IMG/VR virus record: IMGVR_UViG_2906454065_000003
Location: 1-64,000 of that record
DNA from: a virus
Reading direction: 5' to 3' (one strand)
Length of the DNA stretch: 64,000 bases
Shown here: in pieces, positions 1-64,000 of the stretch
How positions within the stretch are numbered: the stretch's first letter is position 1
How the letters are laid out: every line of letters begins with the position of its first letter
The notes under the pieces: generated by a model
Told to the model about the DNA's origin: nothing
Seen by the model: the letters and a program-made list of their open reading frames with translations, nothing else
Database searches by the model: none
Position numbers and translations under genes: made by a program

Positions 1-261
1 TCTGCTAAGATTGGTTCAAGTGGCGACTATGCTAAGATTGATAGCACTGGAGAAGATTCCGTTATCATGTGTGCTGGCAACAGTTCAATGGCAAAAGCAA
101 AGATTGGCTCATGGATAACGCTGGCAGAATGGAAATGGAGAGATGAAAAGAATCGCGATGTACCGGTATGTGTTAAAACTGAGTACGTAGATGGAGTGAA
201 TATCAAGGCTGATACTTGGTATCAACTTAAAAACGGAAAGTTTGTTGAAGTTAATGAGTAA
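1..261 (+). CDS. hypothetical protein, C-terminal fragment (start lies upstream of window)
   Basis: Frame 1 is open from position 1 to the stop at 259-261. The track ORF 67..261 is the internal-Met version. Confidence 0.4.
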   Translation, partial: SAKIGSSGDYAKIDSTGEDSVIMCAGNSSMAKAKIGSWITLAEWKWRDEKNRDVPVCVKTEYVDGVNIKADTWYQLKNGKFVEVNE

Positions 262-273
262 CTAACCACCCTT

Positions 274-567
274 ATGGGATTGAATATAAGTAATATGAAA
301 AAGATTATTTTGGCAGCCTTAGTCGTTGCAAGCTTGTTCGCTTCTTGCTCTAGCGAGAAGACTTTTAAAAAGAAAGATGGCTCTACGATTACAGCAAAGC
401 CTTATGGCTGGGCTAGTAAGGAAAACAAAGTAGAAGGTGTTAACTACGAGTTGAATGCTCCAGATGTTGCAGCATCTATAATCTTCGCCCCATCTGTTAT
501 CGCTCCAGTTTTGCTGACAGCTTACGATGTATGGGAGCCAGTATCATATACTGAGCCATCTAAGTAA
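274..567 (+). CDS. putative lipoprotein
   Basis: N-terminus MKKIILAALVVASLFASCSS is a signal peptide with a lipobox Cys. The likely real start is the internal MKK at about 295. Confidence 0.5.
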   Translation: MGLNISNMKKIILAALVVASLFASCSSEKTFKKKDGSTITAKPYGWASKENKVEGVNYELNAPDVAASIIFAPSVIAPVLLTAYDVWEPVSYTEPSK

Positions 568-1251
568 CTACCACCCTCTCCTTGGTGAAATTAAGATAAT
601 AACGAAAAAGTCGTGCTCGAATTAGATTAGTTGGCATTAGGTGTAGCCGTAAAATATCAATTACCGCTTGACAATTTACCTCAGAGCACTCTTATGTGGA
701 AAAGGCATCAAGCATTTAGTACACATCGAAGAACGTTAATGAGTGAAAGGCTCATAAAGACTCTAATCCGTTATTATTTTGATAACATCATGGGGAGGGT
801 AAAAAGAAGAGAATATGGATGCAAATAAAATAACATTAGCTGGCTATATTGTATATCTCCAAGGTATGTATAAACGATATGGCAATATAACTATTGCGCA
901 ACTAAAGCATATAGAAAGAATCAGAAAAAAGGAGGATAAGCAATGAGTAAAGTAACTGCAATTAATATAATTATCAAAAAGAAGAATCAATTAAGAAAGC
1001 ATAAAGAGGGATATGTTTCTTACATTAATATTGATGAAGTTTTTGTGTGGTTGAACGATATTCAAAAAGAATTGGAGGATGATTATGACTAGAGAAGAAT
1101 TACAAAATAAACTTGGCGATGCTATCTGTGAATATTGCAACAAGAACATTATTTCAGAATATAACATCGGCATAGGTTGGCTTTGCGAAGGTCAGTATTG
1201 TGAGGAAGCACAAGATGGCTACGCAGCAGAAAATAACATAGAGTTGGAGGA

Positions 1252-1599
1252 TTGATTATGATACAAAAACAGACATGGAAGGACGAAATCAGAATTTTAA
1301 TAACTGATGAAGAAAATCTTGGTTCTGTTCAAATATCCATTCCATTATATGTTAGTGATATTTTCGGCAAAGCTGATGCTTTAATATATGCACTCTTTGT
1401 TGATGATACTCATAGAAGATGTGGCGTTGCAAAACGTCTGTTACAACTTGCTGAACAACAAGCTAAGTTAAATGGAGTGAAAATAATCGGGTTGGAATTT
1501 AATAAAGATGAATCTGAGAGTTTTGTTTTCGAATGGTATCTGAATAATGGTTATAAGCCATTTAATAAGGAAAGTAATTTATTAATTAAAAAAATATAG
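1252..1599 (+). CDS. GNAT-family N-acetyltransferase (putative)
   Basis: RRCGVAKRLLQLAE resembles GNAT motif A (R/Q-x-x-G-x-A/G). Size of 115 aa fits. Confidence 0.45.
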   Translation: MIMIQKQTWKDEIRILITDEENLGSVQISIPLYVSDIFGKADALIYALFVDDTHRRCGVAKRLLQLAEQQAKLNGVKIIGLEFNKDESESFVFEWYLNNGYKPFNKESNLLIKKI

Positions 1600-1607
1600 T
1601 ATTAGTT

Positions 1608-1829
1608 ATGTCATGGTTAGCAGTAGATAAAGGTGGCTGTGAACATATTTTTGCAGAAAAACCTTACAGAAATGAAAGTAATACATTATGGATTTGCTCT
1701 GTCGTATATTTATATGGGCAGAGGTACGCAAATACCGGTTGCTGTTACCTTCCTAAAGGAAGCATTAAGAAGCTCATCGGAAAAGAATTGTCTTGGAAAG
1801 ATGAGCCTGTCGAACTTAAAGGAGAATAA
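1608..1829 (+). CDS. hypothetical small protein (paralog of 49942..50130)
   Basis: C-terminus PKGSIKKLIGKELSWKDEPVELKGE is nearly identical to the C-terminus of ORF 49942..50130. Confidence 0.5.
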   Translation: MSWLAVDKGGCEHIFAEKPYRNESNTLWICSVVYLYGQRYANTGCCYLPKGSIKKLIGKELSWKDEPVELKGE

Positions 1830-1948
1830 GTAATGAATGAAAAGATTCAAAAATGTCAAACTTGTTATTATGATAATAGGTGTTATTGGCAAGAGTTAGC
1901 AGACCATATTCCTATGGATTGCAATGACTATAAAAAGAGGGATAGGAA

Positions 1949-2302
1949 ATGAGCAAAATGAACGTCAAAAAGTCTCTTCTAGATGTTGTTAAAAGCAATA
2001 ACTTAGAGATACTAAAAATAGATTTATTCAATGATTTTGAGTTGTTCGTAAGGGAAGGCACTAGGGAACGTAATGAGTATTGCAAGACTTATGCAACATT
2101 AGACGATTTGGATTTTGATGTAGAGGCTTTCTTGCTTAATGATGAAGTACGTGGAATTGTATACTGCCAAGATAAAGACACAAAAGAACCAGTGTGGATT
2201 GAACCTTGGAGTGACGAATGCTATTCTTGGTGGCAGATTAGTAGAGTTCCTGCCTTCTATAAGGATAGACTTAAAGATTTAAATATGAAAAAATATGAGT
2301 AA
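1949..2302 (+). CDS. hypothetical protein
   Basis: 117-aa ORF that fits the + strand gene array. Confidence 0.45.
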   Translation: MSKMNVKKSLLDVVKSNNLEILKIDLFNDFELFVREGTRERNEYCKTYATLDDLDFDVEAFLLNDEVRGIVYCQDKDTKEPVWIEPWSDECYSWWQISRVPAFYKDRLKDLNMKKYE

Positions 2303-2622
2303 AGTATCGGCACTAACAATTATTGATGATATGATTGAAAACTATACTAGAATGATGAACTCAGGAAATAAGAAAGTTCTTGTAGTTCACGCTAGAAGTT
2401 TTCTAAAACTAATCAAGCAAGAGTTAGAACTTAAAGAAGAATAGTTATGGAAAGAATATTCGAAGTAAATATTAGAGTTACTATTGATTCTAAGTGCAAT
2501 GATAGTGACGATAATATTATAGAAGAACTTATGTATGGAGCAGATAAATATTTCTATCCATATTGTTGTAATAATGAACATATAGAGCATACTAATAGTA
2601 CTGCTCATAAATTAAATAAAAA

Positions 2623-3051
2623 ATGAAAAGTATGCACGAAGAATTTATAGGAGCAGGAATAGCTAACTTGTTTATTGAACGAATGAAGTTAGAAGGATGG
2701 TTGCCAATTAAAGAGTATTTCAAGATGAAAAAACTTGGAATTGAGCTTGATTGGGTAATGGTTCTTACTATGGAGAATGATGGATTTATCGCAATACCAA
2801 TGGTAGCAGAATATCGTGTTCCACATAAAGATAGTGGGCGAAAATCTGGTTGGTATAAAGACGAGATTGATAATCCAAACAGGAGAATTGATGATTGGAC
2901 TAATGTAATTATGTTCAAGCTTATAGATAAGCCTTATATTGACGGAATAAGAGATTCTATTCTTGACAAATATAAAGAGGCTGAAGGTATTACAGATACT
3001 CATGCTTATAATTTGTCTTTCAATGAGGCGGTTATTAAACAATGTAAGTGA
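2623..3051 (+). CDS. hypothetical protein
   Basis: 142-aa ORF. The overlapping antisense ORFs are weaker. Confidence 0.45.
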   Translation: MKSMHEEFIGAGIANLFIERMKLEGWLPIKEYFKMKKLGIELDWVMVLTMENDGFIAIPMVAEYRVPHKDSGRKSGWYKDEIDNPNRRIDDWTNVIMFKLIDKPYIDGIRDSILDKYKEAEGITDTHAYNLSFNEAVIKQCK

Positions 3052-3069
3052 ATTAAATGATTTTAGCGT

Positions 3070-3468
3070 ATGAAATTAGAAAATATCAAATTCAAGGCCA
3101 AGCGTCTTGACAATAACACTTGGGTAGAAGGTTACTTCTGTGTTGAATGTGGTAACACTTATATCATCGAGGATAGGCAGAGTGAATCAATGCTTAATAG
3201 AAACGAGGCACATCAGGTTGACCCTTTAACGGTCTGCCAATTCACAGGTCTGAAAGATTGTGTGGGCAATGAGATTTGGGAATGTGATATGCTTTCAAAT
3301 GTCACCAATGATAGTCCTGACGGAATAGTAGTGTTTAAATATGGCGCATTTTCTTTACTCGCTAAGAATGGTCGTGATTTTTGCGTTGCACTAACATACC
3401 TTATGAGTGAGAAAGATTCGTTAAATAGATTTAAGGTCGTCGGCAATAAATTCGATAAGGAGAAGTAG
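3070..3468 (+). CDS. conserved phage protein (paralog of 50946..51329)
   Basis: Shares an N-terminus (MK(L/I)(E/K)NIKFKAK) and the block TVCxFTGLKDCxGNExWEGD...VVGNKFDK with ORF 50946..51329. Confidence 0.55.
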   Translation: MKLENIKFKAKRLDNNTWVEGYFCVECGNTYIIEDRQSESMLNRNEAHQVDPLTVCQFTGLKDCVGNEIWECDMLSNVTNDSPDGIVVFKYGAFSLLAKNGRDFCVALTYLMSEKDSLNRFKVVGNKFDKEK

Positions 3469-3471
3469 CGT

Positions 3472-3852
3472 ATGAATATAGGAATTTTATATCTTTGTAT
3501 GAGTTTTATCTACATCCTGCTTGTTTGCTTGGATGGAGAAGATGTAAAACCGAAATGGAAACAATGGCTAGCTGACAAACTAGGCATCAAGCCAAAGATA
3601 GAGGTTAGATACATAAAGCCACAAGTCGTTAAGCTTCATTCAAGAGTTACAATGTCAAATTTTGAAATGCAATACTATTGCCGTGACAAATTTGGCATGG
3701 AGCAATTGAAGAGAAGAGCAATAGAAAGTGTGTACGATGAAATTCTTAAGGGAATGAAGGCAAACGAATTGGTTTCCATTTCGCAATATAATGACATTTA
3801 TAGTAATAACACTATTTATGAGGGGACATGTGAAATTTATAAAAACAAGTAG
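3472..3852 (+). CDS. hypothetical protein with N-terminal transmembrane segment
   Basis: Hydrophobic N-terminus ILYLCMSFIYILLVCL. The start follows the TAGCGTATG junction. Confidence 0.45.
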   Translation: MNIGILYLCMSFIYILLVCLDGEDVKPKWKQWLADKLGIKPKIEVRYIKPQVVKLHSRVTMSNFEMQYYCRDKFGMEQLKRRAIESVYDEILKGMKANELVSISQYNDIYSNNTIYEGTCEIYKNK

Positions 3853-3855
3853 TAT

Positions 3856-4179
3856 ATGAAGATAAGACAAGCTAAGAAAATCTTGAATATGATGGCGAAA
3901 GGAACGGACACACGTTACTTCGATTCAAAATATACATTCAAGAAAGAGAGTAGATTCATTCCTAGATTAAAGAATCTCTATCAGAAAGCAACTATCAGAT
4001 GGAATAAGGTAAATATGCCGAGTGCCAACGTTAGTTTGTTTCGTTCAATTTTGAGAACTTCAAAGGAATGCAGTCGTTGTAAACATTTCAATGGTATGCT
4101 TGCAGGAAGATGTACTAAACTACATAAGTATGTTGAAAGCAGCGATTGGTGTCATGGAACTTTTTTTTGCAGAAAGTGA
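3856..4179 (+). CDS. small basic protein, MKIRQAKKI family, Cys-rich C-terminus
   Basis: N-terminus MKIRQAKKI is shared with 4187..4456 and 52469..52642. C-terminal CxxC...C...C suggests a Zn-binding site. Confidence 0.45.
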   Translation: MKIRQAKKILNMMAKGTDTRYFDSKYTFKKESRFIPRLKNLYQKATIRWNKVNMPSANVSLFRSILRTSKECSRCKHFNGMLAGRCTKLHKYVESSDWCHGTFFCRK

Positions 4180-4186
4180 GGTTGAC

Positions 4187-4456
4187 ATGAAAATAAGACA
4201 AGCTAAGAAGATAATGAAGGAAGTCTATAAAACCCGATATTGGGCTTATAGGCAAGGCTATTATTGTGGCAAGATGGATGCAGGAAAGCTAGCCGGAGAC
4301 CATCGTTTGTTAAAGGCTATGCGTCTTACAAAGAAGTGGGAAAGCCGCAAGATACGAAATGATGTGAATAAAATACTGGAGAAGAATCCGTTCAAACCGA
4401 GGGATCTTCAACGTAGTGTTTTAAGATTGAAAAGATATGGATGTAGCAAAGCTTAA
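4187..4456 (+). CDS. small basic protein, MKIRQAKKI family (paralog)
   Basis: ATG at 4187 gives MKIRQAKKIMKEVYK. The track ORF 4091..4456 starts at an upstream Met in the same frame. Confidence 0.45.
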   Translation: MKIRQAKKIMKEVYKTRYWAYRQGYYCGKMDAGKLAGDHRLLKAMRLTKKWESRKIRNDVNKILEKNPFKPRDLQRSVLRLKRYGCSKA

Positions 4457-4772
4457 TCAGGAAATTTTAGGCGTAGATTTGGAATACAAAAACGTCTATA
4501 TTGATGCGGAGAATACGAGGATGATACGTGCCAAATTACCTGATGGGTATTGCGATCTGGTTCGCACAAATGTGTGGAATGGTCGTGAGAATCATCCGGA
4601 AGAGCATGATATTGTAAAATATACGGCAATCTCTTGGTATAGAGAAGAATTTGTCGGTGGAGTTGATTTAGGTCGCAACTACATGCATGTTAAATATAAG
4701 TTCTTCGAGTTGGTTGTGAATAAAAAATATATTTTGGAAATGAAACATAAGAAAAATGAAAATGCTAGATAA
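4437..4772 (+). CDS. hypothetical protein
   Basis: 111-aa ORF in the + strand array. Confidence 0.4.
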   Translation: MDVAKLNQEILGVDLEYKNVYIDAENTRMIRAKLPDGYCDLVRTNVWNGRENHPEEHDIVKYTAISWYREEFVGGVDLGRNYMHVKYKFFELVVNKKYILEMKHKKNENAR

Positions 4773-5184
4773 TAAGTTAATCATAGATATTCCTAAAGGA
4801 ATGGAAGTGGACATTGAAAAAAGTGACTTGAAAGTGGGCATTATAGCATTCAAGAAGAGACCATTCAGCTATGAGGATGTTATATCTACTTTAATAGACC
4901 GTGGCCTTAGCCCTGTCGTTGCTAATGTTACTAATAGTAATGTAGAGAAAATTGTTGCATTGGATAAGTTAATGGATATAGCTAAGTGTTATAATGGAGA
5001 TTGGAAACCGGATTGGAATTCTAATGAACATAAGTATAATATCATGCGAACCCGTGAATATGGTATTACTTCTTGTAGTAGTTATAACGAGGGAGCTATT
5101 TACTTCAAGAACAAAGAAGATGCCCAAGCCGTTATTGATAATCCGAATTTCAGAAGCATTCTTGATGCAATCTATAAGGACTAA
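4756..5184 (+). CDS. hypothetical protein
   Basis: 142-aa ORF. Confidence 0.45.
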   Translation: MKMLDNKLIIDIPKGMEVDIEKSDLKVGIIAFKKRPFSYEDVISTLIDRGLSPVVANVTNSNVEKIVALDKLMDIAKCYNGDWKPDWNSNEHKYNIMRTREYGITSCSSYNEGAIYFKNKEDAQAVIDNPNFRSILDAIYKD

Positions 5185-5189
5185 GGCTT

Positions 5190-5429
5190 ATGAAGGAAAT
5201 GTTCTTTAAAAGTGTAAAGTTCCGTGAAGTTCAGCATTTGGCATTCTCGGATGAATATATAACTGCATACGTATCGGTAAACCATGTTCCTAAGATACAC
5301 CTAAGTGTAAATACACCTCGTGATGAATATGGGTTTGCGAAAGGTAAATCAAAGCGTTACTTTAGAGTGGGGTTTGGAAAATGGCTCACCGAACGAGCGT
5401 TTGTTAAGAAATATTTTAGTGAAGAATAA
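5190..5429 (+). CDS. hypothetical protein
   Basis: 79-aa ORF whose stop abuts the next start (TAAATG). Confidence 0.4.
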   Translation: MKEMFFKSVKFREVQHLAFSDEYITAYVSVNHVPKIHLSVNTPRDEYGFAKGKSKRYFRVGFGKWLTERAFVKKYFSEE

Positions 5430-6455
5430 ATGAATATAAAAAAGTCAGATATGGGAAATAAGATTAATGTAGCGGAAATCCTAAAGGATAAGCCGCAAGG
5501 AACTAAGTTGTACGACTTATTACGCAATATAGACGTAGAGTTAGATAAAGTCCACACAACAGACGTTGGTACTTATATAGAATGTACATCAACTAATGAA
5601 GTAGGCAGTACTCTTTTGTTTGATTATTCAAAACTAGGTACAGAAAAATGCTGGCTTGAAGGCTTACGGATTCTCCTTCCTTCTAAGAATATGCGTGACT
5701 GGGGCAAGTTCGCCTGGAAGAAGGGCGATTTGCTTATCAATAGTTGTGGATTTCAGTGCATTTTCAAAGAATGGGCATCTGATGATTATACAAAGTTCAA
5801 CGGATGCTATTCTAATAGCAGGGATGGTTACGAAGACGTATCAAATGCAGAAACAGCTAAGTTTGACAAGTTAGATAACAATATTGCCTATGGATATGTC
5901 AGAGAGATTGAAAGAAAATTAGGAGGAATATTAAACCTCACCACTTTGGAGATTGAAAAGCAGTATGAGTTCAAGGATGGTGATATAGCTTTTGCCGACT
6001 ATGGTAATAGACAAGATGTATTTATAGTATCAGGCAAAACCGGTTTATCAGAAGGTTATAGCTCATTTATTTCTTTAGATTTAAGTAGTCTAATTTTGAG
6101 TATGGCATGCAGAACTACTTTCTTTAAGAAAGACATTTGTAAACTTCGCCTTGCCACGGAAGAAGAGAAGCAGCAGCTCTTTGATGCTCTCGAAAAGGAA
6201 GGCAAGGCTTGGGATGCTGAGAAGAAACAGATTGTGGACTTGAAGCCAAATATTGAACTCAAGCCATTTGATAAAGTGCTGGTAAGAGACTTTAGTAGAG
6301 ATAAATGGAGTATAAGTTTCTTTAGTTTTAAAAAGGAAGACTTGTACGTATGCATAAATCATTGTAGTTGGAATCAATGTATTCCTTACGACGGCAACGA
6401 ATCATTGTTAGGTACAACTAAAAATGTGGAGGTAAGTTATGGACGAAGCTTTTAA
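5430..6455 (+). CDS. hypothetical protein (paralog of 46302..47249)
   Basis: 341 aa. Long collinear similarity with ORF 46302..47249 (KNKPxGTKL..., GDIAFADYGNRQ.VFIVSG.TGLSEGY..., CxLRLATEEEK...). Confidence 0.55.
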   Translation: MNIKKSDMGNKINVAEILKDKPQGTKLYDLLRNIDVELDKVHTTDVGTYIECTSTNEVGSTLLFDYSKLGTEKCWLEGLRILLPSKNMRDWGKFAWKKGDLLINSCGFQCIFKEWASDDYTKFNGCYSNSRDGYEDVSNAETAKFDKLDNNIAYGYVREIERKLGGILNLTTLEIEKQYEFKDGDIAFADYGNRQDVFIVSGKTGLSEGYSSFISLDLSSLILSMACRTTFFKKDICKLRLATEEEKQQLFDALEKEGKAWDAEKKQIVDLKPNIELKPFDKVLVRDFSRDKWSISFFSFKKEDLYVCINHCSWNQCIPYDGNESLLGTTKNVEVSYGRSF

Positions 6456-6598
6456 GAAAGAACTTATAGAGCATTGTAAAAGGCAAATGCAACGCTTTGA
6501 GAGAATGGGAAGAACAGATTCTTTCGCATATAAAGAACATGCTGTTTTACTTAGTTTTCTTGAACGTCCATATTTACCTTTTTAATATAGTAATAGTT

Positions 6599-6997
6599 AT
6601 GATAGACATAAAGAAGAAAATCCAAGCCGCCAGAGATTACGCAAGCAAAAGCTATCGTGTAATCAGAAAGGTTAGCAAAAACGGCTTTATGGTTCAAAGA
6701 GATAAAAATGCCGATAAGCATTTCTTGGATGGCATTGATTGGGCAGAGAAAGAGATATTCAAAGATTTGATTCATAATGCTAACGAAGTTCCTCAAATTG
6801 GCAGAGGAAGGATTCTTGCATACTCAAGAGACTGCGGTTATAGAAATCTTTACAACCTATACGATATGATGTACAAGACTGATTGCGGCACATATCAAGA
6901 AATGTGGGAATTAGAAGTTAAAGCTTACTATTTGGATGGTTGGATATACGCAGATGAATTGTTTGACTTAATTATCAAAGGAGGTGAATGCAAATGA
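6599..6997 (+). CDS. hypothetical protein
   Basis: ATG at 6599 (MIDIKKK) avoids the overlap with an upstream small ORF that the track start at 6497 would create. Confidence 0.4.
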   Translation: MIDIKKKIQAARDYASKSYRVIRKVSKNGFMVQRDKNADKHFLDGIDWAEKEIFKDLIHNANEVPQIGRGRILAYSRDCGYRNLYNLYDMMYKTDCGTYQEMWELEVKAYYLDGWIYADELFDLIIKGGECK

Positions 6998-7493
6998 CCG
7001 ATGCAGAATTTAATAAGTTTGTGCTTATACTAGAGAATGAAGCGTTTCGGTTTGCAAGAAGTCAAAACGTATTCAAGGAACATCGAGGGGTGATAGAGCA
7101 GTCTTTCAAGATAGGAGGGATGTTCATCCTTCGAGAGTTGGAAAAGTATTTTAATCAAAAGAAGTAAGCGTATGATATTATATGAGAATCAATGTTTTGA
7201 GCTTTTAAAAGCTTTGTGTTATAGTGTTCCACAGAATCCAAATGTCGGTAGGTTTGAGATTGCAAACGTGATACTTGACATATTACAAAAAATAAAAGAT
7301 GCGGATTAACAGCTTTCGGGCACAAATTTAAAGATAATGACAAAGGAAGAAATATTGGAAAAGGCATCTGATTTTGAGGATGAAGATGAGTTTGTGAAGT
7401 GTGATAGATTGCCGTTCACTGAAGAATTGTGGCTTTTACATCAGCTAGTGTATATTGGCTTGTCTTGTACCTATACAGGTCGTGGTTATATAA

Positions 7494-8294
7494 TTGAGAA
7501 ACTTAAAGATTAGTAAAATGGAAGCAAATGATTATTTGAAAGCCATGCAAGCTATGGACGAATTGGATAGACTTGTAACTAGTGTTTATCCGGATAAGTT
7601 CAAGTTGGTCTGCAAGAAGCATGGAATAGATGAATGCGAGGCGATGAACATGTATTCGTACTTGCAAAAGATGCATAAAGGTCAGTCTTGGTTAGTTAGA
7701 TACAAGCCATTGGAATATCTAGAGCGTGTATTAATACTAGCCAAAGAAGCTTATGCGTCTTACATGAACAACGGCTTGATTCTAAGTATGGTCAATTTTG
7801 GTGATAAGTACACAAGAATACTTGTAATATTTGAGAAAGATGGCGTAAGAAGCCAACAAGAATTTGACCTTAGAGAGCAAAGAACATATGTTGATATAGC
7901 GGACTTTATTGGAAATGGTTACTCCATCGTATCTGTTATCCGTCAGTCTGACAATGTTGATAGCGAAAAATTTGTTGGAGAAAAGGATGAGCGAAGTCAT
8001 AGTATTCCTATTTACGATGGTGATGTAATGCTTTGTTACGTGAATAAACCGGAATTTTGGAGTTCCGATTGGCGTAATAGCGGACTTTATATTTGTGAGA
8101 ACGGCTCATATCATAGATTGCTATACACCCCGAATAAGGGGTACGTAAGACATGGAGAGCCTGATGTAGATGAAGACTTCACCCTTGATATTGGGGAAAA
8201 ATCCTTCAATAGTTATGTTATGACTTTAAGCCAGTCTTGGTATAAGTTGGGTAATGTTCATGCAGGTATAGGCTTTTTGAAGGAGAAAGAATAG
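7494..8294 (+). CDS. hypothetical protein
   Basis: 266-aa ORF. Confidence 0.45.
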   Translation: MRNLKISKMEANDYLKAMQAMDELDRLVTSVYPDKFKLVCKKHGIDECEAMNMYSYLQKMHKGQSWLVRYKPLEYLERVLILAKEAYASYMNNGLILSMVNFGDKYTRILVIFEKDGVRSQQEFDLREQRTYVDIADFIGNGYSIVSVIRQSDNVDSEKFVGEKDERSHSIPIYDGDVMLCYVNKPEFWSSDWRNSGLYICENGSYHRLLYTPNKGYVRHGEPDVDEDFTLDIGEKSFNSYVMTLSQSWYKLGNVHAGIGFLKEKE

Positions 8295-8315
8295 AAGAGT
8301 AAAAGGAGAGGAATA

Positions 8316-8582
8316 TCATTTCCCCTCCTTTGCCCTAATCTCCAGCTCGATAGGCTTGCCGCAATGGGGGCAGATGATAGCCGGATGCGATAAGGTTTCA
8401 CCATCAATAGCAAGGAAACTAGATGGCGAGCAACCACAAATACTAGCTATTTGTTCTACTTTCGCAAATGAAATTGAGCCATTATTGATTTGTTGCGATA
8501 AAGCTGATTGGGTAATACCTAACTTTTCAGCTACAGATGAAATGGTTTGCCCATGACTCCTAATTATTTTCTTTAAGTCCAT
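8316..8582 (-). CDS. XRE-family HTH transcriptional regulator
   Basis: GQTISSVAEKLGITQSALSQ is a helix-turn-helix. A C-terminal CPHCG is present. The N-terminus is paralogous to 13913..14218. A divergent promoter region lies upstream. Confidence 0.6.
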   Translation of the reverse strand: MDLKKIIRSHGQTISSVAEKLGITQSALSQQINNGSISFAKVEQIASICGCSPSSFLAIDGETLSHPAIICPHCGKPIELEIRAKEGK

Positions 8583-8623
8583 ACCTTATTATATATAAGT
8601 GAATACTAATATTTATTATGCTG

Positions 8624-8631
8624 CAAAGATA
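8624..8631 (-). promoter_or_regulatory. -7 box (TATCTTTG, Bacteroides type) for HTH gene 8316..8582
   Basis: The reverse complement of 8624..8631 is TATCTTTG, about 45 nt upstream of the ATG. Confidence 0.45.
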
Positions 8632-8733
8632 GCTTATTTTTTTTTAACTGCCAAAGAAAAAGAGTTAAATATTAGAATTAGCTAATAATTAGTGAATAAA
8701 TGTTTAGAAATAGCTTATAAGTGTTAAATAAGT

Positions 8734-8779
8734 GGTAATATTAGAAATTTCTTATAGAAATATTTGGTAATATTAGAAA
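8734..8779. promoter_or_regulatory. two direct repeats GGTAATATTAGAAA (putative operators)
   Basis: Identical 14-mers at 8734..8747 and 8766..8779, 32 bp apart, each with a palindromic TAATATTA core. They overlap the -33 region of the + promoter. Confidence 0.4.
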
Positions 8780-8794
8780 AAACTACTATCTTTG
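8763..8794 (+). promoter_or_regulatory. Bacteroides-type promoter (-33 TTTG, -7 TATCTTTG) for 8883..9221
   Basis: TTTG at 8763..8766 and TATCTTTG at 8787..8794. Confidence 0.5.
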
Positions 8795-8850
8795 CAATGT
8801 CTTTAAGAGATAAAGGCTTTAAAGTTTAACTATTAATTGCTGCTATGCAG

Positions 8851-8874
8851 CCGAGTCGGCACTCGTAAAACGGT
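8851..8874. repeat. left arm of a perfect 24-bp inverted repeat (CCGAGTCGGCACTCGTAAAACGGT)
   Basis: Reverse complement is identical to 13617..13640. Contains the internal palindrome CGAGT-CGGC-ACTCG. Sits in the 5'UTR 9 nt before the ATG at 8883. Confidence 0.9.
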
Positions 8875-8882
8875 TTGAGGAT

Positions 8883-9221
8883 ATGACAACTTCAATTAAG
8901 AACAAGATGAGAAAGGTAATGCAGTTGGCACATAGAGCCTATCAGTTGAAATCAAGTTCAATGTCTTGGGTTGAGTGCTTGAAACAGGCTTGGCAGGTCG
9001 TAAAGCTTGAGGCAGCGATGAAGACCAAGGTAGTAGAGTTCTTCTTTATGAAGATGAATGGTGAGGTAAGACAAGCCTTTGGTACTCTCCTTCAGAGCCA
9101 CATTGACTATACTCCAAATGGTACAGGGCATGCAGCATCAAGAGATTGCATCCGCTATTGGGATGAAGCAAAGGGCGCATGGAGACAATTCAAGGCTTAC
9201 AACTTCTTGCGAGTTGCATAA
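8883..9221 (+). CDS. hypothetical protein (paralog of 13278..13613)
   Basis: 112 aa. Conserved blocks AW..KL, IV.F.F.K..G..R.AFGTL and WR.FK.N..RVA are shared with the convergent copy. Confidence 0.55.
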   Translation: MTTSIKNKMRKVMQLAHRAYQLKSSSMSWVECLKQAWQVVKLEAAMKTKVVEFFFMKMNGEVRQAFGTLLQSHIDYTPNGTGHAASRDCIRYWDEAKGAWRQFKAYNFLRVA

Positions 9222-9315
9222 AGATATATTCACGTTCTAAGGTGTTTGGCGAGGCTTAATAGGGGGTGTGCCTTTAAACACCCCTTTAGTTTAGGACTTT
9301 TAAAGTATTTGAGAT

Positions 9316-9564
9316 ATGGAGACAATTGCTAAGTGTTTGAAAGAAGTGTTCTACAAAGGGCATCATATTACCAAGGTGGAGGACGTATTCGGTCAGGTTG
9401 CCGTTCGCATTGATAATGTTGTTGAACCAGGCTATGCTAGCATAGCCGATGCAAAACGAGTAATCAATGGTAAAGCCCCTAAATGGTTTACGGATGGTTA
9501 TATGTGGGACGAAGACAGCAAGAAGGTTGTAAAAGACACTAACGCTTTTCGATGGGAGGAGTAA
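9316..9564 (+). CDS. hypothetical protein
   Basis: 82-aa ORF. Confidence 0.4.
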   Translation: METIAKCLKEVFYKGHHITKVEDVFGQVAVRIDNVVEPGYASIADAKRVINGKAPKWFTDGYMWDEDSKKVVKDTNAFRWEE

Positions 9565-9568
9565 GAAA

Positions 9569-9865
9569 ATGGATGAGAATTTCTTGAATGTGCTCTATAT
9601 CGAGCACACAGACAAAATAGGCGTTTTAAAGGACGATAAGGAAGAAAGGGTATCTATTATCCTAGGTACGGATAAAACGCTTGTAGAACGCAAGAGAGAG
9701 GGCAAAACGTACCTTCTTGTACCTTTGACAAAGAACCATACCTTTGTCTGCAAGGGTAATAGTATTGATGTGGATGGTGAGCGGTTCGATTCGGACATCT
9801 TTTTCCGCAAGGACGCTTGTCAGTGGATTGAGATTAACAAAGAAATGCTATTCAAGGTAGCGTAA
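9569..9865 (+). CDS. hypothetical protein
   Basis: 98-aa ORF starting 4 nt after the previous stop. Confidence 0.4.
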   Translation: MDENFLNVLYIEHTDKIGVLKDDKEERVSIILGTDKTLVERKREGKTYLLVPLTKNHTFVCKGNSIDVDGERFDSDIFFRKDACQWIEINKEMLFKVA

Positions 9866-9885
9866 TGAATAAGGAGGTTTAAGCG

Positions 9886-10143
9886 ATGAAAGTATATGTA
9901 GTAATATCTTCATACCAACATGGACTGGGTGAGGCAGTTGAGGTTGACGCAGAAGTTTTCTCTACCATAGATAAGGCAAGAAAGGCGATAAGGCACAAAG
10001 GAATGAACACTTTGGAGAATTACAAGCGAGTTTTGAATTGCGATGATTATCTATACAATATCTCAGATTCTTTCTTTCATATCTCAGACAGCGAAGGAGA
10101 GACGTGGGATAATTTTGATATTGTAGAACGAGAAGTAAAGTAA
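9886..10143 (+). CDS. hypothetical protein
   Basis: 85-aa ORF. Confidence 0.4.
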   Translation: MKVYVVISSYQHGLGEAVEVDAEVFSTIDKARKAIRHKGMNTLENYKRVLNCDDYLYNISDSFFHISDSEGETWDNFDIVEREVK

Positions 10144-10150
10144 TAAGACT

Positions 10151-10396
10151 ATGGATATTAAGATTATCAAAGACATCTTAGATGATGCAAAGGAGTGCGG
10201 TTGCATTGCAGGAATTTCACTCTCTAATGGGCAGTTAACTCATGCAAACTTTAGCAAATCAAAGTTATTTGATTTTACTGCCGATGTTCTTTATAACAAA
10301 AAAAAGCATTTGATAACTATACTTGGTGAGAACGGAAACAGAGATTACATTGATAGTGACTCTATCATACGTATCTTTATTAGAGAAGGTGTTTAA
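10151..10396 (+). CDS. hypothetical protein (tandem paralog of 10416..10664)
   Basis: 81 aa. N-terminus MDIKIIKDILDDAKECG and C-terminus IDSDSIIRIFIREG resemble the next ORF. Confidence 0.4.
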   Translation: MDIKIIKDILDDAKECGCIAGISLSNGQLTHANFSKSKLFDFTADVLYNKKKHLITILGENGNRDYIDSDSIIRIFIREGV

Positions 10397-10415
10397 CAAT
10401 TAATTATAGGAGAAT

Positions 10416-10664
10416 ATGGATGCAGGTCATGTGAATGTGATATTAGGCGAAGCCGAGGACAAAGGTCTTAGAGGAAGTATCAACTTGGTAGGTGGAGCAA
10501 AAATAAGTTTCGACTTCAATAGTGTTGGTGGTGAAACCTCTTTCAATTGCAATACAAAGAACAGAACACTTATGATTGGAAGTGGAAGTACAGTAGTGTT
10601 TACACGTAAATATATTGATTGTAGCTCTATCCAGTATATTGAAGTGTTTGAACGTACAAACTAA
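10416..10664 (+). CDS. hypothetical protein (tandem paralog)
   Basis: 82 aa. MDAGHVNVILGEAEDKG ... YIDCSSIQYIEVFERT. Confidence 0.4.
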   Translation: MDAGHVNVILGEAEDKGLRGSINLVGGAKISFDFNSVGGETSFNCNTKNRTLMIGSGSTVVFTRKYIDCSSIQYIEVFERTN

Positions 10665-10681
10665 TTATAGGAGACAAGAAT

Positions 10682-10966
10682 ATGAATGTACTAGACTATT
10701 ATGAGGTTGTCACCTCAAAGATTTTCAAGTTGGAAAGCATGAACGAGGGGCTTGTATTGATAGCACCGGAGCAGGAGGTGGATGGAGTCCGTTCCTTGAT
10801 GGTGGGATTATATGTGCCAGAGCATGAACGATACAAGATGTATACTTTCCGTTCCTCTATGAACGAGGGTGAACTAAGTGACAAGTACAAGGCAATGGTC
10901 TGCACGATGGATGTTCTTAAACCGGATTGGGATAGAATAAGAAAGAAAAGACGGAAGAGGTTCTAA
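10682..10966 (+). CDS. hypothetical protein
   Basis: 94-aa ORF. Confidence 0.4.
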   Translation: MNVLDYYEVVTSKIFKLESMNEGLVLIAPEQEVDGVRSLMVGLYVPEHERYKMYTFRSSMNEGELSDKYKAMVCTMDVLKPDWDRIRKKRRKRF

Positions 10967-11098
10967 CCTCTTACCGTCTGTAGGATGCAAGCTATTTCAA
11001 GATTATTTTTAGAAAACATGAAAATAAATTAGAGTTTCCTTGTATTTCTCGAAGGTTTTTGTTACCTTTGCGGATGCAAATAATAAAACAATGAGCTT

Positions 11099-11503
11099 AT
11101 GAAAGTATTATCAATTCGTCAGCCGTATGCTTGGTTAATTGCTATCGGCTGCAAGACCATTGAGAACAGAACATGGAATAGAAAGTTCCGTGGTCGTTTC
11201 CTTATTCATGCTAGCCAAGCCAAACCCGAAAAACTTGACGGATGGCAGGAGAGCGCAATGAAGAAATATTGCCAAGAGCATGGTATTGTTATTCCAGACT
11301 TCAAAGACTTGCCAACGTCAGCCATTATCGGCAGCGTAGAGTTGGATGATATTCAATTCCATGAGGCTTATCCGGATGCATTTGCTGAAGATTTCCAATA
11401 TCATTGGTTCTTGAAGAATGCTAAATTGTTCGATAAGCCGATTAGAAACGTCAAAGGCAAGTTATTCCTCTGGGATTATGAGTATAATGAAGCCGAAATG
11501 TAA
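11099..11503 (+). CDS. ASCH-domain protein
   Basis: LSIRQPYAWLIAIGCKTIENRTW...RFLIHAS matches the ASCH/PUA-like N-terminal signature common in prophages. Confidence 0.6.
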   Translation: MKVLSIRQPYAWLIAIGCKTIENRTWNRKFRGRFLIHASQAKPEKLDGWQESAMKKYCQEHGIVIPDFKDLPTSAIIGSVELDDIQFHEAYPDAFAEDFQYHWFLKNAKLFDKPIRNVKGKLFLWDYEYNEAEM

Positions 11504-11604
11504 AATAACAATACTTCTGTAATAAAAATACAAGTTATTGAAAATTAGCGCAAAAGTCTTTGTTGTTCTAAGGGTTAGATAAGATGTAAATGTAAAAATA
11601 AATA

Positions 11605-11637
11605 GAGCCTCAACCTCTAACGAGATTGGGGCTTTTA
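11605..11637. terminator. bidirectional intrinsic terminator between convergent genes
   Basis: Stem AGCCTCAA / TTGGGGCT with a 12-nt loop, flanked by a T-run on + (TTTT) and an A-run upstream. Confidence 0.5.
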
Positions 11638-11645
11638 CAGTTGTC

Positions 11646-12485
11646 TTAGTGTGTCTCACCGCTTGCAAACATATCTACTTGTTTGGATGACTTGTAGCCA
11701 ATGATTTCCAATACCTCCTCAAACTTGTTGTCATACCACTTTGGAATGGTTTGCCCAGGCACATCTTTGTAGATGTCATTCAAAGCATACACCAAACCTT
11801 TTTCGGTGACAGAATAGTACTTGTGAACCTTGCTATTTGTACCCTTTCGGGTCTTCTCTTCCAATAAGCCAGCAGCCAATGCCAGCTTATTGAATTTGAT
11901 GGCTGACAACTCAACACCACGTTCTTTCAACAATTCACTGACTGCGTGCGAAGCACCATTCGGAGCGTGGACGTAATCAGGAACCGGAACTCCATAAGGC
12001 TCTGCTATCTGGCTCACCAACTGCAAGCGTGCGGCATCACTATATCGCAACGAGTCCATTACCCAATTGGCAACCGTCAACTTGTCTTGCAAGAAACTTT
12101 GCTGAGGCTTCATTTGCTCGGCTTGCACCTGCTCACGATGCTTAATTTCCAACTCCTCCCAACGCAAAACCAACTTCGCTCTTGCCTCATCATTAAACTT
12201 GGTGGCAATGTAAAGACTCTCACGTTTGGTAAGGGAATAACAAGGACGCTCACGTCCGTTTTCATCTAAGTAAGAGCAGAGGGAAAAATTTCCCCGAGCC
12301 ACCTTAAACCATGATTCTTCCATTTTACGAATAGCTTTCATCACATCTGCGTGACGTTTATTTGCTATTGTAGCAATTTCCAACGAGGTGATTCTTTCTT
12401 CTCCATCACCTGTCATACCAGATTTCACACTGCCCGATGGGAACACTGGCGGATTCACCATCATTCGGTTTACATTTTCTGTCAT
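11646..12485 (-). CDS. phage antirepressor / Rha-KilAC-like regulatory protein
   Basis: N-terminal SLEIATIANKRHADVMKAIRK resembles the phage Rha/ORF6N regulatory domain. The C-terminal half resembles KilA-C. 279 aa. Confidence 0.5.
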   Translation of the reverse strand: MTENVNRMMVNPPVFPSGSVKSGMTGDGEERITSLEIATIANKRHADVMKAIRKMEESWFKVARGNFSLCSYLDENGRERPCYSLTKRESLYIATKFNDEARAKLVLRWEELEIKHREQVQAEQMKPQQSFLQDKLTVANWVMDSLRYSDAARLQLVSQIAEPYGVPVPDYVHAPNGASHAVSELLKERGVELSAIKFNKLALAAGLLEEKTRKGTNSKVHKYYSVTEKGLVYALNDIYKDVPGQTIPKWYDNKFEEVLEIIGYKSSKQVDMFASGETH

Positions 12486-12945
12486 AGTAACTCCAAATTT
12501 AAATTGTTAATAATTATATTTGGCTGTGGTGGAAACGAAAAGCCCCATCCGCTAAAGTCACGAGAGCGGACAGGGCTTGTGTCAACCGTCCACTTATGTA
12601 AGGCGATGAACGGAATGACAATACTCCACGCTTGGAGCAAATGAAAATATTTAATTTTAAATTTTAAAAATATGATCTATATCCTCATTAGCCGTGCTCG
12701 TGACTTCACAACCTTGTTATTTTCGGCTGCAAAGTTAATGCTTTTCTTGTTAACATGCAAACGCTTTAGTGTTTTATTTAAAATATTAACGTTTGTTTTA
12801 CTATGGAGGACTTCTGCCCTCGCCAGCACGACCAGCTATCGTGGCACGTTGCTGCACATTACTTCTTCTTTCCATTGCTCACGGAATTTAATTGTTAAAC
12901 ATCAAAGATAATGTGCAGTTGTTTCGGTGTGCCTCACGAAATCTA

Positions 12946-13245
12946 TTACAAATCACACTCGTATGAGTATTGCTTTTTCAGCTTGTTCAATGCGTTCTCG
13001 GTAACGTAGTAGATGTTATCGAAATATTCGCTTTTCTTGATGCTTCGGCTTTCTTTCAGCTCTACCTTGTGATTGAATGTCACTTCGTAGCGGTTTGCGA
13101 TGCTTGTAATCAAGAAATCAACCTCACGCTTATGTCTGTCCAGATCGGTCTCTTTATACTCACCACGCTTGATAAATGCGTCCTTGTTCGTCTCTTCGAT
13201 GTTAGCAACCATGTTGCCTTGCATCACTATAATCTTTGCGCTCAT
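12946..13245 (-). CDS. hypothetical protein
   Basis: 99-aa ORF. The overlapping + ORF 12970..13251 is less likely given the surrounding - strand genes. Confidence 0.4.
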   Translation of the reverse strand: MSAKIIVMQGNMVANIEETNKDAFIKRGEYKETDLDRHKREVDFLITSIANRYEVTFNHKVELKESRSIKKSEYFDNIYYVTENALNKLKKQYSYECDL

Positions 13246-13277
13246 ATCTAGTTTCTTTTTAAATCGTTAGAAATCTG

Positions 13278-13613
13278 TTATGCAACTCTCATAAGGTTTG
13301 CCTTCTTGAAGCAACGCCATTCTTCTTTCTCGGTATCGAAGTACACTTGGCAAGTGTCATTCATCTTGCGACCTGCACCCTGTGTAGCTGGGATAACCTT
13401 CTCGCTCAATGTGCCGAATGCCTCACGCAAGCTACCATCAACCTTCTGAAAGTAAAACTTCACGATGCGCTTCTTCATCTGACCCTTCAGCTTGATGTTC
13501 ATCCAAGCGACCTTTAAAGCCTCGCTCATTGTGTAGCCATTCTTCTTGATGAACTGCCAAGCAAGCTTCATTACCTCACTCAATGTATTTCTTAATGTAG
13601 TAGCCATAATCAC
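13278..13613 (-). CDS. hypothetical protein (paralog of 8883..9221)
   Basis: 111 aa, homologous to 8883..9221. The ATG lies 9 nt inside the right IR arm. Confidence 0.55.
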   Translation of the reverse strand: MIMATTLRNTLSEVMKLAWQFIKKNGYTMSEALKVAWMNIKLKGQMKKRIVKFYFQKVDGSLREAFGTLSEKVIPATQGAGRKMNDTCQVYFDTEKEEWRCFKKANLMRVA

Positions 13614-13616
13614 TAT

Positions 13617-13640
13617 ACCGTTTTACGAGTGCCGACTCGG
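13617..13640. repeat. right arm of the 24-bp perfect inverted repeat
   Basis: ACCGTTTTACGAGTGCCGACTCGG is the reverse complement of 8851..8874. Confidence 0.9.
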
Positions 13641-13699
13641 AGGTGCAACCTCAACTAAATTAATAATGTTATTGTGACCTTTGTTTCTTAATCACGATG

Positions 13700-13707
13700 C
13701 AAAGATA
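13700..13707 (-). promoter_or_regulatory. -7 box TATCTTTG on the - strand for 13278..13613
   Basis: The reverse complement of 13700..13707 is TATCTTTG, about 85 nt upstream of the start. Confidence 0.4.
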
Positions 13708-13829
13708 CTAAGTTCTATCCTAACTACCAAATATTTTATTAAGTTTTATCTTAACTTTAACCTTTGTTTGCTGATTTAATATACAAATTAAGAAATGTTT
13801 GCATTGTTAGGTTAAAAACTTAGTTTTTC

Positions 13830-13861
13830 ATAATAAGTTTGGCAGTTTGCGAAAATATGTG
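13830..13861 (+). promoter_or_regulatory. Bacteroides-type promoter for HTH gene 13913..14218
   Basis: TATCTTTG at 13854..13861 with TTTG(GCAGTTTG) upstream. The leader ATATATAATAAGGTATGGA is the same as the leader of the 8316..8582 gene. Confidence 0.5.
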
Positions 13862-13912
13862 TATCTTTGCAACATCAATAAAATAAAGTTAGAACTTAAT
13901 ATATAATAAGGT

Positions 13913-14218
13913 ATGGATATACGAGGCATAATTAAACGAAAAGGCTTTACGCTAACGTATGTAGCTGATAGGCTGACTAACAAAAAAGGTGGTAAGGGAG
14001 TATCTTTGCCATCCTTGATACAAACTATTGATGGGAATCCAACTGTCGCCAGTCTTCAGGAGATAGCAAGCATTATAGGTGTAACGCTTGCAGAACTAGT
14101 TTCCGAAGCTGATTGTTCAGATTTCATTGCCCTTATAAAACAAGGTGGTGAGTTGTATTCCGCATCGTCCATCGCTGAGGCTAGGGTCGTGTTGGATAAG
14201 TTGGAAAGTGTTAAGTAA
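13913..14218 (+). CDS. HTH DNA-binding regulator (XRE/Cro-like)
   Basis: MDIRGIIKRKGFTLTYVADRLT...ASLQEIASIIGVTLAELVSE. Paralogous N-terminus and leader to 8316..8582. Confidence 0.55.
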   Translation: MDIRGIIKRKGFTLTYVADRLTNKKGGKGVSLPSLIQTIDGNPTVASLQEIASIIGVTLAELVSEADCSDFIALIKQGGELYSASSIAEARVVLDKLESVK

Positions 14219-14263
14219 CGTGGGGCGTTCCTCATCAAGTTCAATAATTAAAAGTATGGGATT

Positions 14264-15004
14264 ATGAAGAAAATTGCTTACGTAGCTATTATTGTAGTAA
14301 TTGTTGTCATTTGTGGTTACGCAATAAAGGTCGCCTCTGAAAGAGACAAGATGATAGCTGAAGAGTGGGAACAACATGAAATACGAGCTATATCCAAGGA
14401 TTCCTGTATGCCAAAACGTGACTTGGTTTTAAAAAAATATTTTGGCAAAAGCTATAAGGTGATTGATAGTCAGTTTTATAACAATAAGGGTTATAATGAT
14501 CAGAATGGTAGCTTTAGTGATAAAGGAACTGTAGAGGGTGTTGTGGAAGGAAGAAATGGGAAATTTGCGTATGATATGAAAGTCTCAATTCCTTATAGGA
14601 ATCCTAAAGATTGGAATTTGGAATCGTTGATAGTGAAAGACTTGAAATCATGTCATTATGTATATATCGTGAGAGATGGGAAGCGTGAAGACCCAAGAGA
14701 ATACGAAAAAGCAAATGCTATCAGTTCTTCTAGTGAGACCGATGTGTATGTTTCGGATGAAGACCTGTATTCAATAGAGGATGCTCTTCAAAAAGAGTGG
14801 AATGTTAGCAATGCTTCAAGTTCCGTAGGTGCGGAAAGCTCCAATGTGTTCAAGGTGAAGAAAGAAAGCGTTAGTGGACGTGAGGTCACTGTTTCTTATT
14901 CTTTGCGTTCAACCTATGGTGGTCAGAAGAAATTCGTTGATTTGCATGGTGTTGTCAAGAAGAATAGTGATGGCTCTTGGAGTGTCGTAAACTTAGGATA
15001 TTAA
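14264..15004 (+). CDS. membrane-anchored protein (N-terminal TM), possible moron
   Basis: MKKIAYVAIIVVIVVICGYAI is a signal-anchor followed by a 220-aa hydrophilic domain. Confidence 0.5.
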   Translation: MKKIAYVAIIVVIVVICGYAIKVASERDKMIAEEWEQHEIRAISKDSCMPKRDLVLKKYFGKSYKVIDSQFYNNKGYNDQNGSFSDKGTVEGVVEGRNGKFAYDMKVSIPYRNPKDWNLESLIVKDLKSCHYVYIVRDGKREDPREYEKANAISSSSETDVYVSDEDLYSIEDALQKEWNVSNASSSVGAESSNVFKVKKESVSGREVTVSYSLRSTYGGQKKFVDLHGVVKKNSDGSWSVVNLGY

Positions 15005-15018
15005 CAATTTAAATAAAT

Positions 15019-15741
15019 GTGATTATGAAGAAGAAAGTGATAATTGCCATCATCGTAGCTATCGTTGTGATAGGTGGCGGAATTGGTGGCTACGTGTACC
15101 ATTCCAACCAAGTTAAGGATGAAAAAATGGCTAATTACAAGAAGGCGTTGTCTGATTATCGCTTCAATAGCAATAGACTAATATATTCTTTGGATTTCGT
15201 AGCAACGGATTTTGTTATTAATTGGAACTCAGCCATAATGAATAAAAAGGCTATGAACGCAAAGAATGAAATAGTTCCTTGCTCTGATTTTGAAGATGCC
15301 GTTTCTTCTCGATATGCCTTCTATGATAAGTATGGTGCATATAAGATTTTGGATAGTGTGTATGTATCATTAGGAAAGCATTTGGAAAAGATGCGTGTAA
15401 ATTCTAATGAAGACCAGCAAAAAATCGTGGAAAGCTGTAGTGATGAATACAAGGAGTTGAATAATGCTATTGTTCTTGTAAAAAAGCCTTATGGCGCATT
15501 GGTGCAATATTCAAAACAGAAAGGAGACTTGTTCTTTAAACTTTATGCTTTTGATAGCGAATTGGCTAAAGTTTCCCCATTGGAAGAAGATAAGGGCGAT
15601 GAGAGAACAAAAGCAATGAATATGGAATTATACGGAACGCATTTGTTTGTTACGGCTGACTTTGACAAAGAACCGCAAAAGGCAAAAAAGCAAAGTTATA
15701 CGTTTAGTAACATTTCAACAAATTGGGTTTATTTGAAATGA
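15019..15741 (+). CDS. membrane-anchored protein (N-terminal TM)
   Basis: KKKVIIAIIVAIVVIGGGIGGYVY is a signal-anchor. Same architecture as the previous gene. Confidence 0.5.
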   Translation: MIMKKKVIIAIIVAIVVIGGGIGGYVYHSNQVKDEKMANYKKALSDYRFNSNRLIYSLDFVATDFVINWNSAIMNKKAMNAKNEIVPCSDFEDAVSSRYAFYDKYGAYKILDSVYVSLGKHLEKMRVNSNEDQQKIVESCSDEYKELNNAIVLVKKPYGALVQYSKQKGDLFFKLYAFDSELAKVSPLEEDKGDERTKAMNMELYGTHLFVTADFDKEPQKAKKQSYTFSNISTNWVYLK

Positions 15742-15821
15742 CATATATAAATAAGATGTAATTTTAAAAATAAGTTTCTAAAAGAAAATAAAGTTTAAAA
15801 GAATAAAGAAATACACTAAAT

Positions 15822-15858
15822 AATTTGCGTGTTTCAGAAATTATGCTTACCTTTGCAA
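15822..15858 (+). promoter_or_regulatory. Bacteroides-type promoter (TTTG ... TACCTTTG)
   Basis: AATTTGCGTGTTTCAGAAATTATGCTTACCTTTGCAAACG, with the -7 box at 15848..15855. It belongs to the repeated promoter family. Confidence 0.5.
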
Positions 15859-15969
15859 ACGAAATCAGAAATGGTTTTGTAGCTTCCATATTGCATTCTC
15901 TACATTAGCGATATTGGTAGCTACGTTTATACATAAGGCAATAGCTTTATAAGCTAGAAGTCATTAAAT

Positions 15970-16078
15970 GAAGTGCAGTGTACAACAGAAAAGTGGTGTG
16001 AAGTGTAGTGGAGTGCGGTGAAGTCTAGTGTAGTAGGGTAAAGTGCAGTATGGTATAGTAAAGTATAGTACAGTATGG
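15970..16078. repeat. degenerate 10-bp tandem repeat, about 11 units (consensus rAAGTGyAGTr)
   Basis: Read in register from 15970: GAAGTGCAGT / GTACAACAGA / AAAGTGGTGT / GAAGTGTAGT / GGAGTGCGGT / GAAGTCTAGT / GTAGTAGGGT / AAAGTGCAGT / ATGGTATAGT / AAAGTATAGT / ACAGTATGGA. Confidence 0.8.
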
Positions 16079-16079
16079 A

Positions 16080-16107
16080 GAGCCATCCTTTGGGGTGGCT
16101 CTTTTTT
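16080..16107 (+). terminator. rho-independent terminator
   Basis: 9-bp stem GAGCCATCC / GGTGGCTC (one G.U pair), loop TTTG, then TTTTTT at 16102..16107. Confidence 0.75.
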
Positions 16108-16213
16108 GTACCCAGCCTTAATTTTTGCACTTAAATCTTTTGTGAAATAGCACACATTAATTCTTTCGTTATTTCTTTGATTATTAGTTAATTTTGCCAA
16201 TAAAACATAAAAT

Positions 16214-19200
16214 ATGGCAGAATTAAGATTCGATGTCAAAGCGAATTTCGAGGAGGTTACGAAACTTCGTTCCGAGTGCGAAAAGTTGAGGGCTGAGTTG
16301 TTGAAGACCAATAAGTCAACCGACCCAGCTATTGTTGCGGATTTGACGGAAAAATATGCAGATGCAAGCAATCGCTTAAAGGATTTAACGCAAGCAGCTT
16401 CAAGAGCCGCTTACGTGATGTCTTCTGAGTTTAATAAGAAGATGCAAGCAGCCGCAAGGGAAGTTTATAGCTATGAACTTCAAATGCAAGCTACCAAAGA
16501 CCGAATAGAAAAAATCCAACAGCAAATCACGAACAAGAGATTAACTCTTGGAGTAACTACGGATAAGTCATCCATAGAGTCTTTGCAGAAGAATATTGAC
16601 TATTTGAAAGGTTCTTTGGCAGGTCAAACTGCGCAATTAAAGAACTTAGAAGGAGGTGCTGTCGGTGCTCGTCAGACCTTGGAGAATATGCGGAATGAGT
16701 ATGTTTTGTATGCAGGTTCAGCAAATCCGGCAAAAGAGGCAACAAATATGTTGACCGATAGCATGAGCCAAATGATAGAACGTATGAAGGCCGCTCCAAC
16801 TGCCGGAGAAGGAATGACTAGTTTGTTCCAAAGAGTTACTGGCGATGCTCACATGCTTTCGGCAACATTACTTGGTGGCTTGGGATTTGAACAACTGGCA
16901 GGTAGTATTTTTAATACTCGTTCTCAATTCCAGCAACTTGAAATATCTTTCAATACCATGCTTGGTAGTGCGGATAAGTCCAAACAATTGATGGACGAAC
17001 TTATCCAAACGGCAGCTCATACACCTTTCGATATGTCCAGCATTACGGGTGGCGCAAAACAACTTTTGGCATATGGAACGGAAGCGAAAGATGTTAACAA
17101 AACCCTTGTCCAACTTGGTGACATTGCTTCGGGCTTGAACATTCCGCTTGGAGACCTTGTTTATCTTTATGGAACGACCGTTTCGCAAGGAAGAATGTTT
17201 ACAATGGATTTGCGTCAGTTCATGGGTAGAGGTGTCCCATTAGCAGAAGAATTGGGTAAAATCTTACACCAAAACACAACGGAGGTTCAAGAGTCTGTTT
17301 CCAAGGGTAAAGTGACATCAGACATCTTCAAGGAAGCTATCGCCAACATGACGCAAGCAGGTGGACGCTTCGGAGGCTTGATGGAACAACAATCAAAGAC
17401 CTTTGAGGGTCAGTGGAGCAATATTGGTGACTCCATCCAGCAGATGTTCAACGAAATCGGCAAAAAATCCGAGGGCGTGTTCTCTAGTGGATTGTCAATT
17501 ATTTCTGCTATGGTAGAGAATTGGCAAGAGGTAATAAAAGTTATTGGCGTAGCTACAGTAGCCGTTGGTTCTTATCGTGCATCATTAATGGCGGCTGCTT
17601 CTATTCGCAAAGCAGAGGAAGCGCAACAAGCCGATGATATGATGAAGGGAATTGATGCTGAAATCAAGCGTTTGCAAGACCTAGAGAACTCAAACTACAA
17701 GTCGCTGGGTAAGGACAAAAAGCAAGAGCGAGTAAGCAAACAACAAGACTTGGCAAGTATTGTTGGAGATACTGCTGTGTCCGATGACTTTGTAAAGGCA
17801 AGGTTAGATGCAGCCGAGCAAGAGGGCGTTATTTCGGCACAAATGCGTTCCCAACTAGAGACGAAACGTGAACTTTTACAGGCTCAGCAACAAGCAACAG
17901 CACAAAGCCAGATAGAACTTGATGAAGAAAAAAGAAAGACCGAGGAACTTCGTCAACAAAAAATAGAGTCTCTTAAAGATGATTTGAAGACTACTACGGA
18001 GAAAATATCAAATCTTGATGATAGGGATGTAGAGTTGGCTAGACAATATACATCAGCTTTGAATGATTTACAAGATGCCCAAGATGCCTTTGCTGAGGCT
18101 CAAAAATTGGTTGAGGAAACTGCTGGTGGCGCAAACTTGGCTTTTGATGCAGAGGGTAATGCCGTGAATGCGCTAGAAGCAAAAGAACGTTTGGAAACGG
18201 CAACAAAACAAGTGAATGCTGCTCAAACAAAGATTTCGACCATTGAAAGCGAACGTAAGACGATTGCTCAAACAAAGGAGAATTTAAGTAAGCAACAGGC
18301 TACGATACAAAATAATATTAACACTGTTTCTCAAGCTTCCAATACCACTGCAAAGAAAGCTGGGATATTGGCGACAACAACAGCCACTATCAAAAATGCG
18401 CTTTATGCAGCAGGTACAAAATATACGACTACGGTAGTTAATCTTTTTTCTAGTGCGGTAAGAAGTAGTGGAAATGCCTTGAAGAGTTTATGGGCGGCAA
18501 TGGCTGCTAATCCGATAGGTGCATTGATAACACTGGGAACAACTTTGTATTCCGTATTTTCTATGTTTGGAGACGAGACTGAAGAAATTTCGGCAGATAC
18601 AACACATTTTGGGGAAACAACAAGTTTGACCAGTAAAAAGGTTGAGACATTGATGAATGTGTTGAGAAATACGAATGAAAGTACTGATGCACATAAAAAA
18701 GCAAAAGATGAACTTATTGGGGTATATGAACAATATGGAATAAAATGCGACAATGAAAAGGATAATTTGGAAACGTTGAAAAATAAGCATGACGCTTTTA
18801 TTGCTTCTTTACAATTAGAAAATGCTGAACGAGAAAAAGCTAACGCTTTGATGTCTATATCTTCTCAATATGAGGAAGCAAGGAAAAACCTAGATAAGGA
18901 TTTTTCTGATTCACTAGGTGGTAGTTGGCTTGATTTCGGACAACATATTGATAAAGAAGACATATCAGCTGTACAGATGATGTTTAATTCACTTGTTTCT
19001 GATGATGCGTTGACTAAGATAGACTCTTTAAGGCAGAAAATGGATTCCGCAAAGAAAGGAACATTGGAATATGCTAATGCCGCACAAGAATACGATGCTG
19101 ATCTTCGCAACCTGTTAGTTCCTTTTGAGGAATGGGGTAAGAAGATGGGGTACAATAGTTTCGTGATGGCAAGTTTGCGAAGTTCGATATTAAAGCATAT

Positions 19201-22200
19201 AGATAGTATAAACTCTTTGAATGAAAGTTACAAAAAGGCAGAGGACGCAATATATAAAGGAAGCACAGCGACTGTTGATTGGAATAACTCCCAAGCAAAG
19301 GCTCGTTGGATAGTAAACAAGAACAAGCAATCAATCCAAGAATTGGTAGAGCAAACTGATAATCTTATCAATTTATGGAATAAAGAATATGGGTTGAATT
19401 TAAAAATTCATTATGATGATTCGGAAATTCCAAATTGGATGAAATCTATGACAACGAAGGAGTTGCGAAATTTAATTTCAAGGAGAGAGGCGGATATTTT
19501 ACAACAGGAAAATCACGAAAAGAAAACTGGGCATAAGTTGGTAACACGTTCAGGAGGTAAGTTTAGGTCAAGAACGGAAAACCAAACGGATGTCGCAATG
19601 GCGAAATCTATAATTCAATCACGTACACCAAAGAGTAGTACAACAACAAAATCAAATACAACCCATACTACTCCAAAGAAAACAGGTACAACGGATGACC
19701 CACAAGCAAGAGCGTATGAACGCAAGAAGGCTGAGGAGGACTATTCCAAGTCTATTTCATCCTATTCGGAGAAAGCTATCCAAGATATGACCAAAAATCG
19801 CATCAATGCGATGAATGAGGGCTATAGCAAGGAATTGGCTCAGATTACCGAGAATGCCGACAAGGAGAGAAAGGCGGTAGAAGAAGGTATAGACAAATTG
19901 GTTGAGGCTAGAAAAAAACGTGACCAAGCTGTTTGGGTTAATTCCGGCAAGGGTCGTAAGGCTAATATGTGGAAACAGAGCAAAACCAATGAAGAGTACA
20001 AGAATGAGGTTTTGAATGAAACCATGAAGGATAGCAAGGGTAATCCGGTTAAGGTCAATGGTATGAATATGACCATAGGCATGAGTGTTGCTAATCAGAT
20101 GAATGCAATTCGGGATAAGGCGGTAAAGCAGAATGAGGATGTGCTTGCTAAAGAAGCGCAAAGCATGTACGATTATCTGAAGACTTATGGCACATACCAG
20201 GAGCAGAAGTTAGCTATTGCTGCCGATTATGCTAAGAGGATTAGCGAGGTTGAAAACTCTACGGATTCGGACTCAAGCAAGCAATGGAAGATAAAGTCTT
20301 TGAAAGAAGAGCAGAAGAAAGAGACGGATTCGGTTGAGGCTAGTGCTATTATGCAGAAGATAGACTGGTATCAAGTCTTCGGAAATGTTGGTGGCATTAT
20401 GAAAGATGTGCTTGTTCCTTTATTGGCAGATCTGGATAAGTTCGTAGGTACGGATAAGTTCCAAAATTTGGGTGCAGACCAGCAGAAGAGTATCGTTGAT
20501 GCTATGCAGAATATCCGTAATTCGATTGGCAATACAAGTGATTTAGGTTGGAAAGACCTTGCAAGGGATGTTGTAGCTTATCAGGATGCTCTGAAGAATG
20601 CGAAAGTTGCACAAGATGAATACACGAAAACGGAAACTTTGCTTATACCTCGTATTAAGGTTTTGCAAGAACAGATTGAGAATGCGAAAAAGTCGGGCAA
20701 TGTTGCAGAGCAAACAAGGCTACAAGAAGAATTGAATAAAGTTCAAGGTCAGTTAGCGGAGTCCGGAAAGAAGATTGTTACGGCTAACACAAAAGTTCGT
20801 ACTAGTGGTCAGAAGTTGGCTCAAACGACACAGAATGTGACACAACCGATTTCTGCTATCCATGAGTTCCTTTCTACTTCTGGACTATCCGATTTGGCAT
20901 CTCTTTGGGATAGTTTTGACCAACTTAAAGGTGGAATTGACGGATTGAAAGCTTTAAAGGAGGCTAAAAATGCGGCTGACGGACTGAAGGATATGGGTAA
21001 GGAAGCCGCAGATGCTGCCGCAGATGCTGGCAAGAAAGCTGGTGATGCACTAAGTGAAGGATTGTCAAAAGCTGGACTAATAGGTCAAATCGTATCTGCC
21101 ATCTTGAAGATACTTGATGTTTTGAAAGATGGTATTGGAACATTGATTAGTAGCTTGATTGATACAGTTCTGAATGCGGTCAACGGCATATTAAAGAATA
21201 TTCTAAGTGGCGATTTTATAACTCAGATTGGAGGGTCTTTGGTAAGCGGCATTGGTAATATTCTCAATACTATATCGTTTGGTGGATTCAATAGTTTGTT
21301 TGGAGTTGGTGGAAACGCAAAAGAAGTAAACCGGACTATAGATAAATTGACGGATAGAAATGAAATCTTGACGGATGCTATAGACAAGTTACGAGACTCC
21401 ATAGACAAGAATAGTGGTATTAAAGCCGTAGAGGATGCTAAAAAAGCCGAAAACCTCCAAAAGGAGAAAGAACAAAATTTAAAGAGTATCATGGAGGCGC
21501 AAATGGGTTATCATGGCTCTCATCACAGTTTTAACGCTTATTTCCGAGGATTTTCGCAAGAGCAAATCAAAAAGGTGTCCGATGCAATAGGCAGACAATG
21601 GAATGGTAATCTTAACGACTTGCAATCTGCTGATGAAGCAGCTGCCATTTTGCAGAATCCAGATATGGTTGAGGCTATCAAGAATACAGGTAAGGGTGGC
21701 TATGGAGGTAGAGTTCTTGAAAAGTTGAAAGACTATGCGGCTGAGGCTGGAACATTAGAGGAAATTGCTGATGACCTTGCAGAAAGCTTGACGCAAATAT
21801 CTTTTGATAGTTTGAAGAGCGAGTTCATAGATACTTTGATGGATATGAATTCCTCTGCTCAAGACTTCTCTGATAATTTCTCCAAGATGCTTATGCAAGC
21901 CGTTCTGAAAGCTAAGGTGGATGATTTGTTGGGAAATGATATGCAAGCATTCTATGACGAATGGGCGGAACGAGCTGAGGCAAATGGTGGTAAATTGTCA
22001 AAGACAGATATAACTGCCTTGAAGGGAAAGTATGATGAAATGGTTCAAGAAGGACTGAAGATTAGAGATGAAGTAGCCGAAATAACGGGTTACAAGCAAT
22101 CTTACGAGCAGTCCGCTTCTTCCGGTTCATTTGAGTCTATGAGCCAAGACACAGGCGATGAGTTGAATGGTCGTTTCACAGCGGTACAAATTGCCACAGA

Positions 22201-22477
22201 GGGAACGTATGAGGAAACAAAGCTCATAAATACCAAGTTGGATGCTATTGCGGCTCGTGAAGGTGGCGCAGAGGGTAGTTTACTAACGGCTAGCGTGAAT
22301 ACTATAATGGGTAATGTAGGTAACATTTGGTTAGCTGTTGATGAGGGTAGGACTATCCTTGCACAAAGCTTAATGTACTTGCAGTCGATTGATGAGCGAC
22401 AAGAGCGATGGCATAAGCCTATGTTGCAAGCATTCAATGATATACACGAATTGAAAGATAAGATGAGTAGATTGTAA
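16214..22477 (+). CDS. phage tail tape measure protein
   Basis: 2087 aa. N-terminal coiled coils. The core (aa 200-370: LAGSIFNTRSQF...LGDIASGLNIPLGDLVYLYGTTVSQGRMFTMDL) is a canonical TP901-type TMP domain. Gly/Ala-rich helical repeats sit near the C-terminus. Confidence 0.85.
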   Translation: MAELRFDVKANFEEVTKLRSECEKLRAELLKTNKSTDPAIVADLTEKYADASNRLKDLTQAASRAAYVMSSEFNKKMQAAAREVYSYELQMQATKDRIEKIQQQITNKRLTLGVTTDKSSIESLQKNIDYLKGSLAGQTAQLKNLEGGAVGARQTLENMRNEYVLYAGSANPAKEATNMLTDSMSQMIERMKAAPTAGEGMTSLFQRVTGDAHMLSATLLGGLGFEQLAGSIFNTRSQFQQLEISFNTMLGSADKSKQLMDELIQTAAHTPFDMSSITGGAKQLLAYGTEAKDVNKTLVQLGDIASGLNIPLGDLVYLYGTTVSQGRMFTMDLRQFMGRGVPLAEELGKILHQNTTEVQESVSKGKVTSDIFKEAIANMTQAGGRFGGLMEQQSKTFEGQWSNIGDSIQQMFNEIGKKSEGVFSSGLSIISAMVENWQEVIKVIGVATVAVGSYRASLMAAASIRKAEEAQQADDMMKGIDAEIKRLQDLENSNYKSLGKDKKQERVSKQQDLASIVGDTAVSDDFVKARLDAAEQEGVISAQMRSQLETKRELLQAQQQATAQSQIELDEEKRKTEELRQQKIESLKDDLKTTTEKISNLDDRDVELARQYTSALNDLQDAQDAFAEAQKLVEETAGGANLAFDAEGNAVNALEAKERLETATKQVNAAQTKISTIESERKTIAQTKENLSKQQATIQNNINTVSQASNTTAKKAGILATTTATIKNALYAAGTKYTTTVVNLFSSAVRSSGNALKSLWAAMAANPIGALITLGTTLYSVFSMFGDETEEISADTTHFGETTSLTSKKVETLMNVLRNTNESTDAHKKAKDELIGVYEQYGIKCDNEKDNLETLKNKHDAFIASLQLENAEREKANALMSISSQYEEARKNLDKDFSDSLGGSWLDFGQHIDKEDISAVQMMFNSLVSDDALTKIDSLRQKMDSAKKGTLEYANAAQEYDADLRNLLVPFEEWGKKMGYNSFVMASLRSSILKHIDSINSLNESYKKAEDAIYKGSTATVDWNNSQAKARWIVNKNKQSIQELVEQTDNLINLWNKEYGLNLKIHYDDSEIPNWMKSMTTKELRNLISRREADILQQENHEKKTGHKLVTRSGGKFRSRTENQTDVAMAKSIIQSRTPKSSTTTKSNTTHTTPKKTGTTDDPQARAYERKKAEEDYSKSISSYSEKAIQDMTKNRINAMNEGYSKELAQITENADKERKAVEEGIDKLVEARKKRDQAVWVNSGKGRKANMWKQSKTNEEYKNEVLNETMKDSKGNPVKVNGMNMTIGMSVANQMNAIRDKAVKQNEDVLAKEAQSMYDYLKTYGTYQEQKLAIAADYAKRISEVENSTDSDSSKQWKIKSLKEEQKKETDSVEASAIMQKIDWYQVFGNVGGIMKDVLVPLLADLDKFVGTDKFQNLGADQQKSIVDAMQNIRNSIGNTSDLGWKDLARDVVAYQDALKNAKVAQDEYTKTETLLIPRIKVLQEQIENAKKSGNVAEQTRLQEELNKVQGQLAESGKKIVTANTKVRTSGQKLAQTTQNVTQPISAIHEFLSTSGLSDLASLWDSFDQLKGGIDGLKALKEAKNAADGLKDMGKEAADAAADAGKKAGDALSEGLSKAGLIGQIVSAILKILDVLKDGIGTLISSLIDTVLNAVNGILKNILSGDFITQIGGSLVSGIGNILNTISFGGFNSLFGVGGNAKEVNRTIDKLTDRNEILTDAIDKLRDSIDKNSGIKAVEDAKKAENLQKEKEQNLKSIMEAQMGYHGSHHSFNAYFRGFSQEQIKKVSDAIGRQWNGNLNDLQSADEAAAILQNPDMVEAIKNTGKGGYGGRVLEKLKDYAAEAGTLEEIADDLAESLTQISFDSLKSEFIDTLMDMNSSAQDFSDNFSKMLMQAVLKAKVDDLLGNDMQAFYDEWAERAEANGGKLSKTDITALKGKYDEMVQEGLKIRDEVAEITGYKQSYEQSASSGSFESMSQDTGDELNGRFTAVQIATEGTYEETKLINTKLDAIAAREGGAEGSLLTASVNTIMGNVGNIWLAVDEGRTILAQSLMYLQSIDERQERWHKPMLQAFNDIHELKDKMSRL

Positions 22478-22501
22478 ACTTAATTTGCGCCATGTTAAAG
22501 T

Positions 22502-22537
22502 AAGAGGGGAATGCGTGATGCACTCTCCTCTTTTTTA
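22502..22537 (+). terminator. rho-independent terminator after tape measure gene
   Basis: Stem AAGAGGGG / CTCTCCTCTT around loop AATGCGTGATGCA, followed by TTTTTT. Confidence 0.5.
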
Positions 22538-22654
22538 TGGAGAAAGTTTTTGTTTTTCACAATATAGATAAGTGTTGTTAAACTGAGTGCTAATTTTTGG
22601 TAGAGTGGAATATAATAGTTATCTTTGTGGTCGAATTTCAAAACTTGTAAGGAC

Positions 22655-23551
22655 ATGAAGATATTAGAACCGAGATATGAAATCCTATCCCAAGGTGAGG
22701 GTATGGATGGAGTTTATAAACAGATAGAGTTGTGCGGTCGCACATGTTATGCGTCAAGTATGAAGATAGATAAAGACAGCGCAAAGCCTTTCGTTGAGCG
22801 TATGGTAAGCAGCAATCATCTTGCCATGTGTGAACATGGAACGATTTACCTCCATGTCGCCTATGAAGAAGGATTTTTTGTACCGGAGTCTTTATTGGTC
22901 AAGCACTATCGTGAGAACAAATATTCAAAGGTGATACAGATTGGCAGCGACTACTATATCACAACTAACTACAGAGTGATAGTTGAAAATAACTGGTTTG
23001 AGGATTTGGACTATATTTGCGAGCCTACGGAATGGCATGAGAAGCGAATAACCGTCCGCTTTACTACTCAGATTGCGGTAAGTAGAGAGGCTAACAGACA
23101 TCGTGTAGATTCCGTAGCGGAACAAAGCACTAGATATTGCAACTATAGTAAGGATAAGTTCGGAGGCGAGATTGCTATCAACAAGCCAAAGTGGGTTAGC
23201 AAAGATGATGCGGTTAATCCATTGTCTTTTGATGGTGGAACATTTGTTGACCTATCAAAGAATATCGGTAGTTATGAGCATTGGAGTCCGGTAGAAAAAT
23301 GGTGGTTTGCCAATAGAGTATGCGAAATGATGTATTTGTCTTTGGTCAAGGATGATGGTCTTAAGCCACAGGATGCGAGAACGATACTTCCTCTTGATAC
23401 CAACACGGAGTTGATTCATACCGCATTTGTGAGCGATTGGAAGCATTTCTTCGAGTTGAGAAGTCTTGGAACGACCGGAAAGCCTCATCCAGATATTGAG
23501 GTCTTAGCAACACCATTGATGAATGAGTTCAAGGAACGAGGTTTGATTTAA
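22655..23551 (+). CDS. thyX: flavin-dependent thymidylate synthase ThyX
   Basis: ThyX signature RHR-x7-S (ANRHRVDSVAEQSTRY) and the upstream CEHGTIY His motif. The ATG at 22655 (MKILEP) is preferred because the track start at 22625 lies inside the -7 box TATCTTTG. Confidence 0.75.
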   Translation: MKILEPRYEILSQGEGMDGVYKQIELCGRTCYASSMKIDKDSAKPFVERMVSSNHLAMCEHGTIYLHVAYEEGFFVPESLLVKHYRENKYSKVIQIGSDYYITTNYRVIVENNWFEDLDYICEPTEWHEKRITVRFTTQIAVSREANRHRVDSVAEQSTRYCNYSKDKFGGEIAINKPKWVSKDDAVNPLSFDGGTFVDLSKNIGSYEHWSPVEKWWFANRVCEMMYLSLVKDDGLKPQDARTILPLDTNTELIHTAFVSDWKHFFELRSLGTTGKPHPDIEVLATPLMNEFKERGLI

Positions 23552-23557
23552 TCGTTT

Positions 23558-24028
23558 ATGAAGAAGAAAGCCAAGCAAATAGCCAAGGTGATGAGCAATG
23601 ACTCTTTGGAGGTTGTTGCTCAGATGATTGCTGATGAGGCAAAAGGTGTGCGCTACGAGGTGTATGCCGATGGTTCTAGTAAGAAAGAAAAGTGTGGTTG
23701 TGGCTGGCTTGTGCTTCATAAGGGAGCGATTATCAATAGTGGGAAATATACATTTATCACAGCCAAAGTGAACGATTCGGTGAGAGCCGAAATAAGGGCA
23801 GTCATTCAAGCATTGGGTGATTGCCCTCCTTTGTGTTCTGTTGATGTATATGTGGATTGCCAAGTGGCTATAGAGAGAATACAGGCTTGCAAGTTAGGAG
23901 ACTTACAGCCTATATATAATAAGGTAGCGAAAGGCAAGGTGATAAGATACCATTGGGTTAAGGCTCATAGAGGTAATATGTATAACGAAATGGTGGATTC
24001 TTTGGCTTTTTCTGCTACAGAAAGTTAA
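23558..24028 (+). CDS. rnhA: ribonuclease H (type I)
   Basis: RNase HI catalytic layout: YADGS (D), RAEIRAV (E), VDVYVDCQ (D) and HWVKAHRGNMYNEMVDSLA (H...D). Confidence 0.7.
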   Translation: MKKKAKQIAKVMSNDSLEVVAQMIADEAKGVRYEVYADGSSKKEKCGCGWLVLHKGAIINSGKYTFITAKVNDSVRAEIRAVIQALGDCPPLCSVDVYVDCQVAIERIQACKLGDLQPIYNKVAKGKVIRYHWVKAHRGNMYNEMVDSLAFSATES

Positions 24029-24083
24029 TTTCGTGCCTACATATATAATAAGCGTTAAAATATAAAAGAAACACATTAAATAA

Positions 24084-24115
24084 CTTGCATATTTCAAATA
24101 TTCTTTGTATCTTTG
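24084..24115 (+). promoter_or_regulatory. Bacteroides-type promoter (repeated cassette copy)
   Basis: CTTGCATATTTCAAATATTCTTTGTATCTTTG, with the -7 box at 24108..24115. About 93% identical over about 115 bp to 44948..45062. Confidence 0.55.
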
Positions 24116-24152
24116 CATTGTAATTAAGAAATAAAGGTTACTAATTAAAAAT

Positions 24153-24176
24153 GGTGAGACACACCATAAAAACTGT
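24153..24176 (+). promoter_or_regulatory. hairpin motif copy a (GGTGAGACACACC-ATAAA-AACTGT)
   Basis: Stem GGTG / CACC, loop AGACA. Sits in the 5' leader of ORF 24185..24406. Confidence 0.5.
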
Positions 24177-24184
24177 GATTCGTT

Positions 24185-24406
24185 ATGAATACTAGATTGA
24201 GTAAGAAAGAGACAATGGTTTATGGCAACATCGAAGTGATGGCTGATGTAATTGGTGGTAACAAGTACTTTACATTTGCTGAGTTGTATGATTTCGATTT
24301 GGATAATACCAAGGATGAGTTGAAAGAAATTTTAAACTCTTTGACTGAGAAAGGTTACTTGAAGAGTTTTAATGATTTCGATAAAACTTATCGAGTTTTG
24401 AAGTAA
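24185..24406 (+). CDS. hypothetical protein
   Basis: 73-aa ORF downstream of the promoter and hairpin motif. Confidence 0.45.
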   Translation: MNTRLSKKETMVYGNIEVMADVIGGNKYFTFAELYDFDLDNTKDELKEILNSLTEKGYLKSFNDFDKTYRVLK

Positions 24407-24451
24407 GAACAACAAAGGGGATATGAAATCCCCTTACAATATAAATTTAGA

Positions 24452-24474
24452 GCGTGAGACACACGTAAAACTGT
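24452..24474 (+). promoter_or_regulatory. hairpin motif copy b (GCGTGAGACACACG-TAAAACTGT)
   Basis: Stem CGTG / CACG. The outer pair is swapped relative to copy a (G-C to C-G), which is compensatory. Confidence 0.5.
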
Positions 24475-24572
24475 ATTGAAACAATGAAAAAGGTATTCAC
24501 AATTGAGAATGCGTTAGCGTTTTTATTTGCTCTTGAAATAGTATCATTAATATTTTTTCTAGGATAGGGCTT

Positions 24573-24791
24573 ATGCAGATTAAGTTTGGTAAGATAAAGT
24601 TTACTGCGGCTAAGTCCGAAAAAGGATGCCGCTTTGATGCTTGCTATAAAGGTGAGCATGTGGCTTTTGAGAGTGAAGATATGTCTTTGTATGATGATGT
24701 CTTTTCTGATAATAGCAGAAGAGCAAAGGCAGCAAAGAGGGTGATTTACGAGAATATTAAGCACAAGTATTATGAGACCCATAGAGATTAG
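24573..24791 (+). CDS. hypothetical protein
   Basis: 72-aa ORF. Confidence 0.4.
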   Translation: MQIKFGKIKFTAAKSEKGCRFDACYKGEHVAFESEDMSLYDDVFSDNSRRAKAAKRVIYENIKHKYYETHRD

Positions 24792-25242
24792 CGATTTCAA
24801 CGCTGCCGATGAATTTGTCGTTGAGGCAATGATGCAAGATGGCAAATTCAAGGTTATCGGCAAGGTTATTATTGATAATAATCTTCTGAATGATGATGAT
24901 TTGGAAACCATTTGGGATTATGCCAACTGGGAGACGAACGGCTATGAAAAGATGGTTGTCTCTAATGGAGTGTATAAAGGCTTAAATGCATTTAGTGATG
25001 GTCGAATGTTCTATGTAATTACGGATGATGAGGTCGGAGTGGTAAACGACAATATCATGGTACGTAAGCATTATGATGTCAACAATGGCTATTATATAAA
25101 GTCATCAAGGTTACACAAGGAGCAATCCAAGGATTTGTGGTGCTTTGGTAGTTGCGAGACCATAACTAACGAATATAAGTCAAACATTTTACATGAAGTA
25201 CTTTATGGCAAAGATGAACCATATAAAGCCTACCTTTCTTGA
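24772..25242 (+). CDS. hypothetical protein
   Basis: 156-aa ORF. Overlaps the previous gene by 20 nt in a different frame. Confidence 0.45.
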   Translation: MRPIEISDFNAADEFVVEAMMQDGKFKVIGKVIIDNNLLNDDDLETIWDYANWETNGYEKMVVSNGVYKGLNAFSDGRMFYVITDDEVGVVNDNIMVRKHYDVNNGYYIKSSRLHKEQSKDLWCFGSCETITNEYKSNILHEVLYGKDEPYKAYLS

Positions 25243-25456
25243 AGGCGGTGAAGTCTGGCATGATATTGATAAGTTCCCGATGCTAGACCATACAATTCTA
25301 GTAGAGTTGCAAGTAAAAGGCTCAGACGGATTGATTTACCGGACGCAAGATGTATGTGTTGAGCGTGCGGATAGGTTCGTACCTACGATGTCTTTTGTTC
25401 CTAAGCGTTGGGCGTACGCAATAGACTTAGCTCAATGTAAGCAACTTGAAGGATAA
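25193..25456 (+). CDS. hypothetical protein
   Basis: 87-aa ORF. An alternative start at 25208 (MAKMNH) is possible. Overlaps the upstream gene. Confidence 0.35.
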   Translation: MKYFMAKMNHIKPTFLEGGEVWHDIDKFPMLDHTILVELQVKGSDGLIYRTQDVCVERADRFVPTMSFVPKRWAYAIDLAQCKQLEG

Positions 25457-25485
25457 AAACAAAATACAAAATTAAGAATTAGCAT

Positions 25486-25836
25486 ATGGAAGAATCAAGA
25501 GGTGTTTACACATTACCTGTCTTGTATAATGAACAAAGTGGTAGAAATGAAGGTGTATGTGTCAGAAGTGAACTTGGAGTAGTTGTTGCAATTGACAATG
25601 AAGATGAGTTTAAAGGTGTTTTTTCAAAGGATGGTGAGGTTGATGTATTCAAGCAGTTACTATCACAAGAAGTGTATCGTTTCAACACAGAACACCATGC
25701 ATTCCCAACTGAGCCTTTGATTTCTTACAAGATGGATGGCGACATTATCTTTGATTTCGTTGAAGTAACAATCGGAAAGATGTATGGCGGTTATGTTTAT
25801 ATCGTGCATTACAACTTTGCAAGCACGGCATCATAA
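25486..25836 (+). CDS. hypothetical protein
   Basis: 116-aa ORF. Confidence 0.45.
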   Translation: MEESRGVYTLPVLYNEQSGRNEGVCVRSELGVVVAIDNEDEFKGVFSKDGEVDVFKQLLSQEVYRFNTEHHAFPTEPLISYKMDGDIIFDFVEVTIGKMYGGYVYIVHYNFASTAS

Positions 25837-26010
25837 TAAACAAGTTTGATTATGACAGTAGTAAGAGAAAGATTAAAAATTGCGGCTCAGATTGAGGTGC
25901 TGGAAGATATTGCTATTGATTATAGGGGAAAGACTATAGATAACATAATCCAACAGCTAGAAGCGAGGTTGAGTGCATTGAAGTAAGTTCAAGTTTGAAG
26001 TTAAAAGTCA

Positions 26011-26367
26011 ATGAGTGGTGGACGTTTTGATTATGCTCAGTATCGGATTGCTGACATATATACAAAGATAGAAGATTATGTTGATGGTCATCCATTGGAT
26101 GAGGAAGACGAAAGATGCTTTCTCGAAGACCGATGGTTAGAAGAGGATGAAGACAGGTATGTTAGAAAACATCATCATACGATGCCTAACAGATATGGCT
26201 TATCTAAAGAGACTATCAAGGAATTCAAAAAGGGTATTGAACTTCTGAAGAAAGCTCAGGTTTATGCCCAAAGAATTGATTGGCTTCTTTCCGGTGATGA
26301 TGGAGAAGATAATTTCCATCTACGTTTGAAAGAGGATTTGGCAAATTTAAAAAGTAAGAAAGGGTAG
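26011..26367 (+). CDS. hypothetical protein
   Basis: 118-aa ORF. Confidence 0.45.
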   Translation: MSGGRFDYAQYRIADIYTKIEDYVDGHPLDEEDERCFLEDRWLEEDEDRYVRKHHHTMPNRYGLSKETIKEFKKGIELLKKAQVYAQRIDWLLSGDDGEDNFHLRLKEDLANLKSKKG

Positions 26368-26370
26368 ATT

Positions 26371-26868
26371 ATGAGTTGGAATTATCGCTTAGATACACCT
26401 ATGATGCAATTAGCTGAAGAGGTGAACAAGAAATATGATACTGATGCAGGTAAGATGCTTCTTTGCACTTATCTCTTCATGGTATCAAGTGAAGAGATAA
26501 AGGACAAACAAGCTTTCTTTGATTGGGTAGAAGAGCTGAATAAGTCCTGTAAGTGCGATGCGGTAAGGGAGTACGTGAAAATCAACGGCAAAGCCGATTG
26601 GCTGCATGGTGGATTCAGTAAGCCGATTTACCGACACTATAAGGGCAATTTCTATGAGTACCTTGGTGAGGTTACTGATAGCGAGACTTCTGAAGCTAAG
26701 GTTGCGTATCAAGCAGTGTGCGGACAGCATGAAGTTTGGGTGCGACCAAAGGAAATGTTCTTTGGTAATGTTGAGATTGATGGTAAGCCAGTTCCTCGAT
26801 TTGAGAAGGTAGATTTAAAAGACTTAGAGAAACAAACCGAGAAGAGCAATGGACAGAGAAAAGATTAA
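26371..26868 (+). CDS. hypothetical protein
   Basis: 165 aa. The C-terminus (YRHYKGNFYEYLGEV...QHEVWVRPKEMF) may resemble DUF1653, recalled from memory only. Confidence 0.45.
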   Translation: MSWNYRLDTPMMQLAEEVNKKYDTDAGKMLLCTYLFMVSSEEIKDKQAFFDWVEELNKSCKCDAVREYVKINGKADWLHGGFSKPIYRHYKGNFYEYLGEVTDSETSEAKVAYQAVCGQHEVWVRPKEMFFGNVEIDGKPVPRFEKVDLKDLEKQTEKSNGQRKD

Positions 26869-27010
26869 GAGTTTGTTAGGTCAAGCAATCTTGCGAGTGA
26901 ATGAAGTCGTACCGGATTTCGAAGACTTGGACAAGGTTCTTCCTTTGCTTAGACAGGCAATTGATGAATTAGATAAGTCTGATTCGGGTTCAGTTTAAAA
27001 AGGGTGGAAA

Positions 27011-27544
27011 ATGGCAAATAAGCAGACGATAAAACCAAAGGTAGTTCCCTTTGAGATAGCCAAACTTCTGAAGGAGGTTGGTTACGATGAGAAGATAGCA
27101 GAATTTTGGGCTTATGCTAGTCCTTGGACAGCAAAGGGTGGCATTCGTAAGGGTGGAAAATATAATGAGCATTACGGCAGTTATATTGCTTACTCCAATT
27201 CCGAGTGGGAGAAATCCAATATTGAGTTTTCTGCTGCCTTAAAGTTGAATAGTAAGCATCCGGCAATATCCGCTCCAAGCTATGATATGGTGCTTGATTG
27301 GCTTTTAGAGCATTTCGGTTACTATATTTGTGTTGCAAACATTTCGAAAGATAAGTTCTGTTGGCAAACTACATCATGGTGTGTAGAGGAAGGCTTGTGT
27401 CATACGGATGGTAAGGAATATTCCAGTAGATACGATGCAATGGATGCCGCATTCAAGAGTATCTTAAAGGCTCGCATAGATAATAAAGAAAACGAGGAAA
27501 TCAAAAGACTTTTGGAGGAAATACAAGATGGAAAGACTTTATGA
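27011..27544 (+). CDS. hypothetical protein
   Basis: 177-aa ORF. Confidence 0.45.
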   Translation: MANKQTIKPKVVPFEIAKLLKEVGYDEKIAEFWAYASPWTAKGGIRKGGKYNEHYGSYIAYSNSEWEKSNIEFSAALKLNSKHPAISAPSYDMVLDWLLEHFGYYICVANISKDKFCWQTTSWCVEEGLCHTDGKEYSSRYDAMDAAFKSILKARIDNKENEEIKRLLEEIQDGKTL

Positions 27545-27863
27545 TACTTTTGTACACGCAATAATGGTGAAGTTAGAAGCTCGTTTATATGTTGAACTCG
27601 AATGTGTTTATAAGGATATAACAAACAAGATTGTTGAGAAGAAAGGTAAACTCACCAACGAAGACGTAATTGAGTTTCAGAAAAAACTACAAGAAGTGTA
27701 CGACACGAATGCTGCTATTCGTGAAAAGGTTACTGGCATTAAAGATTCAAAGAAATGTATCATAACTAAAGAAGCATGTGAAGAGTTAATAAAGCGATTT
27801 AGCGTGATTTATATAAAAGAAGATGAACAAGCAAAGAATGATAGAGTGGATAGCCACTTGTGA
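27528..27863 (+). CDS. hypothetical protein
   Basis: 111-aa ORF. Confidence 0.4.
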   Translation: MERLYDTFVHAIMVKLEARLYVELECVYKDITNKIVEKKGKLTNEDVIEFQKKLQEVYDTNAAIREKVTGIKDSKKCIITKEACEELIKRFSVIYIKEDEQAKNDRVDSHL

Positions 27864-36459: not shown

Positions 36460-36884
36460 TAACAGAAATAGATGCTGGTCATGTAATCTATGATGACTTG
36501 GAACTTATGGGATTGGAACGAAGACTGAAAGGACATCTGATAAAGGGTGGACTTGAAGGGGAAAGACCTATGGTCGGTGAGAAGATTCCTGATGAAGGCA
36601 TGATAGTAATCATTTCTAAGCGCATGAGTGCAGATAAGACATATTTCAACGATTGTACTATAGAGGTAAACATATTGCTCAAAGATATAGAGGGCGAGGC
36701 TAATCCTCAATTGAACGAGCTTTTAAAGAAGGCTATTCAAACCCTGTCCGACAATGAGGTCGGAAAAGTTGAGGATGTATGGTATCGTTATTCTATCCGC
36801 TCCCACGGCATAGAGCAAGAGAGTAGGTTGAGTTGCCATTACGCAAACATTACTATTGATTTTGAAACATTAAACGTAACATAA
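36456..36884 (+). CDS. hypothetical protein
   Basis: 142-aa ORF that overlaps its neighbours by 4 nt. Confidence 0.4.
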   Translation: MITEIDAGHVIYDDLELMGLERRLKGHLIKGGLEGERPMVGEKIPDEGMIVIISKRMSADKTYFNDCTIEVNILLKDIEGEANPQLNELLKKAIQTLSDNEVGKVEDVWYRYSIRSHGIEQESRLSCHYANITIDFETLNVT

Positions 36885-36885
36885 G

Positions 36886-37443
36886 ATGAAACCATTTATT
36901 GGAATCAAGAGAATTTGGTATGGTGCTCCTCTTACCGAGGCAAATACACCTGCTAAGTTGGCTGCATGGTTGAAAACCGCTACAGAGGTTAAGAACAGCC
37001 ATGAGGGAACATGGGGATATTCTCAGGATGACCCTAGTGTTACCGAGTACAAGAACGAGCTGAACGGACAGGTTTACTATCGTGACAAGACCGATGAGGG
37101 TGCTAAGACAATTACATTCTCTATTGGTGTCTTTTCATGGAAGAATAAGGTAGACTTGCAGGGTGGTAAGATGTACAAGGCAACTGGAGAAGAGACTACA
37201 ATGGAGGCAGATGCAGTAGGTTGGTCTTCTAGCCAAGATTTGGCTAATATCAACAAGTGTATCGTTGCTCAGACCAAGACAGGGAACTACATCGTTTTCT
37301 CAAATGCGGCTATCGTTGCCAAGGGTGACCAGCAGGATAAGAATATCACTTTGGGTATTTCTGCCGTTGCTATGGAAAGCGAGATCGATGGTGTGGCTGG
37401 CGAGTACCAATGGGAAGGCTCTGCGGTTGTAGAACAAGAATAA
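36886..37443 (+). CDS. putative major tail protein
   Basis: 185 aa and its position after the connector-sized genes. Weak call. Confidence 0.35.
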   Translation: MKPFIGIKRIWYGAPLTEANTPAKLAAWLKTATEVKNSHEGTWGYSQDDPSVTEYKNELNGQVYYRDKTDEGAKTITFSIGVFSWKNKVDLQGGKMYKATGEETTMEADAVGWSSSQDLANINKCIVAQTKTGNYIVFSNAAIVAKGDQQDKNITLGISAVAMESEIDGVAGEYQWEGSAVVEQE

Positions 37444-37510
37444 GACATAGGCAACAAATGATAGAGGGGGATGGTGTTAATGCCGTTCCCCTTTTTTAAT
37501 ATTCAGAACC

Positions 37511-37894
37511 ATGAGTAAGGCAAGTAAATTAGTTACGGATGCAATTCTTGGAGAGGACACCGTAACGATAATCGTGAATGGAAGGGCTTATTACGTTTCA
37601 CCACCTACAATTATAAAATTGGTCAAGGCGGCTAAATACCTTGATAGTTTCGAAGAGGGCAAGACCTTAGCGGAAGTCTTATGCATGCTTAAGAATTTGG
37701 ATGATGCTTGCAAGGCGTTGTCCGTATTCATACAAGGCGATGAATCCATTAGTGATGAATTATCTAAAGGAACGCTTGAAGAGGTTGTCAATGGCTTACA
37801 AACGGCTTATTCCTTAATCTCTATAAAGGATTTTCAGACGCTATCAATTTTGGCGAAGAGTGCGGCAAGGATGATAGCAAAACCACGACCATAG
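37511..37894 (+). CDS. hypothetical protein
   Basis: 127-aa ORF. Confidence 0.4.
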   Translation: MSKASKLVTDAILGEDTVTIIVNGRAYYVSPPTIIKLVKAAKYLDSFEEGKTLAEVLCMLKNLDDACKALSVFIQGDESISDELSKGTLEEVVNGLQTAYSLISIKDFQTLSILAKSAARMIAKPRP

Positions 37895-38124
37895 GTAACG
37901 ATACACTCTTAGGACAGATTGCATCTTTTATGGATAGTCTGCACTTATCTTACCAAGAAGTCGTGAAAGAGATACCTTATAGAAATTTATTACTGATGGC
38001 AAAAGACAAGCAAAGAGTAGCATGTGGTGATGTAATGTATGAGGTAACGGAAGAAGAGTTTGGAATGAACTTCAAAAAAGGATAAGTTTAAAATAATGCA
38101 AATAAAGTATTAAAAGCACTAAAA

Positions 38125-38161
38125 CGCTTGCAAGTTAGCGAAATATTATTTATCTTTGCAA
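38125..38161 (+). promoter_or_regulatory. Bacteroides-type promoter
   Basis: CGCTTGCAAGTTAGCGAAATATTATTTATCTTTGCAAGCG, with the -7 box at 38151..38158. Confidence 0.55.
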
Positions 38162-38216
38162 GCGCAGAACAAAAAAGGATAAAATGGCGAATTAAGAAAT
38201 TGATAAGATATTAGAG

Positions 38217-38297
38217 ACACGAAACCCGATGGACTATACCGAAAGGCAGTCCGAGTCATTATTCCTTTGACTTTGCAATCGGTAGTTTCGTGTTTTT
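38217..38297 (+). ncRNA. structured leader / putative attenuator or small RNA ending in an intrinsic terminator
   Basis: The outer inverted repeat ACACGAAAC (38217..38225) and GTTTCGTGT (38285..38293) encloses an inner hairpin GGACT-ATACCGAAAGGC-AGTCC, followed by TTTTT. It lies between the promoter and the ATG at 38312. Confidence 0.45.
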
Positions 38298-38311
38298 GTG
38301 TTTAAAATAAG

Positions 38312-38614
38312 ATGCAAGACGTAAGGTTGATATTCGAGATACTGGTTTCCATGTTGCTTTGCGTTTGTCTCATATTGCTTGCTGTAAGTAGATATAGGCA
38401 AAAGAAAAAGCGTGAAGAACCGGAGCGAAAGGAAATGGACTTGATAGACTTCTTTTCTTTGGGAGGAGTTGCCTATTATTGGAACAAAGGTGGTAAGCAG
38501 CAGAAATGCTACACATACGAAGAATTTCTGAAAATCAAGGCTGACTACGTGGAGCTTTGGTTGAATCAGAATAGATATATTTTTAACTCTCAATTAGATT
38601 GCGATGATATATAG
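38312..38614 (+). CDS. small membrane protein
   Basis: LIFEILVSMLLCVCLILLAV is a TM helix. 100 aa. Confidence 0.4.
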   Translation: MQDVRLIFEILVSMLLCVCLILLAVSRYRQKKKREEPERKEMDLIDFFSLGGVAYYWNKGGKQQKCYTYEEFLKIKADYVELWLNQNRYIFNSQLDCDDI

Positions 38615-38834
38615 AGTATTTGTTTTGTTTCCGACAATAGTTGTATCAGATAGTATTGTCGGTATAGCTTGGCTAGGAAAGGTCTTTGGCTGGCGATATG
38701 GAAAGAACAAGAAAAAGAGCAAGAATGTGTCCTTAATGATAGGATATAACACAGGAATGTCTCTTAAGTCGAAAATAGATGATAACGCAGCGGATGATTA
38801 TTTAAGACGCATTGCCGAAGAAAACAGAATCTAA
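38604..38834 (+). CDS. hypothetical protein
   Basis: 76-aa ORF with a hydrophobic N-terminus. Confidence 0.35.
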   Translation: MIYRVFVLFPTIVVSDSIVGIAWLGKVFGWRYGKNKKKSKNVSLMIGYNTGMSLKSKIDDNAADDYLRRIAEENRI

Positions 38835-38928
38835 ATTCAAGGGTTAGAGTCCCTTTTTTACAACCATATTACTTGTGGTTATTTTTATACATCGGTTTTT
38901 ATTAACGATTGTTTTTTATGGTAGATAA

Positions 38929-39213
38929 ATGTATAAAAACGAGCACAAGTTCCCTTATAGATGGACTAAAAAAGATGCTAATTTCACAAAAGACAAAGGT
39001 AAGGTGATGTCTTGCTTTTGTTGTGGAGGTGGAAGTTCCTTTGGTTACAAACTAGCTGGCTACGATGTTGTAGCCTGTAATGAGATAGACCCAAAGGTTA
39101 TGAAGATGTACTTGAAGAATCACGATGTCAAGTATTCTTTCAATTGTGATATTCGTGAGTTGATTACCAATATCAATATGGGGGGGGCATATTATGAAAG
39201 AAGAGTTGCATAA
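38929..39213 (+). CDS. DNA (cytosine-5)-methyltransferase, N-terminal part (motifs I-II), truncated by frameshift
   Basis: FCCGGGSSFG is motif I (FxGxG). ACNEID is motif II. The frame ends 8 codons after a G8 tract. Confidence 0.7.
   Translation: MYKNEHKFPYRWTKKDANFTKDKGKVMSCFCCGGGSSFGYKLAGYDVVACNEIDPKVMKMYLKNHDVKYSFNCDIRELITNINMGGAYYERRVA
39180..39187. repeat. poly-G(8) homopolymer tract inside the C5-MTase gene
   Basis: ATGGGGGGGGCAT. A 9-G (or 6-G) tract would fuse frame 1 (..NINMGG) to frame 2 (HIMKEEL...DILDASFPC). Confidence 0.9.
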
Positions 39214-40036
39214 TTTGGATATATTGGATGCTAGTTTCCCATGTTCTGTATTCAGTATTGCAGGTGACCGCCAAAAGGCTTGGGGAAAGGAAAAAGTATT
39301 CCGAGAAGGTCAGAAGGCGCAAAGGCTTGACGATTTGGCTTTCTACTCTATTGACCTTGCTAAAGAACTAAAGCCAAAGGTGGTGGTTTTTGAGAATGTC
39401 CAAGGTTTGTTGCAAGGTGAAGCTATCGAGTACGTGAAAGAGATTTACAAGCAGATGGATAATGCCGGATATATCTTGCAGCATTGGTTGCTTAATGCAC
39501 GTAATATGGGTGTTCCTCAGAATCGACCTAGGGTGTTCTTTCTAGGATTACGCAAAGACCTTTGCGAGCCGTTTATGGTTCAGAAGGATTTGTTCGAGCG
39601 AGTGCCTAAGATAGATATGGACTTCAACGAGAAAGAAATTGTCTTGGATGAGTTCTCGGACTATAATGGAAGACAGATTCCTAAAGGAATGATGAAGTAT
39701 TGGGAGTATAGAAACGAAAAGGACAATTCTATCGGTGATATTGTCAAGCGGATGGATAATCGTCTTTCTATGTTCAATAATATGTTTCTTAAAAAGAACA
39801 AGGTATGCAATACCATATCAGCAATGGAAGATAGACTTGTGTATTATGATAATCCAAGTTATCTTTCAGCACATGATACGATTTTAGCATCAACATTTCC
39901 GATGGATTATGACTTTAATGGCATGAAACCTTGGTTTGCTTGCGGAATGTGTGTTCCTCCTGTTATGATGGCTAATGTAGCTACAAGAATCTGGGATTGT
40001 TGGTTATCAAAGATTAAAAAGGAGGAATGCGCATGA
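39194..40036 (+). CDS. DNA (cytosine-5)-methyltransferase, C-terminal part (motifs IV onward)
   Basis: DILDASFPCSVFS is motif IV (PC). ENVQGLL is motif VI (ENV). Frame 2 is open upstream through the G tract. Confidence 0.7.
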   Translation: MKEELHNLDILDASFPCSVFSIAGDRQKAWGKEKVFREGQKAQRLDDLAFYSIDLAKELKPKVVVFENVQGLLQGEAIEYVKEIYKQMDNAGYILQHWLLNARNMGVPQNRPRVFFLGLRKDLCEPFMVQKDLFERVPKIDMDFNEKEIVLDEFSDYNGRQIPKGMMKYWEYRNEKDNSIGDIVKRMDNRLSMFNNMFLKKNKVCNTISAMEDRLVYYDNPSYLSAHDTILASTFPMDYDFNGMKPWFACGMCVPPVMMANVATRIWDCWLSKIKKEECA

Positions 40037-40770
40037 TAACAGCAAGTATGACATCGGGAGAGATGCGTAGAGTACGAAACTTAGATGAAGCTAGAATCTA
40101 TGAGTTTCAGATGCGAAAAGCTAATGAGCTTAAACGTGAAATGAGAAAGCAGAACGTAAGACAAATAACAAAGACCTTTGAGCTTGCTACACCTAATGCC
40201 GATTATTTCATCGTTGTAGGTGTAAAACATGGCGATGTATTTGCTTCCGGTTTGTTCATTTATCTGAAGGAAACCAACGAGTATATTCCTATGAGTAGAA
40301 ACGAGGGGTATAGCGAAGATTGTTTTGCTATGAGCGTTCATTTTCTGAAGAGATTTGCAGAAAGGTTTTTGAAAAAAGACTTACCGATTCTCAAGATATT
40401 GCAAAAGATATATACATCGTTTACAGGTGCTGTTCAGCTCTATAGTGATGACAAGACAAGAAGAGTGGTATTTGCTATTCCGGAAGGGCTTATACTCACA
40501 GAATACGAGCAAGAAAAGCATATCATCCATTACAAAACCTTTGTAAGCATGGATATGCTAAAGAAGACACAGAAGCGGAGTTATGAGAAGATAAGTGCAT
40601 TTCTCATGGAGTCTTGTCAGCAAATAGCTAAAGCAAGAGACACCGGAAATGACGAAAGGCTGTGCGTTGTGTACAGAAGGTTTTACAATGATATTGATTT
40701 GCTAGATACAAAGGAGGCGCAAGCCATATATTCAAGTTTCTTTGAAAAAGGAGGTAACAATGAAAGATAA
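40027..40770 (+). CDS. hypothetical protein
   Basis: 247-aa ORF that overlaps the MTase stop. Confidence 0.45.
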   Translation: MRMITASMTSGEMRRVRNLDEARIYEFQMRKANELKREMRKQNVRQITKTFELATPNADYFIVVGVKHGDVFASGLFIYLKETNEYIPMSRNEGYSEDCFAMSVHFLKRFAERFLKKDLPILKILQKIYTSFTGAVQLYSDDKTRRVVFAIPEGLILTEYEQEKHIIHYKTFVSMDMLKKTQKRSYEKISAFLMESCQQIAKARDTGNDERLCVVYRRFYNDIDLLDTKEAQAIYSSFFEKGGNNER

Positions 40771-41263
40771 ATGTATAACAAGGTTTCTTGGTGATATAAA
40801 GCCTATAAAGAATTACGAAAGGTATTATGTTAGCAAGCTGGGACATGTTTTTACTATTGGGAGAACGTCTCAATTAAAGGAAATCGCCCCATGTAAGACA
40901 CCAAAAGGTTATCTGAAGGTATGGCTTTACAAGAACGGAAAACGCAAAATGTTCTATATCCATCGTTTGGTAGCTCAGGCTTTCTTGGAGAATCCAGATG
41001 CGTTGCCGATGGTGAATCATAAGGATTTCGACAAGACGAATAACGATGTAGACAACTTGGAGTATTGCACTGCAAGATACAATATGGTTTATTCGGCTAT
41101 AGCAAAGAAGACTTCATCTGTATACTTGGGCGTGACGTGGAATAAGAACAACAGAAAATGGCAAGCTCAGTACCAGATAGGTAAGAAGAAAATTTATATC
41201 GGATGCTTTGGGACGCAAGAAGAAGCTCACGAAGCTTATGTTAACGCTATTAAAGAGATTTGA
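40742..41263 (+). CDS. HNH homing endonuclease (NUMOD4 / HNH_3 / AP2 architecture)
   Basis: YYVSKLGHVFT is NUMOD4-like. HRLVAQAF...VNHKDFDKTNNDVDNLEY is HNH_3. GVTWNKNNRKWQAQ...GCFGTQEEAHEAY is an AP2 domain. Confidence 0.75.
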   Translation: MKKEVTMKDKCITRFLGDIKPIKNYERYYVSKLGHVFTIGRTSQLKEIAPCKTPKGYLKVWLYKNGKRKMFYIHRLVAQAFLENPDALPMVNHKDFDKTNNDVDNLEYCTARYNMVYSAIAKKTSSVYLGVTWNKNNRKWQAQYQIGKKKIYIGCFGTQEEAHEAYVNAIKEI

Positions 41264-41264
41264 T

Positions 41265-41975
41265 ATGCTAGAATTAAACAGAATATACAATTCCGACTGT
41301 ATAGAAGGAATGAAGCAAATAGAGAGTGGGGAGGTGGATTTGATTGTTACTGACCATCCGTATTGCATAGCCTACAAGACTGGGTGGAGAGCTGACGACC
41401 ATCGTTTCTCTAAGGAAATACTCAATGATGATAATGAGCAATTGATTATTGATTATATGAGCGAATGCTACCGGATTTTAAAGGATGATAGTGCTGCTTA
41501 TATCTTCTGTAGTGCTAAGACCTTGGACTTTTTTATGCAACAAGCGAGGAATGCAGGGTTTACCATTAAGAATGTGCTCATTTGGCGAAAGAACAACCAT
41601 ACTGCTGGAGATTTAGAGGCGCAATATGGTCAATGTTACGAGCCAATCCTGTACTTGAATAAAGGCAGACGAACCATAAACGGCAAGCGCTTAGAGGATG
41701 TTTGGGACTTTGATAGAGTTCCATCAGATAAATTGGTACATCAGAACGAGAAACCAATCCCCTTGCTTATGCAATGCATCTTGAAATCATCAAATGAAGG
41801 CGACTTGGTGTTTGATGGCTTTATGGGCAGCGCAAGTACGGCTCTTGCTTGTTTGCGTACCAACAGAAAGTTCCTTGGCTTTGAATTGGATAAGGATTAT
41901 TTCAATGTGGCACAGAGAAGAATTAAGGAAGAAATGTCTAACCAAAAAGATATGTTTGGATATGCTGGAGATTAA
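41265..41975 (+). CDS. beta-class DNA N6-adenine/N4-cytosine methyltransferase
   Basis: Start MLELNRIYNSDC. DLIVTDHPY is a motif IV variant of DPPY. HQNEKPIPLL then VFDGFMGSASTALAC is motif I (FxGxG), placed C-terminally as in the beta class. Confidence 0.7.
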   Translation: MLELNRIYNSDCIEGMKQIESGEVDLIVTDHPYCIAYKTGWRADDHRFSKEILNDDNEQLIIDYMSECYRILKDDSAAYIFCSAKTLDFFMQQARNAGFTIKNVLIWRKNNHTAGDLEAQYGQCYEPILYLNKGRRTINGKRLEDVWDFDRVPSDKLVHQNEKPIPLLMQCILKSSNEGDLVFDGFMGSASTALACLRTNRKFLGFELDKDYFNVAQRRIKEEMSNQKDMFGYAGD

Positions 41976-42678
41976 TAAAATTTACCAAGGCGATTGCAGA
42001 AAGCTATTGAAGCTGATAGACAATGATAGCATAGACCTCGTATGTTCCGATGTGGCTTATCCGGTTCAGTCTAGAGGCGGCTCAGGGAATATGGGAGGAT
42101 ATTGGACTGACTCTCAGACGAGAAAGGGTAAGATATTCAAAAGCAACGATATTGATATTTCCGAGTATATTAATGATTTGTACCGGATATTAAAGGACAG
42201 GTCTCATTGTTATCTGATGTGTAATGATTTTAACTTAATGCATTTTCTTGATGTGATAGGAAAGAGCGAATTTCACTTCACTAAATGCTTAATATGGGAT
42301 AAATGCGCAAAGATATGTGGTCGTTATTATATGGCTCAGAAAGAGTATATCATCATGCTCTGCAAAGGAGGTGACAGACCTATAAATGAATGTGGTACAT
42401 CTGATATTCTGAGTGTTCCTATTCCTACCAACAAACGCAAGGATAAGGATGGGTTGATTAATCAAACAGAAAAACCAGTGAAGTTGATGGAGATACTAAT
42501 CAGAAACTCAACAAATGTTGGTGATGTCATTCTAGACCCATTTATGGGGAGCGGTACAACGGCAAGGGCTTGTGTTAATCTTGAAAGGCAGTATGTCGGT
42601 TTTGAGATAGACCAACGACAAGTCGATTTTGCCAATAACGAATTAAAGAACATGAGTAGGCAATTAAGTCTGTTCTAA
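41962..42678 (+). CDS. beta-class DNA methyltransferase (tandem paralog)
   Basis: Start MLEINKIYQGDC. DLVCSDVAYP, TEKPVKLM, ILDPFMGSGTTARAC. Overlaps the previous gene by 14 nt. Confidence 0.7.
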   Translation: MLEINKIYQGDCRKLLKLIDNDSIDLVCSDVAYPVQSRGGSGNMGGYWTDSQTRKGKIFKSNDIDISEYINDLYRILKDRSHCYLMCNDFNLMHFLDVIGKSEFHFTKCLIWDKCAKICGRYYMAQKEYIIMLCKGGDRPINECGTSDILSVPIPTNKRKDKDGLINQTEKPVKLMEILIRNSTNVGDVILDPFMGSGTTARACVNLERQYVGFEIDQRQVDFANNELKNMSRQLSLF

Positions 42679-42687
42679 ATTTTAGTT

Positions 42688-42906
42688 ATGCGTATGATAT
42701 TTCAATGTGATCCAGTTGTAAGAAATGGGAATAAAGAGATTACGGATGCTCTGATAAGAGCTATGAGAGACGAAGCCTTAAAACGTGGGTTGGTACGTGA
42801 TGAATTGGTAGAATTTTGCAATAGATTCTTGAGAGAAGGCGAAATCAATGCTTGTATAGAGCATTTGCTTGATAATTTCAAACGTTATTTTTGGAGGTAT
42901 TATTGA
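42688..42906 (+). CDS. hypothetical protein
   Basis: 72-aa ORF. Confidence 0.4.
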   Translation: MRMIFQCDPVVRNGNKEITDALIRAMRDEALKRGLVRDELVEFCNRFLREGEINACIEHLLDNFKRYFWRYY

Positions 42907-42907
42907 T

Positions 42908-43537
42908 ATGAAAAGAAGAAAGTTGAACAAGTCTCCAGTGCTAGGCTTCTGCGGATTTGTTATCGGTTACGAGTGCAAGGAAAAGGGAATAAAGCTGATG
43001 GAGTGCGATAAGACGCAAGCTGATGCAATCATAGTTCCTCATCACTTTTCACACAAGGTAACGAAGAATAGTTGCTTGAATCTTTTGGTATTGTATAAGG
43101 ATAAGATAAGGGGTGCAATGCAAATAGGGTATGGAATCCGACCGCACATCAAGACTGAAAAGGGCGAAGTGTTGGATTACCATCAAGTGAGGGAATTTGA
43201 CAGAATGTGGTTGTCTGATGATATGCCAAAGTTTAGCGAGACGATTTGCCTTTCTCTCTTGCATAAGTATATTAGGGCAACACATAAGGAAATCAAGTAC
43301 CTTATATCTTATGCCGATACGTCCATAGGTAACAAGGGAACTATATATAAAGCTGCAAACTATGAGCATATTGATACCATTAAGGCAGATTTCTATGTGT
43401 TACCAAGTGGTGAGCGTGTGCATCCGGTTACGATGTGGCATCGGCACAAGACAAGAGCATGGGAGGTTCTAACGAAGCTATACCCAGGAATAAAAAAGGC
43501 AGAAGGGTTTCAACTTAAATTTCTGAAGAAGTTATGA
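42908..43537 (+). CDS. hypothetical protein, possible acyltransferase-fold DNA-modification enzyme
   Basis: The ATG at 42908 (MKRRKL) directly follows the previous stop. YADTSIGNKGTIYKAANYEHI resembles a GNAT/Mom-like motif, recalled from memory only. Sits inside the MTase/HNH island. Confidence 0.35.
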   Translation: MKRRKLNKSPVLGFCGFVIGYECKEKGIKLMECDKTQADAIIVPHHFSHKVTKNSCLNLLVLYKDKIRGAMQIGYGIRPHIKTEKGEVLDYHQVREFDRMWLSDDMPKFSETICLSLLHKYIRATHKEIKYLISYADTSIGNKGTIYKAANYEHIDTIKADFYVLPSGERVHPVTMWHRHKTRAWEVLTKLYPGIKKAEGFQLKFLKKL

Positions 43538-43749
43538 AGAAAAGAAATAAATGTATTCCTCGTCATTTGCATCCAGATCCTGAGCATTGGGTTAGAAAAG
43601 GTCAATCTTGGAAGGCGAAGGTAGCTTATGAAAGCGAGGATAATGCTTGGGAGTTTCTAAATCAGAATTCGAAGTTGAAGGCTTCCGGCTGGCATCCTTA
43701 CTTATGCAAGGTTTGCTCTAAGTGGCATATTGGTAGGTTACATAATTAA
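43534..43749 (+). CDS. small Cys/His-rich protein
   Basis: 71 aa. CxxC at the C-terminus. Confidence 0.4.
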   Translation: MKKRNKCIPRHLHPDPEHWVRKGQSWKAKVAYESEDNAWEFLNQNSKLKASGWHPYLCKVCSKWHIGRLHN

Positions 43750-43754
43750 CGATT

Positions 43755-44141
43755 ATGAAAAAAGAAGATAGACTTAAAATATATTGCAAATACGATGGGC
43801 ATTGTGCTTATTGCGGCAAGAGTATAGAGTATAAGGATATGCAGGTTGACCATCTTGTTCCGAAAAATCGAGGTTGTTACTCTCGGTGGAGCGACAAGGA
43901 GGGAAAATTTGTCGTATTCCATGGCGATGATTCCATGGAGAACTATATGCCATCTTGCAGGTCTTGTAATCTTCGTAAGCGTGATATGAGTTTGGAACAA
44001 TTTCGTTCGGAGATTACTAGACAGGCTAAAGGATTGCTTAATGGTAAGGCTTCTTTCCAAGTAAAGATGTCGCTTGCTTATGGTTTAATCGAAGAGCACT
44101 TTGATAGACAAATTGTGTTCTACTTTGAGAAATTTAAATAG
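43755..44141 (+). CDS. HNH endonuclease
   Basis: CAYCGKSI...DHLVPKN...N...SCRSCNLRK has the HNH Zn-finger layout. Confidence 0.7.
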   Translation: MKKEDRLKIYCKYDGHCAYCGKSIEYKDMQVDHLVPKNRGCYSRWSDKEGKFVVFHGDDSMENYMPSCRSCNLRKRDMSLEQFRSEITRQAKGLLNGKASFQVKMSLAYGLIEEHFDRQIVFYFEKFK

Positions 44142-44149
44142 TTGAGAAT

Positions 44150-44434
44150 ATGAAGAAGTTTAAGAAGTCGATAGAGATTAGCACTAAGAATATTTCAGAC
44201 GTTCTTCAAGTGCCAATTGTTACAAGTTTATACAAGACTAAGAATTTTAAAAACCCTTGTTTTGAAGGTCGTAGCGTTCCTTATGATACTATAGCACTGA
44301 TGTATGTTCATATCGAAGGCTTTGATAGCGATTTTTGTATTAACCAAGGCTACATTCTCGCTCTTGACATTTGTGATACTTGGTATGCCTTTTCAAAAGC
44401 AGGATGGGAAAAACATAAAAACGATGAGGTATGA
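44150..44434 (+). CDS. hypothetical protein
   Basis: 94-aa ORF. Confidence 0.4.
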   Translation: MKKFKKSIEISTKNISDVLQVPIVTSLYKTKNFKNPCFEGRSVPYDTIALMYVHIEGFDSDFCINQGYILALDICDTWYAFSKAGWEKHKNDEV

Positions 44435-44826
44435 AGAAGAAAGGATATTACGAATACGGAAACGGAATCTACCCTTTGAAACTTTGGGTACACATCGGTA
44501 AAGACTTGAAAGAGCTGATAGATTCATGTTTTGACAAGTGCAATGCTCCCGATAGTGATTACGGCGGCGTTACGTATTCCGATGCTGTCAGGAAGAGCGA
44601 CAGAAGGCGCGGCGTTCTTGTCTCGTTTCCGTGTCAGAAGGTTATGTCGATGAACTATTGCTGCCATGAAGCTTCTCACGTCTGCGATGCCATCGAGGAA
44701 TATACTGACTTGGAACACGGCGGCGAGCCCTCAGCCTACTTGATGGGTTGGATTGCGTCTTGCATCAACAATGCTCGTTTGGGCATTGGAGATTTCGTTG
44801 AAATTGTAGATAAGGAAGAAAAATAG
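44431..44826 (+). CDS. hypothetical protein
   Basis: 131-aa ORF with an ATGA overlap. Confidence 0.45.
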   Translation: MKKKGYYEYGNGIYPLKLWVHIGKDLKELIDSCFDKCNAPDSDYGGVTYSDAVRKSDRRRGVLVSFPCQKVMSMNYCCHEASHVCDAIEEYTDLEHGGEPSAYLMGWIASCINNARLGIGDFVEIVDKEEK

Positions 44827-44966
44827 CCCAAAGGCAAAATACCATTTGGTGTTTACCCCATCACTATATATAATAATGTAGTGGTGGGGATTTTTGTGTT
44901 AACGTCAGCAAATTATTTGTTTGTATTATTATAGAGTGTTAAAAGCTATAAGAAATACATTAAATA

Positions 44967-45002
44967 ACTTGCATATTTCGAATATTCTTTGTATCTTTGC
45001 AT
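44967..45002 (+). promoter_or_regulatory. Bacteroides-type promoter (repeated cassette copy)
   Basis: ACTTGCATATTTCGAATATTCTTTGTATCTTTGCATCG, with the -7 box at 44992..44999. Confidence 0.55.
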
Positions 45003-45037
45003 CGTAATTAAGAAATAAAGGTTACTAATTTTAAAAA

Positions 45038-45061
45038 GGTGAGACACACCACAAAAACTGT
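45038..45061 (+). promoter_or_regulatory. hairpin motif copy c (GGTGAGACACACC-ACAAA-AACTGT)
   Basis: Identical stem-loop to copy a, sitting in the leader of ORF 45071. Confidence 0.5.
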
Positions 45062-45070
45062 AAGAAGAAA

Positions 45071-45445
45071 GTGGAAAAGTTTTTTGAAAACTTATCTGAA
45101 AAGTTTAATGATGCGGCTTTTGAGGCGCAACTTGATGATTTTACTTGCGAGTTTGATGCTATTAACAAACCTGCTGAAATCGTGGTGTCCGTTAAGAGTA
45201 GAAAGGTTATCCATTCATATGGAAATATTTCTTCTTATCCATATTACAATGTAGATAAGATTAATATCTATAATGAAGACGGAGAAGACGTTTCTTCAAA
45301 ATATCCTTTGTTCTGCCAAAGAGTTAAGGATTGCGTGCCTTCTTATAAAGATGTAGAGAATGACTTGACGGAGGCAAATATGAGCGATACCGAGCTTTAT
45401 TTCGGCTCAGAGGCTAATTATTTGCATTACAAGTATGGTAACTAA
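45071..45445 (+). CDS. hypothetical protein
   Basis: 124-aa ORF. Confidence 0.45.
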   Translation: MEKFFENLSEKFNDAAFEAQLDDFTCEFDAINKPAEIVVSVKSRKVIHSYGNISSYPYYNVDKINIYNEDGEDVSSKYPLFCQRVKDCVPSYKDVENDLTEANMSDTELYFGSEANYLHYKYGN

Positions 45446-45603
45446 ATGGTTTGGATATGGAGTACGAAAATAACTTTGTAGGTCTTTCATCTGTAACGAG
45501 TCACGCCCTTGAAATATTAAGGTATGAACTAGAGTATGGATGGACATTGGCTCTTATGCCAAATGATGTGTGGTACAACTAATTACTTTTAAAATTTCAA
45601 ATT

Positions 45604-45843
45604 ATGGCAGAATATAAAGTTGAAGTAGATTTGTCGGACTTGTTCGATGATATGACCATCAACGAGCAGAAGAACTTTTTAGTAGAAAAGTTCAGTTCCT
45701 TACCTATAAACAAGATGGTTGAAGTAGCTGGAGAAATACTGGATAACCTTAATGGCGACCAAGTAGCTAAAGTTATAGAAGACGCTTTCGATAACTTGCA
45801 TGAGCAAGGTCAAGAGCAAGTAATCAACTATGTGAACGAATAA
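45604..45843 (+). CDS. hypothetical protein
   Basis: 79-aa ORF. Confidence 0.4.
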   Translation: MAEYKVEVDLSDLFDDMTINEQKNFLVEKFSSLPINKMVEVAGEILDNLNGDQVAKVIEDAFDNLHEQGQEQVINYVNE

Positions 45844-45847
45844 GGCT

Positions 45848-46048
45848 ATGATGTCCGACAAACAATATAGAGTTGCTCGCAAGGGTGTTGTCGAGCAACT
45901 TAAATTAGCTCAGAGACTTCATTGCAAGCACATGGAGCAGAAGTATAAAGTGGCTTTGGAGAAGTTAGAGAAACGCTTCTTAAAACCGGATGCCGTGGGA
46001 TGCTTCGATTTGGGCGCAAGGGTATCAAATAGTTATTATCATCTTTAA
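45848..46048 (+). CDS. hypothetical protein
   Basis: 66-aa ORF. Confidence 0.35.
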   Translation: MMSDKQYRVARKGVVEQLKLAQRLHCKHMEQKYKVALEKLEKRFLKPDAVGCFDLGARVSNSYYHL

Positions 46049-46059
46049 ATGGTTAGATT

Positions 46060-46281
46060 ATGAAAATAGCTGATATTAATGATTTGAAACTAGAGCAATG
46101 GATCAGACAGAGAAACTCTGCTCAAATCATGTGGAAAGCCAAAGATGGTAGAGAAATACCGATTAAGGATATGTCAGATACTCATCTATCTAACACGATA
46201 AATATGCTAGAAAGAAAATATGATGCAGAAGAACATCTTTACGAGATAGACCCTCTAATGGACTTTGGTGCAAACGATTAA
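46060..46281 (+). CDS. hypothetical protein
   Basis: 73-aa ORF. Confidence 0.4.
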   Translation: MKIADINDLKLEQWIRQRNSAQIMWKAKDGREIPIKDMSDTHLSNTINMLERKYDAEEHLYEIDPLMDFGAND

Positions 46282-46301
46282 CAAATAAAAAGGTAAGTAA
46301 T

Positions 46302-47249
46302 ATGGAAACAAAAATAAACATAGCGAAAATATTAAAGAATAAGCCAGAAGGTACGAAACTCTGGACTGATATGTTTGGAAGTGTTACGTTATATGTCGTT
46401 ACTGATGCATGTGATGCTTTTCAAGTTAAGCATCATAATAAAGATCCATGGTTCGATGAAGACGGTAAATTGTACAAGGAAGGAGTTTTGTGCATCTACC
46501 CTAGCAAATCAATGCGTAATTGGGAAAAATTCTCTTGGAAGAAGGGCGATGTGCTTATCAGTGATTGTGGATTTATGTGCATTTTCAAAGAATGGGCATC
46601 TGATGACTATACAAAGTTCAACGGATGTTATTTTGATGGCATGCCAAATACAGAAACGGCTAAGTATAGCAAGGTGGATAACAATATTGCCTATGGTTAT
46701 ATCAGAGATATTGAGAATAGATGTGGCGGTAAGTTAAACCTTGAAACTTTGGAAATTGAAAAGAAGACTAAGTTCGAGGATGGTGATATAGCTTTTGCCG
46801 ACTATGGTAATAGACAATATGTATTTATAGTATCAGGCGAAACTGGTTTATCAGAAGGTTATAATTCATCTATTTATTTAGATTTAAGTAGTCCAACTTC
46901 GAGTATGGCATTCAGAACTAGTTTCTTTAAGAAAGACCTTTGTGAACTTCGCCTTGCCACAGAAGAAGAGAAAACAGCTCTTTTCTCAGCTCTCGAAAAG
47001 AAATGCGAGGCTTGGGATAGTGAGCATAAAATGATTGTGGACTTACCTAAGAATTGTGAGTTTAAGCCATTCGATAAGGTAATATGTCGTGATAGTGATG
47101 CTGATATATGGAAAGCAAGCTTCTTTTCTCATTATGATGAGAGAGCGTATTTCCCATTTTTTTGTAACAATTGTGGTTATAAATATTGTCTCCCTTATAA
47201 TGATGAAACTGCAAAGTTGATTGGTACAACAAATAACGTGGAGGGCTAG
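46302..47249 (+). CDS. hypothetical protein (paralog of 5430..6455)
   Basis: 315 aa, collinear with 5430..6455. Confidence 0.55.
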   Translation: METKINIAKILKNKPEGTKLWTDMFGSVTLYVVTDACDAFQVKHHNKDPWFDEDGKLYKEGVLCIYPSKSMRNWEKFSWKKGDVLISDCGFMCIFKEWASDDYTKFNGCYFDGMPNTETAKYSKVDNNIAYGYIRDIENRCGGKLNLETLEIEKKTKFEDGDIAFADYGNRQYVFIVSGETGLSEGYNSSIYLDLSSPTSSMAFRTSFFKKDLCELRLATEEEKTALFSALEKKCEAWDSEHKMIVDLPKNCEFKPFDKVICRDSDADIWKASFFSHYDERAYFPFFCNNCGYKYCLPYNDETAKLIGTTNNVEG

Positions 47250-47251
47250 GT

Positions 47252-47578
47252 ATGAAAGAGCTTAAAGATTTGGTTACTGGTGATGAGGTACTAGTTACAG
47301 GTATGTCTTACAGACGTATCGCCAAGGTTGATAAAGTGACAAAGACTCAAATTGTTGTTGATAACGCTAGATTTAGAAGAAATTCGGGTTGGCAATGTGG
47401 TAGCGATATGTGGAATAAGAGAAGAGTATCTGTTCCAACAGAAAAGGAAATATCAGATATTAAAGAAGAGATTTTTCGCAAGAAACTCATCTACGCTATC
47501 AGTTCTTTTGATTTCAAACGCTTATCAACAGATGAGTTAAAACAAGTGTACAATATTGTAAAAGGCAAAGAAAAATGA
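47252..47578 (+). CDS. hypothetical protein
   Basis: 108-aa ORF. Confidence 0.45.
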   Translation: MKELKDLVTGDEVLVTGMSYRRIAKVDKVTKTQIVVDNARFRRNSGWQCGSDMWNKRRVSVPTEKEISDIKEEIFRKKLIYAISSFDFKRLSTDELKQVYNIVKGKEK

Positions 47579-47919
47579 AAAAGAATAAACACTCATTAAA
47601 TATAAGTCGTAGCTACTTTGGCGATACTACCCTTGATGGTTATCCTATAGCTACATATTCAAATGATGAATTGAAGATTCTAAAGAACCTGCTAGAAAAG
47701 GTTCTGTGTGAAGTAAATGAATATATAAAAGACTAGGCGTATGAAACAGAAGTTGAAAATGATATGGCGAATCCTCCGTGACAGACAGGTTGTAGTAATA
47801 ACCGAAGACCACGGAAGAATGTACTATAATTGGAGCACTAGAAGTATATCAGACGTACTTCAAATGTGTCACAAGGTATGTGAAATGGCTCTTATGATGG
47901 ATAATAAAAAGTAAAACGT

Positions 47920-48354
47920 ATGGATAAATTAGAATATATTCCAGGAGATATAGTAAAAATTGAATATGGAAAAGCTACTGGAAAAATAGGTTTCGTAACA
48001 ATTACTTTTTTAAGAAGAAAAGGTTGCTATAGTCTTGTTGTATTTATTGGTAAAGGGTTTCAAGGTTCTTCTAAAGACGATTGGATTCAAACTTATAATG
48101 ATGAGGTATCTCCGATTCCTCTCACTACTGAGATTCTAGAGAAGAATGGATGGAGAACACAAAACAGATGGTACTATTACTTAGATGTAGCAGAAGGGTT
48201 TATTTCTTATATTGGGATAGACTTTAAGCATAAATCTAATAAAGGTCATCTATATGTAGAGGTTGATGGAAATAATATGGTAGAGATACAATACTGCCAC
48301 GAACTCCAGCATTTTCTCTTCGGTCTAGGACTTAACTCAGAAATGGAGGTGTAG
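47920..48354 (+). CDS. hypothetical protein
   Basis: 144-aa ORF. Confidence 0.45.
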   Translation: MDKLEYIPGDIVKIEYGKATGKIGFVTITFLRRKGCYSLVVFIGKGFQGSSKDDWIQTYNDEVSPIPLTTEILEKNGWRTQNRWYYYLDVAEGFISYIGIDFKHKSNKGHLYVEVDGNNMVEIQYCHELQHFLFGLGLNSEMEV

Positions 48355-48478
48355 GTATGAGTGTAGCAACACAAGTAAATTACCATTGCCCTTTCTACGG
48401 AAGAAAATGTTACCAATGCGGTTATTGGAATCGTAGAGGAAATGAATGTGAGATAATAACTCATCAAGACAGAAAGAT

Positions 48479-48811
48479 TTGATGTTTAACCTAACATTTA
48501 AAGATATGACAAAAGAAGAATTAGAAGCAAAGGTTACTAAGAAACAAAATCTTATTAATGCTATAAATGACGAGATTCTTTCTTACGTAACGGAATACAT
48601 TGAGGGCTTACCATACAAGGTTGGCGATAAAGTTAGCTGCTCTAGATGTGATGTTTGTTGGATTGAGACCATCACACCAGAACAATATAATAGTTACTAT
48701 ACAGGCGATATTGTAATAAGAATCAACCCAGCCAAGAAAGATGGCACTCGCTCGAATAGATTGTTTGTACTATTTGGCATGGAAATCGATAGCATCAAGA
48801 AGATTGATTAA
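48479..48811 (+). CDS. hypothetical protein
   Basis: 110-aa ORF. Confidence 0.45.
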   Translation: MMFNLTFKDMTKEELEAKVTKKQNLINAINDEILSYVTEYIEGLPYKVGDKVSCSRCDVCWIETITPEQYNSYYTGDIVIRINPAKKDGTRSNRLFVLFGMEIDSIKKID

Positions 48812-49016
48812 CCATCCTGCAAAGGATATAAATAGATAGTAATATGGAAATAATACCAGCTTGTATCAACTGTAAGCATATAAAACGACAATATGGCGTC
48901 TTATATTGTGATGTTGATAAGTCAAGAGTAGAAGAATCTGATTGTTGCGATGGTGATAATTGGAATTTTGAAAGTATATTTAAATAAACTAACCACCCTC
49001 TACTTGGCAACAGGGA

Positions 49017-49024
49017 GGGGGGGG
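49017..49024. repeat. poly-G(8) tract 24 nt upstream of the ATG at 49048
   Basis: CAGGGAGGGGGGGGAGGGAAGAAGAGAAAATGGAAGTATGG. Intergenic. Confidence 0.85.
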
Positions 49025-49047
49025 AGGGAAGAAGAGAAAATGGAAGT

Positions 49048-49353
49048 ATGGATAAGAAAGAGAAATCAATCAATAGTCATATTGGTAAGGCTATAGGCTA
49101 TTCAGATAAAGCTCATTACGAGTTGCAAACCGCTCTAAATATTGCTTTGGAAGGAAAAGGGCTTAGTGACGAGGAAAAGGAACTTCTAAGCGTTGACTTT
49201 GCAACGGGACCAGAAGAAGCCGTAGAGCGTGTTGCTGATGGTAGTTGTAATGATGAACATACCAGTGCCTGGGATAGCTCAATTAGAGACTGCCGAATAT
49301 CTGAGGTATATCGCATGACAGGTGAGCAGATACGTGAATATTTTAATTTGTAA
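49048..49353 (+). CDS. hypothetical protein
   Basis: 101-aa ORF. Confidence 0.45.
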   Translation: MDKKEKSINSHIGKAIGYSDKAHYELQTALNIALEGKGLSDEEKELLSVDFATGPEEAVERVADGSCNDEHTSAWDSSIRDCRISEVYRMTGEQIREYFNL

Positions 49354-49355
49354 CT

Positions 49356-49715
49356 ATGGATAAGAAGAAAGTTAAAGAGCTGATACAAGAAGTTATCAAC
49401 AGCAATATTGATAGCTTGGAATTTGGATGCGATAAGCATAATGCTCCTTTGAGAAAGGCAAATAGCTTATTGCATGATGCTTTGATAGAGTTAGGAAAGT
49501 CAGACTGGGTATCTGTTGAGGATGGGTTGCCACCTTATGGAGAGAATGTTCTTGCTATATCAAAAGATGGGTATATGAATGTGTCTTACAGACGTAAGAT
49601 TCCAAGAGATAAAATTAGTAGAGAGGTTATGGATGATAACGGATTCATTCTAAACTTCAATTTGCATTGTAGCACTATCACTCATTGGAAACCTATTGAT
49701 AAGTTGGAGGAATAG
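49356..49715 (+). CDS. hypothetical protein
   Basis: 119-aa ORF. Confidence 0.45.
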   Translation: MDKKKVKELIQEVINSNIDSLEFGCDKHNAPLRKANSLLHDALIELGKSDWVSVEDGLPPYGENVLAISKDGYMNVSYRRKIPRDKISREVMDDNGFILNFNLHCSTITHWKPIDKLEE

Positions 49716-49717
49716 TT

Positions 49718-49939
49718 ATGGATAAAAACGTTTGTGATAACACATTAGTCTTTGGCAGTTGCCATGCTAGAAGCTGTATTGAAGTACCTTCTTTGAACGC
49801 AGGAAAGGCTAAATGGAAGGCTTTCTATGATAAGTTCCCTTGGCTTAAAGGTCAACCTTTCTATCTTAGACGTTCATGCTTCTGGGATGGAGGTGAAAGA
49901 AATCTGAAGGCAATAAAAATAAAACTTAAAAAGATATAG
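49718..49939 (+). CDS. hypothetical protein
   Basis: 73 aa, Cys-rich. Confidence 0.4.
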   Translation: MDKNVCDNTLVFGSCHARSCIEVPSLNAGKAKWKAFYDKFPWLKGQPFYLRRSCFWDGGERNLKAIKIKLKKI

Positions 49940-49941
49940 TT

Positions 49942-50130
49942 ATGGCATGGGTAGCAGTTAATTATCATGGTGTGGAAGTTATTCTTTCAGATAGACCGAA
50001 GAAATTATTCCGTAGGTTATGGGGCAATGATAAAACCCAGATAATTCCTCTTCCACAAGGCTCTATCAAGAAGCTCATCGGAAGAGAGCTGTCTTGGCAA
50101 GATGAGCCAGTTGAACTTAAAGAAGAATAG
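49942..50130 (+). CDS. hypothetical small protein (paralog of 1608..1829)
   Basis: PQGSIKKLIGRELSWQDEPVELKEE. Confidence 0.5.
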   Translation: MAWVAVNYHGVEVILSDRPKKLFRRLWGNDKTQIIPLPQGSIKKLIGRELSWQDEPVELKEE

Positions 50131-50386
50131 CTTATGTTTGGATTTTATGTTATACTTACCCTAGCTGTTCTATATATAGCTTTTATGGGTGGAGTTATCG
50201 GTTATTTAATTGGTAAATATTGGAAGAGATAAATATGAGCATGCAAATATGTAAGGAAGCCTATCAAGAATTGATAGACGGAGATATAGAATGGCTTCTT
50301 AGACAGCCTAGAGACCTCGAAAGAGACCATATAGAGACAGTGCTAAGAAAGAGTGTTGAACTTTTATACGGAAAGGAGAAATAGAT

Positions 50387-50701
50387 ATGGAAGTATTAAA
50401 AGACATAAGTCAGTTAACAAAAGGTTGCGGAGTGACATTTATTAAAAATGATATTTTCCACTTCTACGAGTACCTTATGGTACACCCTAATCGTGAAACC
50501 TATTATCTTTTTATAGATAACTGGACGCAAGACGTTGTACGAATACACGTCAGCGAACTCTTAAATGGAGATTACTATATAGGTGAATATGATACTGTTT
50601 TCGTTAATAAAAAGATGATAGAATTTTATAAACGTATGATTCAGTGTCACGAGAAGAGAATTAAAGAGAGTTTAAAGAAAAATAGTTATGGCAACATATA
50701 G
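50387..50701 (+). CDS. hypothetical protein
   Basis: 104-aa ORF. Confidence 0.45.
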   Translation: MEVLKDISQLTKGCGVTFIKNDIFHFYEYLMVHPNRETYYLFIDNWTQDVVRIHVSELLNGDYYIGEYDTVFVNKKMIEFYKRMIQCHEKRIKESLKKNSYGNI

Positions 50702-50942
50702 AATAGTAGACATGTATCGCAAAAGCAAGGCTGTTAAAGGCATACATTACGATTCTCAGGATAATCCAATCCTTGCTTATCGTGTAGATAAGAGACATTC
50801 ATTGTTATTTGGACTTATCCATTATTGGGATTATGGTGCATATAACCTTTGCCCAACGTATTTGTTTTCTTCTATCGGTAAAGCAAAAGAAGCTATATTA
50901 AAGGTAGATAAAAGTAAAAGAATAACAATTTTATATGAATAG
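50688..50942 (+). CDS. hypothetical protein
   Basis: 84-aa ORF. Confidence 0.4.
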   Translation: MATYRIVDMYRKSKAVKGIHYDSQDNPILAYRVDKRHSLLFGLIHYWDYGAYNLCPTYLFSSIGKAKEAILKVDKSKRITILYE

Positions 50943-50945
50943 CTT

Positions 50946-51329
50946 ATGAAAATAAAAAACATAAAATTCAAGGCTAAGCAGCTCAACTCAGGAAAATGGT
51001 TTGAGGGCGATTTAGTACGTCTTGGGAATAGGGTATGTATAGGAGGAGACCATATAAAAGATGGTATAACTGACGTTGACCCTTCTACAGTCTGTATGTT
51101 CACAGGGTTGAAAGATTGTGAAGGAAATGAGACTTGGGAAGGTGATATTCTACAGGATGTTGATGATGACGATATTAAGTATGTTGTTATTTTCGATGTA
51201 GGCGCATTCCTTGCACGAAAGGAAGGTCTATATACAAGTATTCCTCTTCACGAATGTGTAGGTAGCTTGGGTAATGATGTAATAACTTATGCAAAAGTTG
51301 TCGGCAATAAATTCGATAAGAAGGAGTAG
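50946..51329 (+). CDS. conserved phage protein (paralog of 3070..3468)
   Basis: MKIKNIKFKAKQL...TVCMFTGLKDCEGNETWEGD...VVGNKFDKKE. The TAGCGTATG junction follows. Confidence 0.55.
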   Translation: MKIKNIKFKAKQLNSGKWFEGDLVRLGNRVCIGGDHIKDGITDVDPSTVCMFTGLKDCEGNETWEGDILQDVDDDDIKYVVIFDVGAFLARKEGLYTSIPLHECVGSLGNDVITYAKVVGNKFDKKE

Positions 51330-51665
51330 CGTATGAAGCGTATAAAAAGTATATTCTCTATGTTTGCTTATTGGGATAGAGTACATCAATTCCCAGACGG
51401 GCATATTAAAGTAGAAAATAATTTAGCTTGGAGAAGAAAACATATGCATGTTCGCAGTAGTAATAAACAAATACCTTTTTAGCGTATGAAAAAAGAAACA
51501 AGAAATGTAGTAGTTCTCGATTGGGAGGATAAAATTAAGCTACAACAATTTATCAAGGATTTGGAACAAATCTCTGAGACTTACCAAAGGCCTTGTAAGG
51601 AACTTACAGGTATCAATAATACAATTTACTATCTCAAAACGATTGAGGAGGAAATTAATTAAGAT

Positions 51666-51923
51666 ATGAGACTTTTAAAGAAAGATAAGCTAACGGCATA
51701 TTGGGATAAGAAAGAGAACTGCATTGGTGCTTATCATCCTCTAGGGTTTATGACTCAAACAGATGCTCATTATCTTTTCGATAAGGTCTTCACCAAAGAG
51801 TTTGTCAAAGAAATGACTGATAGAGGATATGATGTTACAACGATGAAGTTTGAAATCTCTCCCAAGTTGCCGAACTATGAGCGATTCAACGGCTTATCAG
51901 AGAAGTATTACGGAAAGAAATAG
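51666..51923 (+). CDS. hypothetical protein
   Basis: 85-aa ORF. Confidence 0.4.
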   Translation: MRLLKKDKLTAYWDKKENCIGAYHPLGFMTQTDAHYLFDKVFTKEFVKEMTDRGYDVTTMKFEISPKLPNYERFNGLSEKYYGKK

Positions 51924-51929
51924 TAGCGT

Positions 51930-52163
51930 ATGAAGAATAAGATTTTAAACTTAATTAAGTCAGCCGTTTGGTTTGTCTTGTGTTTGTTTGTAGGAGCATT
52001 GATTTTTGAGGGCATTCGCTCTTTGGCTAATAGCAATGAACCTGCAAAGAAGATTGGTATGTCAGTATTCACTGAGGAAGGACACGATTATCTGGTTGTG
52101 GACACGAAACATGGTGTTTGCGTTATCCACGCTGAGAGTTGCCCTTGTCGTAAAAAGAAGTAG
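51930..52163 (+). CDS. small membrane protein (holin-like size)
   Basis: ILNLIKSAVWFVLCLFVGALIFEGI is a TM helix. 77 aa. Confidence 0.4.
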   Translation: MKNKILNLIKSAVWFVLCLFVGALIFEGIRSLANSNEPAKKIGMSVFTEEGHDYLVVDTKHGVCVIHAESCPCRKKK

Positions 52164-52178
52164 CGTATAGAAAATAAT

Positions 52179-52472
52179 ATGTTTGAAGATATTGTTGCTG
52201 AAGGCAATATAGTTGTGATAAATAATAATTGGATTGTGTTATGTAAGTGTTGGAAACCAGAATATCATAATCTGTTCTGTTATCTTTATCTCCATAAGGA
52301 ATATAAGAATTTAATGGTAGGCTCTCATTTCACAATGACCGAGGATAAAAAGAAATCTACTCGGTTGGCTACCAACGAGGAGCGTCTTATGCTTTTTGAA
52401 GAAATGTTCAAGTATGGAATTACTTTCGATAAGCACGAACATCGTTTGATTGGAAAGTTAGTTGGTGTATGA
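52179..52472 (+). CDS. hypothetical protein
   Basis: 97-aa ORF. Confidence 0.4.
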   Translation: MFEDIVAEGNIVVINNNWIVLCKCWKPEYHNLFCYLYLHKEYKNLMVGSHFTMTEDKKKSTRLATNEERLMLFEEMFKYGITFDKHEHRLIGKLVGV

Positions 52473-52642
52473 AGATTAGATTAGCTAAGAAGATAATGAA
52501 GCAAGCTCGTCATCTAAGTACGGCAAGTGATTATTGGTACAGAAGATTAAGAGATTTTGAGTACAAAATATGCTATGGTTTTGTTGGTAAAAAAGACCAC
52601 CGCATCACCAAGGCGATAAGTTTAACAAATAAAAAGAAATGA
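52469..52642 (+). CDS. small basic protein, MKIRLAKKI family (third paralog)
   Basis: The ATG at 52469 overlaps the previous stop (ATGA). MKIRLAKKIMKQARHLSTASDYWYRRLRDFEY. 57 aa, below the track cutoff. Confidence 0.4.
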   Translation: MKIRLAKKIMKQARHLSTASDYWYRRLRDFEYKICYGFVGKKDHRITKAISLTNKKK

Positions 52643-52645
52643 GAT

Positions 52646-53851
52646 ATGAATGAGTTTACAAAGATTTTCGCAAAGACAATAGAAGATGAAGCTATCAAAC
52701 AGATAGAAACCCTATCTAATAGCGAGGCTTACAATAGTTGTAAAATAAGAATAATGCCAGATTGCCATGCAGGTAAAGGATGCACTATTGGCACGGTAAT
52801 AGAGCTTGATAACAGAGTAGTTCCTAACACTGTTGGAGTAGATATAGGCTGCGGCATGAAAGTCGTAAGACTTGGTAAAGTTGATATTGACTTGCAGAAA
52901 TTTGATGAAGCAGTCAATAAGTTGATTCCGTCTGGTTTTAATGTCAACGAGGGAGAAGTATCAGCCTGCATAAACGGATTGGTTGATGGTTGTATGTTTG
53001 GCAAATTCCGTGCTTGGGATTGTCTTGACAGCATGGAAATAGTATATCGTTCTGTTGGAAGTCTTGGCGGTGGCAATCACTTTATTGAGTTAGATGCAAA
53101 TGAAGAAGGAGAGAAGTTTCTTGTGATACATACAGGAAGTAGAAACCTTGGTGTTAGGGTATGCAACTATTACCAAAAACTTGCCTACGAGTATTGCCGT
53201 AAGAAAATAGCTGATAAGTCTGAGGTTATTGCCAAGCTAAAAAGCGAAGGCAGAGAAAATGAGATACAGAGTGTTATTAAGTCATTAGGTACTAAAAATA
53301 TAAGCAAGGAACTTTCTTACTTGGAAGGTGATTTGCTCAATGACTACCTCAATGATATGCGCATAGTTCAAAAATATGCTGAACGAAACAGAATGATTAT
53401 CGCCAACAGACTTGTAAATGCTTTAGGTGTAGATATTGATGCTAATTCAGATAAGTATTCTTTTACAACCATTCACAACTATATAGATACAGACAAGGGT
53501 ATATTGCGAAAGGGAGCTATCAGTGCAAAAAAGGATGAGGTAGTCATTATCCCAATGAATATGCGTGATGGTTCTCTTATCTGCAAGGGAAAAGGTAACA
53601 AAGATTGGCTATGCTCTGCCCCTCATGGCGCAGGTAGATTAATGTCTCGTACACAGGCAAAGAAAGAGTTATCTATGGATTCTTACAAGAATGAAATGAA
53701 TGGTATTTATTCCACATCAGTTTGTGAAGAAACCATTGATGAAGCACCTATGGCATACAAGCCAACCGAAGAGATTGTTGAGTTAATCAAACCTACGGTT
53801 GATGTCATTGATGTCATTAAGCCAATTTACAACTTCAAAGCAAAATTATAA
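52646..53851 (+). CDS. rtcB: RtcB-family RNA ligase
   Basis: MPDCHAGKGCTIG (RtcB MPD.H.G.G), GVDIGCGM and GGGNHFIEL are conserved metal-binding and active-site motifs. 401 aa. Confidence 0.75.
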   Translation: MNEFTKIFAKTIEDEAIKQIETLSNSEAYNSCKIRIMPDCHAGKGCTIGTVIELDNRVVPNTVGVDIGCGMKVVRLGKVDIDLQKFDEAVNKLIPSGFNVNEGEVSACINGLVDGCMFGKFRAWDCLDSMEIVYRSVGSLGGGNHFIELDANEEGEKFLVIHTGSRNLGVRVCNYYQKLAYEYCRKKIADKSEVIAKLKSEGRENEIQSVIKSLGTKNISKELSYLEGDLLNDYLNDMRIVQKYAERNRMIIANRLVNALGVDIDANSDKYSFTTIHNYIDTDKGILRKGAISAKKDEVVIIPMNMRDGSLICKGKGNKDWLCSAPHGAGRLMSRTQAKKELSMDSYKNEMNGIYSTSVCEETIDEAPMAYKPTEEIVELIKPTVDVIDVIKPIYNFKAKL

Positions 53852-54063
53852 TGAGCAAGGAAACTGGGAGGAAGTGGAAGAATGAAAAAGAAGTATAGTT
53901 TCGCAAACGCCAAGCCTGTTCCTTTCGGAAAGATAGACTATTGGTTTCGTGTTGGTCAGTGTGGATGCCATAAGACGGACTACAAGCCGAACCTAATGGA
54001 CAAGCGAAAGTTTATGGCTGAGTTAAGAAGAGACAGTAACATAATGATTAAAACATTCTGAGT

Positions 54064-54414
54064 TTGGAAAAGAAAGTATTGACCCTATCCGTCAGCAAGC
54101 AGTGGTTCGATATGATTGCTGACGAAAGAAAGGATGAAGAGTATCGGGAGATAAAGCCGTATTGGGCATCCCGACTTGTAAACCAGCAAGCCGAAGGCGG
54201 CGAAGTGCTTTTTGATGAGTACGGCGGTTATTGTTGTGTGACAGGTGAACCGGAATACAAGTCATTCACCCACGTTCTCTTCATCAACGGCTACCGCAAG
54301 GATAGTCCACGTATCGAAAAGGAAATCGAAGGTATCACCATCGGTAAGCCTAAAAAAGGTCTTTGCCCCGACAAATGGCTTGATACTGAGTTTTTTATTA
54401 TTAAATTTAAGTGA
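54064..54414 (+). CDS. ASCH-domain protein (second copy)
   Basis: LTLSVSKQWFDMIADERKDEEYREIKPYW is an ASCH-like N-terminus. Confidence 0.5.
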   Translation: MEKKVLTLSVSKQWFDMIADERKDEEYREIKPYWASRLVNQQAEGGEVLFDEYGGYCCVTGEPEYKSFTHVLFINGYRKDSPRIEKEIEGITIGKPKKGLCPDKWLDTEFFIIKFK

Positions 54415-54415
54415 T

Positions 54416-54622
54416 ATGAAAGTAAAGAATTTACCAAAGAAGATTTACCTCAATATCTGTAGCAATGAAGATGAGGTAGATTACAATGAGCTTAACGGAG
54501 TAACGTTCAGTACAGAAATGGTTGGTGTTACCGATTGTGATACGGAAAACGTTCCTTACGTGAATGCTGCATCATTATGGCACGACCTAAAAGAAGATAA
54601 GCCACCTTTAAAAAGTGGGTAA
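54416..54622 (+). CDS. hypothetical small protein
   Basis: The ATG at 54416 (MKVKNLPKK) directly follows the previous stop. 68 aa. Confidence 0.35.
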   Translation: MKVKNLPKKIYLNICSNEDEVDYNELNGVTFSTEMVGVTDCDTENVPYVNAASLWHDLKEDKPPLKSG

Positions 54623-54795
54623 TGTTCCGATATAGTGGAGGTGGCGTAAATCCTACGGCTCTTCATTATGGAGCAATGAGTGACGATATATGGGTTGTCA
54701 CAAGAGGAGACGGAACACAGCGTATCGAAGTTCTGTATGAGTGCTACGATAAGATTGAGTGGCTTGACTTTGATGAACTAAAATAGCGATAGCGT

Positions 54796-55023
54796 ATGAC
54801 AAATAAAGATTTTTTTAATGCGTATCGTGGAGAGCCTGTTCTTTATAAAGGTAATGATATTGGTGCATACGTTGCAGGGTATGTAGAGGAAAAGTATATT
54901 ATCCTTGGGTTCTATGATGATAAAGGATGTATCCTTGCCTTTAATACAGATGTGAATATAGATAAGATATATGTATCATACAGATTCGCAAAATTAAAGT
55001 ATTTGGAAGTAGTAAAACATTAG
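54796..55023 (+). CDS. hypothetical protein
   Basis: 75 aa. Preceded by TAGCGATAGCGTATG. Confidence 0.4.
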   Translation: MTNKDFFNAYRGEPVLYKGNDIGAYVAGYVEEKYIILGFYDDKGCILAFNTDVNIDKIYVSYRFAKLKYLEVVKH

Positions 55024-55027
55024 TAAT

Positions 55028-55369
55028 ATGGAAAAAGATAACAGTTGTTTTAAACTTTTATTTGTTCTTTTTATATTAGGAATTTTTGCTTATATGGGTG
55101 TTAACGATAGGTCTCATAAAGGTAAAACTTTTTGGTATGAAGTAATAGATAAACGAGAGTCTGTAGGAAGTCACTTCTCAATTATTAACAAGGGAGTGAG
55201 GACAGATTATAATATAATATTCAAACGAATTGATAACGGAAAGCTGTTCCCATGTAAAGATGTGGAGTATGGAGACTATATTCAATATCAGTTAAACTAC
55301 AAGTACTCCATAACAGAGGAAGATATGCAAAGGCTTTCAGGTATTTATAATAGGGATTTCTATAAGTAA
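55028..55369 (+). CDS. small membrane protein
   Basis: FKLLFVLFILGIFAYMGV is a TM helix. Confidence 0.45.
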   Translation: MEKDNSCFKLLFVLFILGIFAYMGVNDRSHKGKTFWYEVIDKRESVGSHFSIINKGVRTDYNIIFKRIDNGKLFPCKDVEYGDYIQYQLNYKYSITEEDMQRLSGIYNRDFYK

Positions 55370-55382
55370 TAAAAAAGAGAAT

Positions 55383-55754
55383 ATGAAGAAATATAAATAT
55401 ACGAACAAAGAGGAAAGACCAATACCCAAATATAAGAATGGAGATATTGCTTGGTATATTGATGGATGGTTTGATGCCCCACAACGCTGTATAGTAAAGG
55501 GATGCTGCAACGTATCTTGGTTTGAGGGGAACGAATTTAATTCTTCGGGTTGGTGGATAGATTATAAATACAAACCCGACTATTGTGAACGAGTTAAACA
55601 GCATTCAATTAGAGAGGAATCACTTTTTGATACCGAGCAAGAGGCTCTAATTGCATTGTTCGAGGAATTTAAAGATAAAGTAAAACGTAAATTAGAGTTC
55701 TTTAATAAAGAGTCAAAAAAGCTTGGTATTAAACAAGAGTTGCGATTGCTTTAA
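55383..55754 (+). CDS. hypothetical protein
   Basis: 123-aa ORF. Last + strand gene before the strand switch. Confidence 0.45.
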   Translation: MKKYKYTNKEERPIPKYKNGDIAWYIDGWFDAPQRCIVKGCCNVSWFEGNEFNSSGWWIDYKYKPDYCERVKQHSIREESLFDTEQEALIALFEEFKDKVKRKLEFFNKESKKLGIKQELRLL

Positions 55755-55769
55755 AAAGGGTAGGGGAAG

Positions 55770-56207
55770 TTATTCTTCCCCTATCTCTTTTAAACCCAAA
55801 TCTATTAATAGCTTATCCAATATTTCATTCACGTCATTACGGAAACTTCGGTAAGTAACATAATAGAAACTGATGTTTTTGTAATCATGGCTTACATTAG
55901 AACATGTACACCCCAAAACCTTAGCGATTTTTTCTCTTAACCCTCTTCTCATCTTAGAACCGCCAAGGGCACTAGGAGAATAAAGATAAAGAATAACAAA
56001 GATAAATTGCTTGCGTACCATTGTGGAATTTCGTCCGGCATGATAGCTCATAAACTTATCGTAAATATTGCCTACTTGCGATAAGTCTTGCATCAATGGA
56101 ATGGAAAGACTTATTTCTTCCTTGGATAAGATGGCCTTAGTTTCTCTAATCCATTTTATGCGTTCCATGATTTTCTTTAGATTCATTTCAATGTCTGGTT
56201 CTTTCAT
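55770..56207 (-). CDS. hypothetical protein
   Basis: 145-aa ORF. First gene of the - strand block. Confidence 0.45.
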   Translation of the reverse strand: MKEPDIEMNLKKIMERIKWIRETKAILSKEEISLSIPLMQDLSQVGNIYDKFMSYHAGRNSTMVRKQFIFVILYLYSPSALGGSKMRRGLREKIAKVLGCTCSNVSHDYKNISFYYVTYRSFRNDVNEILDKLLIDLGLKEIGEE

Positions 56208-56362
56208 TCTTTTCTATTTTTAATCCAACATTTCATAGACGAAGTTAACCTCGTCTGCATCTATTTGTTTCCTAAACTTTTCTATGTTAGAAACTATCAA
56301 CGAGCAGTGCTCGTACGAACTCTGCCCATTGATAACTTTTTCTATTCTTGTTATTCGGTATC

Positions 56363-56905
56363 TCATTTTATTTCGATAAGCGTTAAAATACAATACCCCA
56401 ATAAATCTTTATAGCTGTCTAGGACAGGCTCTTCTTTAGCATCCTCGTTCAAAGTCAGCAAAGAGCAAATACGATTAATCTTCTCTTGCAAATGACCGAA
56501 GGCATACGGATAACCATCTTTAGCAAAACATTCAGAAAATGCGTTTCCATACCGCTTATTTTTGGTTTTGAACAATTCGATTTGCGACTCGATGATGTCG
56601 TTATAATCTGAAACAATATACCAAGAGAGCGTAAGCAAGGCTTCCATCGCCATTACACTGATATGGCTTCGTAAGGTTTCTTTGTCTTCAGAAGATGCTC
56701 GTATCCCATACATAAGACGAAGGAAATTGGCTGCGCTTGAAAATAATCCGAGCTTTCCGAAGTCCTCCCTTAGAGATGAAACGAAAGTGGCATTATCCTT
56801 GCATTCAATCATGTCTGCCAAACGTCTTATCACAAAGATATACTTGTTAGCATATTCGCAACACCCATTGTTATTTTGTTCCACCATGTCCGTATCCTCC
56901 TCCAC
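56363..56905 (-). CDS. hypothetical protein
   Basis: 180-aa ORF. Confidence 0.45.
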   Translation of the reverse strand: MEEDTDMVEQNNNGCCEYANKYIFVIRRLADMIECKDNATFVSSLREDFGKLGLFSSAANFLRLMYGIRASSEDKETLRSHISVMAMEALLTLSWYIVSDYNDIIESQIELFKTKNKRYGNAFSECFAKDGYPYAFGHLQEKINRICSLLTLNEDAKEEPVLDSYKDLLGYCILTLIEIK

Positions 56906-57458
56906 GATTATTTTCCATATTCAACTCTCCAAGTATGCAATCTGGATTTTCTACCTTGCGGAATGCGCCCTGGCAAACACGAGTGCCTTTCTTGACTACG
57001 AAAACATAATATTCGTAATCTGAATCTAGTTTAAATTTGCTATCCTTTGTCGGCATATAACGGTCGGAATTAACTCTATAAAGCGCACCAATATTGTCCC
57101 TATAATCTTCATCGACCAGACCTAGGCAAATATCAATATCCGCTCTAACATTAGTCATGTAACCAACTTGTGTTTCGTTCTTGCCAATAAAGGCCACATC
57201 AACTTGCATACCTTTGTCAGTAAAGCCGGAACGTGAACGAATATCCAAGCCAACATCTTTAGGAAGTTCCACGCCTAAATGCAGATTTATGTGACCTCTT
57301 CCCATTTTCACCCAAGGCATATTCAATACCACATCTTGTGGACAGTAAAAATCAACTGCCGCAGCATTACCTTCCTTATAAGGAACACGACCACCTCGCA
57401 AGTCAAGTACATAAGCCTTGCCTTGTGCTACTAACTTCTTTATTAACTCCTTATCCAT
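56871..57458 (-). CDS. dut: dUTP diphosphatase (dUTPase)
   Basis: All five dUTPase motifs are present in order: AAAVDF, RSRSGF, GLVDEDYRDNIG, RVCQG and RGGGYGHGG. Confidence 0.7.
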   Translation of the reverse strand: MDKELIKKLVAQGKAYVLDLRGGRVPYKEGNAAAVDFYCPQDVVLNMPWVKMGRGHINLHLGVELPKDVGLDIRSRSGFTDKGMQVDVAFIGKNETQVGYMTNVRADIDICLGLVDEDYRDNIGALYRVNSDRYMPTKDSKFKLDSDYEYYVFVVKKGTRVCQGAFRKVENPDCILGELNMENNRGGGYGHGGTK

Positions 57459-57651
57459 TGTATATAAAGCCTAAATCATTTAAAGTTCTACAATTCTTAA
57501 CCAGTCCTTTTGCCCATAAATTACGCAACTCAGGTAACGGGTCTTTTCCGTACCTATTCTTTATGGTTGCTAAGGTCAAGATTTCCGGTTTAATATGTTT
57601 ATCTCTTTTCTGCTGTCTTAGCTCCTTCAGAATATTCTCCAAGTTCTCCAT
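57451..57651 (-). CDS. hypothetical small protein
   Basis: 66-aa ORF that fills the gap between the dUTPase gene and the next gene. Confidence 0.3.
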   Translation of the reverse strand: MENLENILKELRQQKRDKHIKPEILTLATIKNRYGKDPLPELRNLWAKGLVKNCRTLNDLGFIYNG

Positions 57652-58081
57652 TGACGAAATCCTCCATTGTTATATTGTCAACCCCAAATTTATCAGCCAG
57701 ATCATCGTTCCCAATAATCAGCCAATTAGATTTGTCTTTGAGAAACTCAATACTCTCGGTGCTTTTTGCAGCATCAACAAAAGTATCATCAATATTATCA
57801 GTAGAGCAATATGGAACTACCGCATTAACTGTATACATAGCAATTTCGTATGAAATAACCGATACCATTTTCTTGAATGTTATATCGCTTGAATACATTA
57901 CTTGGTTCTTGTCATATCCTAAGATGTTGACACGGACTATATTATTATCTGCTTGCAACGCTCTAAAGAAATCGTGCTTTAGCTGAAAATCCGTAATATC
58001 TACAGGATGCTCGTTACCCGATGGAATACTTATAATATCCAACAGGCTTACAAAAATAACTTTTTTATTCATTGTCTTCAT
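57599..58081 (-). CDS. hypothetical protein
   Basis: 160-aa ORF. Confidence 0.4.
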   Translation of the reverse strand: MKTMNKKVIFVSLLDIISIPSGNEHPVDITDFQLKHDFFRALQADNNIVRVNILGYDKNQVMYSSDITFKKMVSVISYEIAMYTVNAVVPYCSTDNIDDTFVDAAKSTESIEFLKDKSNWLIIGNDDLADKFGVDNITMEDFVNGELGEYSEGAKTAEKR

Positions 58082-58325
58082 CTGTTAATAATTTATCTAT
58101 TGTTTTTTCTAATTCGTCTAATCTTAGAGTATAATCCTCTTCGTAAACGCATGTCAATGTAGAAATAAAGAACTTATCATTATCTGTTCTCAATTCAATC
58201 TCCATGTATTCCTCGTAATAGCTATCATATTTAATTACTATCGAAAAGGAGTTCATGTAATTTGGGTCAAACCTTCTCTGCAAAGCTTGTGCTCTCGTAA
58301 ACGCATCATTGAATTCGTTTGTCAT
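58065..58325 (-). CDS. hypothetical protein
   Basis: 86-aa ORF. Confidence 0.4.
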   Translation of the reverse strand: MTNEFNDAFTRAQALQRRFDPNYMNSFSIVIKYDSYYEEYMEIELRTDNDKFFISTLTCVYEEDYTLRLDELEKTIDKLLTDEDNE

Positions 58326-58708
58326 GGTTCAATATTTTGTGTAAGCATTTCTCTGTTCTTTGCCATTGCATCATGGAAGCCTATATCGTATCTGTCGGTC
58401 TGCTCCAGCTCATAGTTCCGCTTTATAAGTTCACTTGTCTGATACGAACTCTTTGCTAGTTGAATTTTAAAATAGATAAACTCAACAAACATAACCATAA
58501 AGCAGATAGCAAAGCCTATTATTACTGCAGCCTTTGTATTCTCCTTACAGAACCTTACAATACACTTAGCAAGCCAGCATGTTGTACTAACTATGCCTAC
58601 AAGTACAAGGTAAGGAATTCGTAAAAGAACCTTGCATAACATACCCATAGTACTCTTCGTATAAGATGCGAAATCCGTACTTGTAAAAACTAACTTTAAC
58701 TTCTTCAT
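58322..58708 (-). CDS. membrane protein (2 TM)
   Basis: LVLVGIVSTTCWLA and AVIIGFAICFMVMFVEFIYF are two TM helices. Confidence 0.4.
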   Translation of the reverse strand: MKKLKLVFTSTDFASYTKSTMGMLCKVLLRIPYLVLVGIVSTTCWLAKCIVRFCKENTKAAVIIGFAICFMVMFVEFIYFKIQLAKSSYQTSELIKRNYELEQTDRYDIGFHDAMAKNREMLTQNIEP

Positions 58709-58716
58709 ATTTTAGC

Positions 58717-59196
58717 CTATTTAATGTTTATCAAAAGTCTTTTGTTAACGAACCACAACAAATCAATACCATTCATCATGCAATATCCGCAAAGCATGCC
58801 AATCAAGATTATTATCTTCTTGAACACTCGGTAATGTGTCATTTCAATCTTCAGCATAGACATCATCAAGTCTTCAAAGGAACGGTCTCTCATAGAATCT
58901 GGGTCTAGCCTCAATGATTTGACATTCATCTTGTACTTATTGGCCATTGAGAATAATATAATAGCAAACTCTGCTAATTTGTCCTCTAGAGTTCCGGCAA
59001 CGAGTTTAGAATATATTTCTATCGTACCACGTCCATTAACATTTTCATATTCCCAACGTTTGGCGTTGAAACGACCTTCGTATTTGCGCATTTCTACAAT
59101 AGCGTCAATTACGTTGAATGTTTCTGCTCTTTGGGTCTGGCTAGCAACATCAAAGTTGCAAGCCTCTATAATCTGTTCTATTTCTGCTATCTCCAT
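58717..59196 (-). CDS. hypothetical protein
   Basis: 159-aa ORF. Confidence 0.45.
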   Translation of the reverse strand: MEIAEIEQIIEACNFDVASQTQRAETFNVIDAIVEMRKYEGRFNAKRWEYENVNGRGTIEIYSKLVAGTLEDKLAEFAIILFSMANKYKMNVKSLRLDPDSMRDRSFEDLMMSMLKIEMTHYRVFKKIIILIGMLCGYCMMNGIDLLWFVNKRLLINIK

Positions 59197-59197
59197 T

Positions 59198-59491
59198 TTA
59201 TACTATTGAATCTAAGTCAAAATCATTAGAAGGAATGAAAGCCACATGGTCTTTCTCCCTTGTCATCGTTTTCTCTCCTGTTCGCACGCAATTAATTTGC
59301 TTGGGATTTTTATGTCGTACCACAAATGTTCCAAAGCTGCGTATCATAACACGGTCTCTGTTGCGCAACGATTGCTTTGTGAGGTCTATGAAATAATTCA
59401 CAATGGCTTGAACATCATCCTTGCGGAACTTTTTGCCATTTACATCTCTAAGGTTCTTAATGATTGCCTTGACAATTTCTTCTTTCTTCAT
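59198..59491 (-). CDS. HU/IHF-family DNA-binding protein
   Basis: GKKFRKDDVQAIVNYF...RVMIRSFGTF..RHKNPKQINCVRTGEKTMTREKDHVAF is the HU fold signature, including the beta-arm RNP motif. Confidence 0.7.
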   Translation of the reverse strand: MKKEEIVKAIIKNLRDVNGKKFRKDDVQAIVNYFIDLTKQSLRNRDRVMIRSFGTFVVRHKNPKQINCVRTGEKTMTREKDHVAFIPSNDFDLDSIV

Positions 59492-60359
59492 ATTCTCTAA
59501 GTTTTTTATTCCCTAAACTTCTAATCAAGTCGTATGGGTCTATACCATATTTCTTAACGAAACATTCTCTTAGCTTGCATATAGCCTTAAAATCTGCATT
59601 TGTTGTATTCTTGACTATCATATAAGCTGAGTCTAATCTAATATCAGCTTTAGGAGCTTTTACCCGAAAAATCTTGTTGCCTTTCTCGTCTTCGATAAGT
59701 TCTATATTAACTTCCTCGCCCTTAGCTTTTTTTCTTGCCGCCCATTCTTCATAAGTGATGGCATTTTGCTTGATAGCCTCATCTTCTTTAGCCTCTTTCT
59801 CTTTCTGTATATTTGCCTCTACTGCTTTTATGGCATCTATACGATGGGAACAGAAAGTATTCAAGCTCTTTGTTATAACTTGCGGATTTGGCTTCTTGTA
59901 GAATTTCTCAAACTTTCCGGCAATAAACATCTTGAAGAAAGTAATCAGCTCGTTCAGATTAAGGAAATAATACTCATCCTTTATAGCATTTGCAGTCATT
60001 ATCTTGATATTTTCAGTAGCCTCATTATTTACAAAGCCACAAATACCATAGACATCAGAAACCCATGCTACAAGCCATGTTATTGCACTTCCTTCTCCAT
60101 AACACAAGTCAAGATAGGTAAGTGTTGGTGCGTTGCTTTTAAAAGCTTTCCCGATTGGCATCTTACTACCTACTTGGCTTGATGGAGAGAAAGACATTAG
60201 AACGTTATCGAATGTTCCGTACTCATTGAATATTCGTTGCTTTTCTCTGTTGATTGAGACGCTGCACGAGGTCGGCTGATTCTTGGTAATAGCCTTGCTC
60301 TGCGTCTTTATTAGTCCCTTGCTTTCTATCATCATAATTTCCTTCCAATACTTTAACAA
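59457..60359 (-). CDS. hypothetical protein (start uncertain)
   Basis: 300-aa ORF. The 5' end overlaps the upstream gene by about 137 nt, so the true start is probably an internal Met (for example at 60335). Confidence 0.4.
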   Translation of the reverse strand: MLKYWKEIMMIESKGLIKTQSKAITKNQPTSCSVSINREKQRIFNEYGTFDNVLMSFSPSSQVGSKMPIGKAFKSNAPTLTYLDLCYGEGSAITWLVAWVSDVYGICGFVNNEATENIKIMTANAIKDEYYFLNLNELITFFKMFIAGKFEKFYKKPNPQVITKSLNTFCSHRIDAIKAVEANIQKEKEAKEDEAIKQNAITYEEWAARKKAKGEEVNIELIEDEKGNKIFRVKAPKADIRLDSAYMIVKNTTNADFKAICKLRECFVKKYGIDPYDLIRSLGNKKLREYEERRNCQGNH

Positions 60360-60918
60360 AATTATTTGGTCTCATAATCCAATCAAAACTCGCCATCCAT
60401 CCATTACTACCATTAAGGAATGAAGATGCTGCCGCCTTGTCAATCATCAACTTCATCTGCTCACTCCCATATTCTTTAAGCCGTGAATTAATCATTGACT
60501 TTCTCTTCGATGTCAGGGCATGAACTAGAGGCATTCCTCTTCCAGCGATAACCTTATTGAAATATTCGCAAACCTTTTTTGCTTTATCATCCACTTGTTG
60601 TACACTAGGGACGTTATTCAATGCTATTCGTTCAGGTTCATTCTTGTGTGGTTTAGATTCTTCGCCTTCAGCAAATTCTATGTTGTCTTCATGCTTCCAA
60701 ATAAAGACTTTTCCGTTTCCGATAGATAACATTTGTTTCTCAAATAGCCCATCAATAGCTTTTTTTGTCTTTGCTACCGACATACCTATCTTATTCGATA
60801 ATTCCTTGTTGCTCCCATATACATATCCGTCTTTGTCAGCATTAAATGACAGACGGACGAAAGCGACCAATTCATCTGCATCCAAGCTACATGCTTTTTC
60901 GTCTAATTTTACTACCAT
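60223..60918 (-). CDS. putative replication-associated protein (replisome organizer-like)
   Basis: N-terminal HTH-like region. C-terminal WMASFDWIMRPNNFVKVLEGNYDD resembles the conserved phage replication-protein C-terminus, recalled from memory only. Adjacent to the helicase. Confidence 0.35.
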   Translation of the reverse strand: MVVKLDEKACSLDADELVAFVRLSFNADKDGYVYGSNKELSNKIGMSVAKTKKAIDGLFEKQMLSIGNGKVFIWKHEDNIEFAEGEESKPHKNEPERIALNNVPSVQQVDDKAKKVCEYFNKVIAGRGMPLVHALTSKRKSMINSRLKEYGSEQMKLMIDKAAASSFLNGSNGWMASFDWIMRPNNFVKVLEGNYDDRKQGTNKDAEQGYYQESADLVQRLNQQRKATNIQ

Positions 60919-60921
60919 ATC

Positions 60922-62094
60922 TTAAAAAAATGCATTTGTTAATTGTTTATTTCCACTCATTATTACCCACTTTCCTTTGCCGTTTTGGTCTAGCAATTTC
61001 AAGTCTTCAACTTTTCCGAACCTCTCATAAGTACCACAGAGGTCAACAAACCAAGGTTGTTTCCCTTTTGATAGTCTAAGAAGTCTTCCTACGACTTGAT
61101 AATATTGCGCTAATGAACGTGTTGGCTTTGCATACACTACAGTATCTAACTCCGGATAATCAAAGCCTACGACCAAGATTTGGCTATTTACCAATACCTT
61201 AGTCTGCCCATTGCGGAATCGCTCGATGATAGCCTCACGCTCTTTAGGTGGTGTCTCTCCGCAGACCATTTCGCAATTAGGTATGGAATAGGTCAGCATC
61301 TGAGCTTCTTTAACGAACTTCGTAAAAACCAAGATACCTTTACGCTCTCCACCTCGTTTAGGATTAAGCAATCTTTTAACAACACTAACTAGCCATCCGT
61401 ACAAATCTACACGTTCATATTCTTGCTTGACACTTTGATCAGTGTAATCACGGCAAGTTGAATTGAGCTGCAAGTTTCCTTCGTTCCATTGTGGTGGTGG
61501 GCATGTGTAATAGTTCGGAAGACAGATATATCCGTTCTTTGCCATATCCTCAACTTGAACATAGTAAATAAGCTCCTTGAAAATCTTGTCTCTACTTCTT
61601 GTCAGAAACTTCAGTATGCTACCATAGTTCTGATAGGAATACAGACGGAAAGGTGTTGCGGTTAAACCTATGACCTTGCTCTTTAATTTATCAAGAAACT
61701 CCTTATACATGCCGGATTCAGGTTTCACTAAATGAACCTCATCAATCAATATGTATTTGAAGTCAGTAAACAATTCGGGATGTCCTTTCACGCTACCAAT
61801 TGTAGCAAAAGTAACATCGCTGATTTCTTTTGATTTAAAGCTAGCGGAATAGATGCTGGCATTATCAAATCCATAAGAACAATACTTCTTGTAGTTTTGT
61901 TCCAAAATTTCCTTAGTAGGAGAGAATACAAGCACTTTATCCTTGAGTCTAGCAGCTATATCTGCCAAAATCAATGATTTGCCCGATGCAGTAGGAAGCA
62001 CTTCCAGAGCGTTCCAATTTTTCTTTTCATCCAAGAAAAACTCAACAGCCTTCTTGCTTGCCTCTTCTTGATATGGTCTTAATTTAAACTTCAT
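60922..62094 (-). CDS. SF2 DEAD/DEAH-box helicase
   Basis: Motif I PTASGKS, motif II DEVH, motif III TAT, motif VI VVGRLLRL. 390 aa. Confidence 0.8.
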   Translation of the reverse strand: MKFKLRPYQEEASKKAVEFFLDEKKNWNALEVLPTASGKSLILADIAARLKDKVLVFSPTKEILEQNYKKYCSYGFDNASIYSASFKSKEISDVTFATIGSVKGHPELFTDFKYILIDEVHLVKPESGMYKEFLDKLKSKVIGLTATPFRLYSYQNYGSILKFLTRSRDKIFKELIYYVQVEDMAKNGYICLPNYYTCPPPQWNEGNLQLNSTCRDYTDQSVKQEYERVDLYGWLVSVVKRLLNPKRGGERKGILVFTKFVKEAQMLTYSIPNCEMVCGETPPKEREAIIERFRNGQTKVLVNSQILVVGFDYPELDTVVYAKPTRSLAQYYQVVGRLLRLSKGKQPWFVDLCGTYERFGKVEDLKLLDQNGKGKWVIMSGNKQLTNAFF

Positions 62095-62180
62095 TTCACA
62101 AATAATATGAAATCACTTTTGTTACTATATAGGAATGCACAAGTCTTATGCATAACAAAAGCCAATATAAAAATGACCTT

Positions 62181-62204
62181 ACAGTTTTTATGGTGTGTCT
62201 CACC
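62181..62204 (-). promoter_or_regulatory. hairpin motif copy d (- strand) upstream of helicase gene
   Basis: The reverse complement reads GGTGAGACACACC-ATAAA-AACTGT, about 75-100 nt upstream of the helicase ATG at 62094. Confidence 0.5.
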
Positions 62205-62288
62205 AAGACGATTGCAAAGGTACGAAGAATAATTTAATAATGCAAACAATTTAGTGTATATTATTAATGCAGTAACATTATTTAAACC

Positions 62289-62816
62289 TTATTGATTATC
62301 TTTTTCTTCATTCATTTTCAGAATTAGAGCCGCATAGTATTTATAGAGTTCCTGTAATTCAAACACAGACCAATTCTTTGCTTGATGTTTCATTACCTCC
62401 AATAAATCAACTTGTTGCTCTCCGAGCCGCTTAACTTCTTCCATATCTAAAGGAACGTGAGGATGCTTTTGCAAATAAGTCAATCTTCCAAGCTTCATTA
62501 CTAAATTCTTTCTATAACCGATAAGATGGTCAGAAGAGAATCTGTTGCATCGTTTGCATTCCGCATTCTGATTACGTGTATCAAAGCGCAAGCTCATATG
62601 AGTTCGTCCGCAATAATGCCCATTGTCGGCTTGGTCGATTGGCAATATTCGTCCACAACTGATACATCTGAAGTACTTATAGTGAAACTCTCTAGAGTCT
62701 CTCATGCGGATATAAACCGACATAAGCCTATCTAGCTTGTCAACCCACTTTTGCTTCTCGCTCCTTTGGTGTTTAGGCTTCTTTCCACCTTTGTTGAATC
62801 TATCATAATATCCCAT
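62289..62816 (-). CDS. NinG/Rap-like protein with HNH-type Zn motifs (putative recombination nuclease)
   Basis: CISCGRI...GHYCGRTH...CKRCN...DHLIGY. The fold assignment is from memory only. Confidence 0.4.
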   Translation of the reverse strand: MGYYDRFNKGGKKPKHQRSEKQKWVDKLDRLMSVYIRMRDSREFHYKYFRCISCGRILPIDQADNGHYCGRTHMSLRFDTRNQNAECKRCNRFSSDHLIGYRKNLVMKLGRLTYLQKHPHVPLDMEEVKRLGEQQVDLLEVMKHQAKNWSVFELQELYKYYAALILKMNEEKDNQ

Positions 62817-62849
62817 AATCTTTATCCTTTATCAAACCAAAAGTCATAG

Positions 62850-62922
62850 TTGCTGCTGTGGGGGTCGAACCCACAACCTTTTTCCGATTTGGGCGGACGT
62901 TCTACCATTGAACTAAGCAGCA
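62850..62922 (-). tRNA. tRNA gene, anticodon arm irregular (candidate anticodon CAA)
   Basis: The reverse complement folds with acceptor TGCTGCT / AGCAGCA, D arm GTTC-AATGGTA-GAAC and T arm GTGGG-TTCGACC-CCCAC. The anticodon region GTCCG-CCCAAAT-CGGAA has only 4 bp plus a G.A, and position 26 is missing. Confidence 0.55.
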
Positions 62923-62975
62923 CCACCCCATAGGGGGATTTCAAACTAATTAAATAATAAGAAAAATGAAAAGCC

Positions 62976-63434
62976 TTACTCCTTTGGTTTACCCATATGC
63001 AAGAAAACATCCATGATTGATGTTTCCTTAAGGCTTGTAATATTGTAATCAATCATAGTCTTACCCATAATCTCATCTACATTCTTACGAGCCTTCTCAA
63101 TGGTATCACCCTGCACAAGATAACGAACCTTGGTCTTCCTCTCCTTGCCAGATTTTTCGTCAATAGTAATCATGTTAATACTGCAATCGTAGTATTTATC
63201 CTCACTATCTACCTCTGAAAGGAACAACTCAGAGAAACCAGCTTTCTTCATAGTGACAATCTCCATATCACCATTTGTGTATACCGCCATTTCTTCTGTA
63301 GTCTTAGCCTCGCATTCTGACCATGACAAGGCATCTACAACATATTGCTCTGTAGTTTTAGCGTTCGTTCCGTCTTCTAGAGTTTTCTCATAACGAACAC
63401 CTACGATAAAATACTTTCCTGTTAATGATTTCAT
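62976..63434 (-). CDS. hypothetical protein
   Basis: ATG at 63434 (MKSLTGKYFIVGV) is used because the track start at 63485 overlaps the tRNA-Arg. Confidence 0.45.
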   Translation of the reverse strand: MKSLTGKYFIVGVRYEKTLEDGTNAKTTEQYVVDALSWSECEAKTTEEMAVYTNGDMEIVTMKKAGFSELFLSEVDSEDKYYDCSINMITIDEKSGKERKTKVRYLVQGDTIEKARKNVDEIMGKTMIDYNITSLKETSIMDVFLHMGKPKE

Positions 63435-63460
63435 ATTCTTTCTTTTTATGTTAGAGAATG

Positions 63461-63534
63461 TGGTATCGGTGAGGCTTGAACTCACGACCTAATGTTTAGG
63501 AAACATTTGCTCTATCCAACTGAGCTACGACACC
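63461..63534 (-). tRNA. tRNA-Arg (anticodon CCT)
   Basis: Reverse complement: acceptor GGTGTCG / CGATACC, D arm TAGCTCAGTTGGATAGAGC, anticodon stem AATGT / ACATT with loop TTCCTAA, T arm GTGAG-TTCAAGC-CTCAC. 74 nt. Confidence 0.75.
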
Positions 63535-63541
63535 AAGCATC

Positions 63542-63958
63542 CTATAAAAACTCTTTATTTAATTCTGCTTGCCTCTCCACCTGCGTCTGCCATACCATAT
63601 AAGCATGGTCTTGTGGAGTCGGTATGTATAATCCTCTTTCCATTGAGCAATGATGAAGCCATCGGTCTATACATAAAGACATTTCTTCTTTGTCAAGGTC
63701 TGGTATGTGCCTCCAATATTGGAAGGTCTTGCCTTGTTTATTCTCACGCTCCCTAAGAAAAATATCCTTGTTTACACGTTTGAACTCTTGTTCGATATAG
63801 TCCTTAGTATATCCTTCTTCAATAGCTACGTAAGTGATTGTTACCCACAGATAAGCATTCTGCTGGATTGTCCTAGATTGTTGTCTCTCTTTAAGGTCAA
63901 CAACAAAGAACTTCTCATTATAATAATCACTTTGTAGTTTCTTGGCTTTGGTTATCAT
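63542..63958 (-). CDS. hypothetical protein
   Basis: 138-aa ORF. The - strand frame continues toward the window edge. Confidence 0.4.
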   Translation of the reverse strand: MITKAKKLQSDYYNEKFFVVDLKERQQSRTIQQNAYLWVTITYVAIEEGYTKDYIEQEFKRVNKDIFLRERENKQGKTFQYWRHIPDLDKEEMSLCIDRWLHHCSMERGLYIPTPQDHAYMVWQTQVERQAELNKEFL

Positions 63959-64000
63959 AGCCTTGGTTCGTTCCTCGAACTTTTCAAGCTCGACCGGATT

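What the first reader, a model, noticed from the sequence alone, without database searches (positions are those of the whole stretch)
8316..14218. Mirror-symmetric regulatory cassette: paralogous HTH regulators outside, paralogous genes inside, perfect 24-bp inverted repeat in both 5'UTRs
The layout is HTH(-) 8316..8582 | promoter | geneA(+) 8883 ... geneA'(-) 13613 | promoter | HTH(+) 13913. The two HTH genes share their leader (ATATATAATAAGGTATGGA) and N-terminus. GeneA and geneA' are only distantly similar proteins, yet their 5'UTRs carry an identical 24-mer (CCGAGTCGGCACTCGTAAAACGGT, at 8851..8874 and as reverse complement at 13617..13640). The 24-mer contains its own hairpin CGAGT-CGGC-ACTCG. 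Perfect DNA conservation beside diverged coding sequence implies selection on the UTR element: an operator, an RNA hairpin, or a recombination site. The interior holds an antirepressor (Rha/KilAC-like), an ASCH protein and a bidirectional terminator at the exact centre (11605..11637). Three readings are possible: an inverted duplication of an immunity module, an invertible segment with the IRs as crossover sites, or a dual genetic switch.
Basis: seen in the sequence. Interest (0 to 1): 0.7.

Follow-up and report, generated by a model that had tools for sequence, protein, structure and literature searches.

The report
Shared hairpin leader of phage operons
The identical 24-base sequence in front of two facing phage operons is most likely not a DNA flip-switch but the core of a small folded RNA leader, placed just before start codons, that recurs about seven times in this gut-bacteria phage and in many other gut phages and is absent from the RNA family catalogue.

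Summary
CCGAGTCGGCACTCGTAAAACGGT occurs exactly twice (8851-8874 +, 13617-13640 -), 8-9 nt before the start codons of two WYL_2/DUF2693 paralogues (40% identical). Each lies downstream of a canonical Bacteroidota promoter and faces a divergent HTH gene. The two HTH-promoter-leader-WYL_2 modules are an old inverted duplication.

The 24-mer is a sense-strand RNA element: a hairpin (CGAG-UCGGCA-CUCG) plus a UAAAACGGU tail, preceded by a second hairpin whose sequence differs between the arms but still pairs. Relatives show compensatory changes in both stems. A covariance model built without the two copies still finds them. The model and a motif scan together place related copies at 24153, 24453, 45038, 62204(-) and 11660(-). 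The same motif precedes unrelated genes in many gut-phage contigs. Rfam has no match.

No inversion isomers appear: 0 of about 108 geneA junctions carry the right-hand leader, interiors are never inverted, and no recombinase was found. Instead the element marks a mosaic joint where promoter and gene modules are exchanged. The HTH proteins probably act on separate, arm-specific repeats.

The likeliest function is control of translation initiation on mRNAs that lack a Shine-Dalgarno sequence. The mechanism is untested.

The parts
8316..8582 (-). HTH1, Cro/C1-type regulator (88 aa, C-terminal CxxC zinc-ribbon-like tail)
   Evidence: Pfam HTH_3 30 bits, HTH_26 28 bits; PHROG repressor families
8624..8631 (-). 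-7 box (TATCTTTG) of the HTH1 promoter; -33 TTTG about 20 nt upstream
   Evidence: Regex TTTG-N18-22-TAnnTTTG; conserved block in the alignment of the two IGRs
8668..8779 (+). Left-arm-specific repeats: TTAGAAWTWGCTWATA x3 and GGTAATATTAGAAA x2. The last copy lies between the -33 and -7 boxes of P_A. Candidate HTH1 operators
   Evidence: the repeat finder; no equivalent sequence in the right IGR
8763..8794 (+). Promoter of geneA: -33 TTTG (8763-8766), 20-nt spacer, -7 TATCTTTG (8787-8794)
   Evidence: both boxes are invariant between the two arms
8804..8816 (+). Leader box UAAGAGAUAAAGG. This box type occurs 4 times in the window, always after a -7 box
   Evidence: alignment A10
8839..8851 (+). 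Hairpin H1 (GCUGC-UAU-GCAGC), directly abutting H2
   Evidence: Local fold; pairs covary with the right arm and with relatives
8852..8874 (+). Hairpin H2 (CGAG-UCGGCA-CUCG) plus tail UAAAACGGU; the core of the 24-mer. AUG at 8883
   Evidence: found by model R2 at E = 3e-6 although not used to build it
8883..9221 (+). geneA, WYL_2 (DUF2693) protein, 112 aa
   Evidence: PF10902 61.5 bits; phrog_1086
9316..11503 (+). Remainder of the left operon: six small ORFs, then ASCH (11099-11503), which has its own -7-like box upstream
   Evidence: synteny in relatives
11605..11634 (.). Hairpin that folds on both strands; probable bidirectional terminator between the convergent operons
   Evidence: z -2.7 and -2.9
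11635..11660 (-). Motif copy GGUG-AGACA-CACU + AAGACAACUGU overlapping the Rha stop codon, just before the terminator
   Evidence: Regex scan; weak partial R2 hit
11646..12485 (-). Rha-type antirepressor-like gene
   Evidence: PF09669 70.5 bits; PHROG Ant/Rha families
12486..12737 (-). Internal promoter (-7 box 12730-12737) and 240-nt strongly structured leader of Rha, with a terminator-like hairpin at 12540-12578
12946..13245 (-). DUF5517-like small gene, second gene of the right operon
   Evidence: weak, 19 bits; moves together with geneA' in relatives
13278..13607 (-). geneA', WYL_2 paralogue (109 aa from the ATG at 13607)
   Evidence: PF10902 84.7 bits; 40% identical to geneA
13617..13652 (-). 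Right-arm element: tail + H2 (13617-13639) and H1 (GAGGU-UGC-ACCUC, 13640-13652)
13677..13731 (-). Leader box UAAGAAACAAAGG (13677-13690) and geneA' promoter (-7 box 13700-13707, -33 TTTG about 13728-13731)
13705..13902 (+). Right-arm-specific repeats TAYTAAGTTYTATCYTAACT x2 plus an inverted copy; candidate HTH2 operators
13838..13869 (+). Promoter of HTH2 (-33 TTTG, -7 TATCTTTG at 13862-13869)
13913..14218 (+). HTH2, distant paralogue of HTH1
24108..24187 (+). Third promoter/leader cassette: -7 box, UAAGAAAUAAAGG, GGUG-AGACA-CACC, AUAAAAACUGU, 8 nt, AUG at 24185
   Evidence: (E = 2e-5)
24445..24486 (+). Intercistronic motif copy CGUG-AGACA-CACG UAAAACUGU, 9 nt, AUG at 24485
   Evidence: E = 1e-13
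44992..45073 (+). Fourth promoter/leader cassette with GGUG-AGACA-CACC ACAAAAACUGU, 9 nt, GUG at 45071
   Evidence: (E = 4e-4)
62172..62222 (-). Promoter (-7 box ending at 62215) followed after 10 nt by GGUG-AGACA-CACC AUAAAAACUGU; no start codon at the usual distance
   Evidence: (E = 0.09)

Best explanation
The 24-mer is the core of a cis-acting element in the mRNA leader, read on the sense strand. It is a short hairpin (5'-NGNG / loop WGRCA or UCGGCA / CNCN-3') followed by a single-stranded A-rich tail, UAAAAC(G/U)GU. In these two leaders a second, abutting hairpin precedes it; that hairpin keeps its pairing but not its sequence. The tail ends 8-9 nt before the start codon, which puts the A-run at about -17 to -13.

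The element is the downstream half of a roughly 100-nt promoter/leader cassette: Bacteroidota -33/-7 promoter, a UAAGAAAYAAAGG box, the hairpin, the tail, then the AUG. The phage uses this cassette at least four times.

The most likely role is control of translation initiation on mRNAs that lack a Shine-Dalgarno sequence. The element could be a structured boundary that keeps the A-rich ribosome landing site open, an operator for an RNA-binding regulator, or both. For the two WYL_2-led operons the Sm-like WYL_2 product is one candidate regulator.

Because the element is identical in otherwise diverged leaders, it also serves as a joint for homologous recombination, at which promoter/HTH modules and gene modules are swapped among related phages.

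Transcriptional control of the two convergent operons is probably exerted separately, by HTH1 and HTH2 on their own arm-specific repeats.

Shown: the anatomy, covariation, copy number, distribution and mosaic junctions. Inferred: that the element acts as RNA. Hypothesised: the translational mechanism and the trans-acting factor.
For: 1. Canonical TTTG-N20-TAnnTTTG promoters lie 55-60 nt upstream on both arms, and their boxes are conserved between the arms. The element is therefore transcribed.
2. H1 differs at 3 of 5 pairs between the arms yet pairs in both. Across 18 distinct relatives 99.4% of cells are paired, and 0/500 shuffles reach the covariation score.
3. H2 shows A-U, U-A and G-C at stem position 3 and C-G, G-C and U-G at position 1 across 39 distinct copies, 99.4% paired. 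About 16 distinct sequences have sense-strand G-U pairs, against 2 with A-C mismatches. This favours RNA of the coding strand over duplex DNA.
4. Within this one genome the stems differ (CGAG, GGUG, CGUG) while the loop and tail are kept.
5. All copies point the same way as the downstream gene. The tail-to-start spacing is 8-9 nt (7-10 overall) in front of more than 15 unrelated proteins, whereas the promoter-to-hairpin distance varies from 10 to 60 nt.
6. Model R2, built only from pentaloop copies elsewhere, recovers both 24-mer copies (E = 3e-6 and 1.6e-5) and three or four more in the window. A regex scan finds 7 copies against 0.04 expected.
7. In Bacteroidota an A-run at -14 to -11 enhances initiation, and mRNA structure tunes it (PMC6847099).
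8. Mosaic joints: U0-A 49, U0-A' 20, U1-A' 11, U1-B 26, U1-A2 5. Gene maps show A-g82 replaced by A'-DUF5517 in an otherwise collinear operon.
9. In 80 loci chosen by protein similarity alone, 75 carry the exact 24-mer. The 5 variants keep the pairing.
Against: - There is no transcript, structure-probing or translation data. The fold energies of the short leaders are not better than shuffles (z about 0).
- Much of the covariation comes from a few lineages of related phages, and the CM-fitted alignments lean towards the model structure.
- Two window copies do not sit at a start codon (62204(-) and 11660(-), the latter at an operon end). This fits a processing, stability or antitermination role at least as well.
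- About 75 distant WYL_2 genes in Bacteroidales genomes lack the motif, and the motif precedes many non-WYL_2 genes. Autoregulation by WYL_2 therefore has only local support.
- The same motif appears in tandem triplets in phage contigs that use a Shine-Dalgarno sequence. A role specific to SD-less translation does not explain this.
Confidence: 0.55

Rival explanations
1. Processive antitermination signal, like lambda nutL/nutR or the twin-hairpin putL/putR RNAs of HK022. The leader hairpins, alone or with a phage protein such as the basic N-terminal helix plus Sm-like barrel of WYL_2, modify RNA polymerase so that it reads through internal terminators of the two operons.
For: - The same element lies in the leaders of both operons of a mirror-symmetric regulatory region, and the first gene downstream is a small putative nucleic-acid binder.
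- Two abutting hairpins resemble the put architecture (put architecture from my own knowledge).
- A strong terminator-like hairpin (12540-12578, -26 kcal/mol) sits inside the right operon upstream of Rha.
- Copies also occur away from start codons (62204(-), 11660(-)).
Against: - The strict 8-9 nt spacing to start codons across unrelated genes is not expected for nut or put sites.
- There is no boxA-like consensus.
- The hairpins are far smaller than put RNAs.
- Rha has its own promoter at 12730-12737, so read-through is not required.
- There are many copies per genome, including intercistronic ones.
Confidence: 0.13
2. RNA processing or stability site. An endoribonuclease cuts next to the hairpin, leaving an upstream fragment protected by a 3' hairpin and a downstream mRNA with a short A-rich leader. 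Alternatively the hairpin simply protects mRNA ends.
For: - Copies occur between cistrons (24445-24486, after a terminator-like hairpin) and at the 3' end of Rha (11660(-)).
- One copy sits 10 nt from the -7 box, which is near the expected 5' end of its transcript (62204(-)).
- There are tandem triplets before highly expressed scaffold and capsid genes in other phages.
Against: - No nuclease candidate was identified.
- The conserved loop and tail, with fixed spacing to the AUG, are equally explained by a translational role.
- No data on RNA ends are available.
Confidence: 0.15
3. Duplex-DNA protein-binding site: an operator for one of the HTH proteins, or an oriented multi-copy silencing site like the stoperators of mycobacteriophage L5.
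For: - H2 is palindromic in DNA.
- The motif is multi-copy, intergenic and oriented with transcription, as stoperators are (stoperator properties from my own knowledge).
- HTH regulators flank the cassette.
Against: - The element is identical on both arms although HTH1 and HTH2 share only about 30% of residues and each IGR has its own repeat set at the promoters.
- Stem sequences vary within one genome while pairing is kept, and G-U pairs occur only on the sense strand.
- H1 has unrelated sequences in the two arms.
- The site lies at about +50 to +75, far from the promoter boxes.
Confidence: 0.08
4. Invertible segment. The two 24-mers are crossover sites for a site-specific recombinase that flips 8875-13616 and swaps which promoter drives which operon.
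For: A perfect 24-bp inverted repeat flanks a 4.7-kb segment. The combination of left-type leader with geneA' exists in relatives (20 junctions).
Against: - The reciprocal product (right-type leader + geneA) is absent in 49 + 59 geneA junctions (the two sets overlap in contigs).
- In U0-A' genomes only the first two genes are replaced, and the rest of the operon keeps its order and strand.
- No serine or tyrosine recombinase was found among 30 ORFs scanned.
- The same motif occurs as single, directly oriented copies elsewhere.
- Inversion would exchange two similar promoters, with little effect.
Confidence: 0.03
5. No function of its own. The identity is maintained only by repeated recombination or gene conversion between the arms and among co-infecting phages.
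For: The element sits exactly at mosaic joints. Most relatives are very close, with 75 of 80 identical.
Against: - A 24-nt conversion tract bounded by diverged sequence on both sides is unlikely.
- Variants keep the pairing through compensatory changes.
- Distant phages with no detectable gene similarity in the fragments held carry the same loop, tail and spacing.
Confidence: 0.05

Closest known systems
PeSL (promoter-early stem-loop) regulatory cassettes of T4-type phages (PMC2839356, PMC4122927)
   Same: Both are short composite regulatory cassettes (early-type promoter plus stem-loop) repeated in one genome. Both sit at the borders of variable small-gene modules and act as points of homologous exchange between otherwise unrelated sequences.
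   Different: In PeSLs the stem-loop is the terminator of the preceding gene and lies upstream of the promoter. Here the hairpin lies downstream of the promoter, in the leader, at a fixed distance from the start codon, and it has a conserved loop and tail. There is no sequence relationship, and the host phylum and promoter type differ.
Lambda nutL/nutR (boxA-boxB) and HK022 putL/putR antitermination RNAs
   Same: Near-identical small RNA hairpin elements sit in the leaders of both operons of a symmetric phage regulatory region. In put, two adjacent hairpins act in cis.
   Different: There is no boxA or GNRA-like boxB consensus. The hairpins are only 4-5 bp. The operons are convergent, not divergent. 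Spacing to the AUG is strict, and there are many further copies in front of other genes. Antitermination is untested.
Translational operators of phage global repressors (e.g. T4 RegA sites, consensus AAAAUUGUUAUGUAA; from my own knowledge)
   Same: Both are multi-copy, A/U-rich, UGU-containing sites next to the start codons of many early genes. One relative even reads UAAAAUUGU (L195).
   Different: RegA sites overlap the AUG and need no hairpin. No RegA homologue is known here. The resemblance is recalled, not tested.
Rfam DUF2693-FD RNA (RF02926)
   Same: It is associated with the same protein family (DUF2693 = WYL_2) in Bacteroidales.
   Different: It is a 49-nt three-way-junction small RNA found downstream of the gene (L207, L214). 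It has no match in the window and is a different RNA.
Stoperators of cluster A mycobacteriophages
   Same: Both are asymmetric multi-copy intergenic sites in a single orientation relative to transcription.
   Different: Stoperators are duplex-DNA repressor sites without hairpin covariation. Here the stems covary, with G-U pairs on the sense strand.

Membership tests
Pfam WYL_2 / DUF2693 (PF10902), for geneA and geneA' | Whole-protein HMM score above the curated cut-off of 26.7 bits | tested here: met
   61.5 and 84.7 bits; both also match phrog_1086
Rfam DUF2693-FD RNA (RF02926) | Covariance-model score of at least 44.5 bits (three-way junction, 49 nt) | tested here: not met
   No hit at gathering threshold in the window, nor at E<=10 in either leader. 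Positive controls score 71.5 and 68.3 bits in L207 and L214, downstream of the gene
Any Rfam 15 family | A match to one of 4227 covariance models over the leader element | tested here: not met
   Only noise hits at E<=10; the same holds for the tandem-array relative L275
Invertible DNA segment (invertase or shufflon type) | Inverted repeats flank the segment | tested here: met
   24/24 nt, arms 4742 nt apart
Invertible DNA segment (invertase or shufflon type) | A site-specific recombinase is encoded nearby | tested here: not met
   No resolvase, invertase or integrase domain in 10 cassette ORFs and 20 larger ORFs of the window. Small ORFs and the genome outside the window were not scanned
Invertible DNA segment (invertase or shufflon type) | Both orientations exist in populations (reciprocal junctions) | tested here: not met
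   0 U1-geneA junctions among 49 + 59 (overlapping sets); interior gene order never inverted. Read-level heterogeneity cannot be tested with these tools
Lambda-type nut site | boxA consensus (CGCUCUUA-like) plus a boxB hairpin with a GNRA-like pentaloop | tested here: not met
   The sequence shows loops UCGGCA or AGACA and the tail UAAAACNGU, with no boxA-like block. The consensus is from my own knowledge
Lambda-type nut / HK022 put site | Confers terminator read-through on downstream terminators | not testable with these tools
   Terminator-like hairpins exist at 12540-12578 and 11605-11634, but no functional data are available
PeSL-type mobile regulatory cassette | A multi-copy composite of promoter and stem-loop within one phage genome | tested here: met
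   Four cassettes share the -7 box, the UAAGARAYAAAGG box and the hairpin-tail. The order of the parts differs from T4 PeSLs
PeSL-type mobile regulatory cassette | Located at the boundaries of swapped or inserted gene modules | tested here: met
   Leader types and first-gene types are recombined. A-g82 is exchanged for A'-DUF5517, and the B gene is inserted directly after the element
Structured cis-regulatory RNA (generic criterion) | Base pairs maintained by compensatory substitutions across homologues | tested here: met
   H1: 2 pairs with double changes, plus a C-G / U-G / U-A series. H2: pairs 1 and 3 have three pair types each. More than 99% of cells are paired, and slid controls give 5-76%. 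Caveat: the sequences are related and alignment A9 was fitted to the model

The most novel reading that the evidence does not exclude
The hairpin-plus-tail motif (NGNG-WGRCA-CNCN, then UAAAAC(U/G)GU, 8-9 nt before the start codon) is an undescribed, widespread class of phage mRNA leader signal. On this reading it is a portable translation-initiation or regulatory module that gut Bacteroidota phages, and some other gut phages, place in front of many genes. A dedicated phage or host RNA-binding factor would recognise it, and it would double as the recombination joint that drives shuffling of early-gene modules.
Probability: 0.35. Interest if true: 0.7.

Novelty: new member of a known kind. Interest (0 to 1): 0.5.

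Why it matters
Bacteroidota do not use Shine-Dalgarno pairing, and how their phages set translation levels is largely unknown. This work turns up a compact element of about 40 nt, repeated within a genome, at a fixed distance from start codons in many gut-phage contigs and absent from Rfam. That gives a concrete and easily mutated handle on the question. It is also a candidate portable expression part for Bacteroides and Prevotella engineering.

The finding further shows, in a phage group outside the T4-likes, that a conserved regulatory element marks the joints at which small early-gene modules are exchanged. For annotation, it explains why a perfect inverted repeat here should not be called an inverton.

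Tried and rejected
- **Rfam.** The whole window at gathering threshold gave only 7 tRNAs. Both leaders at E<=10 gave noise (ARRPOF, preQ1-II and similar). I expected a 'DUF2693 RNA' upstream motif from memory, but the only such family found, DUF2693-FD, lies downstream of the gene and is unrelated.
- **Thermodynamics.** Folding of the leaders is not better than shuffles, so the case rests on comparison with relatives.
- **BLASTP of HTH1 against HTH2.** No hit. This was superseded by the shuffle test and by intermediates that hit both proteins.
- **MAFFT alignments of mixed loop and tail lengths (A3, A5, A6).** These misplace gaps and could not carry one structure. I used subsets and CM-based realignment instead.
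- **PDB sequence search with geneA.** Nothing meaningful.
- **Literature searches** for DUF2693, WYL_2 and the motif strings. Nothing relevant; the string hits were chikungunya virus primers.
- **Shared trans-factor.** tblastn of all window ORFs against motif-bearing loci of other lineages found no common protein, but only fragments of 15 kb or less were available.
- **Loop-tail pseudoknot.** A 3-bp pairing (UCG:CGG, variant UGG:CCG) is possible by eye. It is too short and was not tested, so I set it aside.
- **Chance resemblances.** Similarity to the SpCas9 tracrRNA 3' hairpin (CCGAGUCGG) and to the CRISPR repeat handle AUUGAAAC in one copy was judged coincidental.
- **Not done.** I did not run structure prediction of WYL_2. 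It could not decide among the RNA-level models.

Full report
**1. Observation**

The 24-mer CCGAGTCGGCACTCGTAAAACGGT is present exactly twice in the 64-kb window, at 8851-8874(+) and 13617-13640(-). There are no further matches at up to 3 mismatches, and none in 100 shuffles. It ends 8 nt before the ATG of geneA (8883). It ends 9 nt before the ATG at 13607 that I take as the true start of geneA', since the listed GTG at 13613 adds two residues.

- Both genes are Pfam WYL_2 (PF10902, the former DUF2693) and are 40% identical.
- The outer genes are HTH proteins. BLASTP sees no similarity between them. A local alignment scores 71 against 25.9+-4.7 for shuffles (0/1000), and homologues in relatives hit both (L063, L195). 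They are therefore distant paralogues.
- Rha (PF09669) and ASCH (PF04266) are confirmed.
- The hairpin at 11605-11634 folds on both strands. It lies about 360 nt to the right of the symmetry centre.

**2. The two arms are an old inverted duplication with footprint-like conservation**

With the 24-mer excluded, the left intergenic region and the reverse complement of the right one share 177 of about 270 positions (z = 9.6). The invariant islands are as follows:

- the HTH leader ACCTTATTATATAT;
- the -7 and -33 boxes of the HTH promoters;
- the -33 TTTG and -7 TATCTTTG boxes of the inward promoters, spaced by 20 nt as in the Bacteroidota consensus (consensus from my own knowledge);
- a box TAAGA(G/A)A(T/C)AAAGG just after the -7 box;
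- the 24-mer.

Each region also has its own repeat set: TTAGAAWTWGCTWATA and GGTAATATTAGAAA on the left, TAYTAAGTTYTATCYTAACT on the right. These repeats overlap the promoters and are the natural candidates for HTH1 and HTH2 operators. A site that is identical on both arms is a poor candidate for two such different proteins.

**3. The 24-mer is part of a folded RNA**

Directly upstream of the H2 hairpin (CGAGU-CGGC-ACUCG) lies a second hairpin, H1. It reads GCUGC-UAU-GCAGC on the left and GAGGU-UGC-ACCUC on the right. Three of its five pairs are changed on both sides.

In 80 loci retrieved by WYL_2 protein similarity alone, 75 carry the exact 24-mer. The five variants keep the pairing:

- C to U at the closing pair of H1, giving a G-U pair;
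- CGUGU...ACACG in H2 together with GAGGC...GCCUC in H1;
- a one-base loop deletion with tail ACCGU.

Further variants are CGGGU-GGC-ACCCG and GGUG-AGACA-CACC (L195).

On 18 distinct sequences 99.4% of cells pair, 0/500 shuffles reach the covariation score, and slid controls give 18-59% pairing. G-U pairs occur on the sense strand in many sequences, while A-C mismatches are rare. The non-palindromic tail always faces the gene.

**4. It is one subtype of a multi-copy motif**

A pattern that fixes only the 3' half of H2 and the tail, and excludes the main type, was run against viral contigs. It returned many contigs in which the unspecified 5' half completes a hairpin: CGUG-AG(A/G)CA-CACG + UAAAACUGU + 8-9 nt + AUG. 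These sit in front of unrelated genes, often 20-30 nt after a -7 box. Some phage contigs that use a Shine-Dalgarno sequence carry tandem triplets before scaffold and capsid genes.

In the window the motif also occurs at:

- 24153(+);
- 24453(+);
- 45038(+);
- 62204(-);
- 11660(-);
- a degenerate copy near 12938(-).

A regex scan counts 7 copies against 0.04 expected.

Covariance model R2 was built from ten pentaloop copies and excluded both 24-mer copies. It still finds them at E = 3e-6 and 1.6e-5, and finds the others at E from 1e-13 to 0.09. Over 39 distinct hits the stem is 99.4% paired. Pairs 2 and 4 are invariant G-C, and pairs 1 and 3 each show three pair types.

The box UAAGARAYAAAGG occurs exactly four times in the window. 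Each occurrence follows a -7 box and precedes the hairpin motif. The phage therefore carries at least four copies of a promoter/leader cassette.

The motif is absent from 427 kb around distant WYL_2 genes in Bacteroidales genomes, except in a Segatella copri MAG contig that is this same phage type. Rfam 15 has no match. DUF2693-FD is a different RNA that lies downstream of the gene.

**5. Not an inverton but a recombination joint**

I classified 116 junctions by leader type (U0 left-like, U1 right-like) and by first gene. The first-gene types are A, A' and A2, which are WYL_2 paralogues, and B, a 60-aa ORF inserted ahead of A2. The counts were:

| Junction | Count |
|---|---|
| U0-A | 49 |
| U1-B | 26 |
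| U0-A' | 20 |
| U1-A' | 11 |
| U1-A2 | 5 |
| U1-A | 0 |

All 59 protein-selected A genes also have U0 leaders; this set overlaps the first in contigs. In U0-A' genomes only A-g82 is replaced by A'-DUF5517, and the rest of the operon through ASCH keeps its order and strand. The convergent two-copy arrangement, 5-7 kb apart, is conserved. No recombinase domain was found in 30 ORFs. Inversion is therefore not supported at assembly level. Homologous exchange at the conserved leader is supported. This parallels the PeSL cassettes of T4-type phages (PMC2839356, PMC4122927).

**6. Mechanism**

The constant 8-9 nt distance to the start codon, against a variable distance to the promoter, ties the element to translation initiation. 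It places the A-run at about -17 to -13. That is next to the -14 to -11 A-rich determinant of initiation in Bacteroidota, where mRNA structure also tunes initiation (PMC6847099).

I therefore favour a translational role: a structured boundary for the ribosome landing site, an operator for an RNA-binding regulator, or both. WYL_2 is a local candidate regulator.

The copies at 62204(-) and 11660(-), the tandem arrays, and the terminator-like hairpin inside the right operon keep antitermination and processing/stability models open.

**7. Context and verdict**

The window is phage DNA: tape measure protein at 16214-22477, major capsid protein, RtcB, a helicase, methylases and 7 tRNAs. It is 95.7% identical over 74% of the cassette to an unannotated human-gut phage record. 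The promoters, and the Segatella copri MAG contig that carries the same cassette, point to a Bacteroidota host, probably Segatella or Prevotella; that contig could be a phage sequence binned with the MAG.

The inverted-duplication and RNA-hairpin readings are right. The inverton and operator readings are not supported. The added value is a previously uncatalogued, widespread phage leader motif.

Noticed in passing
window 12486-12737 (-): A separate promoter (-7 box 12730-12737) drives a 240-nt, GC-rich leader upstream of the Rha antirepressor gene. The leader is very stably folded (-66.6 kcal/mol, z = -4.8) and includes a terminator-like hairpin at 12540-12578. It looks like an attenuator or an unknown regulatory RNA. 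Rfam gives only noise.
   Followed up: partly
window 24060-24187 and 44944-45073 (+): Two nearly identical promoter/leader cassettes lie 21 kb apart, each in front of a different small gene. They share sequence from about -60 through the UAAGAAAUAAAGG box and the GGUG-AGACA-CACC hairpin.
   Followed up: partly
L275 1600-1726, L284, L287 (IMG/VR contigs of 20-30 kb): Tandem arrays of three hairpins, each with an AGACA loop and an AACUGU tail but a different stem, sit between a terminator and the Shine-Dalgarno site of a scaffold-protein gene followed by the capsid gene. These phages appear not to infect Bacteroidota. The middle unit is identical over 21 nt to the window copy at 24454.
   Followed up: partly
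L207 3989-4037, L214 3592-3640: The Rfam DUF2693-FD RNA lies 260-660 nt downstream of WYL_2 genes in Bacteroides genomes. tRNA or tmRNA genes occur within 1-2 kb of several of these WYL_2 loci, which suggests prophages integrated at tRNA genes.
   Followed up: no
L198, L201, L209, L210, L214, L249, L252, L259 (upstream of the WYL_2 start): Distant WYL_2 genes in Bacteroides genomes share a different conserved leader, AAUAGUAUAAACAUAUUAAAAUACACGAUUAUGAGCAC. Many WYL_2 leaders in Bacteroidales also begin with AUUAAGAAA right after the -7 box.
   Followed up: no
relatives such as L049 334-513 and L031 8735-8914: A 60-aa ORF (B, MTTSMIRRNL..., no family hit) is inserted between the leader element and the A2-type WYL_2 gene. 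It begins with the same four codons (MTTS) as geneA, so the exchange point lies just inside the coding sequence.
   Followed up: partly
window 29632-30066 (+) and 62850-63534 (-): There are seven tRNA genes, five in a cluster and two on the other strand. The window also encodes RtcB RNA ligase (52646-53851), an amidoligase and a GATase-like protein, a typical tRNA-repair and counter-defence repertoire.
   Followed up: no
window 63066-63106 (-) and about 12920-12945 (-): Weak or degenerate extra copies of the hairpin-tail motif: UGAG...CUCG UAAGAAUGU (E = 0.065), and GUG-AGGCA-CAC GAAACAACUGC just after the DUF5517 stop codon. The latter is better conserved in L199 at 3662-3702.
   Followed up: no
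L195 5736-5768 (-): A DUF805b RNA (RF02914, 45.7 bits) is found in a Bacteroidaceae contig that also carries two variants of the leader element.
   Followed up: no
L196 (record title Waltera intestinalis MAG): A contig with Bacteroidota-type leader elements and the WYL_2/DUF5517/Rha gene set is binned in a Firmicutes MAG. This is probably a binning error for a phage contig.
   Followed up: no

What the first reader, a model, noticed from the sequence alone, without database searches (positions are those of the whole stretch)
24153..24176. Five-copy conserved hairpin motif GGTGAGACACACC-N5-AACTGT(AA) with a compensatory stem change
Copies lie at 24153 (+), 24452 (+), 45038 (+), 62181..62204 (-) and 11637..11660 (-). 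Three sit in 5' leaders just downstream of repeated promoters. One lies 75-100 nt upstream of the helicase gene. One overlaps the stop codon of the antirepressor gene and runs into the bidirectional terminator. The core can fold as GGUG-AGACA-CACC. In copy b the outer pair is G-C to C-G swapped (CGUG...CACG), which preserves pairing. That covariation argues for a structured element: an RNA hairpin bound by a regulator or antiterminator, or a DNA site for a dimeric protein (GTG-N7-CAC).
Basis: seen in the sequence. Interest (0 to 1): 0.6.

Follow-up and report, generated by a model that had tools for sequence, protein, structure and literature searches.

The report
Conserved RNA pseudoknot just upstream of start codons
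The repeated "hairpin" is real, but it is a small RNA pseudoknot that ends about 8 bases before start codons in hundreds of gut phage and mobile-element genes; no catalogued RNA family matches it, and it probably helps or controls the start of protein synthesis.

Summary
The motif is real and far beyond chance. The window holds six copies, not five; the extra one is at 12915-12938(-). All six lie in the sense orientation of the local genes.

Comparison with more than 400 related loci changes the picture. The stem covaries freely (GGUG/CACC, CGUG/CACG, GUGC/GCAC, AUGG/CCAU, GCGC/GCGC, plus G.U wobbles). The third loop base covaries with the last base of the conserved AACUGU tail: A-U, G.U and G-C are common, and A.C is almost absent. 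The element is therefore a compact H-type pseudoknot: S1 of 4-6 bp, L1 = AG, S2 of 3 bp, and an A-rich L3 of 5-9 nt.

In 49% of 324 distinct instances a start codon lies 7-10 nt after the motif, against 4% at random positions. In Lachnospiraceae phages the motif abuts the Shine-Dalgarno sequence. The downstream genes are unrelated, and one instance sits between chromosomal higB and higA. A phage-specific partner protein is therefore unlikely.

No Rfam family matches and no paper holding the core string concerns phage or bacterial RNA.

Best reading: a portable cis-acting element of the translation-initiation region, acting as enhancer, ribosome-recruitment site or insulator. The mechanism is inferred, not shown. 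The reading as a DNA site for a dimeric protein is rejected, and the nut-like antiterminator reading is unlikely.

The parts
24153..24176 (+). Copy a. S1 24153-24156/24162-24165 (extended by AU 24151-24152/24166-24167), loop AGACA 24157-24161, L3 24166-24173, S2 3' strand UGU 24174-24176. The ATG of the 73-aa ORF is at 24185 (8-nt spacer).
   Evidence: 42.9 bits
24453..24474 (+). Copy b. CGUG-AGACA-CACG, short L3 (UAAAAC), UGU 24472-24474. A 9-nt spacer leads to the ATG at 24484 of a conserved 27-aa ORF (24484-24567).
   Evidence: 25.6 bits; ORF conserved with synonymous changes
45038..45061 (+). Copy c. GGUG-AGACA-CACC-ACAAAAAC-UGU. A 9-nt spacer leads to the GTG start at 45071 of the 124-aa ORF (ATG at the same position in relatives).
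   Evidence: 44.9 bits
62181..62204 (-). Copy d. It starts 10 nt after the -7 box of its promoter, so it lies at the very 5' end of the helicase-operon leader. A structured insert of 86 nt separates it from the helicase ATG (62094).
   Evidence: 42.7 bits. The helicase homolog in L277 has the motif 4 nt from its ATG.
11637..11660 (-). Copy e. GGUG-AGACA-CACU (G.U outer pair). It encodes the last residues G-E-T-H plus the TAA stop (11646-11648) of the Ant-like ORF. No start codon follows; it is followed by a terminator hairpin.
   Evidence: 34 bits
12915..12938 (-). Loop AGGCA with tail AACUGC, a G-C compensatory version of the loop-tail pair. The outer S1 pair is C/C. It lies 4 nt after the TAA TAG stops of the 99-aa ORF.
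   Evidence: 24.3 bits
24085..24115 (+). Bacteroidota-type promoter (TTG..TAtcTTTG) of the cassette carrying copy a
44969..44999 (+). Bacteroidota-type promoter of the cassette carrying copy c (cassette about 90% identical to that of copy a)
62215..62246 (-). Bacteroidota-type promoter upstream of copy d
24415..24435 (+). Hairpin AAGGGGAU-AUGAA-AUCCCCUU between the 73-aa ORF and copy b. This is the typical 'upstream hairpin, then pseudoknot, then AUG' layout of intercistronic copies.
11606..11633 (-). Terminator hairpin directly after copy e, followed by a U-rich run (11590-11605)
   Evidence: -19.6 kcal/mol, z -3.4
24185..24406 (+). 73-aa ORF served by copy a
45071..45445 (+). 124-aa ORF served by copy c

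Best explanation
The motif is a self-contained, cis-acting H-type RNA pseudoknot in the mRNA. It forms the 5' edge of the translation-initiation region.

Fold: S1 of 4-6 bp of any sequence; L1 = A-G; loop bases 3-5 (A/G-C-A) pair with the U-G-U/C of the downstream AACUGY to give a 3-bp S2 stacked on S1; the A-rich L3 of 5-9 nt, ending in AAC, runs along the S1 minor groove.

Position: the fold ends 7-10 nt before the start codon in Bacteroidota elements. In Lachnospiraceae phages it ends directly before the Shine-Dalgarno sequence.

Inferred mechanism: it acts through host machinery, meaning the 30S subunit and possibly protein S1, which is known to bind H-type pseudoknots. It would work as a portable translation enhancer or ribosome-recruitment (standby) site. 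It would also insulate the start region from upstream sequence, giving context-independent expression to genes of mosaic phages and mobile elements.

Shown: the fold (by covariation), the sense orientation, the fixed spacing and the wide distribution. Inferred: the direction of the effect (activation) and the partner (ribosome/S1).
For: Structure, S1:
- The outer S1 pair was not fixed by the search. It formed a standard pair in 149 of 152 instances, as G-C, C-G, U-A, A-U, G.U or U.G.
- By-catch modules keep the AGACA loop with entirely different stems: GUGC/GCAC, AUGG/CCAU, GCGC/GCGC, AGAG/CUCU.
- On 93 sequences 99.8% of cells pair, and all four S1 pairs show changes on both sides.

Structure, S2 (four equal scans of IMG/VR):
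- AGACA + ..UGU: more than 118 loci.
- AGGCA + ..UGC: more than 115 loci.
- AGGCA + ..UGU (G.U): 76 loci.
- AGACA + ..UGC (A.C): 5 loci, of which about 2 look real.
- Both classes coexist in one genome: the window has five A-U copies and one G-C copy.
- Orthologous sites show G.U intermediates.

Link to translation:
- A start codon lies 7-10 nt after the motif in 160 of 324 distinct instances. The figure is 4% at random positions and 1 of 35 for chance-like hits.
- There is a second peak at 14-18 nt with the layout AACUGU-(A/G)AAAGGAG-N-AUG.
- The spacer has purine at -3 and A at -6.
- GTG and ATG alternate at the same position.

Independence from a phage partner:
- The downstream proteins fall into 74 unrelated clusters among 199.
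- The motif sits between higB and higA in the Bacteroides intestinalis chromosome, next to truA. Six Bacteroides and Parabacteroides loci carry this arrangement, with stem covariation.
- It occurs in prophages of isolated Lachnospiraceae.

Direction of effect:
- The genes served need high output: the scaffold protein, SSB, and an antitoxin placed downstream of its toxin.
- S1 binds H-type pseudoknots, and a 5' pseudoknot is required for standby translation of tisB (PMC7708055).
Against: - There are no expression, probing or binding data for any copy. No cultured phage in the INPHARED collection carries the motif.
- Two of the three S2 pairs never vary, so S2 rests on a single covarying pair. 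Three AACUGG variants break that pair.
- About half of the instances are not followed closely by a start codon. These include upstream modules of tandem arrays, copy d (86 nt away), copy e (none; it lies at a gene's 3' end before a terminator) and copy f (12 nt to a 4-codon mini-ORF).
- S1 of low-GC Firmicutes differs from S1 of Gram-negative bacteria, which weakens a common S1 mechanism.
- The invariant loop and tail bases would fit a sequence-specific protein equally well.
- A structure ending at -8 could just as well hinder 30S binding, which would mean repression.
Confidence: 0.5

Rival explanations
1. Operator for a trans-acting RNA-binding protein. A host- or element-encoded regulator recognises the invariant AG..CA loop and AAC-UGU tail. 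By sitting at the edge of the ribosome-binding site it represses or activates translation of a regulon, as T4 RegA, Mu Com or CsrA do.
For: - Loop and tail are almost invariant while the stem is free. This is typical of protein-recognised hairpins.
- Lachnospiraceae phages carry tandem arrays of 2-4 modules ending at the SD, which resembles multi-site CsrA-type leaders.
- In the window the motif marks small early-looking genes and the replication operon.
Against: - No protein is shared between the window and the Lachnospiraceae loci.
- The motif works as a single copy in a two-gene chromosomal higBA module and across two phyla. A partner would therefore have to be a conserved host factor.
- The invariance can be explained by tertiary contacts of a compact pseudoknot.
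- The loop bases are used for S2 pairing.
Confidence: 0.2
2. mRNA boundary or stabiliser. Polycistronic transcripts are cut between an upstream hairpin and the motif. The pseudoknot then protects the new 5' end of the downstream mRNA from 5'-end-dependent RNases (RNase J, E or Y).
For: - In copies without a promoter, the 55 nt upstream is unusually structured (mean z -1.66; 37% with z below -2).
- Copy b and the Lachnospiraceae arrays follow terminator-like hairpins.
- Copy d lies at the extreme 5' end of its transcript.
- Tandem pseudoknots before the capsid operon would suit an exonuclease block.
Against: - A 5' protector has no need for a spacing to the start codon that is fixed within about 1 nt.
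- Copies a and c lie about 36 nt into their leaders, not at the 5' end.
- No cleavage data exist.
Confidence: 0.15
3. Small-ligand riboswitch related to preQ1-I. A minimal pseudoknot with an A-rich tail whose folding, and hence access to the start codon, depends on a metabolite.
For: - The tail AUAAAAACUGU resembles the preQ1-I tail AUAAAAAACUA (from my own knowledge).
- The topology is the same and so is the position next to the start codon or SD.
Against: - The Rfam preQ1 models do not match, even at E up to 10.
- The loop is only 5 nt. There is no L2 and no free ligand-pairing C, and S1 and S2 abut, so no pocket is available.
- The closing pair can be G-C or C-G.
- The downstream genes are unrelated to any one pathway.
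Confidence: 0.05
4. One reading: a nut/boxB-like hairpin in early leaders, bound by an antiterminator that lets RNA polymerase read through downstream terminators.
For: - Copies a, c and d lie in leaders just after promoters.
- Copy a precedes a hairpin and copy e precedes a terminator.
- The loop is a pentaloop, as in boxB.
Against: - The constant feature is the start codon, not a promoter or terminator.
- Many copies lie downstream of the nearest terminator.
- The loop is engaged in S2.
- The motif is present in chromosomal higBA.
- No N-like protein was identified. This was only weakly tested.
Confidence: 0.04
5. DNA-level site: either an operator for a dimeric protein (GTG-N7-CAC) or a single-stranded-DNA hairpin promoter of the N4 type.
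For: The core is an inverted repeat, and three copies lie next to promoters.
Against: - Stems of unrelated sequence surround the same asymmetric loop, even within one leader.
- G.T wobbles occur on the sense strand only.
- Orientation is always sense.
- The loop and a distant tail covary.
- No phage RNA polymerase is present. The 2087-aa ORF is a tape measure protein.
Confidence: 0.01

Closest known systems
preQ1-I riboswitch (Rfam RF00522)
   Same: Very small H-type pseudoknot, with an A-rich 3' tail lying along P1 and a tail end that pairs with loop bases. It sits immediately upstream of the SD or start codon and acts on translation.
   Different: - No CM match.
- The loop is 5 nt rather than 10-12 nt, and there is no L2, no ligand-pairing cytosine and no pocket.
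- There is no link to queuosine genes.
- It looks like a constitutively 'closed' version.
Luteovirus (BWYV-type) frameshift pseudoknots
   Same: Nearly the same geometry (from my own knowledge of the BWYV structure): S1 about 5 bp, L1 2 nt, S2 3 bp, A-rich loop of about 7 nt forming minor-groove triples.
   Different: Those lie inside ORFs, 5-9 nt downstream of a slippery heptamer, and stall elongating ribosomes. This one lies upstream of start codons and no slippery site precedes it.
tisB +42 mRNA 5' pseudoknot / S1-dependent ribosome standby; rpsO and T4 gene 32 leader pseudoknots
   Same: An H-type pseudoknot in a 5' UTR that governs formation of the 30S initiation complex. S1 is a known pseudoknot binder (PMC7708055).
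   Different: - Those are single-gene elements at variable and larger distances from the start codon.
- rpsO and gene 32 are autoregulatory operators bound by their own product.
- This one is a portable module at a fixed spacing of about 8 nt, placed before many unrelated genes in two phyla.
Lambda/P22 nut site (boxA + boxB)
   Same: A short hairpin with a pentaloop plus a linear conserved element, located in early leaders.
   Different: - The order of the elements is reversed.
- The loop is paired to the tail.
- The position is tied to start codons, not to terminators.
- It occurs outside phages.
STAXI motif (RF01728) and type III toxin-antitoxin RNA repeats (ToxI)
   Same: Tandemly repeated small pseudoknots in mobile elements, near SSB or antirestriction-type genes.
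   Different: - STAXI occurs in Enterobacteriales and has UUCG loops (PMC2864571); the CM does not match.
- ToxI repeats are identical, precede a terminator and a toxin gene, and are processed by the toxin. None of this applies here.

Membership tests
preQ1-I riboswitch | Match to the Rfam covariance model RF00522 | tested here: not met
   No hit at the gathering threshold or at E up to 10, in the window or in seven motif-rich loci
preQ1-I riboswitch | Loop of about 10-12 nt with an L2 cytosine that pairs with the ligand | tested here: not met
   The loop is always 5 nt (AGRCA) and S2 directly abuts S1
preQ1-I riboswitch | Association with queuosine synthesis or transport genes | tested here: not met
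   The 74 clusters of downstream proteins are unrelated and none was recognisably related to queuosine
preQ1-I riboswitch | Ligand-dependent folding | not testable with these tools
   Needs in-line probing or ITC
Lambda-type nut site | boxA followed by a boxB hairpin with a free GNRA-like pentaloop | tested here: not met
   The hairpin precedes the linear element, and loop bases 3-5 pair with the tail
Lambda-type nut site | Placed between a promoter and the terminators to be overridden; no relation to start codons | tested here: not met
   49% of instances lie 7-10 nt from a start codon, and many copies lie after the nearest terminator
Lambda-type nut site | Cognate N-like arginine-rich antiterminator protein | tested here: inconclusive
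   None was found among 20 annotated ORFs. A 24-aa Arg-rich ORF at 12801-12875(-) was not followed up. The presence of the motif in chromosomal higBA argues against a phage-specific partner.
Operator DNA for a dimeric protein | Conserved symmetric half-sites, strand- and orientation-independent | tested here: not met
   The half-sites vary freely while the asymmetric centre is fixed. Wobbles occur on one strand only, and orientation is always sense.
N4-type hairpin promoter | Phage-encoded virion RNA polymerase; DNA hairpin with a 3-nt loop upstream of the transcription start | tested here: not met
   No RNAP was found (the large ORF is a tape measure protein). The loop is 5 nt, and the motif lies downstream of host-type promoters.
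-1 frameshift-stimulating pseudoknot (BWYV type) | Compact H-type geometry with an A-rich loop | tested here: met
   S1 4-6 bp, L1 2 nt, S2 3 bp, L3 5-9 nt rich in A
-1 frameshift-stimulating pseudoknot (BWYV type) | Located 5-9 nt downstream of a slippery heptamer inside overlapping ORFs | tested here: not met
   The motif is intergenic and upstream of start codons. Only copy e overlaps an ORF end, and no slippery site precedes it.
5'-UTR pseudoknot acting on translation initiation (tisB standby, rpsO, T4 gene 32: a functional kind, not a homologous family) | Covariation-supported pseudoknot in the leader next to the ribosome-binding region | tested here: met
5'-UTR pseudoknot acting on translation initiation (tisB standby, rpsO, T4 gene 32: a functional kind, not a homologous family) | Demonstrated effect on 30S binding or protein output | not testable with these tools
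   Needs toeprinting and reporter assays
STAXI | Match to RF01728; UUCG-capped tandem pseudoknots | tested here: not met
   No CM hit. The loops are AGRCA.

The most novel reading that the evidence does not exclude
The pseudoknot is a self-sufficient ribosome-recruiting element, in effect a bacterial IRES-like module. Its stacked S1/S2 helix ends about 8 nt before the AUG, the same distance at which a Shine-Dalgarno duplex would sit. It may dock on the 30S platform (through S1 or the SD-helix cleft) and so supply in cis what Bacteroidota ribosomes, with their sequestered anti-SD, cannot obtain by SD pairing. Phages and mobile elements would carry it as a plug-in for strong, context-independent translation in two phyla.
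Probability: 0.22. Interest if true: 0.85.

Novelty: new variant of a known kind. Interest (0 to 1): 0.62.

Why it matters
How Bacteroidota, the dominant gut phylum, select start codons without Shine-Dalgarno pairing is still poorly understood, and their phages are mostly uncultured.

This 24-30-nt structured element is defined by covariation. It sits at a fixed distance from start codons before many unrelated genes in phages, toxin-antitoxin modules and other putatively mobile elements of Bacteroidota and Lachnospiraceae. That makes it a concrete and easily mutated handle on the question.

If it enhances or gates initiation, three things follow:
- It becomes a new class of cis-regulatory RNA.
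- It serves as a marker for real start codons and small ORFs in gut viromes. It flags a conserved 27-aa ORF in this window.
- It could be a compact expression part for engineering Bacteroides and Segatella.

Tried and rejected
- Rfam at gathering and permissive thresholds, on the window and on motif-rich loci: nothing, including preQ1, STAXI and glutamine riboswitch models.
- Full-text search for the core string and for descriptive terms: no relevant paper. The RbpB paper gave no matching motif.
- Search for a phage RNA polymerase, sigma factor or bS21 in the window: none. The 2087-aa ORF is a tape measure protein, and no S21-like signature (YEKP/EKPS-type pattern) was found among the window's ORF translations.
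- tblastn of all window ORFs against all loci, looking for a protein shared with the Lachnospiraceae phages: only an HNH endonuclease hit.
- Scans for loop variants AGAUA and AGACG, to test the other two S2 pairs: only chance-like hits. Those pairs are therefore invariant and uninformative. The scans did calibrate the chance background.
- Folding energy of the hairpin alone: not significant.
- Fixed distance from an upstream stop codon (termination-reinitiation): the distribution is broad.
- Cas12a or other CRISPR-repeat mimicry (RNA anti-CRISPR) and type III TA repeats: considered from memory and rejected on sequence and gene order.
- INPHARED search for a cultured phage carrying the motif: only uncultured faecal 'Bacteriophage sp.' records.

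Full report
**1. Observation**

The pattern GGTGAGACACACC-N5-AACTGT with up to 3 mismatches matches five times in the window. None of 100 shuffles gave any match. One of these hits (12915-12938, minus strand) is new.

A covariance model built from 93 related instances was run over both strands with filters off. It finds exactly these six copies (E 6e-11 to 6e-5), and the next best hit has E 0.28. All six are in the sense orientation of the surrounding genes.

The window is an uncultured human-gut siphovirus-like phage:
- It has a tape measure protein (16214-22477) and a major head protein (33954-35042).
- It is 96.6% identical to MT835576.
- It is 94-95% identical over more than 7 kb to contigs binned with a Segatella copri MAG.
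- It uses Bacteroidota-type promoters, TTG..TAnnTTTG.

**2. Context in the window**

| Copy | Context |
|---|---|
| a | 8 nt before the ATG of a 73-aa ORF |
| b | 9 nt before a 27-aa ORF that is conserved with synonymous changes in relatives |
| c | 9 nt before a GTG start (ATG in relatives) of a 124-aa ORF |
| d | Starts 10 nt after its promoter's -7 box, 86 nt before the helicase ATG. A homolog in L277 has the motif 4 nt from the ATG, so the 86 nt look like an insertion. |
| e | Encodes the last four residues and the stop of an Ant-like protein, then runs into a strong terminator hairpin |
| f | Follows the stop codons of a 99-aa ORF |

Only 3 of about 14 good promoters in the window are followed by the motif. 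The motif is therefore not simply part of a promoter cassette.

**3. It is widespread**

These come from many phage lineages with contigs of 23-130 kb.

The same pattern scanned over GTDB genomes returned many chance hits, as expected for 596 Gb. It also returned clear true copies:
- In Bacteroidota: Alistipes, Prevotella/Segatella, Bacteroides, Parabacteroides, Phocaeicola, Tannerella and Chitinophagales.
- In Lachnospiraceae, including isolates of Blautia, Lacrimispora and Velocimicrobium.

**4. The stem is a real helix**

The outermost pair was not fixed by the search. It was G-C, C-G, U-A, A-U, G.U or U.G in 149 of 152 instances.

Neighbouring modules found as by-catch keep the loop AGACA and the tail AACUGU but have quite different stems: GUGC/GCAC, AUGG/CCAU, GCGC/GCGC, AGAG/CUCU and CGG/CCG. 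Often three or four different stems stand side by side in one leader.

On a 93-sequence alignment all four stem pairs show changes on both sides. That sample was selected for four stem pairs, so the unbiased evidence is the outer pair and the by-catch modules.

Wobble pairs occur on the sense strand only. Together with the strict sense orientation, this points to RNA. It also excludes a symmetric DNA operator.

**5. The loop pairs with the tail, so it is a pseudoknot**

Loop bases 3-5 (ACA) are complementary to the UGU of AACUGU. Window copy f has loop AGGCA together with tail AACUGC.

I ran the four combinations as four equal scans of IMG/VR:

| Loop | Tail | Pair formed | Loci |
|---|---|---|---|
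| AGGCA | ..UGU | G.U | 76 |
| AGACA | ..UGC | A.C | 5 |

About three of the five A.C hits look like chance. This fits the chance background of 8-42 hits measured with nonsense loop variants.

After de-duplication the counts are 223, 57, 40 and 4. The G-C class occurs before at least ten unrelated genes. Orthologous sites show G.U intermediates.

A change of U to C in the tail is thus tolerated almost only when the loop base is G. This is what a base pair predicts. A protein co-evolving with its site would not predict it, because both classes coexist in single genomes.

The other two S2 pairs never vary, and three AACUGG variants break the covarying pair. S2 is therefore well supported but rests on one pair.

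The resulting architecture is S1 4-6 bp, L1 = AG, S2 3 bp, no L2, and L3 of 5-9 nt that is A-rich and ends in AAC. From my own knowledge, this is that of compact H-type pseudoknots such as the BWYV frameshift signal or the ligand-bound preQ1-I riboswitch.

**6. It is tied to start codons**

Among 324 distinct instances, 160 have a start codon opening a long frame 7-10 nt after the motif (7: 21, 8: 82, 9: 45, 10: 12). The same criterion is met at 4% of random positions in the same loci and by 1 of 35 chance-like hits.

A second peak at 14-18 nt belongs to Lachnospiraceae phages. There, 2-4 tandem modules follow a terminator and the last one abuts the SD, in the layout AACUGU-(A/G)AAAGGAG-N-AUG. 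The gene served is a scaffold-like protein, followed by the capsid gene.

The spacer shows purine at -3 and A at -6.

The downstream proteins fall into 74 unrelated clusters among 199. By inspection of their sequences they look like small acidic proteins, a scaffold protein, a ParB-like protein, a TnpB-like protein, SSB, the HigA antitoxin, and a few host genes (cysS, a yicC-like gene, murQ). Some of the host-gene cases may be chance.

**7. No dedicated partner is apparent**

In Bacteroides intestinalis the motif lies between higB and higA. This is a two-gene chromosomal module flanked by truA and a transporter gene. The same arrangement occurs in five further Bacteroides and Parabacteroides loci with covarying stems.

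No window protein is shared with the Lachnospiraceae loci except an HNH endonuclease. The window encodes no recognisable RNA polymerase, sigma factor or S21.

**8. Mechanism**

Shown: a sense-strand pseudoknot at a fixed distance 5' of the initiation codon, portable between unrelated genes and between phyla.

Inferred: it acts on translation initiation through host machinery.

I favour a positive role (confidence about 0.5 for the translation-element reading as a whole). That role would be a ribosome-recruitment or standby site, or an insulator that keeps the start region free. Three points support this:
- The genes served need high or privileged output: a scaffold protein, SSB, and an antitoxin encoded after its toxin.
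- The start region is predicted to be unpaired.
- S1 is an established binder of H-type pseudoknots, and a 5' pseudoknot is required for standby translation of tisB (PMC7708055).

The rivals are:
- An operator for a conserved RNA-binding protein (0.2).
- A processing boundary or 5' stabiliser (0.15). This is supported by the frequent structured element just upstream of copies that lack a promoter.
- A ligand sensor (0.05).
- A nut-like antiterminator (0.04).
- A DNA site (0.01).

**9. Comparison with known elements**

No Rfam 15 family matches, at gathering or permissive thresholds. No paper in the held library contains the core sequence in a relevant context.

- It resembles preQ1-I in size, topology and tail sequence. 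It fails the model, the loop anatomy and the gene association.
- It resembles luteoviral frameshift pseudoknots in geometry but not in position.
- It works most like the leader pseudoknots of tisB, rpsO and T4 gene 32. It differs in being a multi-gene, fixed-spacing, mobile module.

I therefore rate it a new variant of a known kind: a new family of cis-regulatory leader pseudoknots.

**10. Unexplained**

- Copy e and its relatives sit at the 3' end of two different genes, directly before the same terminator, with no start codon following.
- Copy f is followed by a 4-codon mini-ORF and about 430 nt without a long ORF.
- The purpose of the tandem arrays is unknown.

Noticed in passing
window 30766-30806 (+): The leader of an amidoligase-like gene (ATG 30817; phrog_2443), which is followed by a glutamine-amidotransferase-like gene. 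It reads GGTG-AGAGCGA-CACC, then a hairpin GGGGTAAGACCC, then GAAACAACTAGC, and lies 11 nt before the ATG. It looks like an expanded relative of the motif. It is conserved in three related loci and has no Rfam hit.
   Followed up: partly
window 8851-8866 (+) and 13625-13640 (-): The identical 16-mer CCGAGTCGGCACTCGT (hairpin GAGU-CGGC-ACUC) occurs in the leaders of two paralogous genes (8883-9221 and 13278-13613, phrog_1086). Each leader follows a Bacteroidota-type promoter. This is a second repeated leader element.
   Followed up: partly
window 12485-12915 (-): About 430 nt between copy f and the Ant-like gene has no long ORF. It contains a 24-aa arginine-rich ORF (12801-12875, MERRSNVQQRATIAGRAGEGRSPP; 66 aa in relative L108) and its own promoter (12730-12761).
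   Followed up: no
window 62095-62180 (-): The 86-nt segment between copy d and the helicase ATG carries nested inverted repeats (CTTTTGTTA..TAACAAAAG around ATGCA..TGCAT). It is absent from the helicase homolog in L277. It may be an inserted regulatory element or a small RNA.
   Followed up: partly
window 29632-30067 (+), 62849-63534 (-), 52646-53851 (+): Seven tRNA genes. One of them (29918-29992) ARAGORN reads with a four-base anticodon 'tggt'. The phage also encodes an RtcB-type tRNA ligase.
   Followed up: no
window 24484-24567 (+): A 27-aa hydrophobic ORF (MKKVFTIENALAFLFALEIVSLIFFLG) is conserved in eight relatives, mostly through synonymous changes. It is a likely real small membrane protein that a 60-aa length cut-off would miss.
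   Followed up: yes
window 3856-4179, 4091-4456, 52469-52642 (+): Several small basic proteins share the N-terminus MKIR(Q/L)AKKI(L/M)K, forming a repeated gene family within the phage.
   Followed up: no
L004, L005, L012, L053, L096 and similar (Lachnospiraceae phages and prophages): Arrays of 2-4 tandem pseudoknot modules with different stems. They follow a terminator that contains the upstream gene's stop codon, and they end at the SD of the scaffold-capsid operon.
   Followed up: partly
L066 (and L020, L347-L366), phages of about 100 kb: Every intergenic region in a run of small genes repeats the same cassette: a GNRA-capped hairpin (CGCU-GUGA-AGCG), TTAAGTTAG, a second hairpin, AATGTTTAAT, then the pseudoknot and the ATG.
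   Followed up: no
L126 1090-1870 (-), Bacteroides intestinalis chromosome: higB-[pseudoknot]-higA module between truA and a GAF-domain gene. The motif lies 7 nt before the antitoxin start.
   Followed up: yes
L215 (Bacteroidia MAG), L224, L140: Full-featured motif copies lie 5-9 nt before the host genes cysS, a yicC-like gene and murQ. Either the host uses the element or, for some of these, it is chance in a 596-Gb scan.
   Followed up: partly
window 40742-41263 (+): An HNH endonuclease gene lies between two DNA methyltransferase genes (39194-40036 and 41794-42678).
   Followed up: no

What the first reader, a model, noticed from the sequence alone, without database searches (positions are those of the whole stretch)
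38929..40036. C5 cytosine methyltransferase split by a poly-G(8) tract: candidate phase-variable DNA modification
Motifs I and II (FCCGGGSSFG, ACNEID) lie in frame 1 and motifs IV and VI (DILDASFPCSVFS, ENV) in frame 2. The only thing separating them is G8 at 39180..39187. A 9-G tract would give one uninterrupted Dcm-like enzyme reading ...NINMGGG-HIMKEEL.... Homopolymer slippage is a classic ON/OFF switch for methyltransferases in phasevarions. In a phage it would produce a mixed population of methylated and unmethylated virions, a bet-hedging strategy against methylation-dependent versus methylation-sensitive restriction. Alternatively the two halves may work as a naturally split MTase, as M.AquI does, or the G8 may be an assembly error.
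Basis: partly seen in the sequence, partly recalled or inferred. Interest (0 to 1): 0.75.

Follow-up and report, generated by a model that had tools for sequence, protein, structure and literature searches.

The report
Slippery G-run switch in phage methylase
A gut phage gene for a DNA cytosine methylase is broken here by one extra G in a run of Gs, and related phages show this run is conserved and keeps changing length, so it most likely acts as a random on/off switch for marking the phage's DNA.

Summary
G8 at 39180-39187 splits a single PF00145 C5-cytosine methyltransferase into ORF1 (38929-39213) and ORF2 (39194-40036). The frame is restored by 7 or 10 G, not 9.

Comparative data support a hypermutable contingency tract.
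- About 70% of close relatives carry G7 and an intact 368-aa gene. About 30% carry G6, G8 or G9 (33/113 IMG/VR contigs, 14/40 ENA contigs), including assemblies at 37-78x coverage.
- Gene haplotypes identical over 1,100 nt differ only in tract length. Parsimony needs at least 24 changes for 28 off-length tips.
- The G-run is the only indel between the window and its 99.2-99.6% identical relatives.
- The run is kept as GGG GGG plus an adjacent G in every lineage examined down to 55% protein identity. GGG is the rarest Gly codon here (7%).
- It encodes a clade-specific surface loop.
- Poly-G tracts also interrupt other methyltransferase genes in related phages.

The window is most likely a real OFF allele of a reversible ON/OFF switch. 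Switching rate, reversibility and benefit are inferred, not shown. Precedents exist: T2 agt, Fletchervirus poly-G and a BPP-1 methylase poly-G. This is therefore a new member of a known kind.

The parts
39180..39187 (+). Poly-G tract, G8 in this window, which is the out-of-frame (OFF) length. G7 or G10 would be in frame.
   Evidence: Relatives carry G6/G7/G8/G9 at the same site. The run is conserved as GGG GGG plus an adjacent G in diverged lineages.
38929..39213 (+). ORF1: N-terminal piece of the C5-MTase (motif I FCCGGGSSFG 39016-39045, motif II ACNEID 39073-39090, motif III-like CDIRE 39145-39159). It ends in 9 out-of-frame codons and TAA at 39211-39213.
   Evidence: (PF00145 positions 2-51).
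39007..39009 (+). Internal ATG (Met27), a possible true start codon of the methyltransferase.
   Evidence: The Pfam match starts at residue 25. Four relatives have an A6->A7 frameshift and one a 5-nt deletion upstream of this ATG, with the gene otherwise intact. A 342-aa cluster P0002 and P0008/P0013 start here. Inference only.
39194..40036 (+). ORF2: C-terminal piece of the C5-MTase (motif IV SFPCS 39233-39247, VI FENV 39389-39400, VIII PQNRPRVFF 39515-39541, target-recognition region, motif X-like CGMCVPP 39941-39961). Its ATG lies 2 codons after the tract.
   Evidence: (PF00145 positions 56-322). The same ORF2 is called as a separate 273-282-aa protein in many public assemblies.
38912..38917 (+). 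T6 tract 11 nt upstream of ATG 38929. Its length varies (6-9 T) among relatives. It may lie in the promoter or 5' region of the gene.
   Evidence: 85 x T6, 10 x T7, 4 x T8, 4 x T9. Role not tested.

Best explanation
The G-run is a conserved hypermutable simple-sequence repeat (a contingency locus) inside the coding sequence of an orphan phage C5-cytosine DNA methyltransferase. During genome replication, slipped-strand mispairing adds or removes a G. With 7 G (or 10) the gene encodes one 368-aa enzyme (342 aa if Met27 is the start) and the phage DNA is C5-modified at that enzyme's target sites. With 6, 8 or 9 G translation stops 3-9 codons after the tract and no intact enzyme is made. The window carries the G8 OFF allele. 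Because slippage is frequent and reversible, each phage population holds both modified and unmodified genomes. This would hedge between hosts whose restriction enzymes are blocked by the methylation and hosts whose modification-dependent (Type IV) nucleases attack it. Shown here: the tract, the frames, the single-family identity of both halves, natural length polymorphism with recurrent independent changes, and nucleotide-level conservation of the tract. Inferred: high rate, reversibility, loss of activity in OFF alleles, and the adaptive benefit.
For: (1) Both halves are one PF00145 enzyme. The AF2 model (pLDDT 90) is a C5-MTase fold. (2) The closest GenBank relative, MT835576.1 (95.6% identity), has G7 and an intact 368-aa ORF. 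(3) An unbiased flank-pattern scan of IMG/VR gave 113 contigs: 80 in frame (78 G7, 2 A+G6) and 33 out of frame (G8 x20, G6 x7, G9 x3, AG7 x2, AG8 x1). ENA gut metagenomes gave 40 contigs: 26 in frame and 14 out, with OFF alleles at SPAdes coverage 37x, 41x, 64x and 78x. (4) Eight haplotype groups that are 100% identical over about 1,100 nt hold 2-3 different tract lengths. Fitch parsimony needs at least 24 changes for 28 off-length tips, against a shuffled mean of 26.4, so nearly every OFF allele is an independent recent event and OFF alleles do not found clades. (5) After normalising the tract, 27 of 28 OFF alleles have no other lesion. (6) Coding A6/T6/G5 runs in the same contigs vary 0-2%, against 28% for this tract. 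The tract is the only indel between the window and relatives 99.2-99.6% identical over 5.6-9 kb. (7) The homopolymer is conserved in every lineage examined down to 55% aa identity, although flanking codons and residues differ: ATG/CTG/TCG GGG GGG C, AAT/AGT GGG GGG GCA, CTT GGG GGG GGT. OFF G8 or G6 alleles also occur in diverged lineages. GGG is only 7.1% of Gly codons, and 0 of 47 other Gly-Gly pairs is GGG GGG. (8) The tract encodes a 5-residue loop present only in this clade (12 of 93 homologues), at a break between helices 75-84 and 87-93, which is a permissive site. (9) Poly-G tracts of varying length also interrupt the neighbouring N6/N4 methyltransferase in relatives (G6/G7/G8), in a diverged lineage (L331), and a third MTase in L095. 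(10) The same logic has been shown experimentally for another phage DNA-modification gene, T2 agt (A-run, TgvAB vs McrBC; bioRxiv 10.1101/2025.10.21.683753).
Against: No reads are available, so within-population heterogeneity, rate and reversibility are not observed. For this particular contig a consensus error cannot be formally excluded. No G10 (second in-frame length) allele was seen. The pattern of a modal in-frame length with tip-restricted OFF alleles is also what mutation-selection balance at a mutational hotspot would give. The argument for adaptive value rests on conservation of the tract against codon bias, and on interrupted alleles (ATGGGGAGG, ATAGGGGGG) being rare. The IMG/VR and ENA sets overlap in part (for example the 224,717-nt contig), so they are not fully independent samples. 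The target sequence of the enzyme, the host's restriction systems and the nature of the transferred group are unknown.
Confidence: 0.68

Rival explanations
1. Non-adaptive mutational hotspot. The G-run is simply the most slippage-prone site of a dispensable or mildly useful methyltransferase. OFF alleles are recurrent deleterious or neutral mutations that are purged or drift, and the tract has no selected switching role.
For: OFF alleles are tip-restricted and the in-frame length is modal, as expected under mutation-selection balance. Other routes of inactivation also occur at low frequency: the L091 E52* nonsense and the L146 A5->A4 change. Intergenic homopolymers also vary in length.
Against: A costly hotspot that leaves about 30% of genomes OFF could be removed by one synonymous change. 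Yet the run is kept as GGG GGG plus a flanking G in all nine lineages examined down to 55% identity, although GGG is the rarest Gly codon (7%) and neighbouring synonymous sites are scrambled. Interrupted alleles exist but are rare. Analogous tracts sit in two other MTase genes of related phages.
Confidence: 0.17
2. The OFF alleles still yield activity. This could happen through assembly of the two fragments into a split enzyme (ORF1 = motifs I-III, ORF2 = motifs IV-X), with ORF2 re-initiating at the ATG two codons after the tract. It could also happen through low-level +1 ribosomal or transcriptional slippage on the G-run. The tract would then be a rheostat, or neutral, rather than an ON/OFF switch.
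For: An ATG always lies two codons after the tract in tract-bearing lineages (GG-x-x-M). In the G6/G9 frame the ORF1 stop overlaps it (ATGA), and in the G8 frame ORF1 stops 17 nt downstream. Gene callers find ORF1 and ORF2 as adjacent genes. GGG_G allows perfect re-pairing of tRNA-Gly after a +1 shift (established knowledge, not tested).
Against: If split alleles were functional and neutral they should persist and diversify, but they are tip-restricted and the fused form is modal in every lineage. The split would cut the Rossmann-type core between motif III and motif IV, unlike M.AquI, which is divided later in the protein (from memory). The Met is a clade feature and not tied to the tract: a homologue with the loop but no GG also has it.
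Confidence: 0.09
3. Sequencing or assembly artefact. The true sequence of this phage has G7 and the extra G is a homopolymer consensus error.
For: A single-base homopolymer difference is the classic error of some platforms. The platform of this window is unknown. A haplotype identical over the gene exists with G7.
Against: The window has no other indel against relatives 99.2-99.6% identical over 5.6-9 kb. G8 recurs in about 18-23% of independent contigs, including SPAdes Illumina assemblies at 41x and 64x. It also occurs in diverged lineages seen in several samples. L187 (99.56% identical over 8.1 kb) shares G8 with zero gaps. Coding homopolymers of 5-6 nt in the same contigs are stable.
Confidence: 0.05

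Closest known systems
T2 agt contingency locus (Gomez, Barrick & Waters, bioRxiv 10.1101/2025.10.21.683753)
   Same: A phage-encoded DNA-modification enzyme is switched off and on by +/-1 slippage in a coding homopolymer. The proposed pay-off is escape from modification-dependent restriction, traded against protection from other restriction systems.
   Different: T2 uses an A-run in a glucosyltransferase of a T-even coliphage, and the switch was shown experimentally with measured reversion. Here the run is poly-G in a C5-methyltransferase of an uncultured gut phage, with only comparative evidence. On the other hand, the tract here is conserved across deep divergence and natural OFF frequencies are about 30%.
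Hypermutable poly-G tracts of Campylobacter Fletchervirus phages (Sorensen et al. 2021, Cell Rep 35:109214, as cited)
   Same: Poly-G tracts of similar length (7-11) lie in phage coding sequences and generate phenotypically mixed progeny.
   Different: Those tracts lie in receptor-binding protein genes and alter host recognition, not DNA modification. The host phylum is also different.
Poly-G tract in the methylase gene of Bordetella phage BPP-1 (Liu et al. 2004, as cited)
   Same: A poly-G run sits inside a phage DNA methylase gene.
   Different: According to the citing preprint it was only noted, and was neither studied nor designated a contingency locus. I could not read the original paper, so homology and tract position are unknown.
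Bacterial phase-variable methyltransferases (phasevarions: Mod of Type III R-M systems in Haemophilus, Neisseria, Helicobacter and Moraxella)
   Same: A simple-sequence repeat inside an MTase ORF gives stochastic ON/OFF expression.
   Different: Those are N6-adenine Mod subunits of cellular R-M systems, and switching reprograms host gene expression. Here the enzyme is an orphan C5 enzyme on a phage, and a regulatory role was neither tested nor needed.
SpCmoX, DNA cytosine C5-carboxymethyltransferase of Synechococcus phage S-B43 (PDB 8YF3; PMC12783734)
   Same: It is the closest solved structure by sequence (E 4e-35 over residues 7-361) and by fold (Foldseek E 5e-20). It is also a phage enzyme.
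   Different: The features that define CmoX are absent. Here the motif is SFPC instead of SPPC, and Met stands at the position of R350. No CmoA-like gene is found among 76 window ORFs.
M.AquI-type naturally split C5-methyltransferase
   Same: In this window the enzyme is encoded as two consecutive ORFs.
   Different: The split is not the conserved state, since about 70% of relatives are fused. It falls between motifs III and IV rather than before the C-terminal motifs (M.AquI layout from memory).

Membership tests
C5-cytosine DNA methyltransferase (Pfam PF00145) | Significant full-length match to the family profile by one polypeptide | tested here: met
   The G7 allele scores E 7.7e-42 over profile positions 2-322/324. 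The window's ORF1 covers 2-51 and ORF2 covers 56-322.
C5-cytosine DNA methyltransferase (Pfam PF00145) | Motif I FxGxG (AdoMet binding), motif IV Pro-Cys (catalytic Cys), motif VI ENV, motif VIII QxRxR | tested here: met
   FCCGGGSSFG, SFPCS, FENV and PQNRPRVFF are present and invariant in 93 homologues.
C5-cytosine DNA methyltransferase (Pfam PF00145) | Motif X Gly-Asn (N304 of M.HhaI) | tested here: not met
   The aligned position is Met (CGMCVPP). M340 is invariant in the whole subfamily. The consequence for the cofactor is unknown.
C5-cytosine DNA methyltransferase (Pfam PF00145) | Two-domain C5-MTase fold | tested here: met
   AF2 model with pLDDT 90.1 and pTM 0.90. Top PDB matches are 8YF3, M.HhaI and M.HaeIII.
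C5-cytosine DNA methyltransferase (Pfam PF00145) | Transfers a methyl group to C5 of cytosine in DNA | not testable with these tools
   Needs an enzyme assay or a methylome.
Simple-sequence-repeat contingency locus (phase-variable gene) | Homopolymer or short repeat within the ORF, whose length sets the reading frame | tested here: met
   The G-run at 39180-39187 is in frame at 7 or 10 and out of frame at 6, 8 and 9.
Simple-sequence-repeat contingency locus (phase-variable gene) | Repeat length polymorphic among otherwise near-identical genomes, through recurrent independent changes | tested here: met
   Lengths 6-9 occur in 113 IMG/VR and 40 ENA contigs. Identical haplotypes carry different lengths. 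At least 24 parsimony changes are needed for 28 off-length tips.
Simple-sequence-repeat contingency locus (phase-variable gene) | The repeat itself is conserved beyond what the protein requires | tested here: met
   GGG GGG plus a flanking G is present in all lineages down to 55% identity. GGG is 7% of Gly codons and 0 of 47 other GG pairs use it twice.
Simple-sequence-repeat contingency locus (phase-variable gene) | Elevated, reversible switching rate measured within a clonal population | not testable with these tools
   No reads or cultures are available.
Phasevarion (phase-variable MTase controlling a regulon) | ON/OFF state changes expression of other genes through methylation | not testable with these tools
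   No expression data. No integrase was found in the window, so a lysogenic regulatory role is unsupported. Not filed here.
Naturally split C5-MTase (M.AquI type) | The two-ORF organisation is the conserved, normal state of the gene | tested here: not met
   About 70% of close relatives and all diverged full-length lineages are fused.
CmoX cytosine C5-carboxymethyltransferase | SPPC motif and Arg at position 350 (criteria of PMC12783734) | tested here: not met
   SFPC and Met are found at the aligned positions.
CmoX cytosine C5-carboxymethyltransferase | Phage-encoded CmoA (Cx-SAM synthase) in the genome | tested here: inconclusive
   No such family appears among the 25 listed of the 26 Pfam families hit by 76 window ORFs (one family not shown). 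The window may not be the whole genome.

The most novel reading that the evidence does not exclude
This widespread group of human-gut phages (possibly infecting Segatella/Prevotella) carries poly-G contingency tracts in two or three different DNA methyltransferase genes: the C5 enzyme here, the neighbouring N6/N4 enzyme and a third MTase in relatives. Each phage population would then produce a combinatorial mixture of epigenomes. This would be a conserved, selected bet-hedging system against the mix of methylation-sensitive and methylation-dependent restriction in its hosts. A further possibility is that the C5 enzyme (Met in place of the motif-X Asn, closest structure CmoX, amidoligase and amidotransferase genes in the same genome) installs something other than a plain methyl group.
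Probability: 0.3. Interest if true: 0.75.

Novelty: new member of a known kind. Interest (0 to 1): 0.6.

Why it matters
Phage-encoded orphan methyltransferases are usually treated as constitutive anti-restriction armour. Here a natural, abundant gut phage lineage keeps a mutable switch in such a gene, and roughly a third of wild genomes sit in the OFF state. This implies that DNA methylation is a liability in some hosts, presumably those with Type IV restriction. It also implies that phage populations hedge between the two situations. That extends the contingency-locus idea, recently demonstrated in T-even coliphages, to uncultured gut phages and to methylation. It gives a concrete, easily testable locus with G7 versus G8 alleles. 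It is also a practical warning that frameshifted methyltransferases in phage assemblies should not be auto-corrected or dismissed as pseudogenes.

Tried and rejected

(2) The search for related loci with the fused protein returned only in-frame alleles, because ranking favours intact matches. I replaced it with a flank-pattern scan that is blind to tract length.

(3) The search for related loci with P0009 returned only the same lineage again and added nothing. Diverged lineages were instead fetched with the look-up of encoding contigs.

(4) The second G8 at 49017 did not work as a like-for-like control. Only two relatives carry that region (G8 and G6), so there is no equal-length stable G-run to compare with.

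(5) Four A6->A7 frameshifts and one 5-nt deletion first looked like other inactivating lesions. They lie upstream of Met27 and are probably outside the real coding region.

(6) I considered that the Met after the tract co-evolved with it as a restart codon. This is weakened because a homologue with the loop but without GG also has the Met.

(7) CmoX membership is rejected on both published criteria.

(8) Literature searches for a described poly-G C5-MTase switch in gut or Bacteroidota phages found none.

(9) The host assignment is only a hint, from one Segatella copri MAG contig and one probably mis-binned Lachnospiraceae MAG.
Full report
**What is in the sequence**

The window carries a run of exactly eight G at 39180-39187. 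Upstream in frame 1, ORF1 (38929-39213, 94 aa) contains FCCGGGSSFG, ACNEID and CDIRE. Downstream in frame 2, ORF2 (39194-40036, 280 aa) contains SFPCS, FENV, PQNRPRVFF and CGMCVPP. ORF1 matches positions 2-51 and ORF2 positions 56-322 of the 324-position Pfam model PF00145. The two ORFs are therefore consecutive pieces of one C5-cytosine methyltransferase.

Rebuilding the gene with 5 to 11 G shows an uninterrupted frame only with 7 G (NINMGGHIMKEEL) or 10 G (NINMGGGHIMKEEL). Nine G stops at NINMGGGIL*.

The surroundings are phage genes:
- a tape-measure protein, a major head protein and RtcB;
- an HNH/AP2 endonuclease, two N6/N4 methyltransferases and a Mom-family protein just downstream;
- an amidoligase, a class-II amidotransferase, ThyX and Rha/NinG-type genes elsewhere.

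**Is the frameshift real or an error?**

The only close GenBank record, MT835576.1 (human faeces, 95.6% identical), has G7 and an intact 368-aa ORF. A protein-based search of IMG/VR returned 80 loci, all in frame, but that ranking favours intact genes. I therefore scanned with the tract's flanks and a variable gap, which is blind to tract length.

| Collection | Contigs | In frame | Out of frame | Out-of-frame alleles |
|---|---|---|---|---|
| ENA human-gut metagenomes | 40 | 26 | 14 (35%) | G8 x9, A+G7 x2, A+G8 x1, T+G8 x1, G6 x1 |

The ENA out-of-frame alleles occur in SPAdes contigs at 37x, 41x, 64x and 78x coverage. The two collections overlap in part.

Against its nearest relatives (99.2-99.6% identical over 5.6-9 kb), the window differs by 26-61 substitutions and a single indel, the G-run. 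One relative (L187) shares G8 with no gap at all. Coding A6, T6 and G5 runs in the same contigs are 0-2% variable, against 28% for the tract. No equally long G-run was available as a control. A platform artefact in this one contig cannot be formally excluded, but G8 alleles clearly exist in nature.

**Pattern of variation**

I analysed 90 sequences with the whole gene.
- There are 45 haplotypes. Eight haplotype groups that are identical over about 1,100 nt contain two or three tract lengths.
- On a neighbour-joining tree, parsimony needs at least 24 length changes to explain 28 off-length tips. Shuffled states need 26.4 on average.
- Almost every OFF allele is therefore a separate, recent event, and OFF alleles do not found clades.
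- After normalising the tract, 27 of 28 OFF alleles have no other lesion.
- Among G7 alleles only two have clear lesions: E52* in L091 and A5->A4 in L146.
- Four A6->A7 changes and one 5-nt deletion lie upstream of Met27 (39007). This suggests the true start is there (342-aa forms).

In the large protein collection the full-length cluster has 2,651 member sequences. The ORF2-only clusters have 362 and 97. Many N-truncated 273-282-aa proteins at 76-86% identity begin at the Met just after the tract.

**Conservation of the tract**

I fetched DNA of diverged lineages. Each keeps the homopolymer although flanking residues and synonymous sites differ.

| Lineage(s) | Sequence at the site | Length and frame |
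|---|---|---|
| L001 (MT835576.1), P0009 | ATG GGG GGG C | G7, in frame |
| P0004 | CTG GGG GGG C | G7, in frame |
| P0006 | TCG GGG GGG C | G7, in frame |
| P0013 (72% identity) | AAT GGG GGG GCA | G7, in frame |
| P0033 (55% identity) | AGT GGG GGG GCA | G7, in frame |
| P0005 | CTT GGG GGG GGT | G8, in frame |

Out-of-frame alleles also occur in three more lineages:
- ACG-G8 in the P0018 lineage, seen in several samples;
- GCG-G8 in the P0027 lineage;
- G6 in L331.

In this phage GGG is the rarest glycine codon (7.1%), and none of 47 other Gly-Gly pairs in long ORFs is GGG GGG.

At the protein level the tract encodes part of a five-residue loop (I-N-x-G-G). This loop is present in only 12 of 93 full-length homologues, and the other 81 homologues lack it. 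In an AlphaFold model (pLDDT 90.1) the two glycines sit at a break between helices 75-84 and 87-93, just before the motif-IV strand. The run is thus a clade-specific insertion at a permissive site, maintained at the nucleotide level.

**Other methyltransferases**

In relatives, the homologue of the window's N6/N4 methyltransferase (41208-41975) carries GAGAGT-G(n)-TGAGC just before the DPPY motif. The counts are n=8 (five contigs), n=7 (two, in frame) and n=6 (one). The window has an interrupted version, GGGGAGG. A diverged lineage (L331) has TCG-G7-CAG at the same place, out of frame. A third methyltransferase in L095 is split by a G7 that would be in frame at G8. The loci were centred on the methyltransferase cluster, so enrichment in MTase genes was not tested formally.

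**Mechanism**

The best-supported reading is a contingency locus. Replication slippage changes the run by one G, toggling between an intact enzyme (G7) and a truncated one (G6, G8, G9). The phage population therefore contains both C5-modified and unmodified genomes.

Two observations together argue that ON is needed in the long run and that mutability itself is retained. First, the in-frame length is modal in every lineage and OFF alleles are tip-restricted. Second, the run is conserved against codon bias, and interrupted alleles (ATGGGGAGG, ATAGGGGGG) remain rare. The pay-off (escape from modification-dependent restriction versus protection from classical restriction) is an inference. It rests on established knowledge of Type II and Type IV systems and on the experimentally shown T2 agt case.

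Rivals:
- **Non-adaptive hotspot under mutation-selection balance.** This fits the tip-restricted pattern but not the conservation of the tract.
- **Residual activity of OFF alleles**, through fragment assembly or +1 slippage. An ATG follows the tract by two codons, and ORF1 stops at or near it. However, OFF alleles do not persist, the cut falls inside the catalytic core, and the Met is a clade feature.
- **Consensus error** in this contig.

**Comparison with the known**

The enzyme meets the profile, motif I/IV/VI/VIII and fold criteria of C5-methyltransferases. It has Met where motif X normally has Asn, invariant in the subfamily.

Its closest solved structure is SpCmoX, a phage cytosine C5-carboxymethyltransferase. 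It fails both published CmoX criteria, SPPC and Arg350, and no CmoA-like gene is among the Pfam families listed for the window's ORFs. I therefore do not file it there.

As a switch it meets the sequence-level criteria of an SSR contingency locus. Rate and reversibility are untestable here.

Precedents:
- T2 agt (an A-run in a DNA glucosyltransferase);
- poly-G tracts in Fletchervirus receptor-binding genes;
- a noted but unstudied poly-G in the BPP-1 methylase gene;
- bacterial phasevarions.

I found no description of a poly-G-switched C5-methyltransferase in gut phages.

**Verdict**

This is a new member of a known kind, well supported by comparative evidence. It is of moderate to good interest because the tract is deeply conserved, OFF alleles are common in nature, and several methyltransferases of the same phages seem to use the same device.

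Noticed in passing
window 49017-49024: A second G8 run, the only other G/C run of 6 or more in the window. It lies in a purine-rich intergenic stretch (GGGAGGGGGGGGAGGGAAGAAGAG) 24 nt upstream of ORF 49048-49353. Only two relatives carry this region: one has G8 and one has G6.
   Followed up: partly
window 41208-41975 (site 41328-41334); relatives L082, L100, L114, L191, L319, L331: The neighbouring N6/N4 DNA methyltransferase has a poly-G tract (GAGAGT-Gn-TGAGC, n=6/7/8, in frame at 7) in some relatives. A diverged lineage has TCG-G7-CAG at the same site, out of frame. The window has an interrupted GGGGAGG. Most tract-bearing copies seen (6 of 8) are out of frame.
   Followed up: partly
L095 position 8352: A third DNA methyltransferase (DIPY... 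/ HPTQKPVELM motifs) in a related contig is split by a G7 run. A 238-codon frame opens only with G8.
   Followed up: partly
window 38912-38917: A T6 run 11 nt upstream of the ATG at 38929 varies from 6 to 9 T among relatives (17.5% non-modal). It could alter a promoter or leader of the methyltransferase gene.
   Followed up: no
window 38968-38973 and 39002-39006: An A6 run in the first 26 codons is A7 in four relatives, and another relative lacks 5 nt just before ATG 39007. The gene is otherwise intact, so the annotated N-terminal 26 codons may not be translated and Met27 may be the real start.
   Followed up: partly
window 39941-39961 (CGMCVPP): The motif-X Asn of C5-methyltransferases (N304 of M.HhaI, R350 of CmoX) is an invariant Met in this whole subfamily. 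The closest solved structure is the carboxymethyltransferase CmoX (8YF3). Cofactor or product could differ from a plain methyl transfer.
   Followed up: partly
window 30811-31746, 42869-43537 and other ORFs: The genome carries an Amidoligase_2 protein, a class-II glutamine amidotransferase domain, DUF1599 ('nucleotide modification associated'), ThyX and a Mom-family protein, besides three methyltransferases. This looks like an extensive DNA-modification or hypermodification toolkit.
   Followed up: no
window 40742-41263: A NUMOD4/HNH_3/AP2 homing-endonuclease-like ORF sits between the C5 and N6/N4 methyltransferase genes. It is conserved at that place in diverged lineages (L277, L280, L283, L286).
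   Followed up: no
window 41529-41534 and 40829; locus L116: A T6 run inside the N6/N4 methyltransferase is T5 in L116. L116 also has an extra T at 40829 in the HNH/AP2 ORF. These are further homopolymer frameshifts in this gene cluster.
   Followed up: no
window 37466-37470: A G5 run just upstream of ORF 37511-37894 is G8 in L182 and AGGGGGG in L096 and L172.
   Followed up: no
L088 position 11721 (minus strand), L095 position 10758: Another variable poly-G (CCTTGGAT-G7/G8-CAAAGATT) lies in a region with only short open frames (under 70 codons at any tract length). The gene is unknown.
   Followed up: partly
contig lengths; L330: Many related contigs are 63-70 kb, but others are 110-290 kb. 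One related contig is binned in a Segatella copri MAG. The phage may be temperate, or assembled with host or concatemer sequence. No integrase was found in the window.
   Followed up: no
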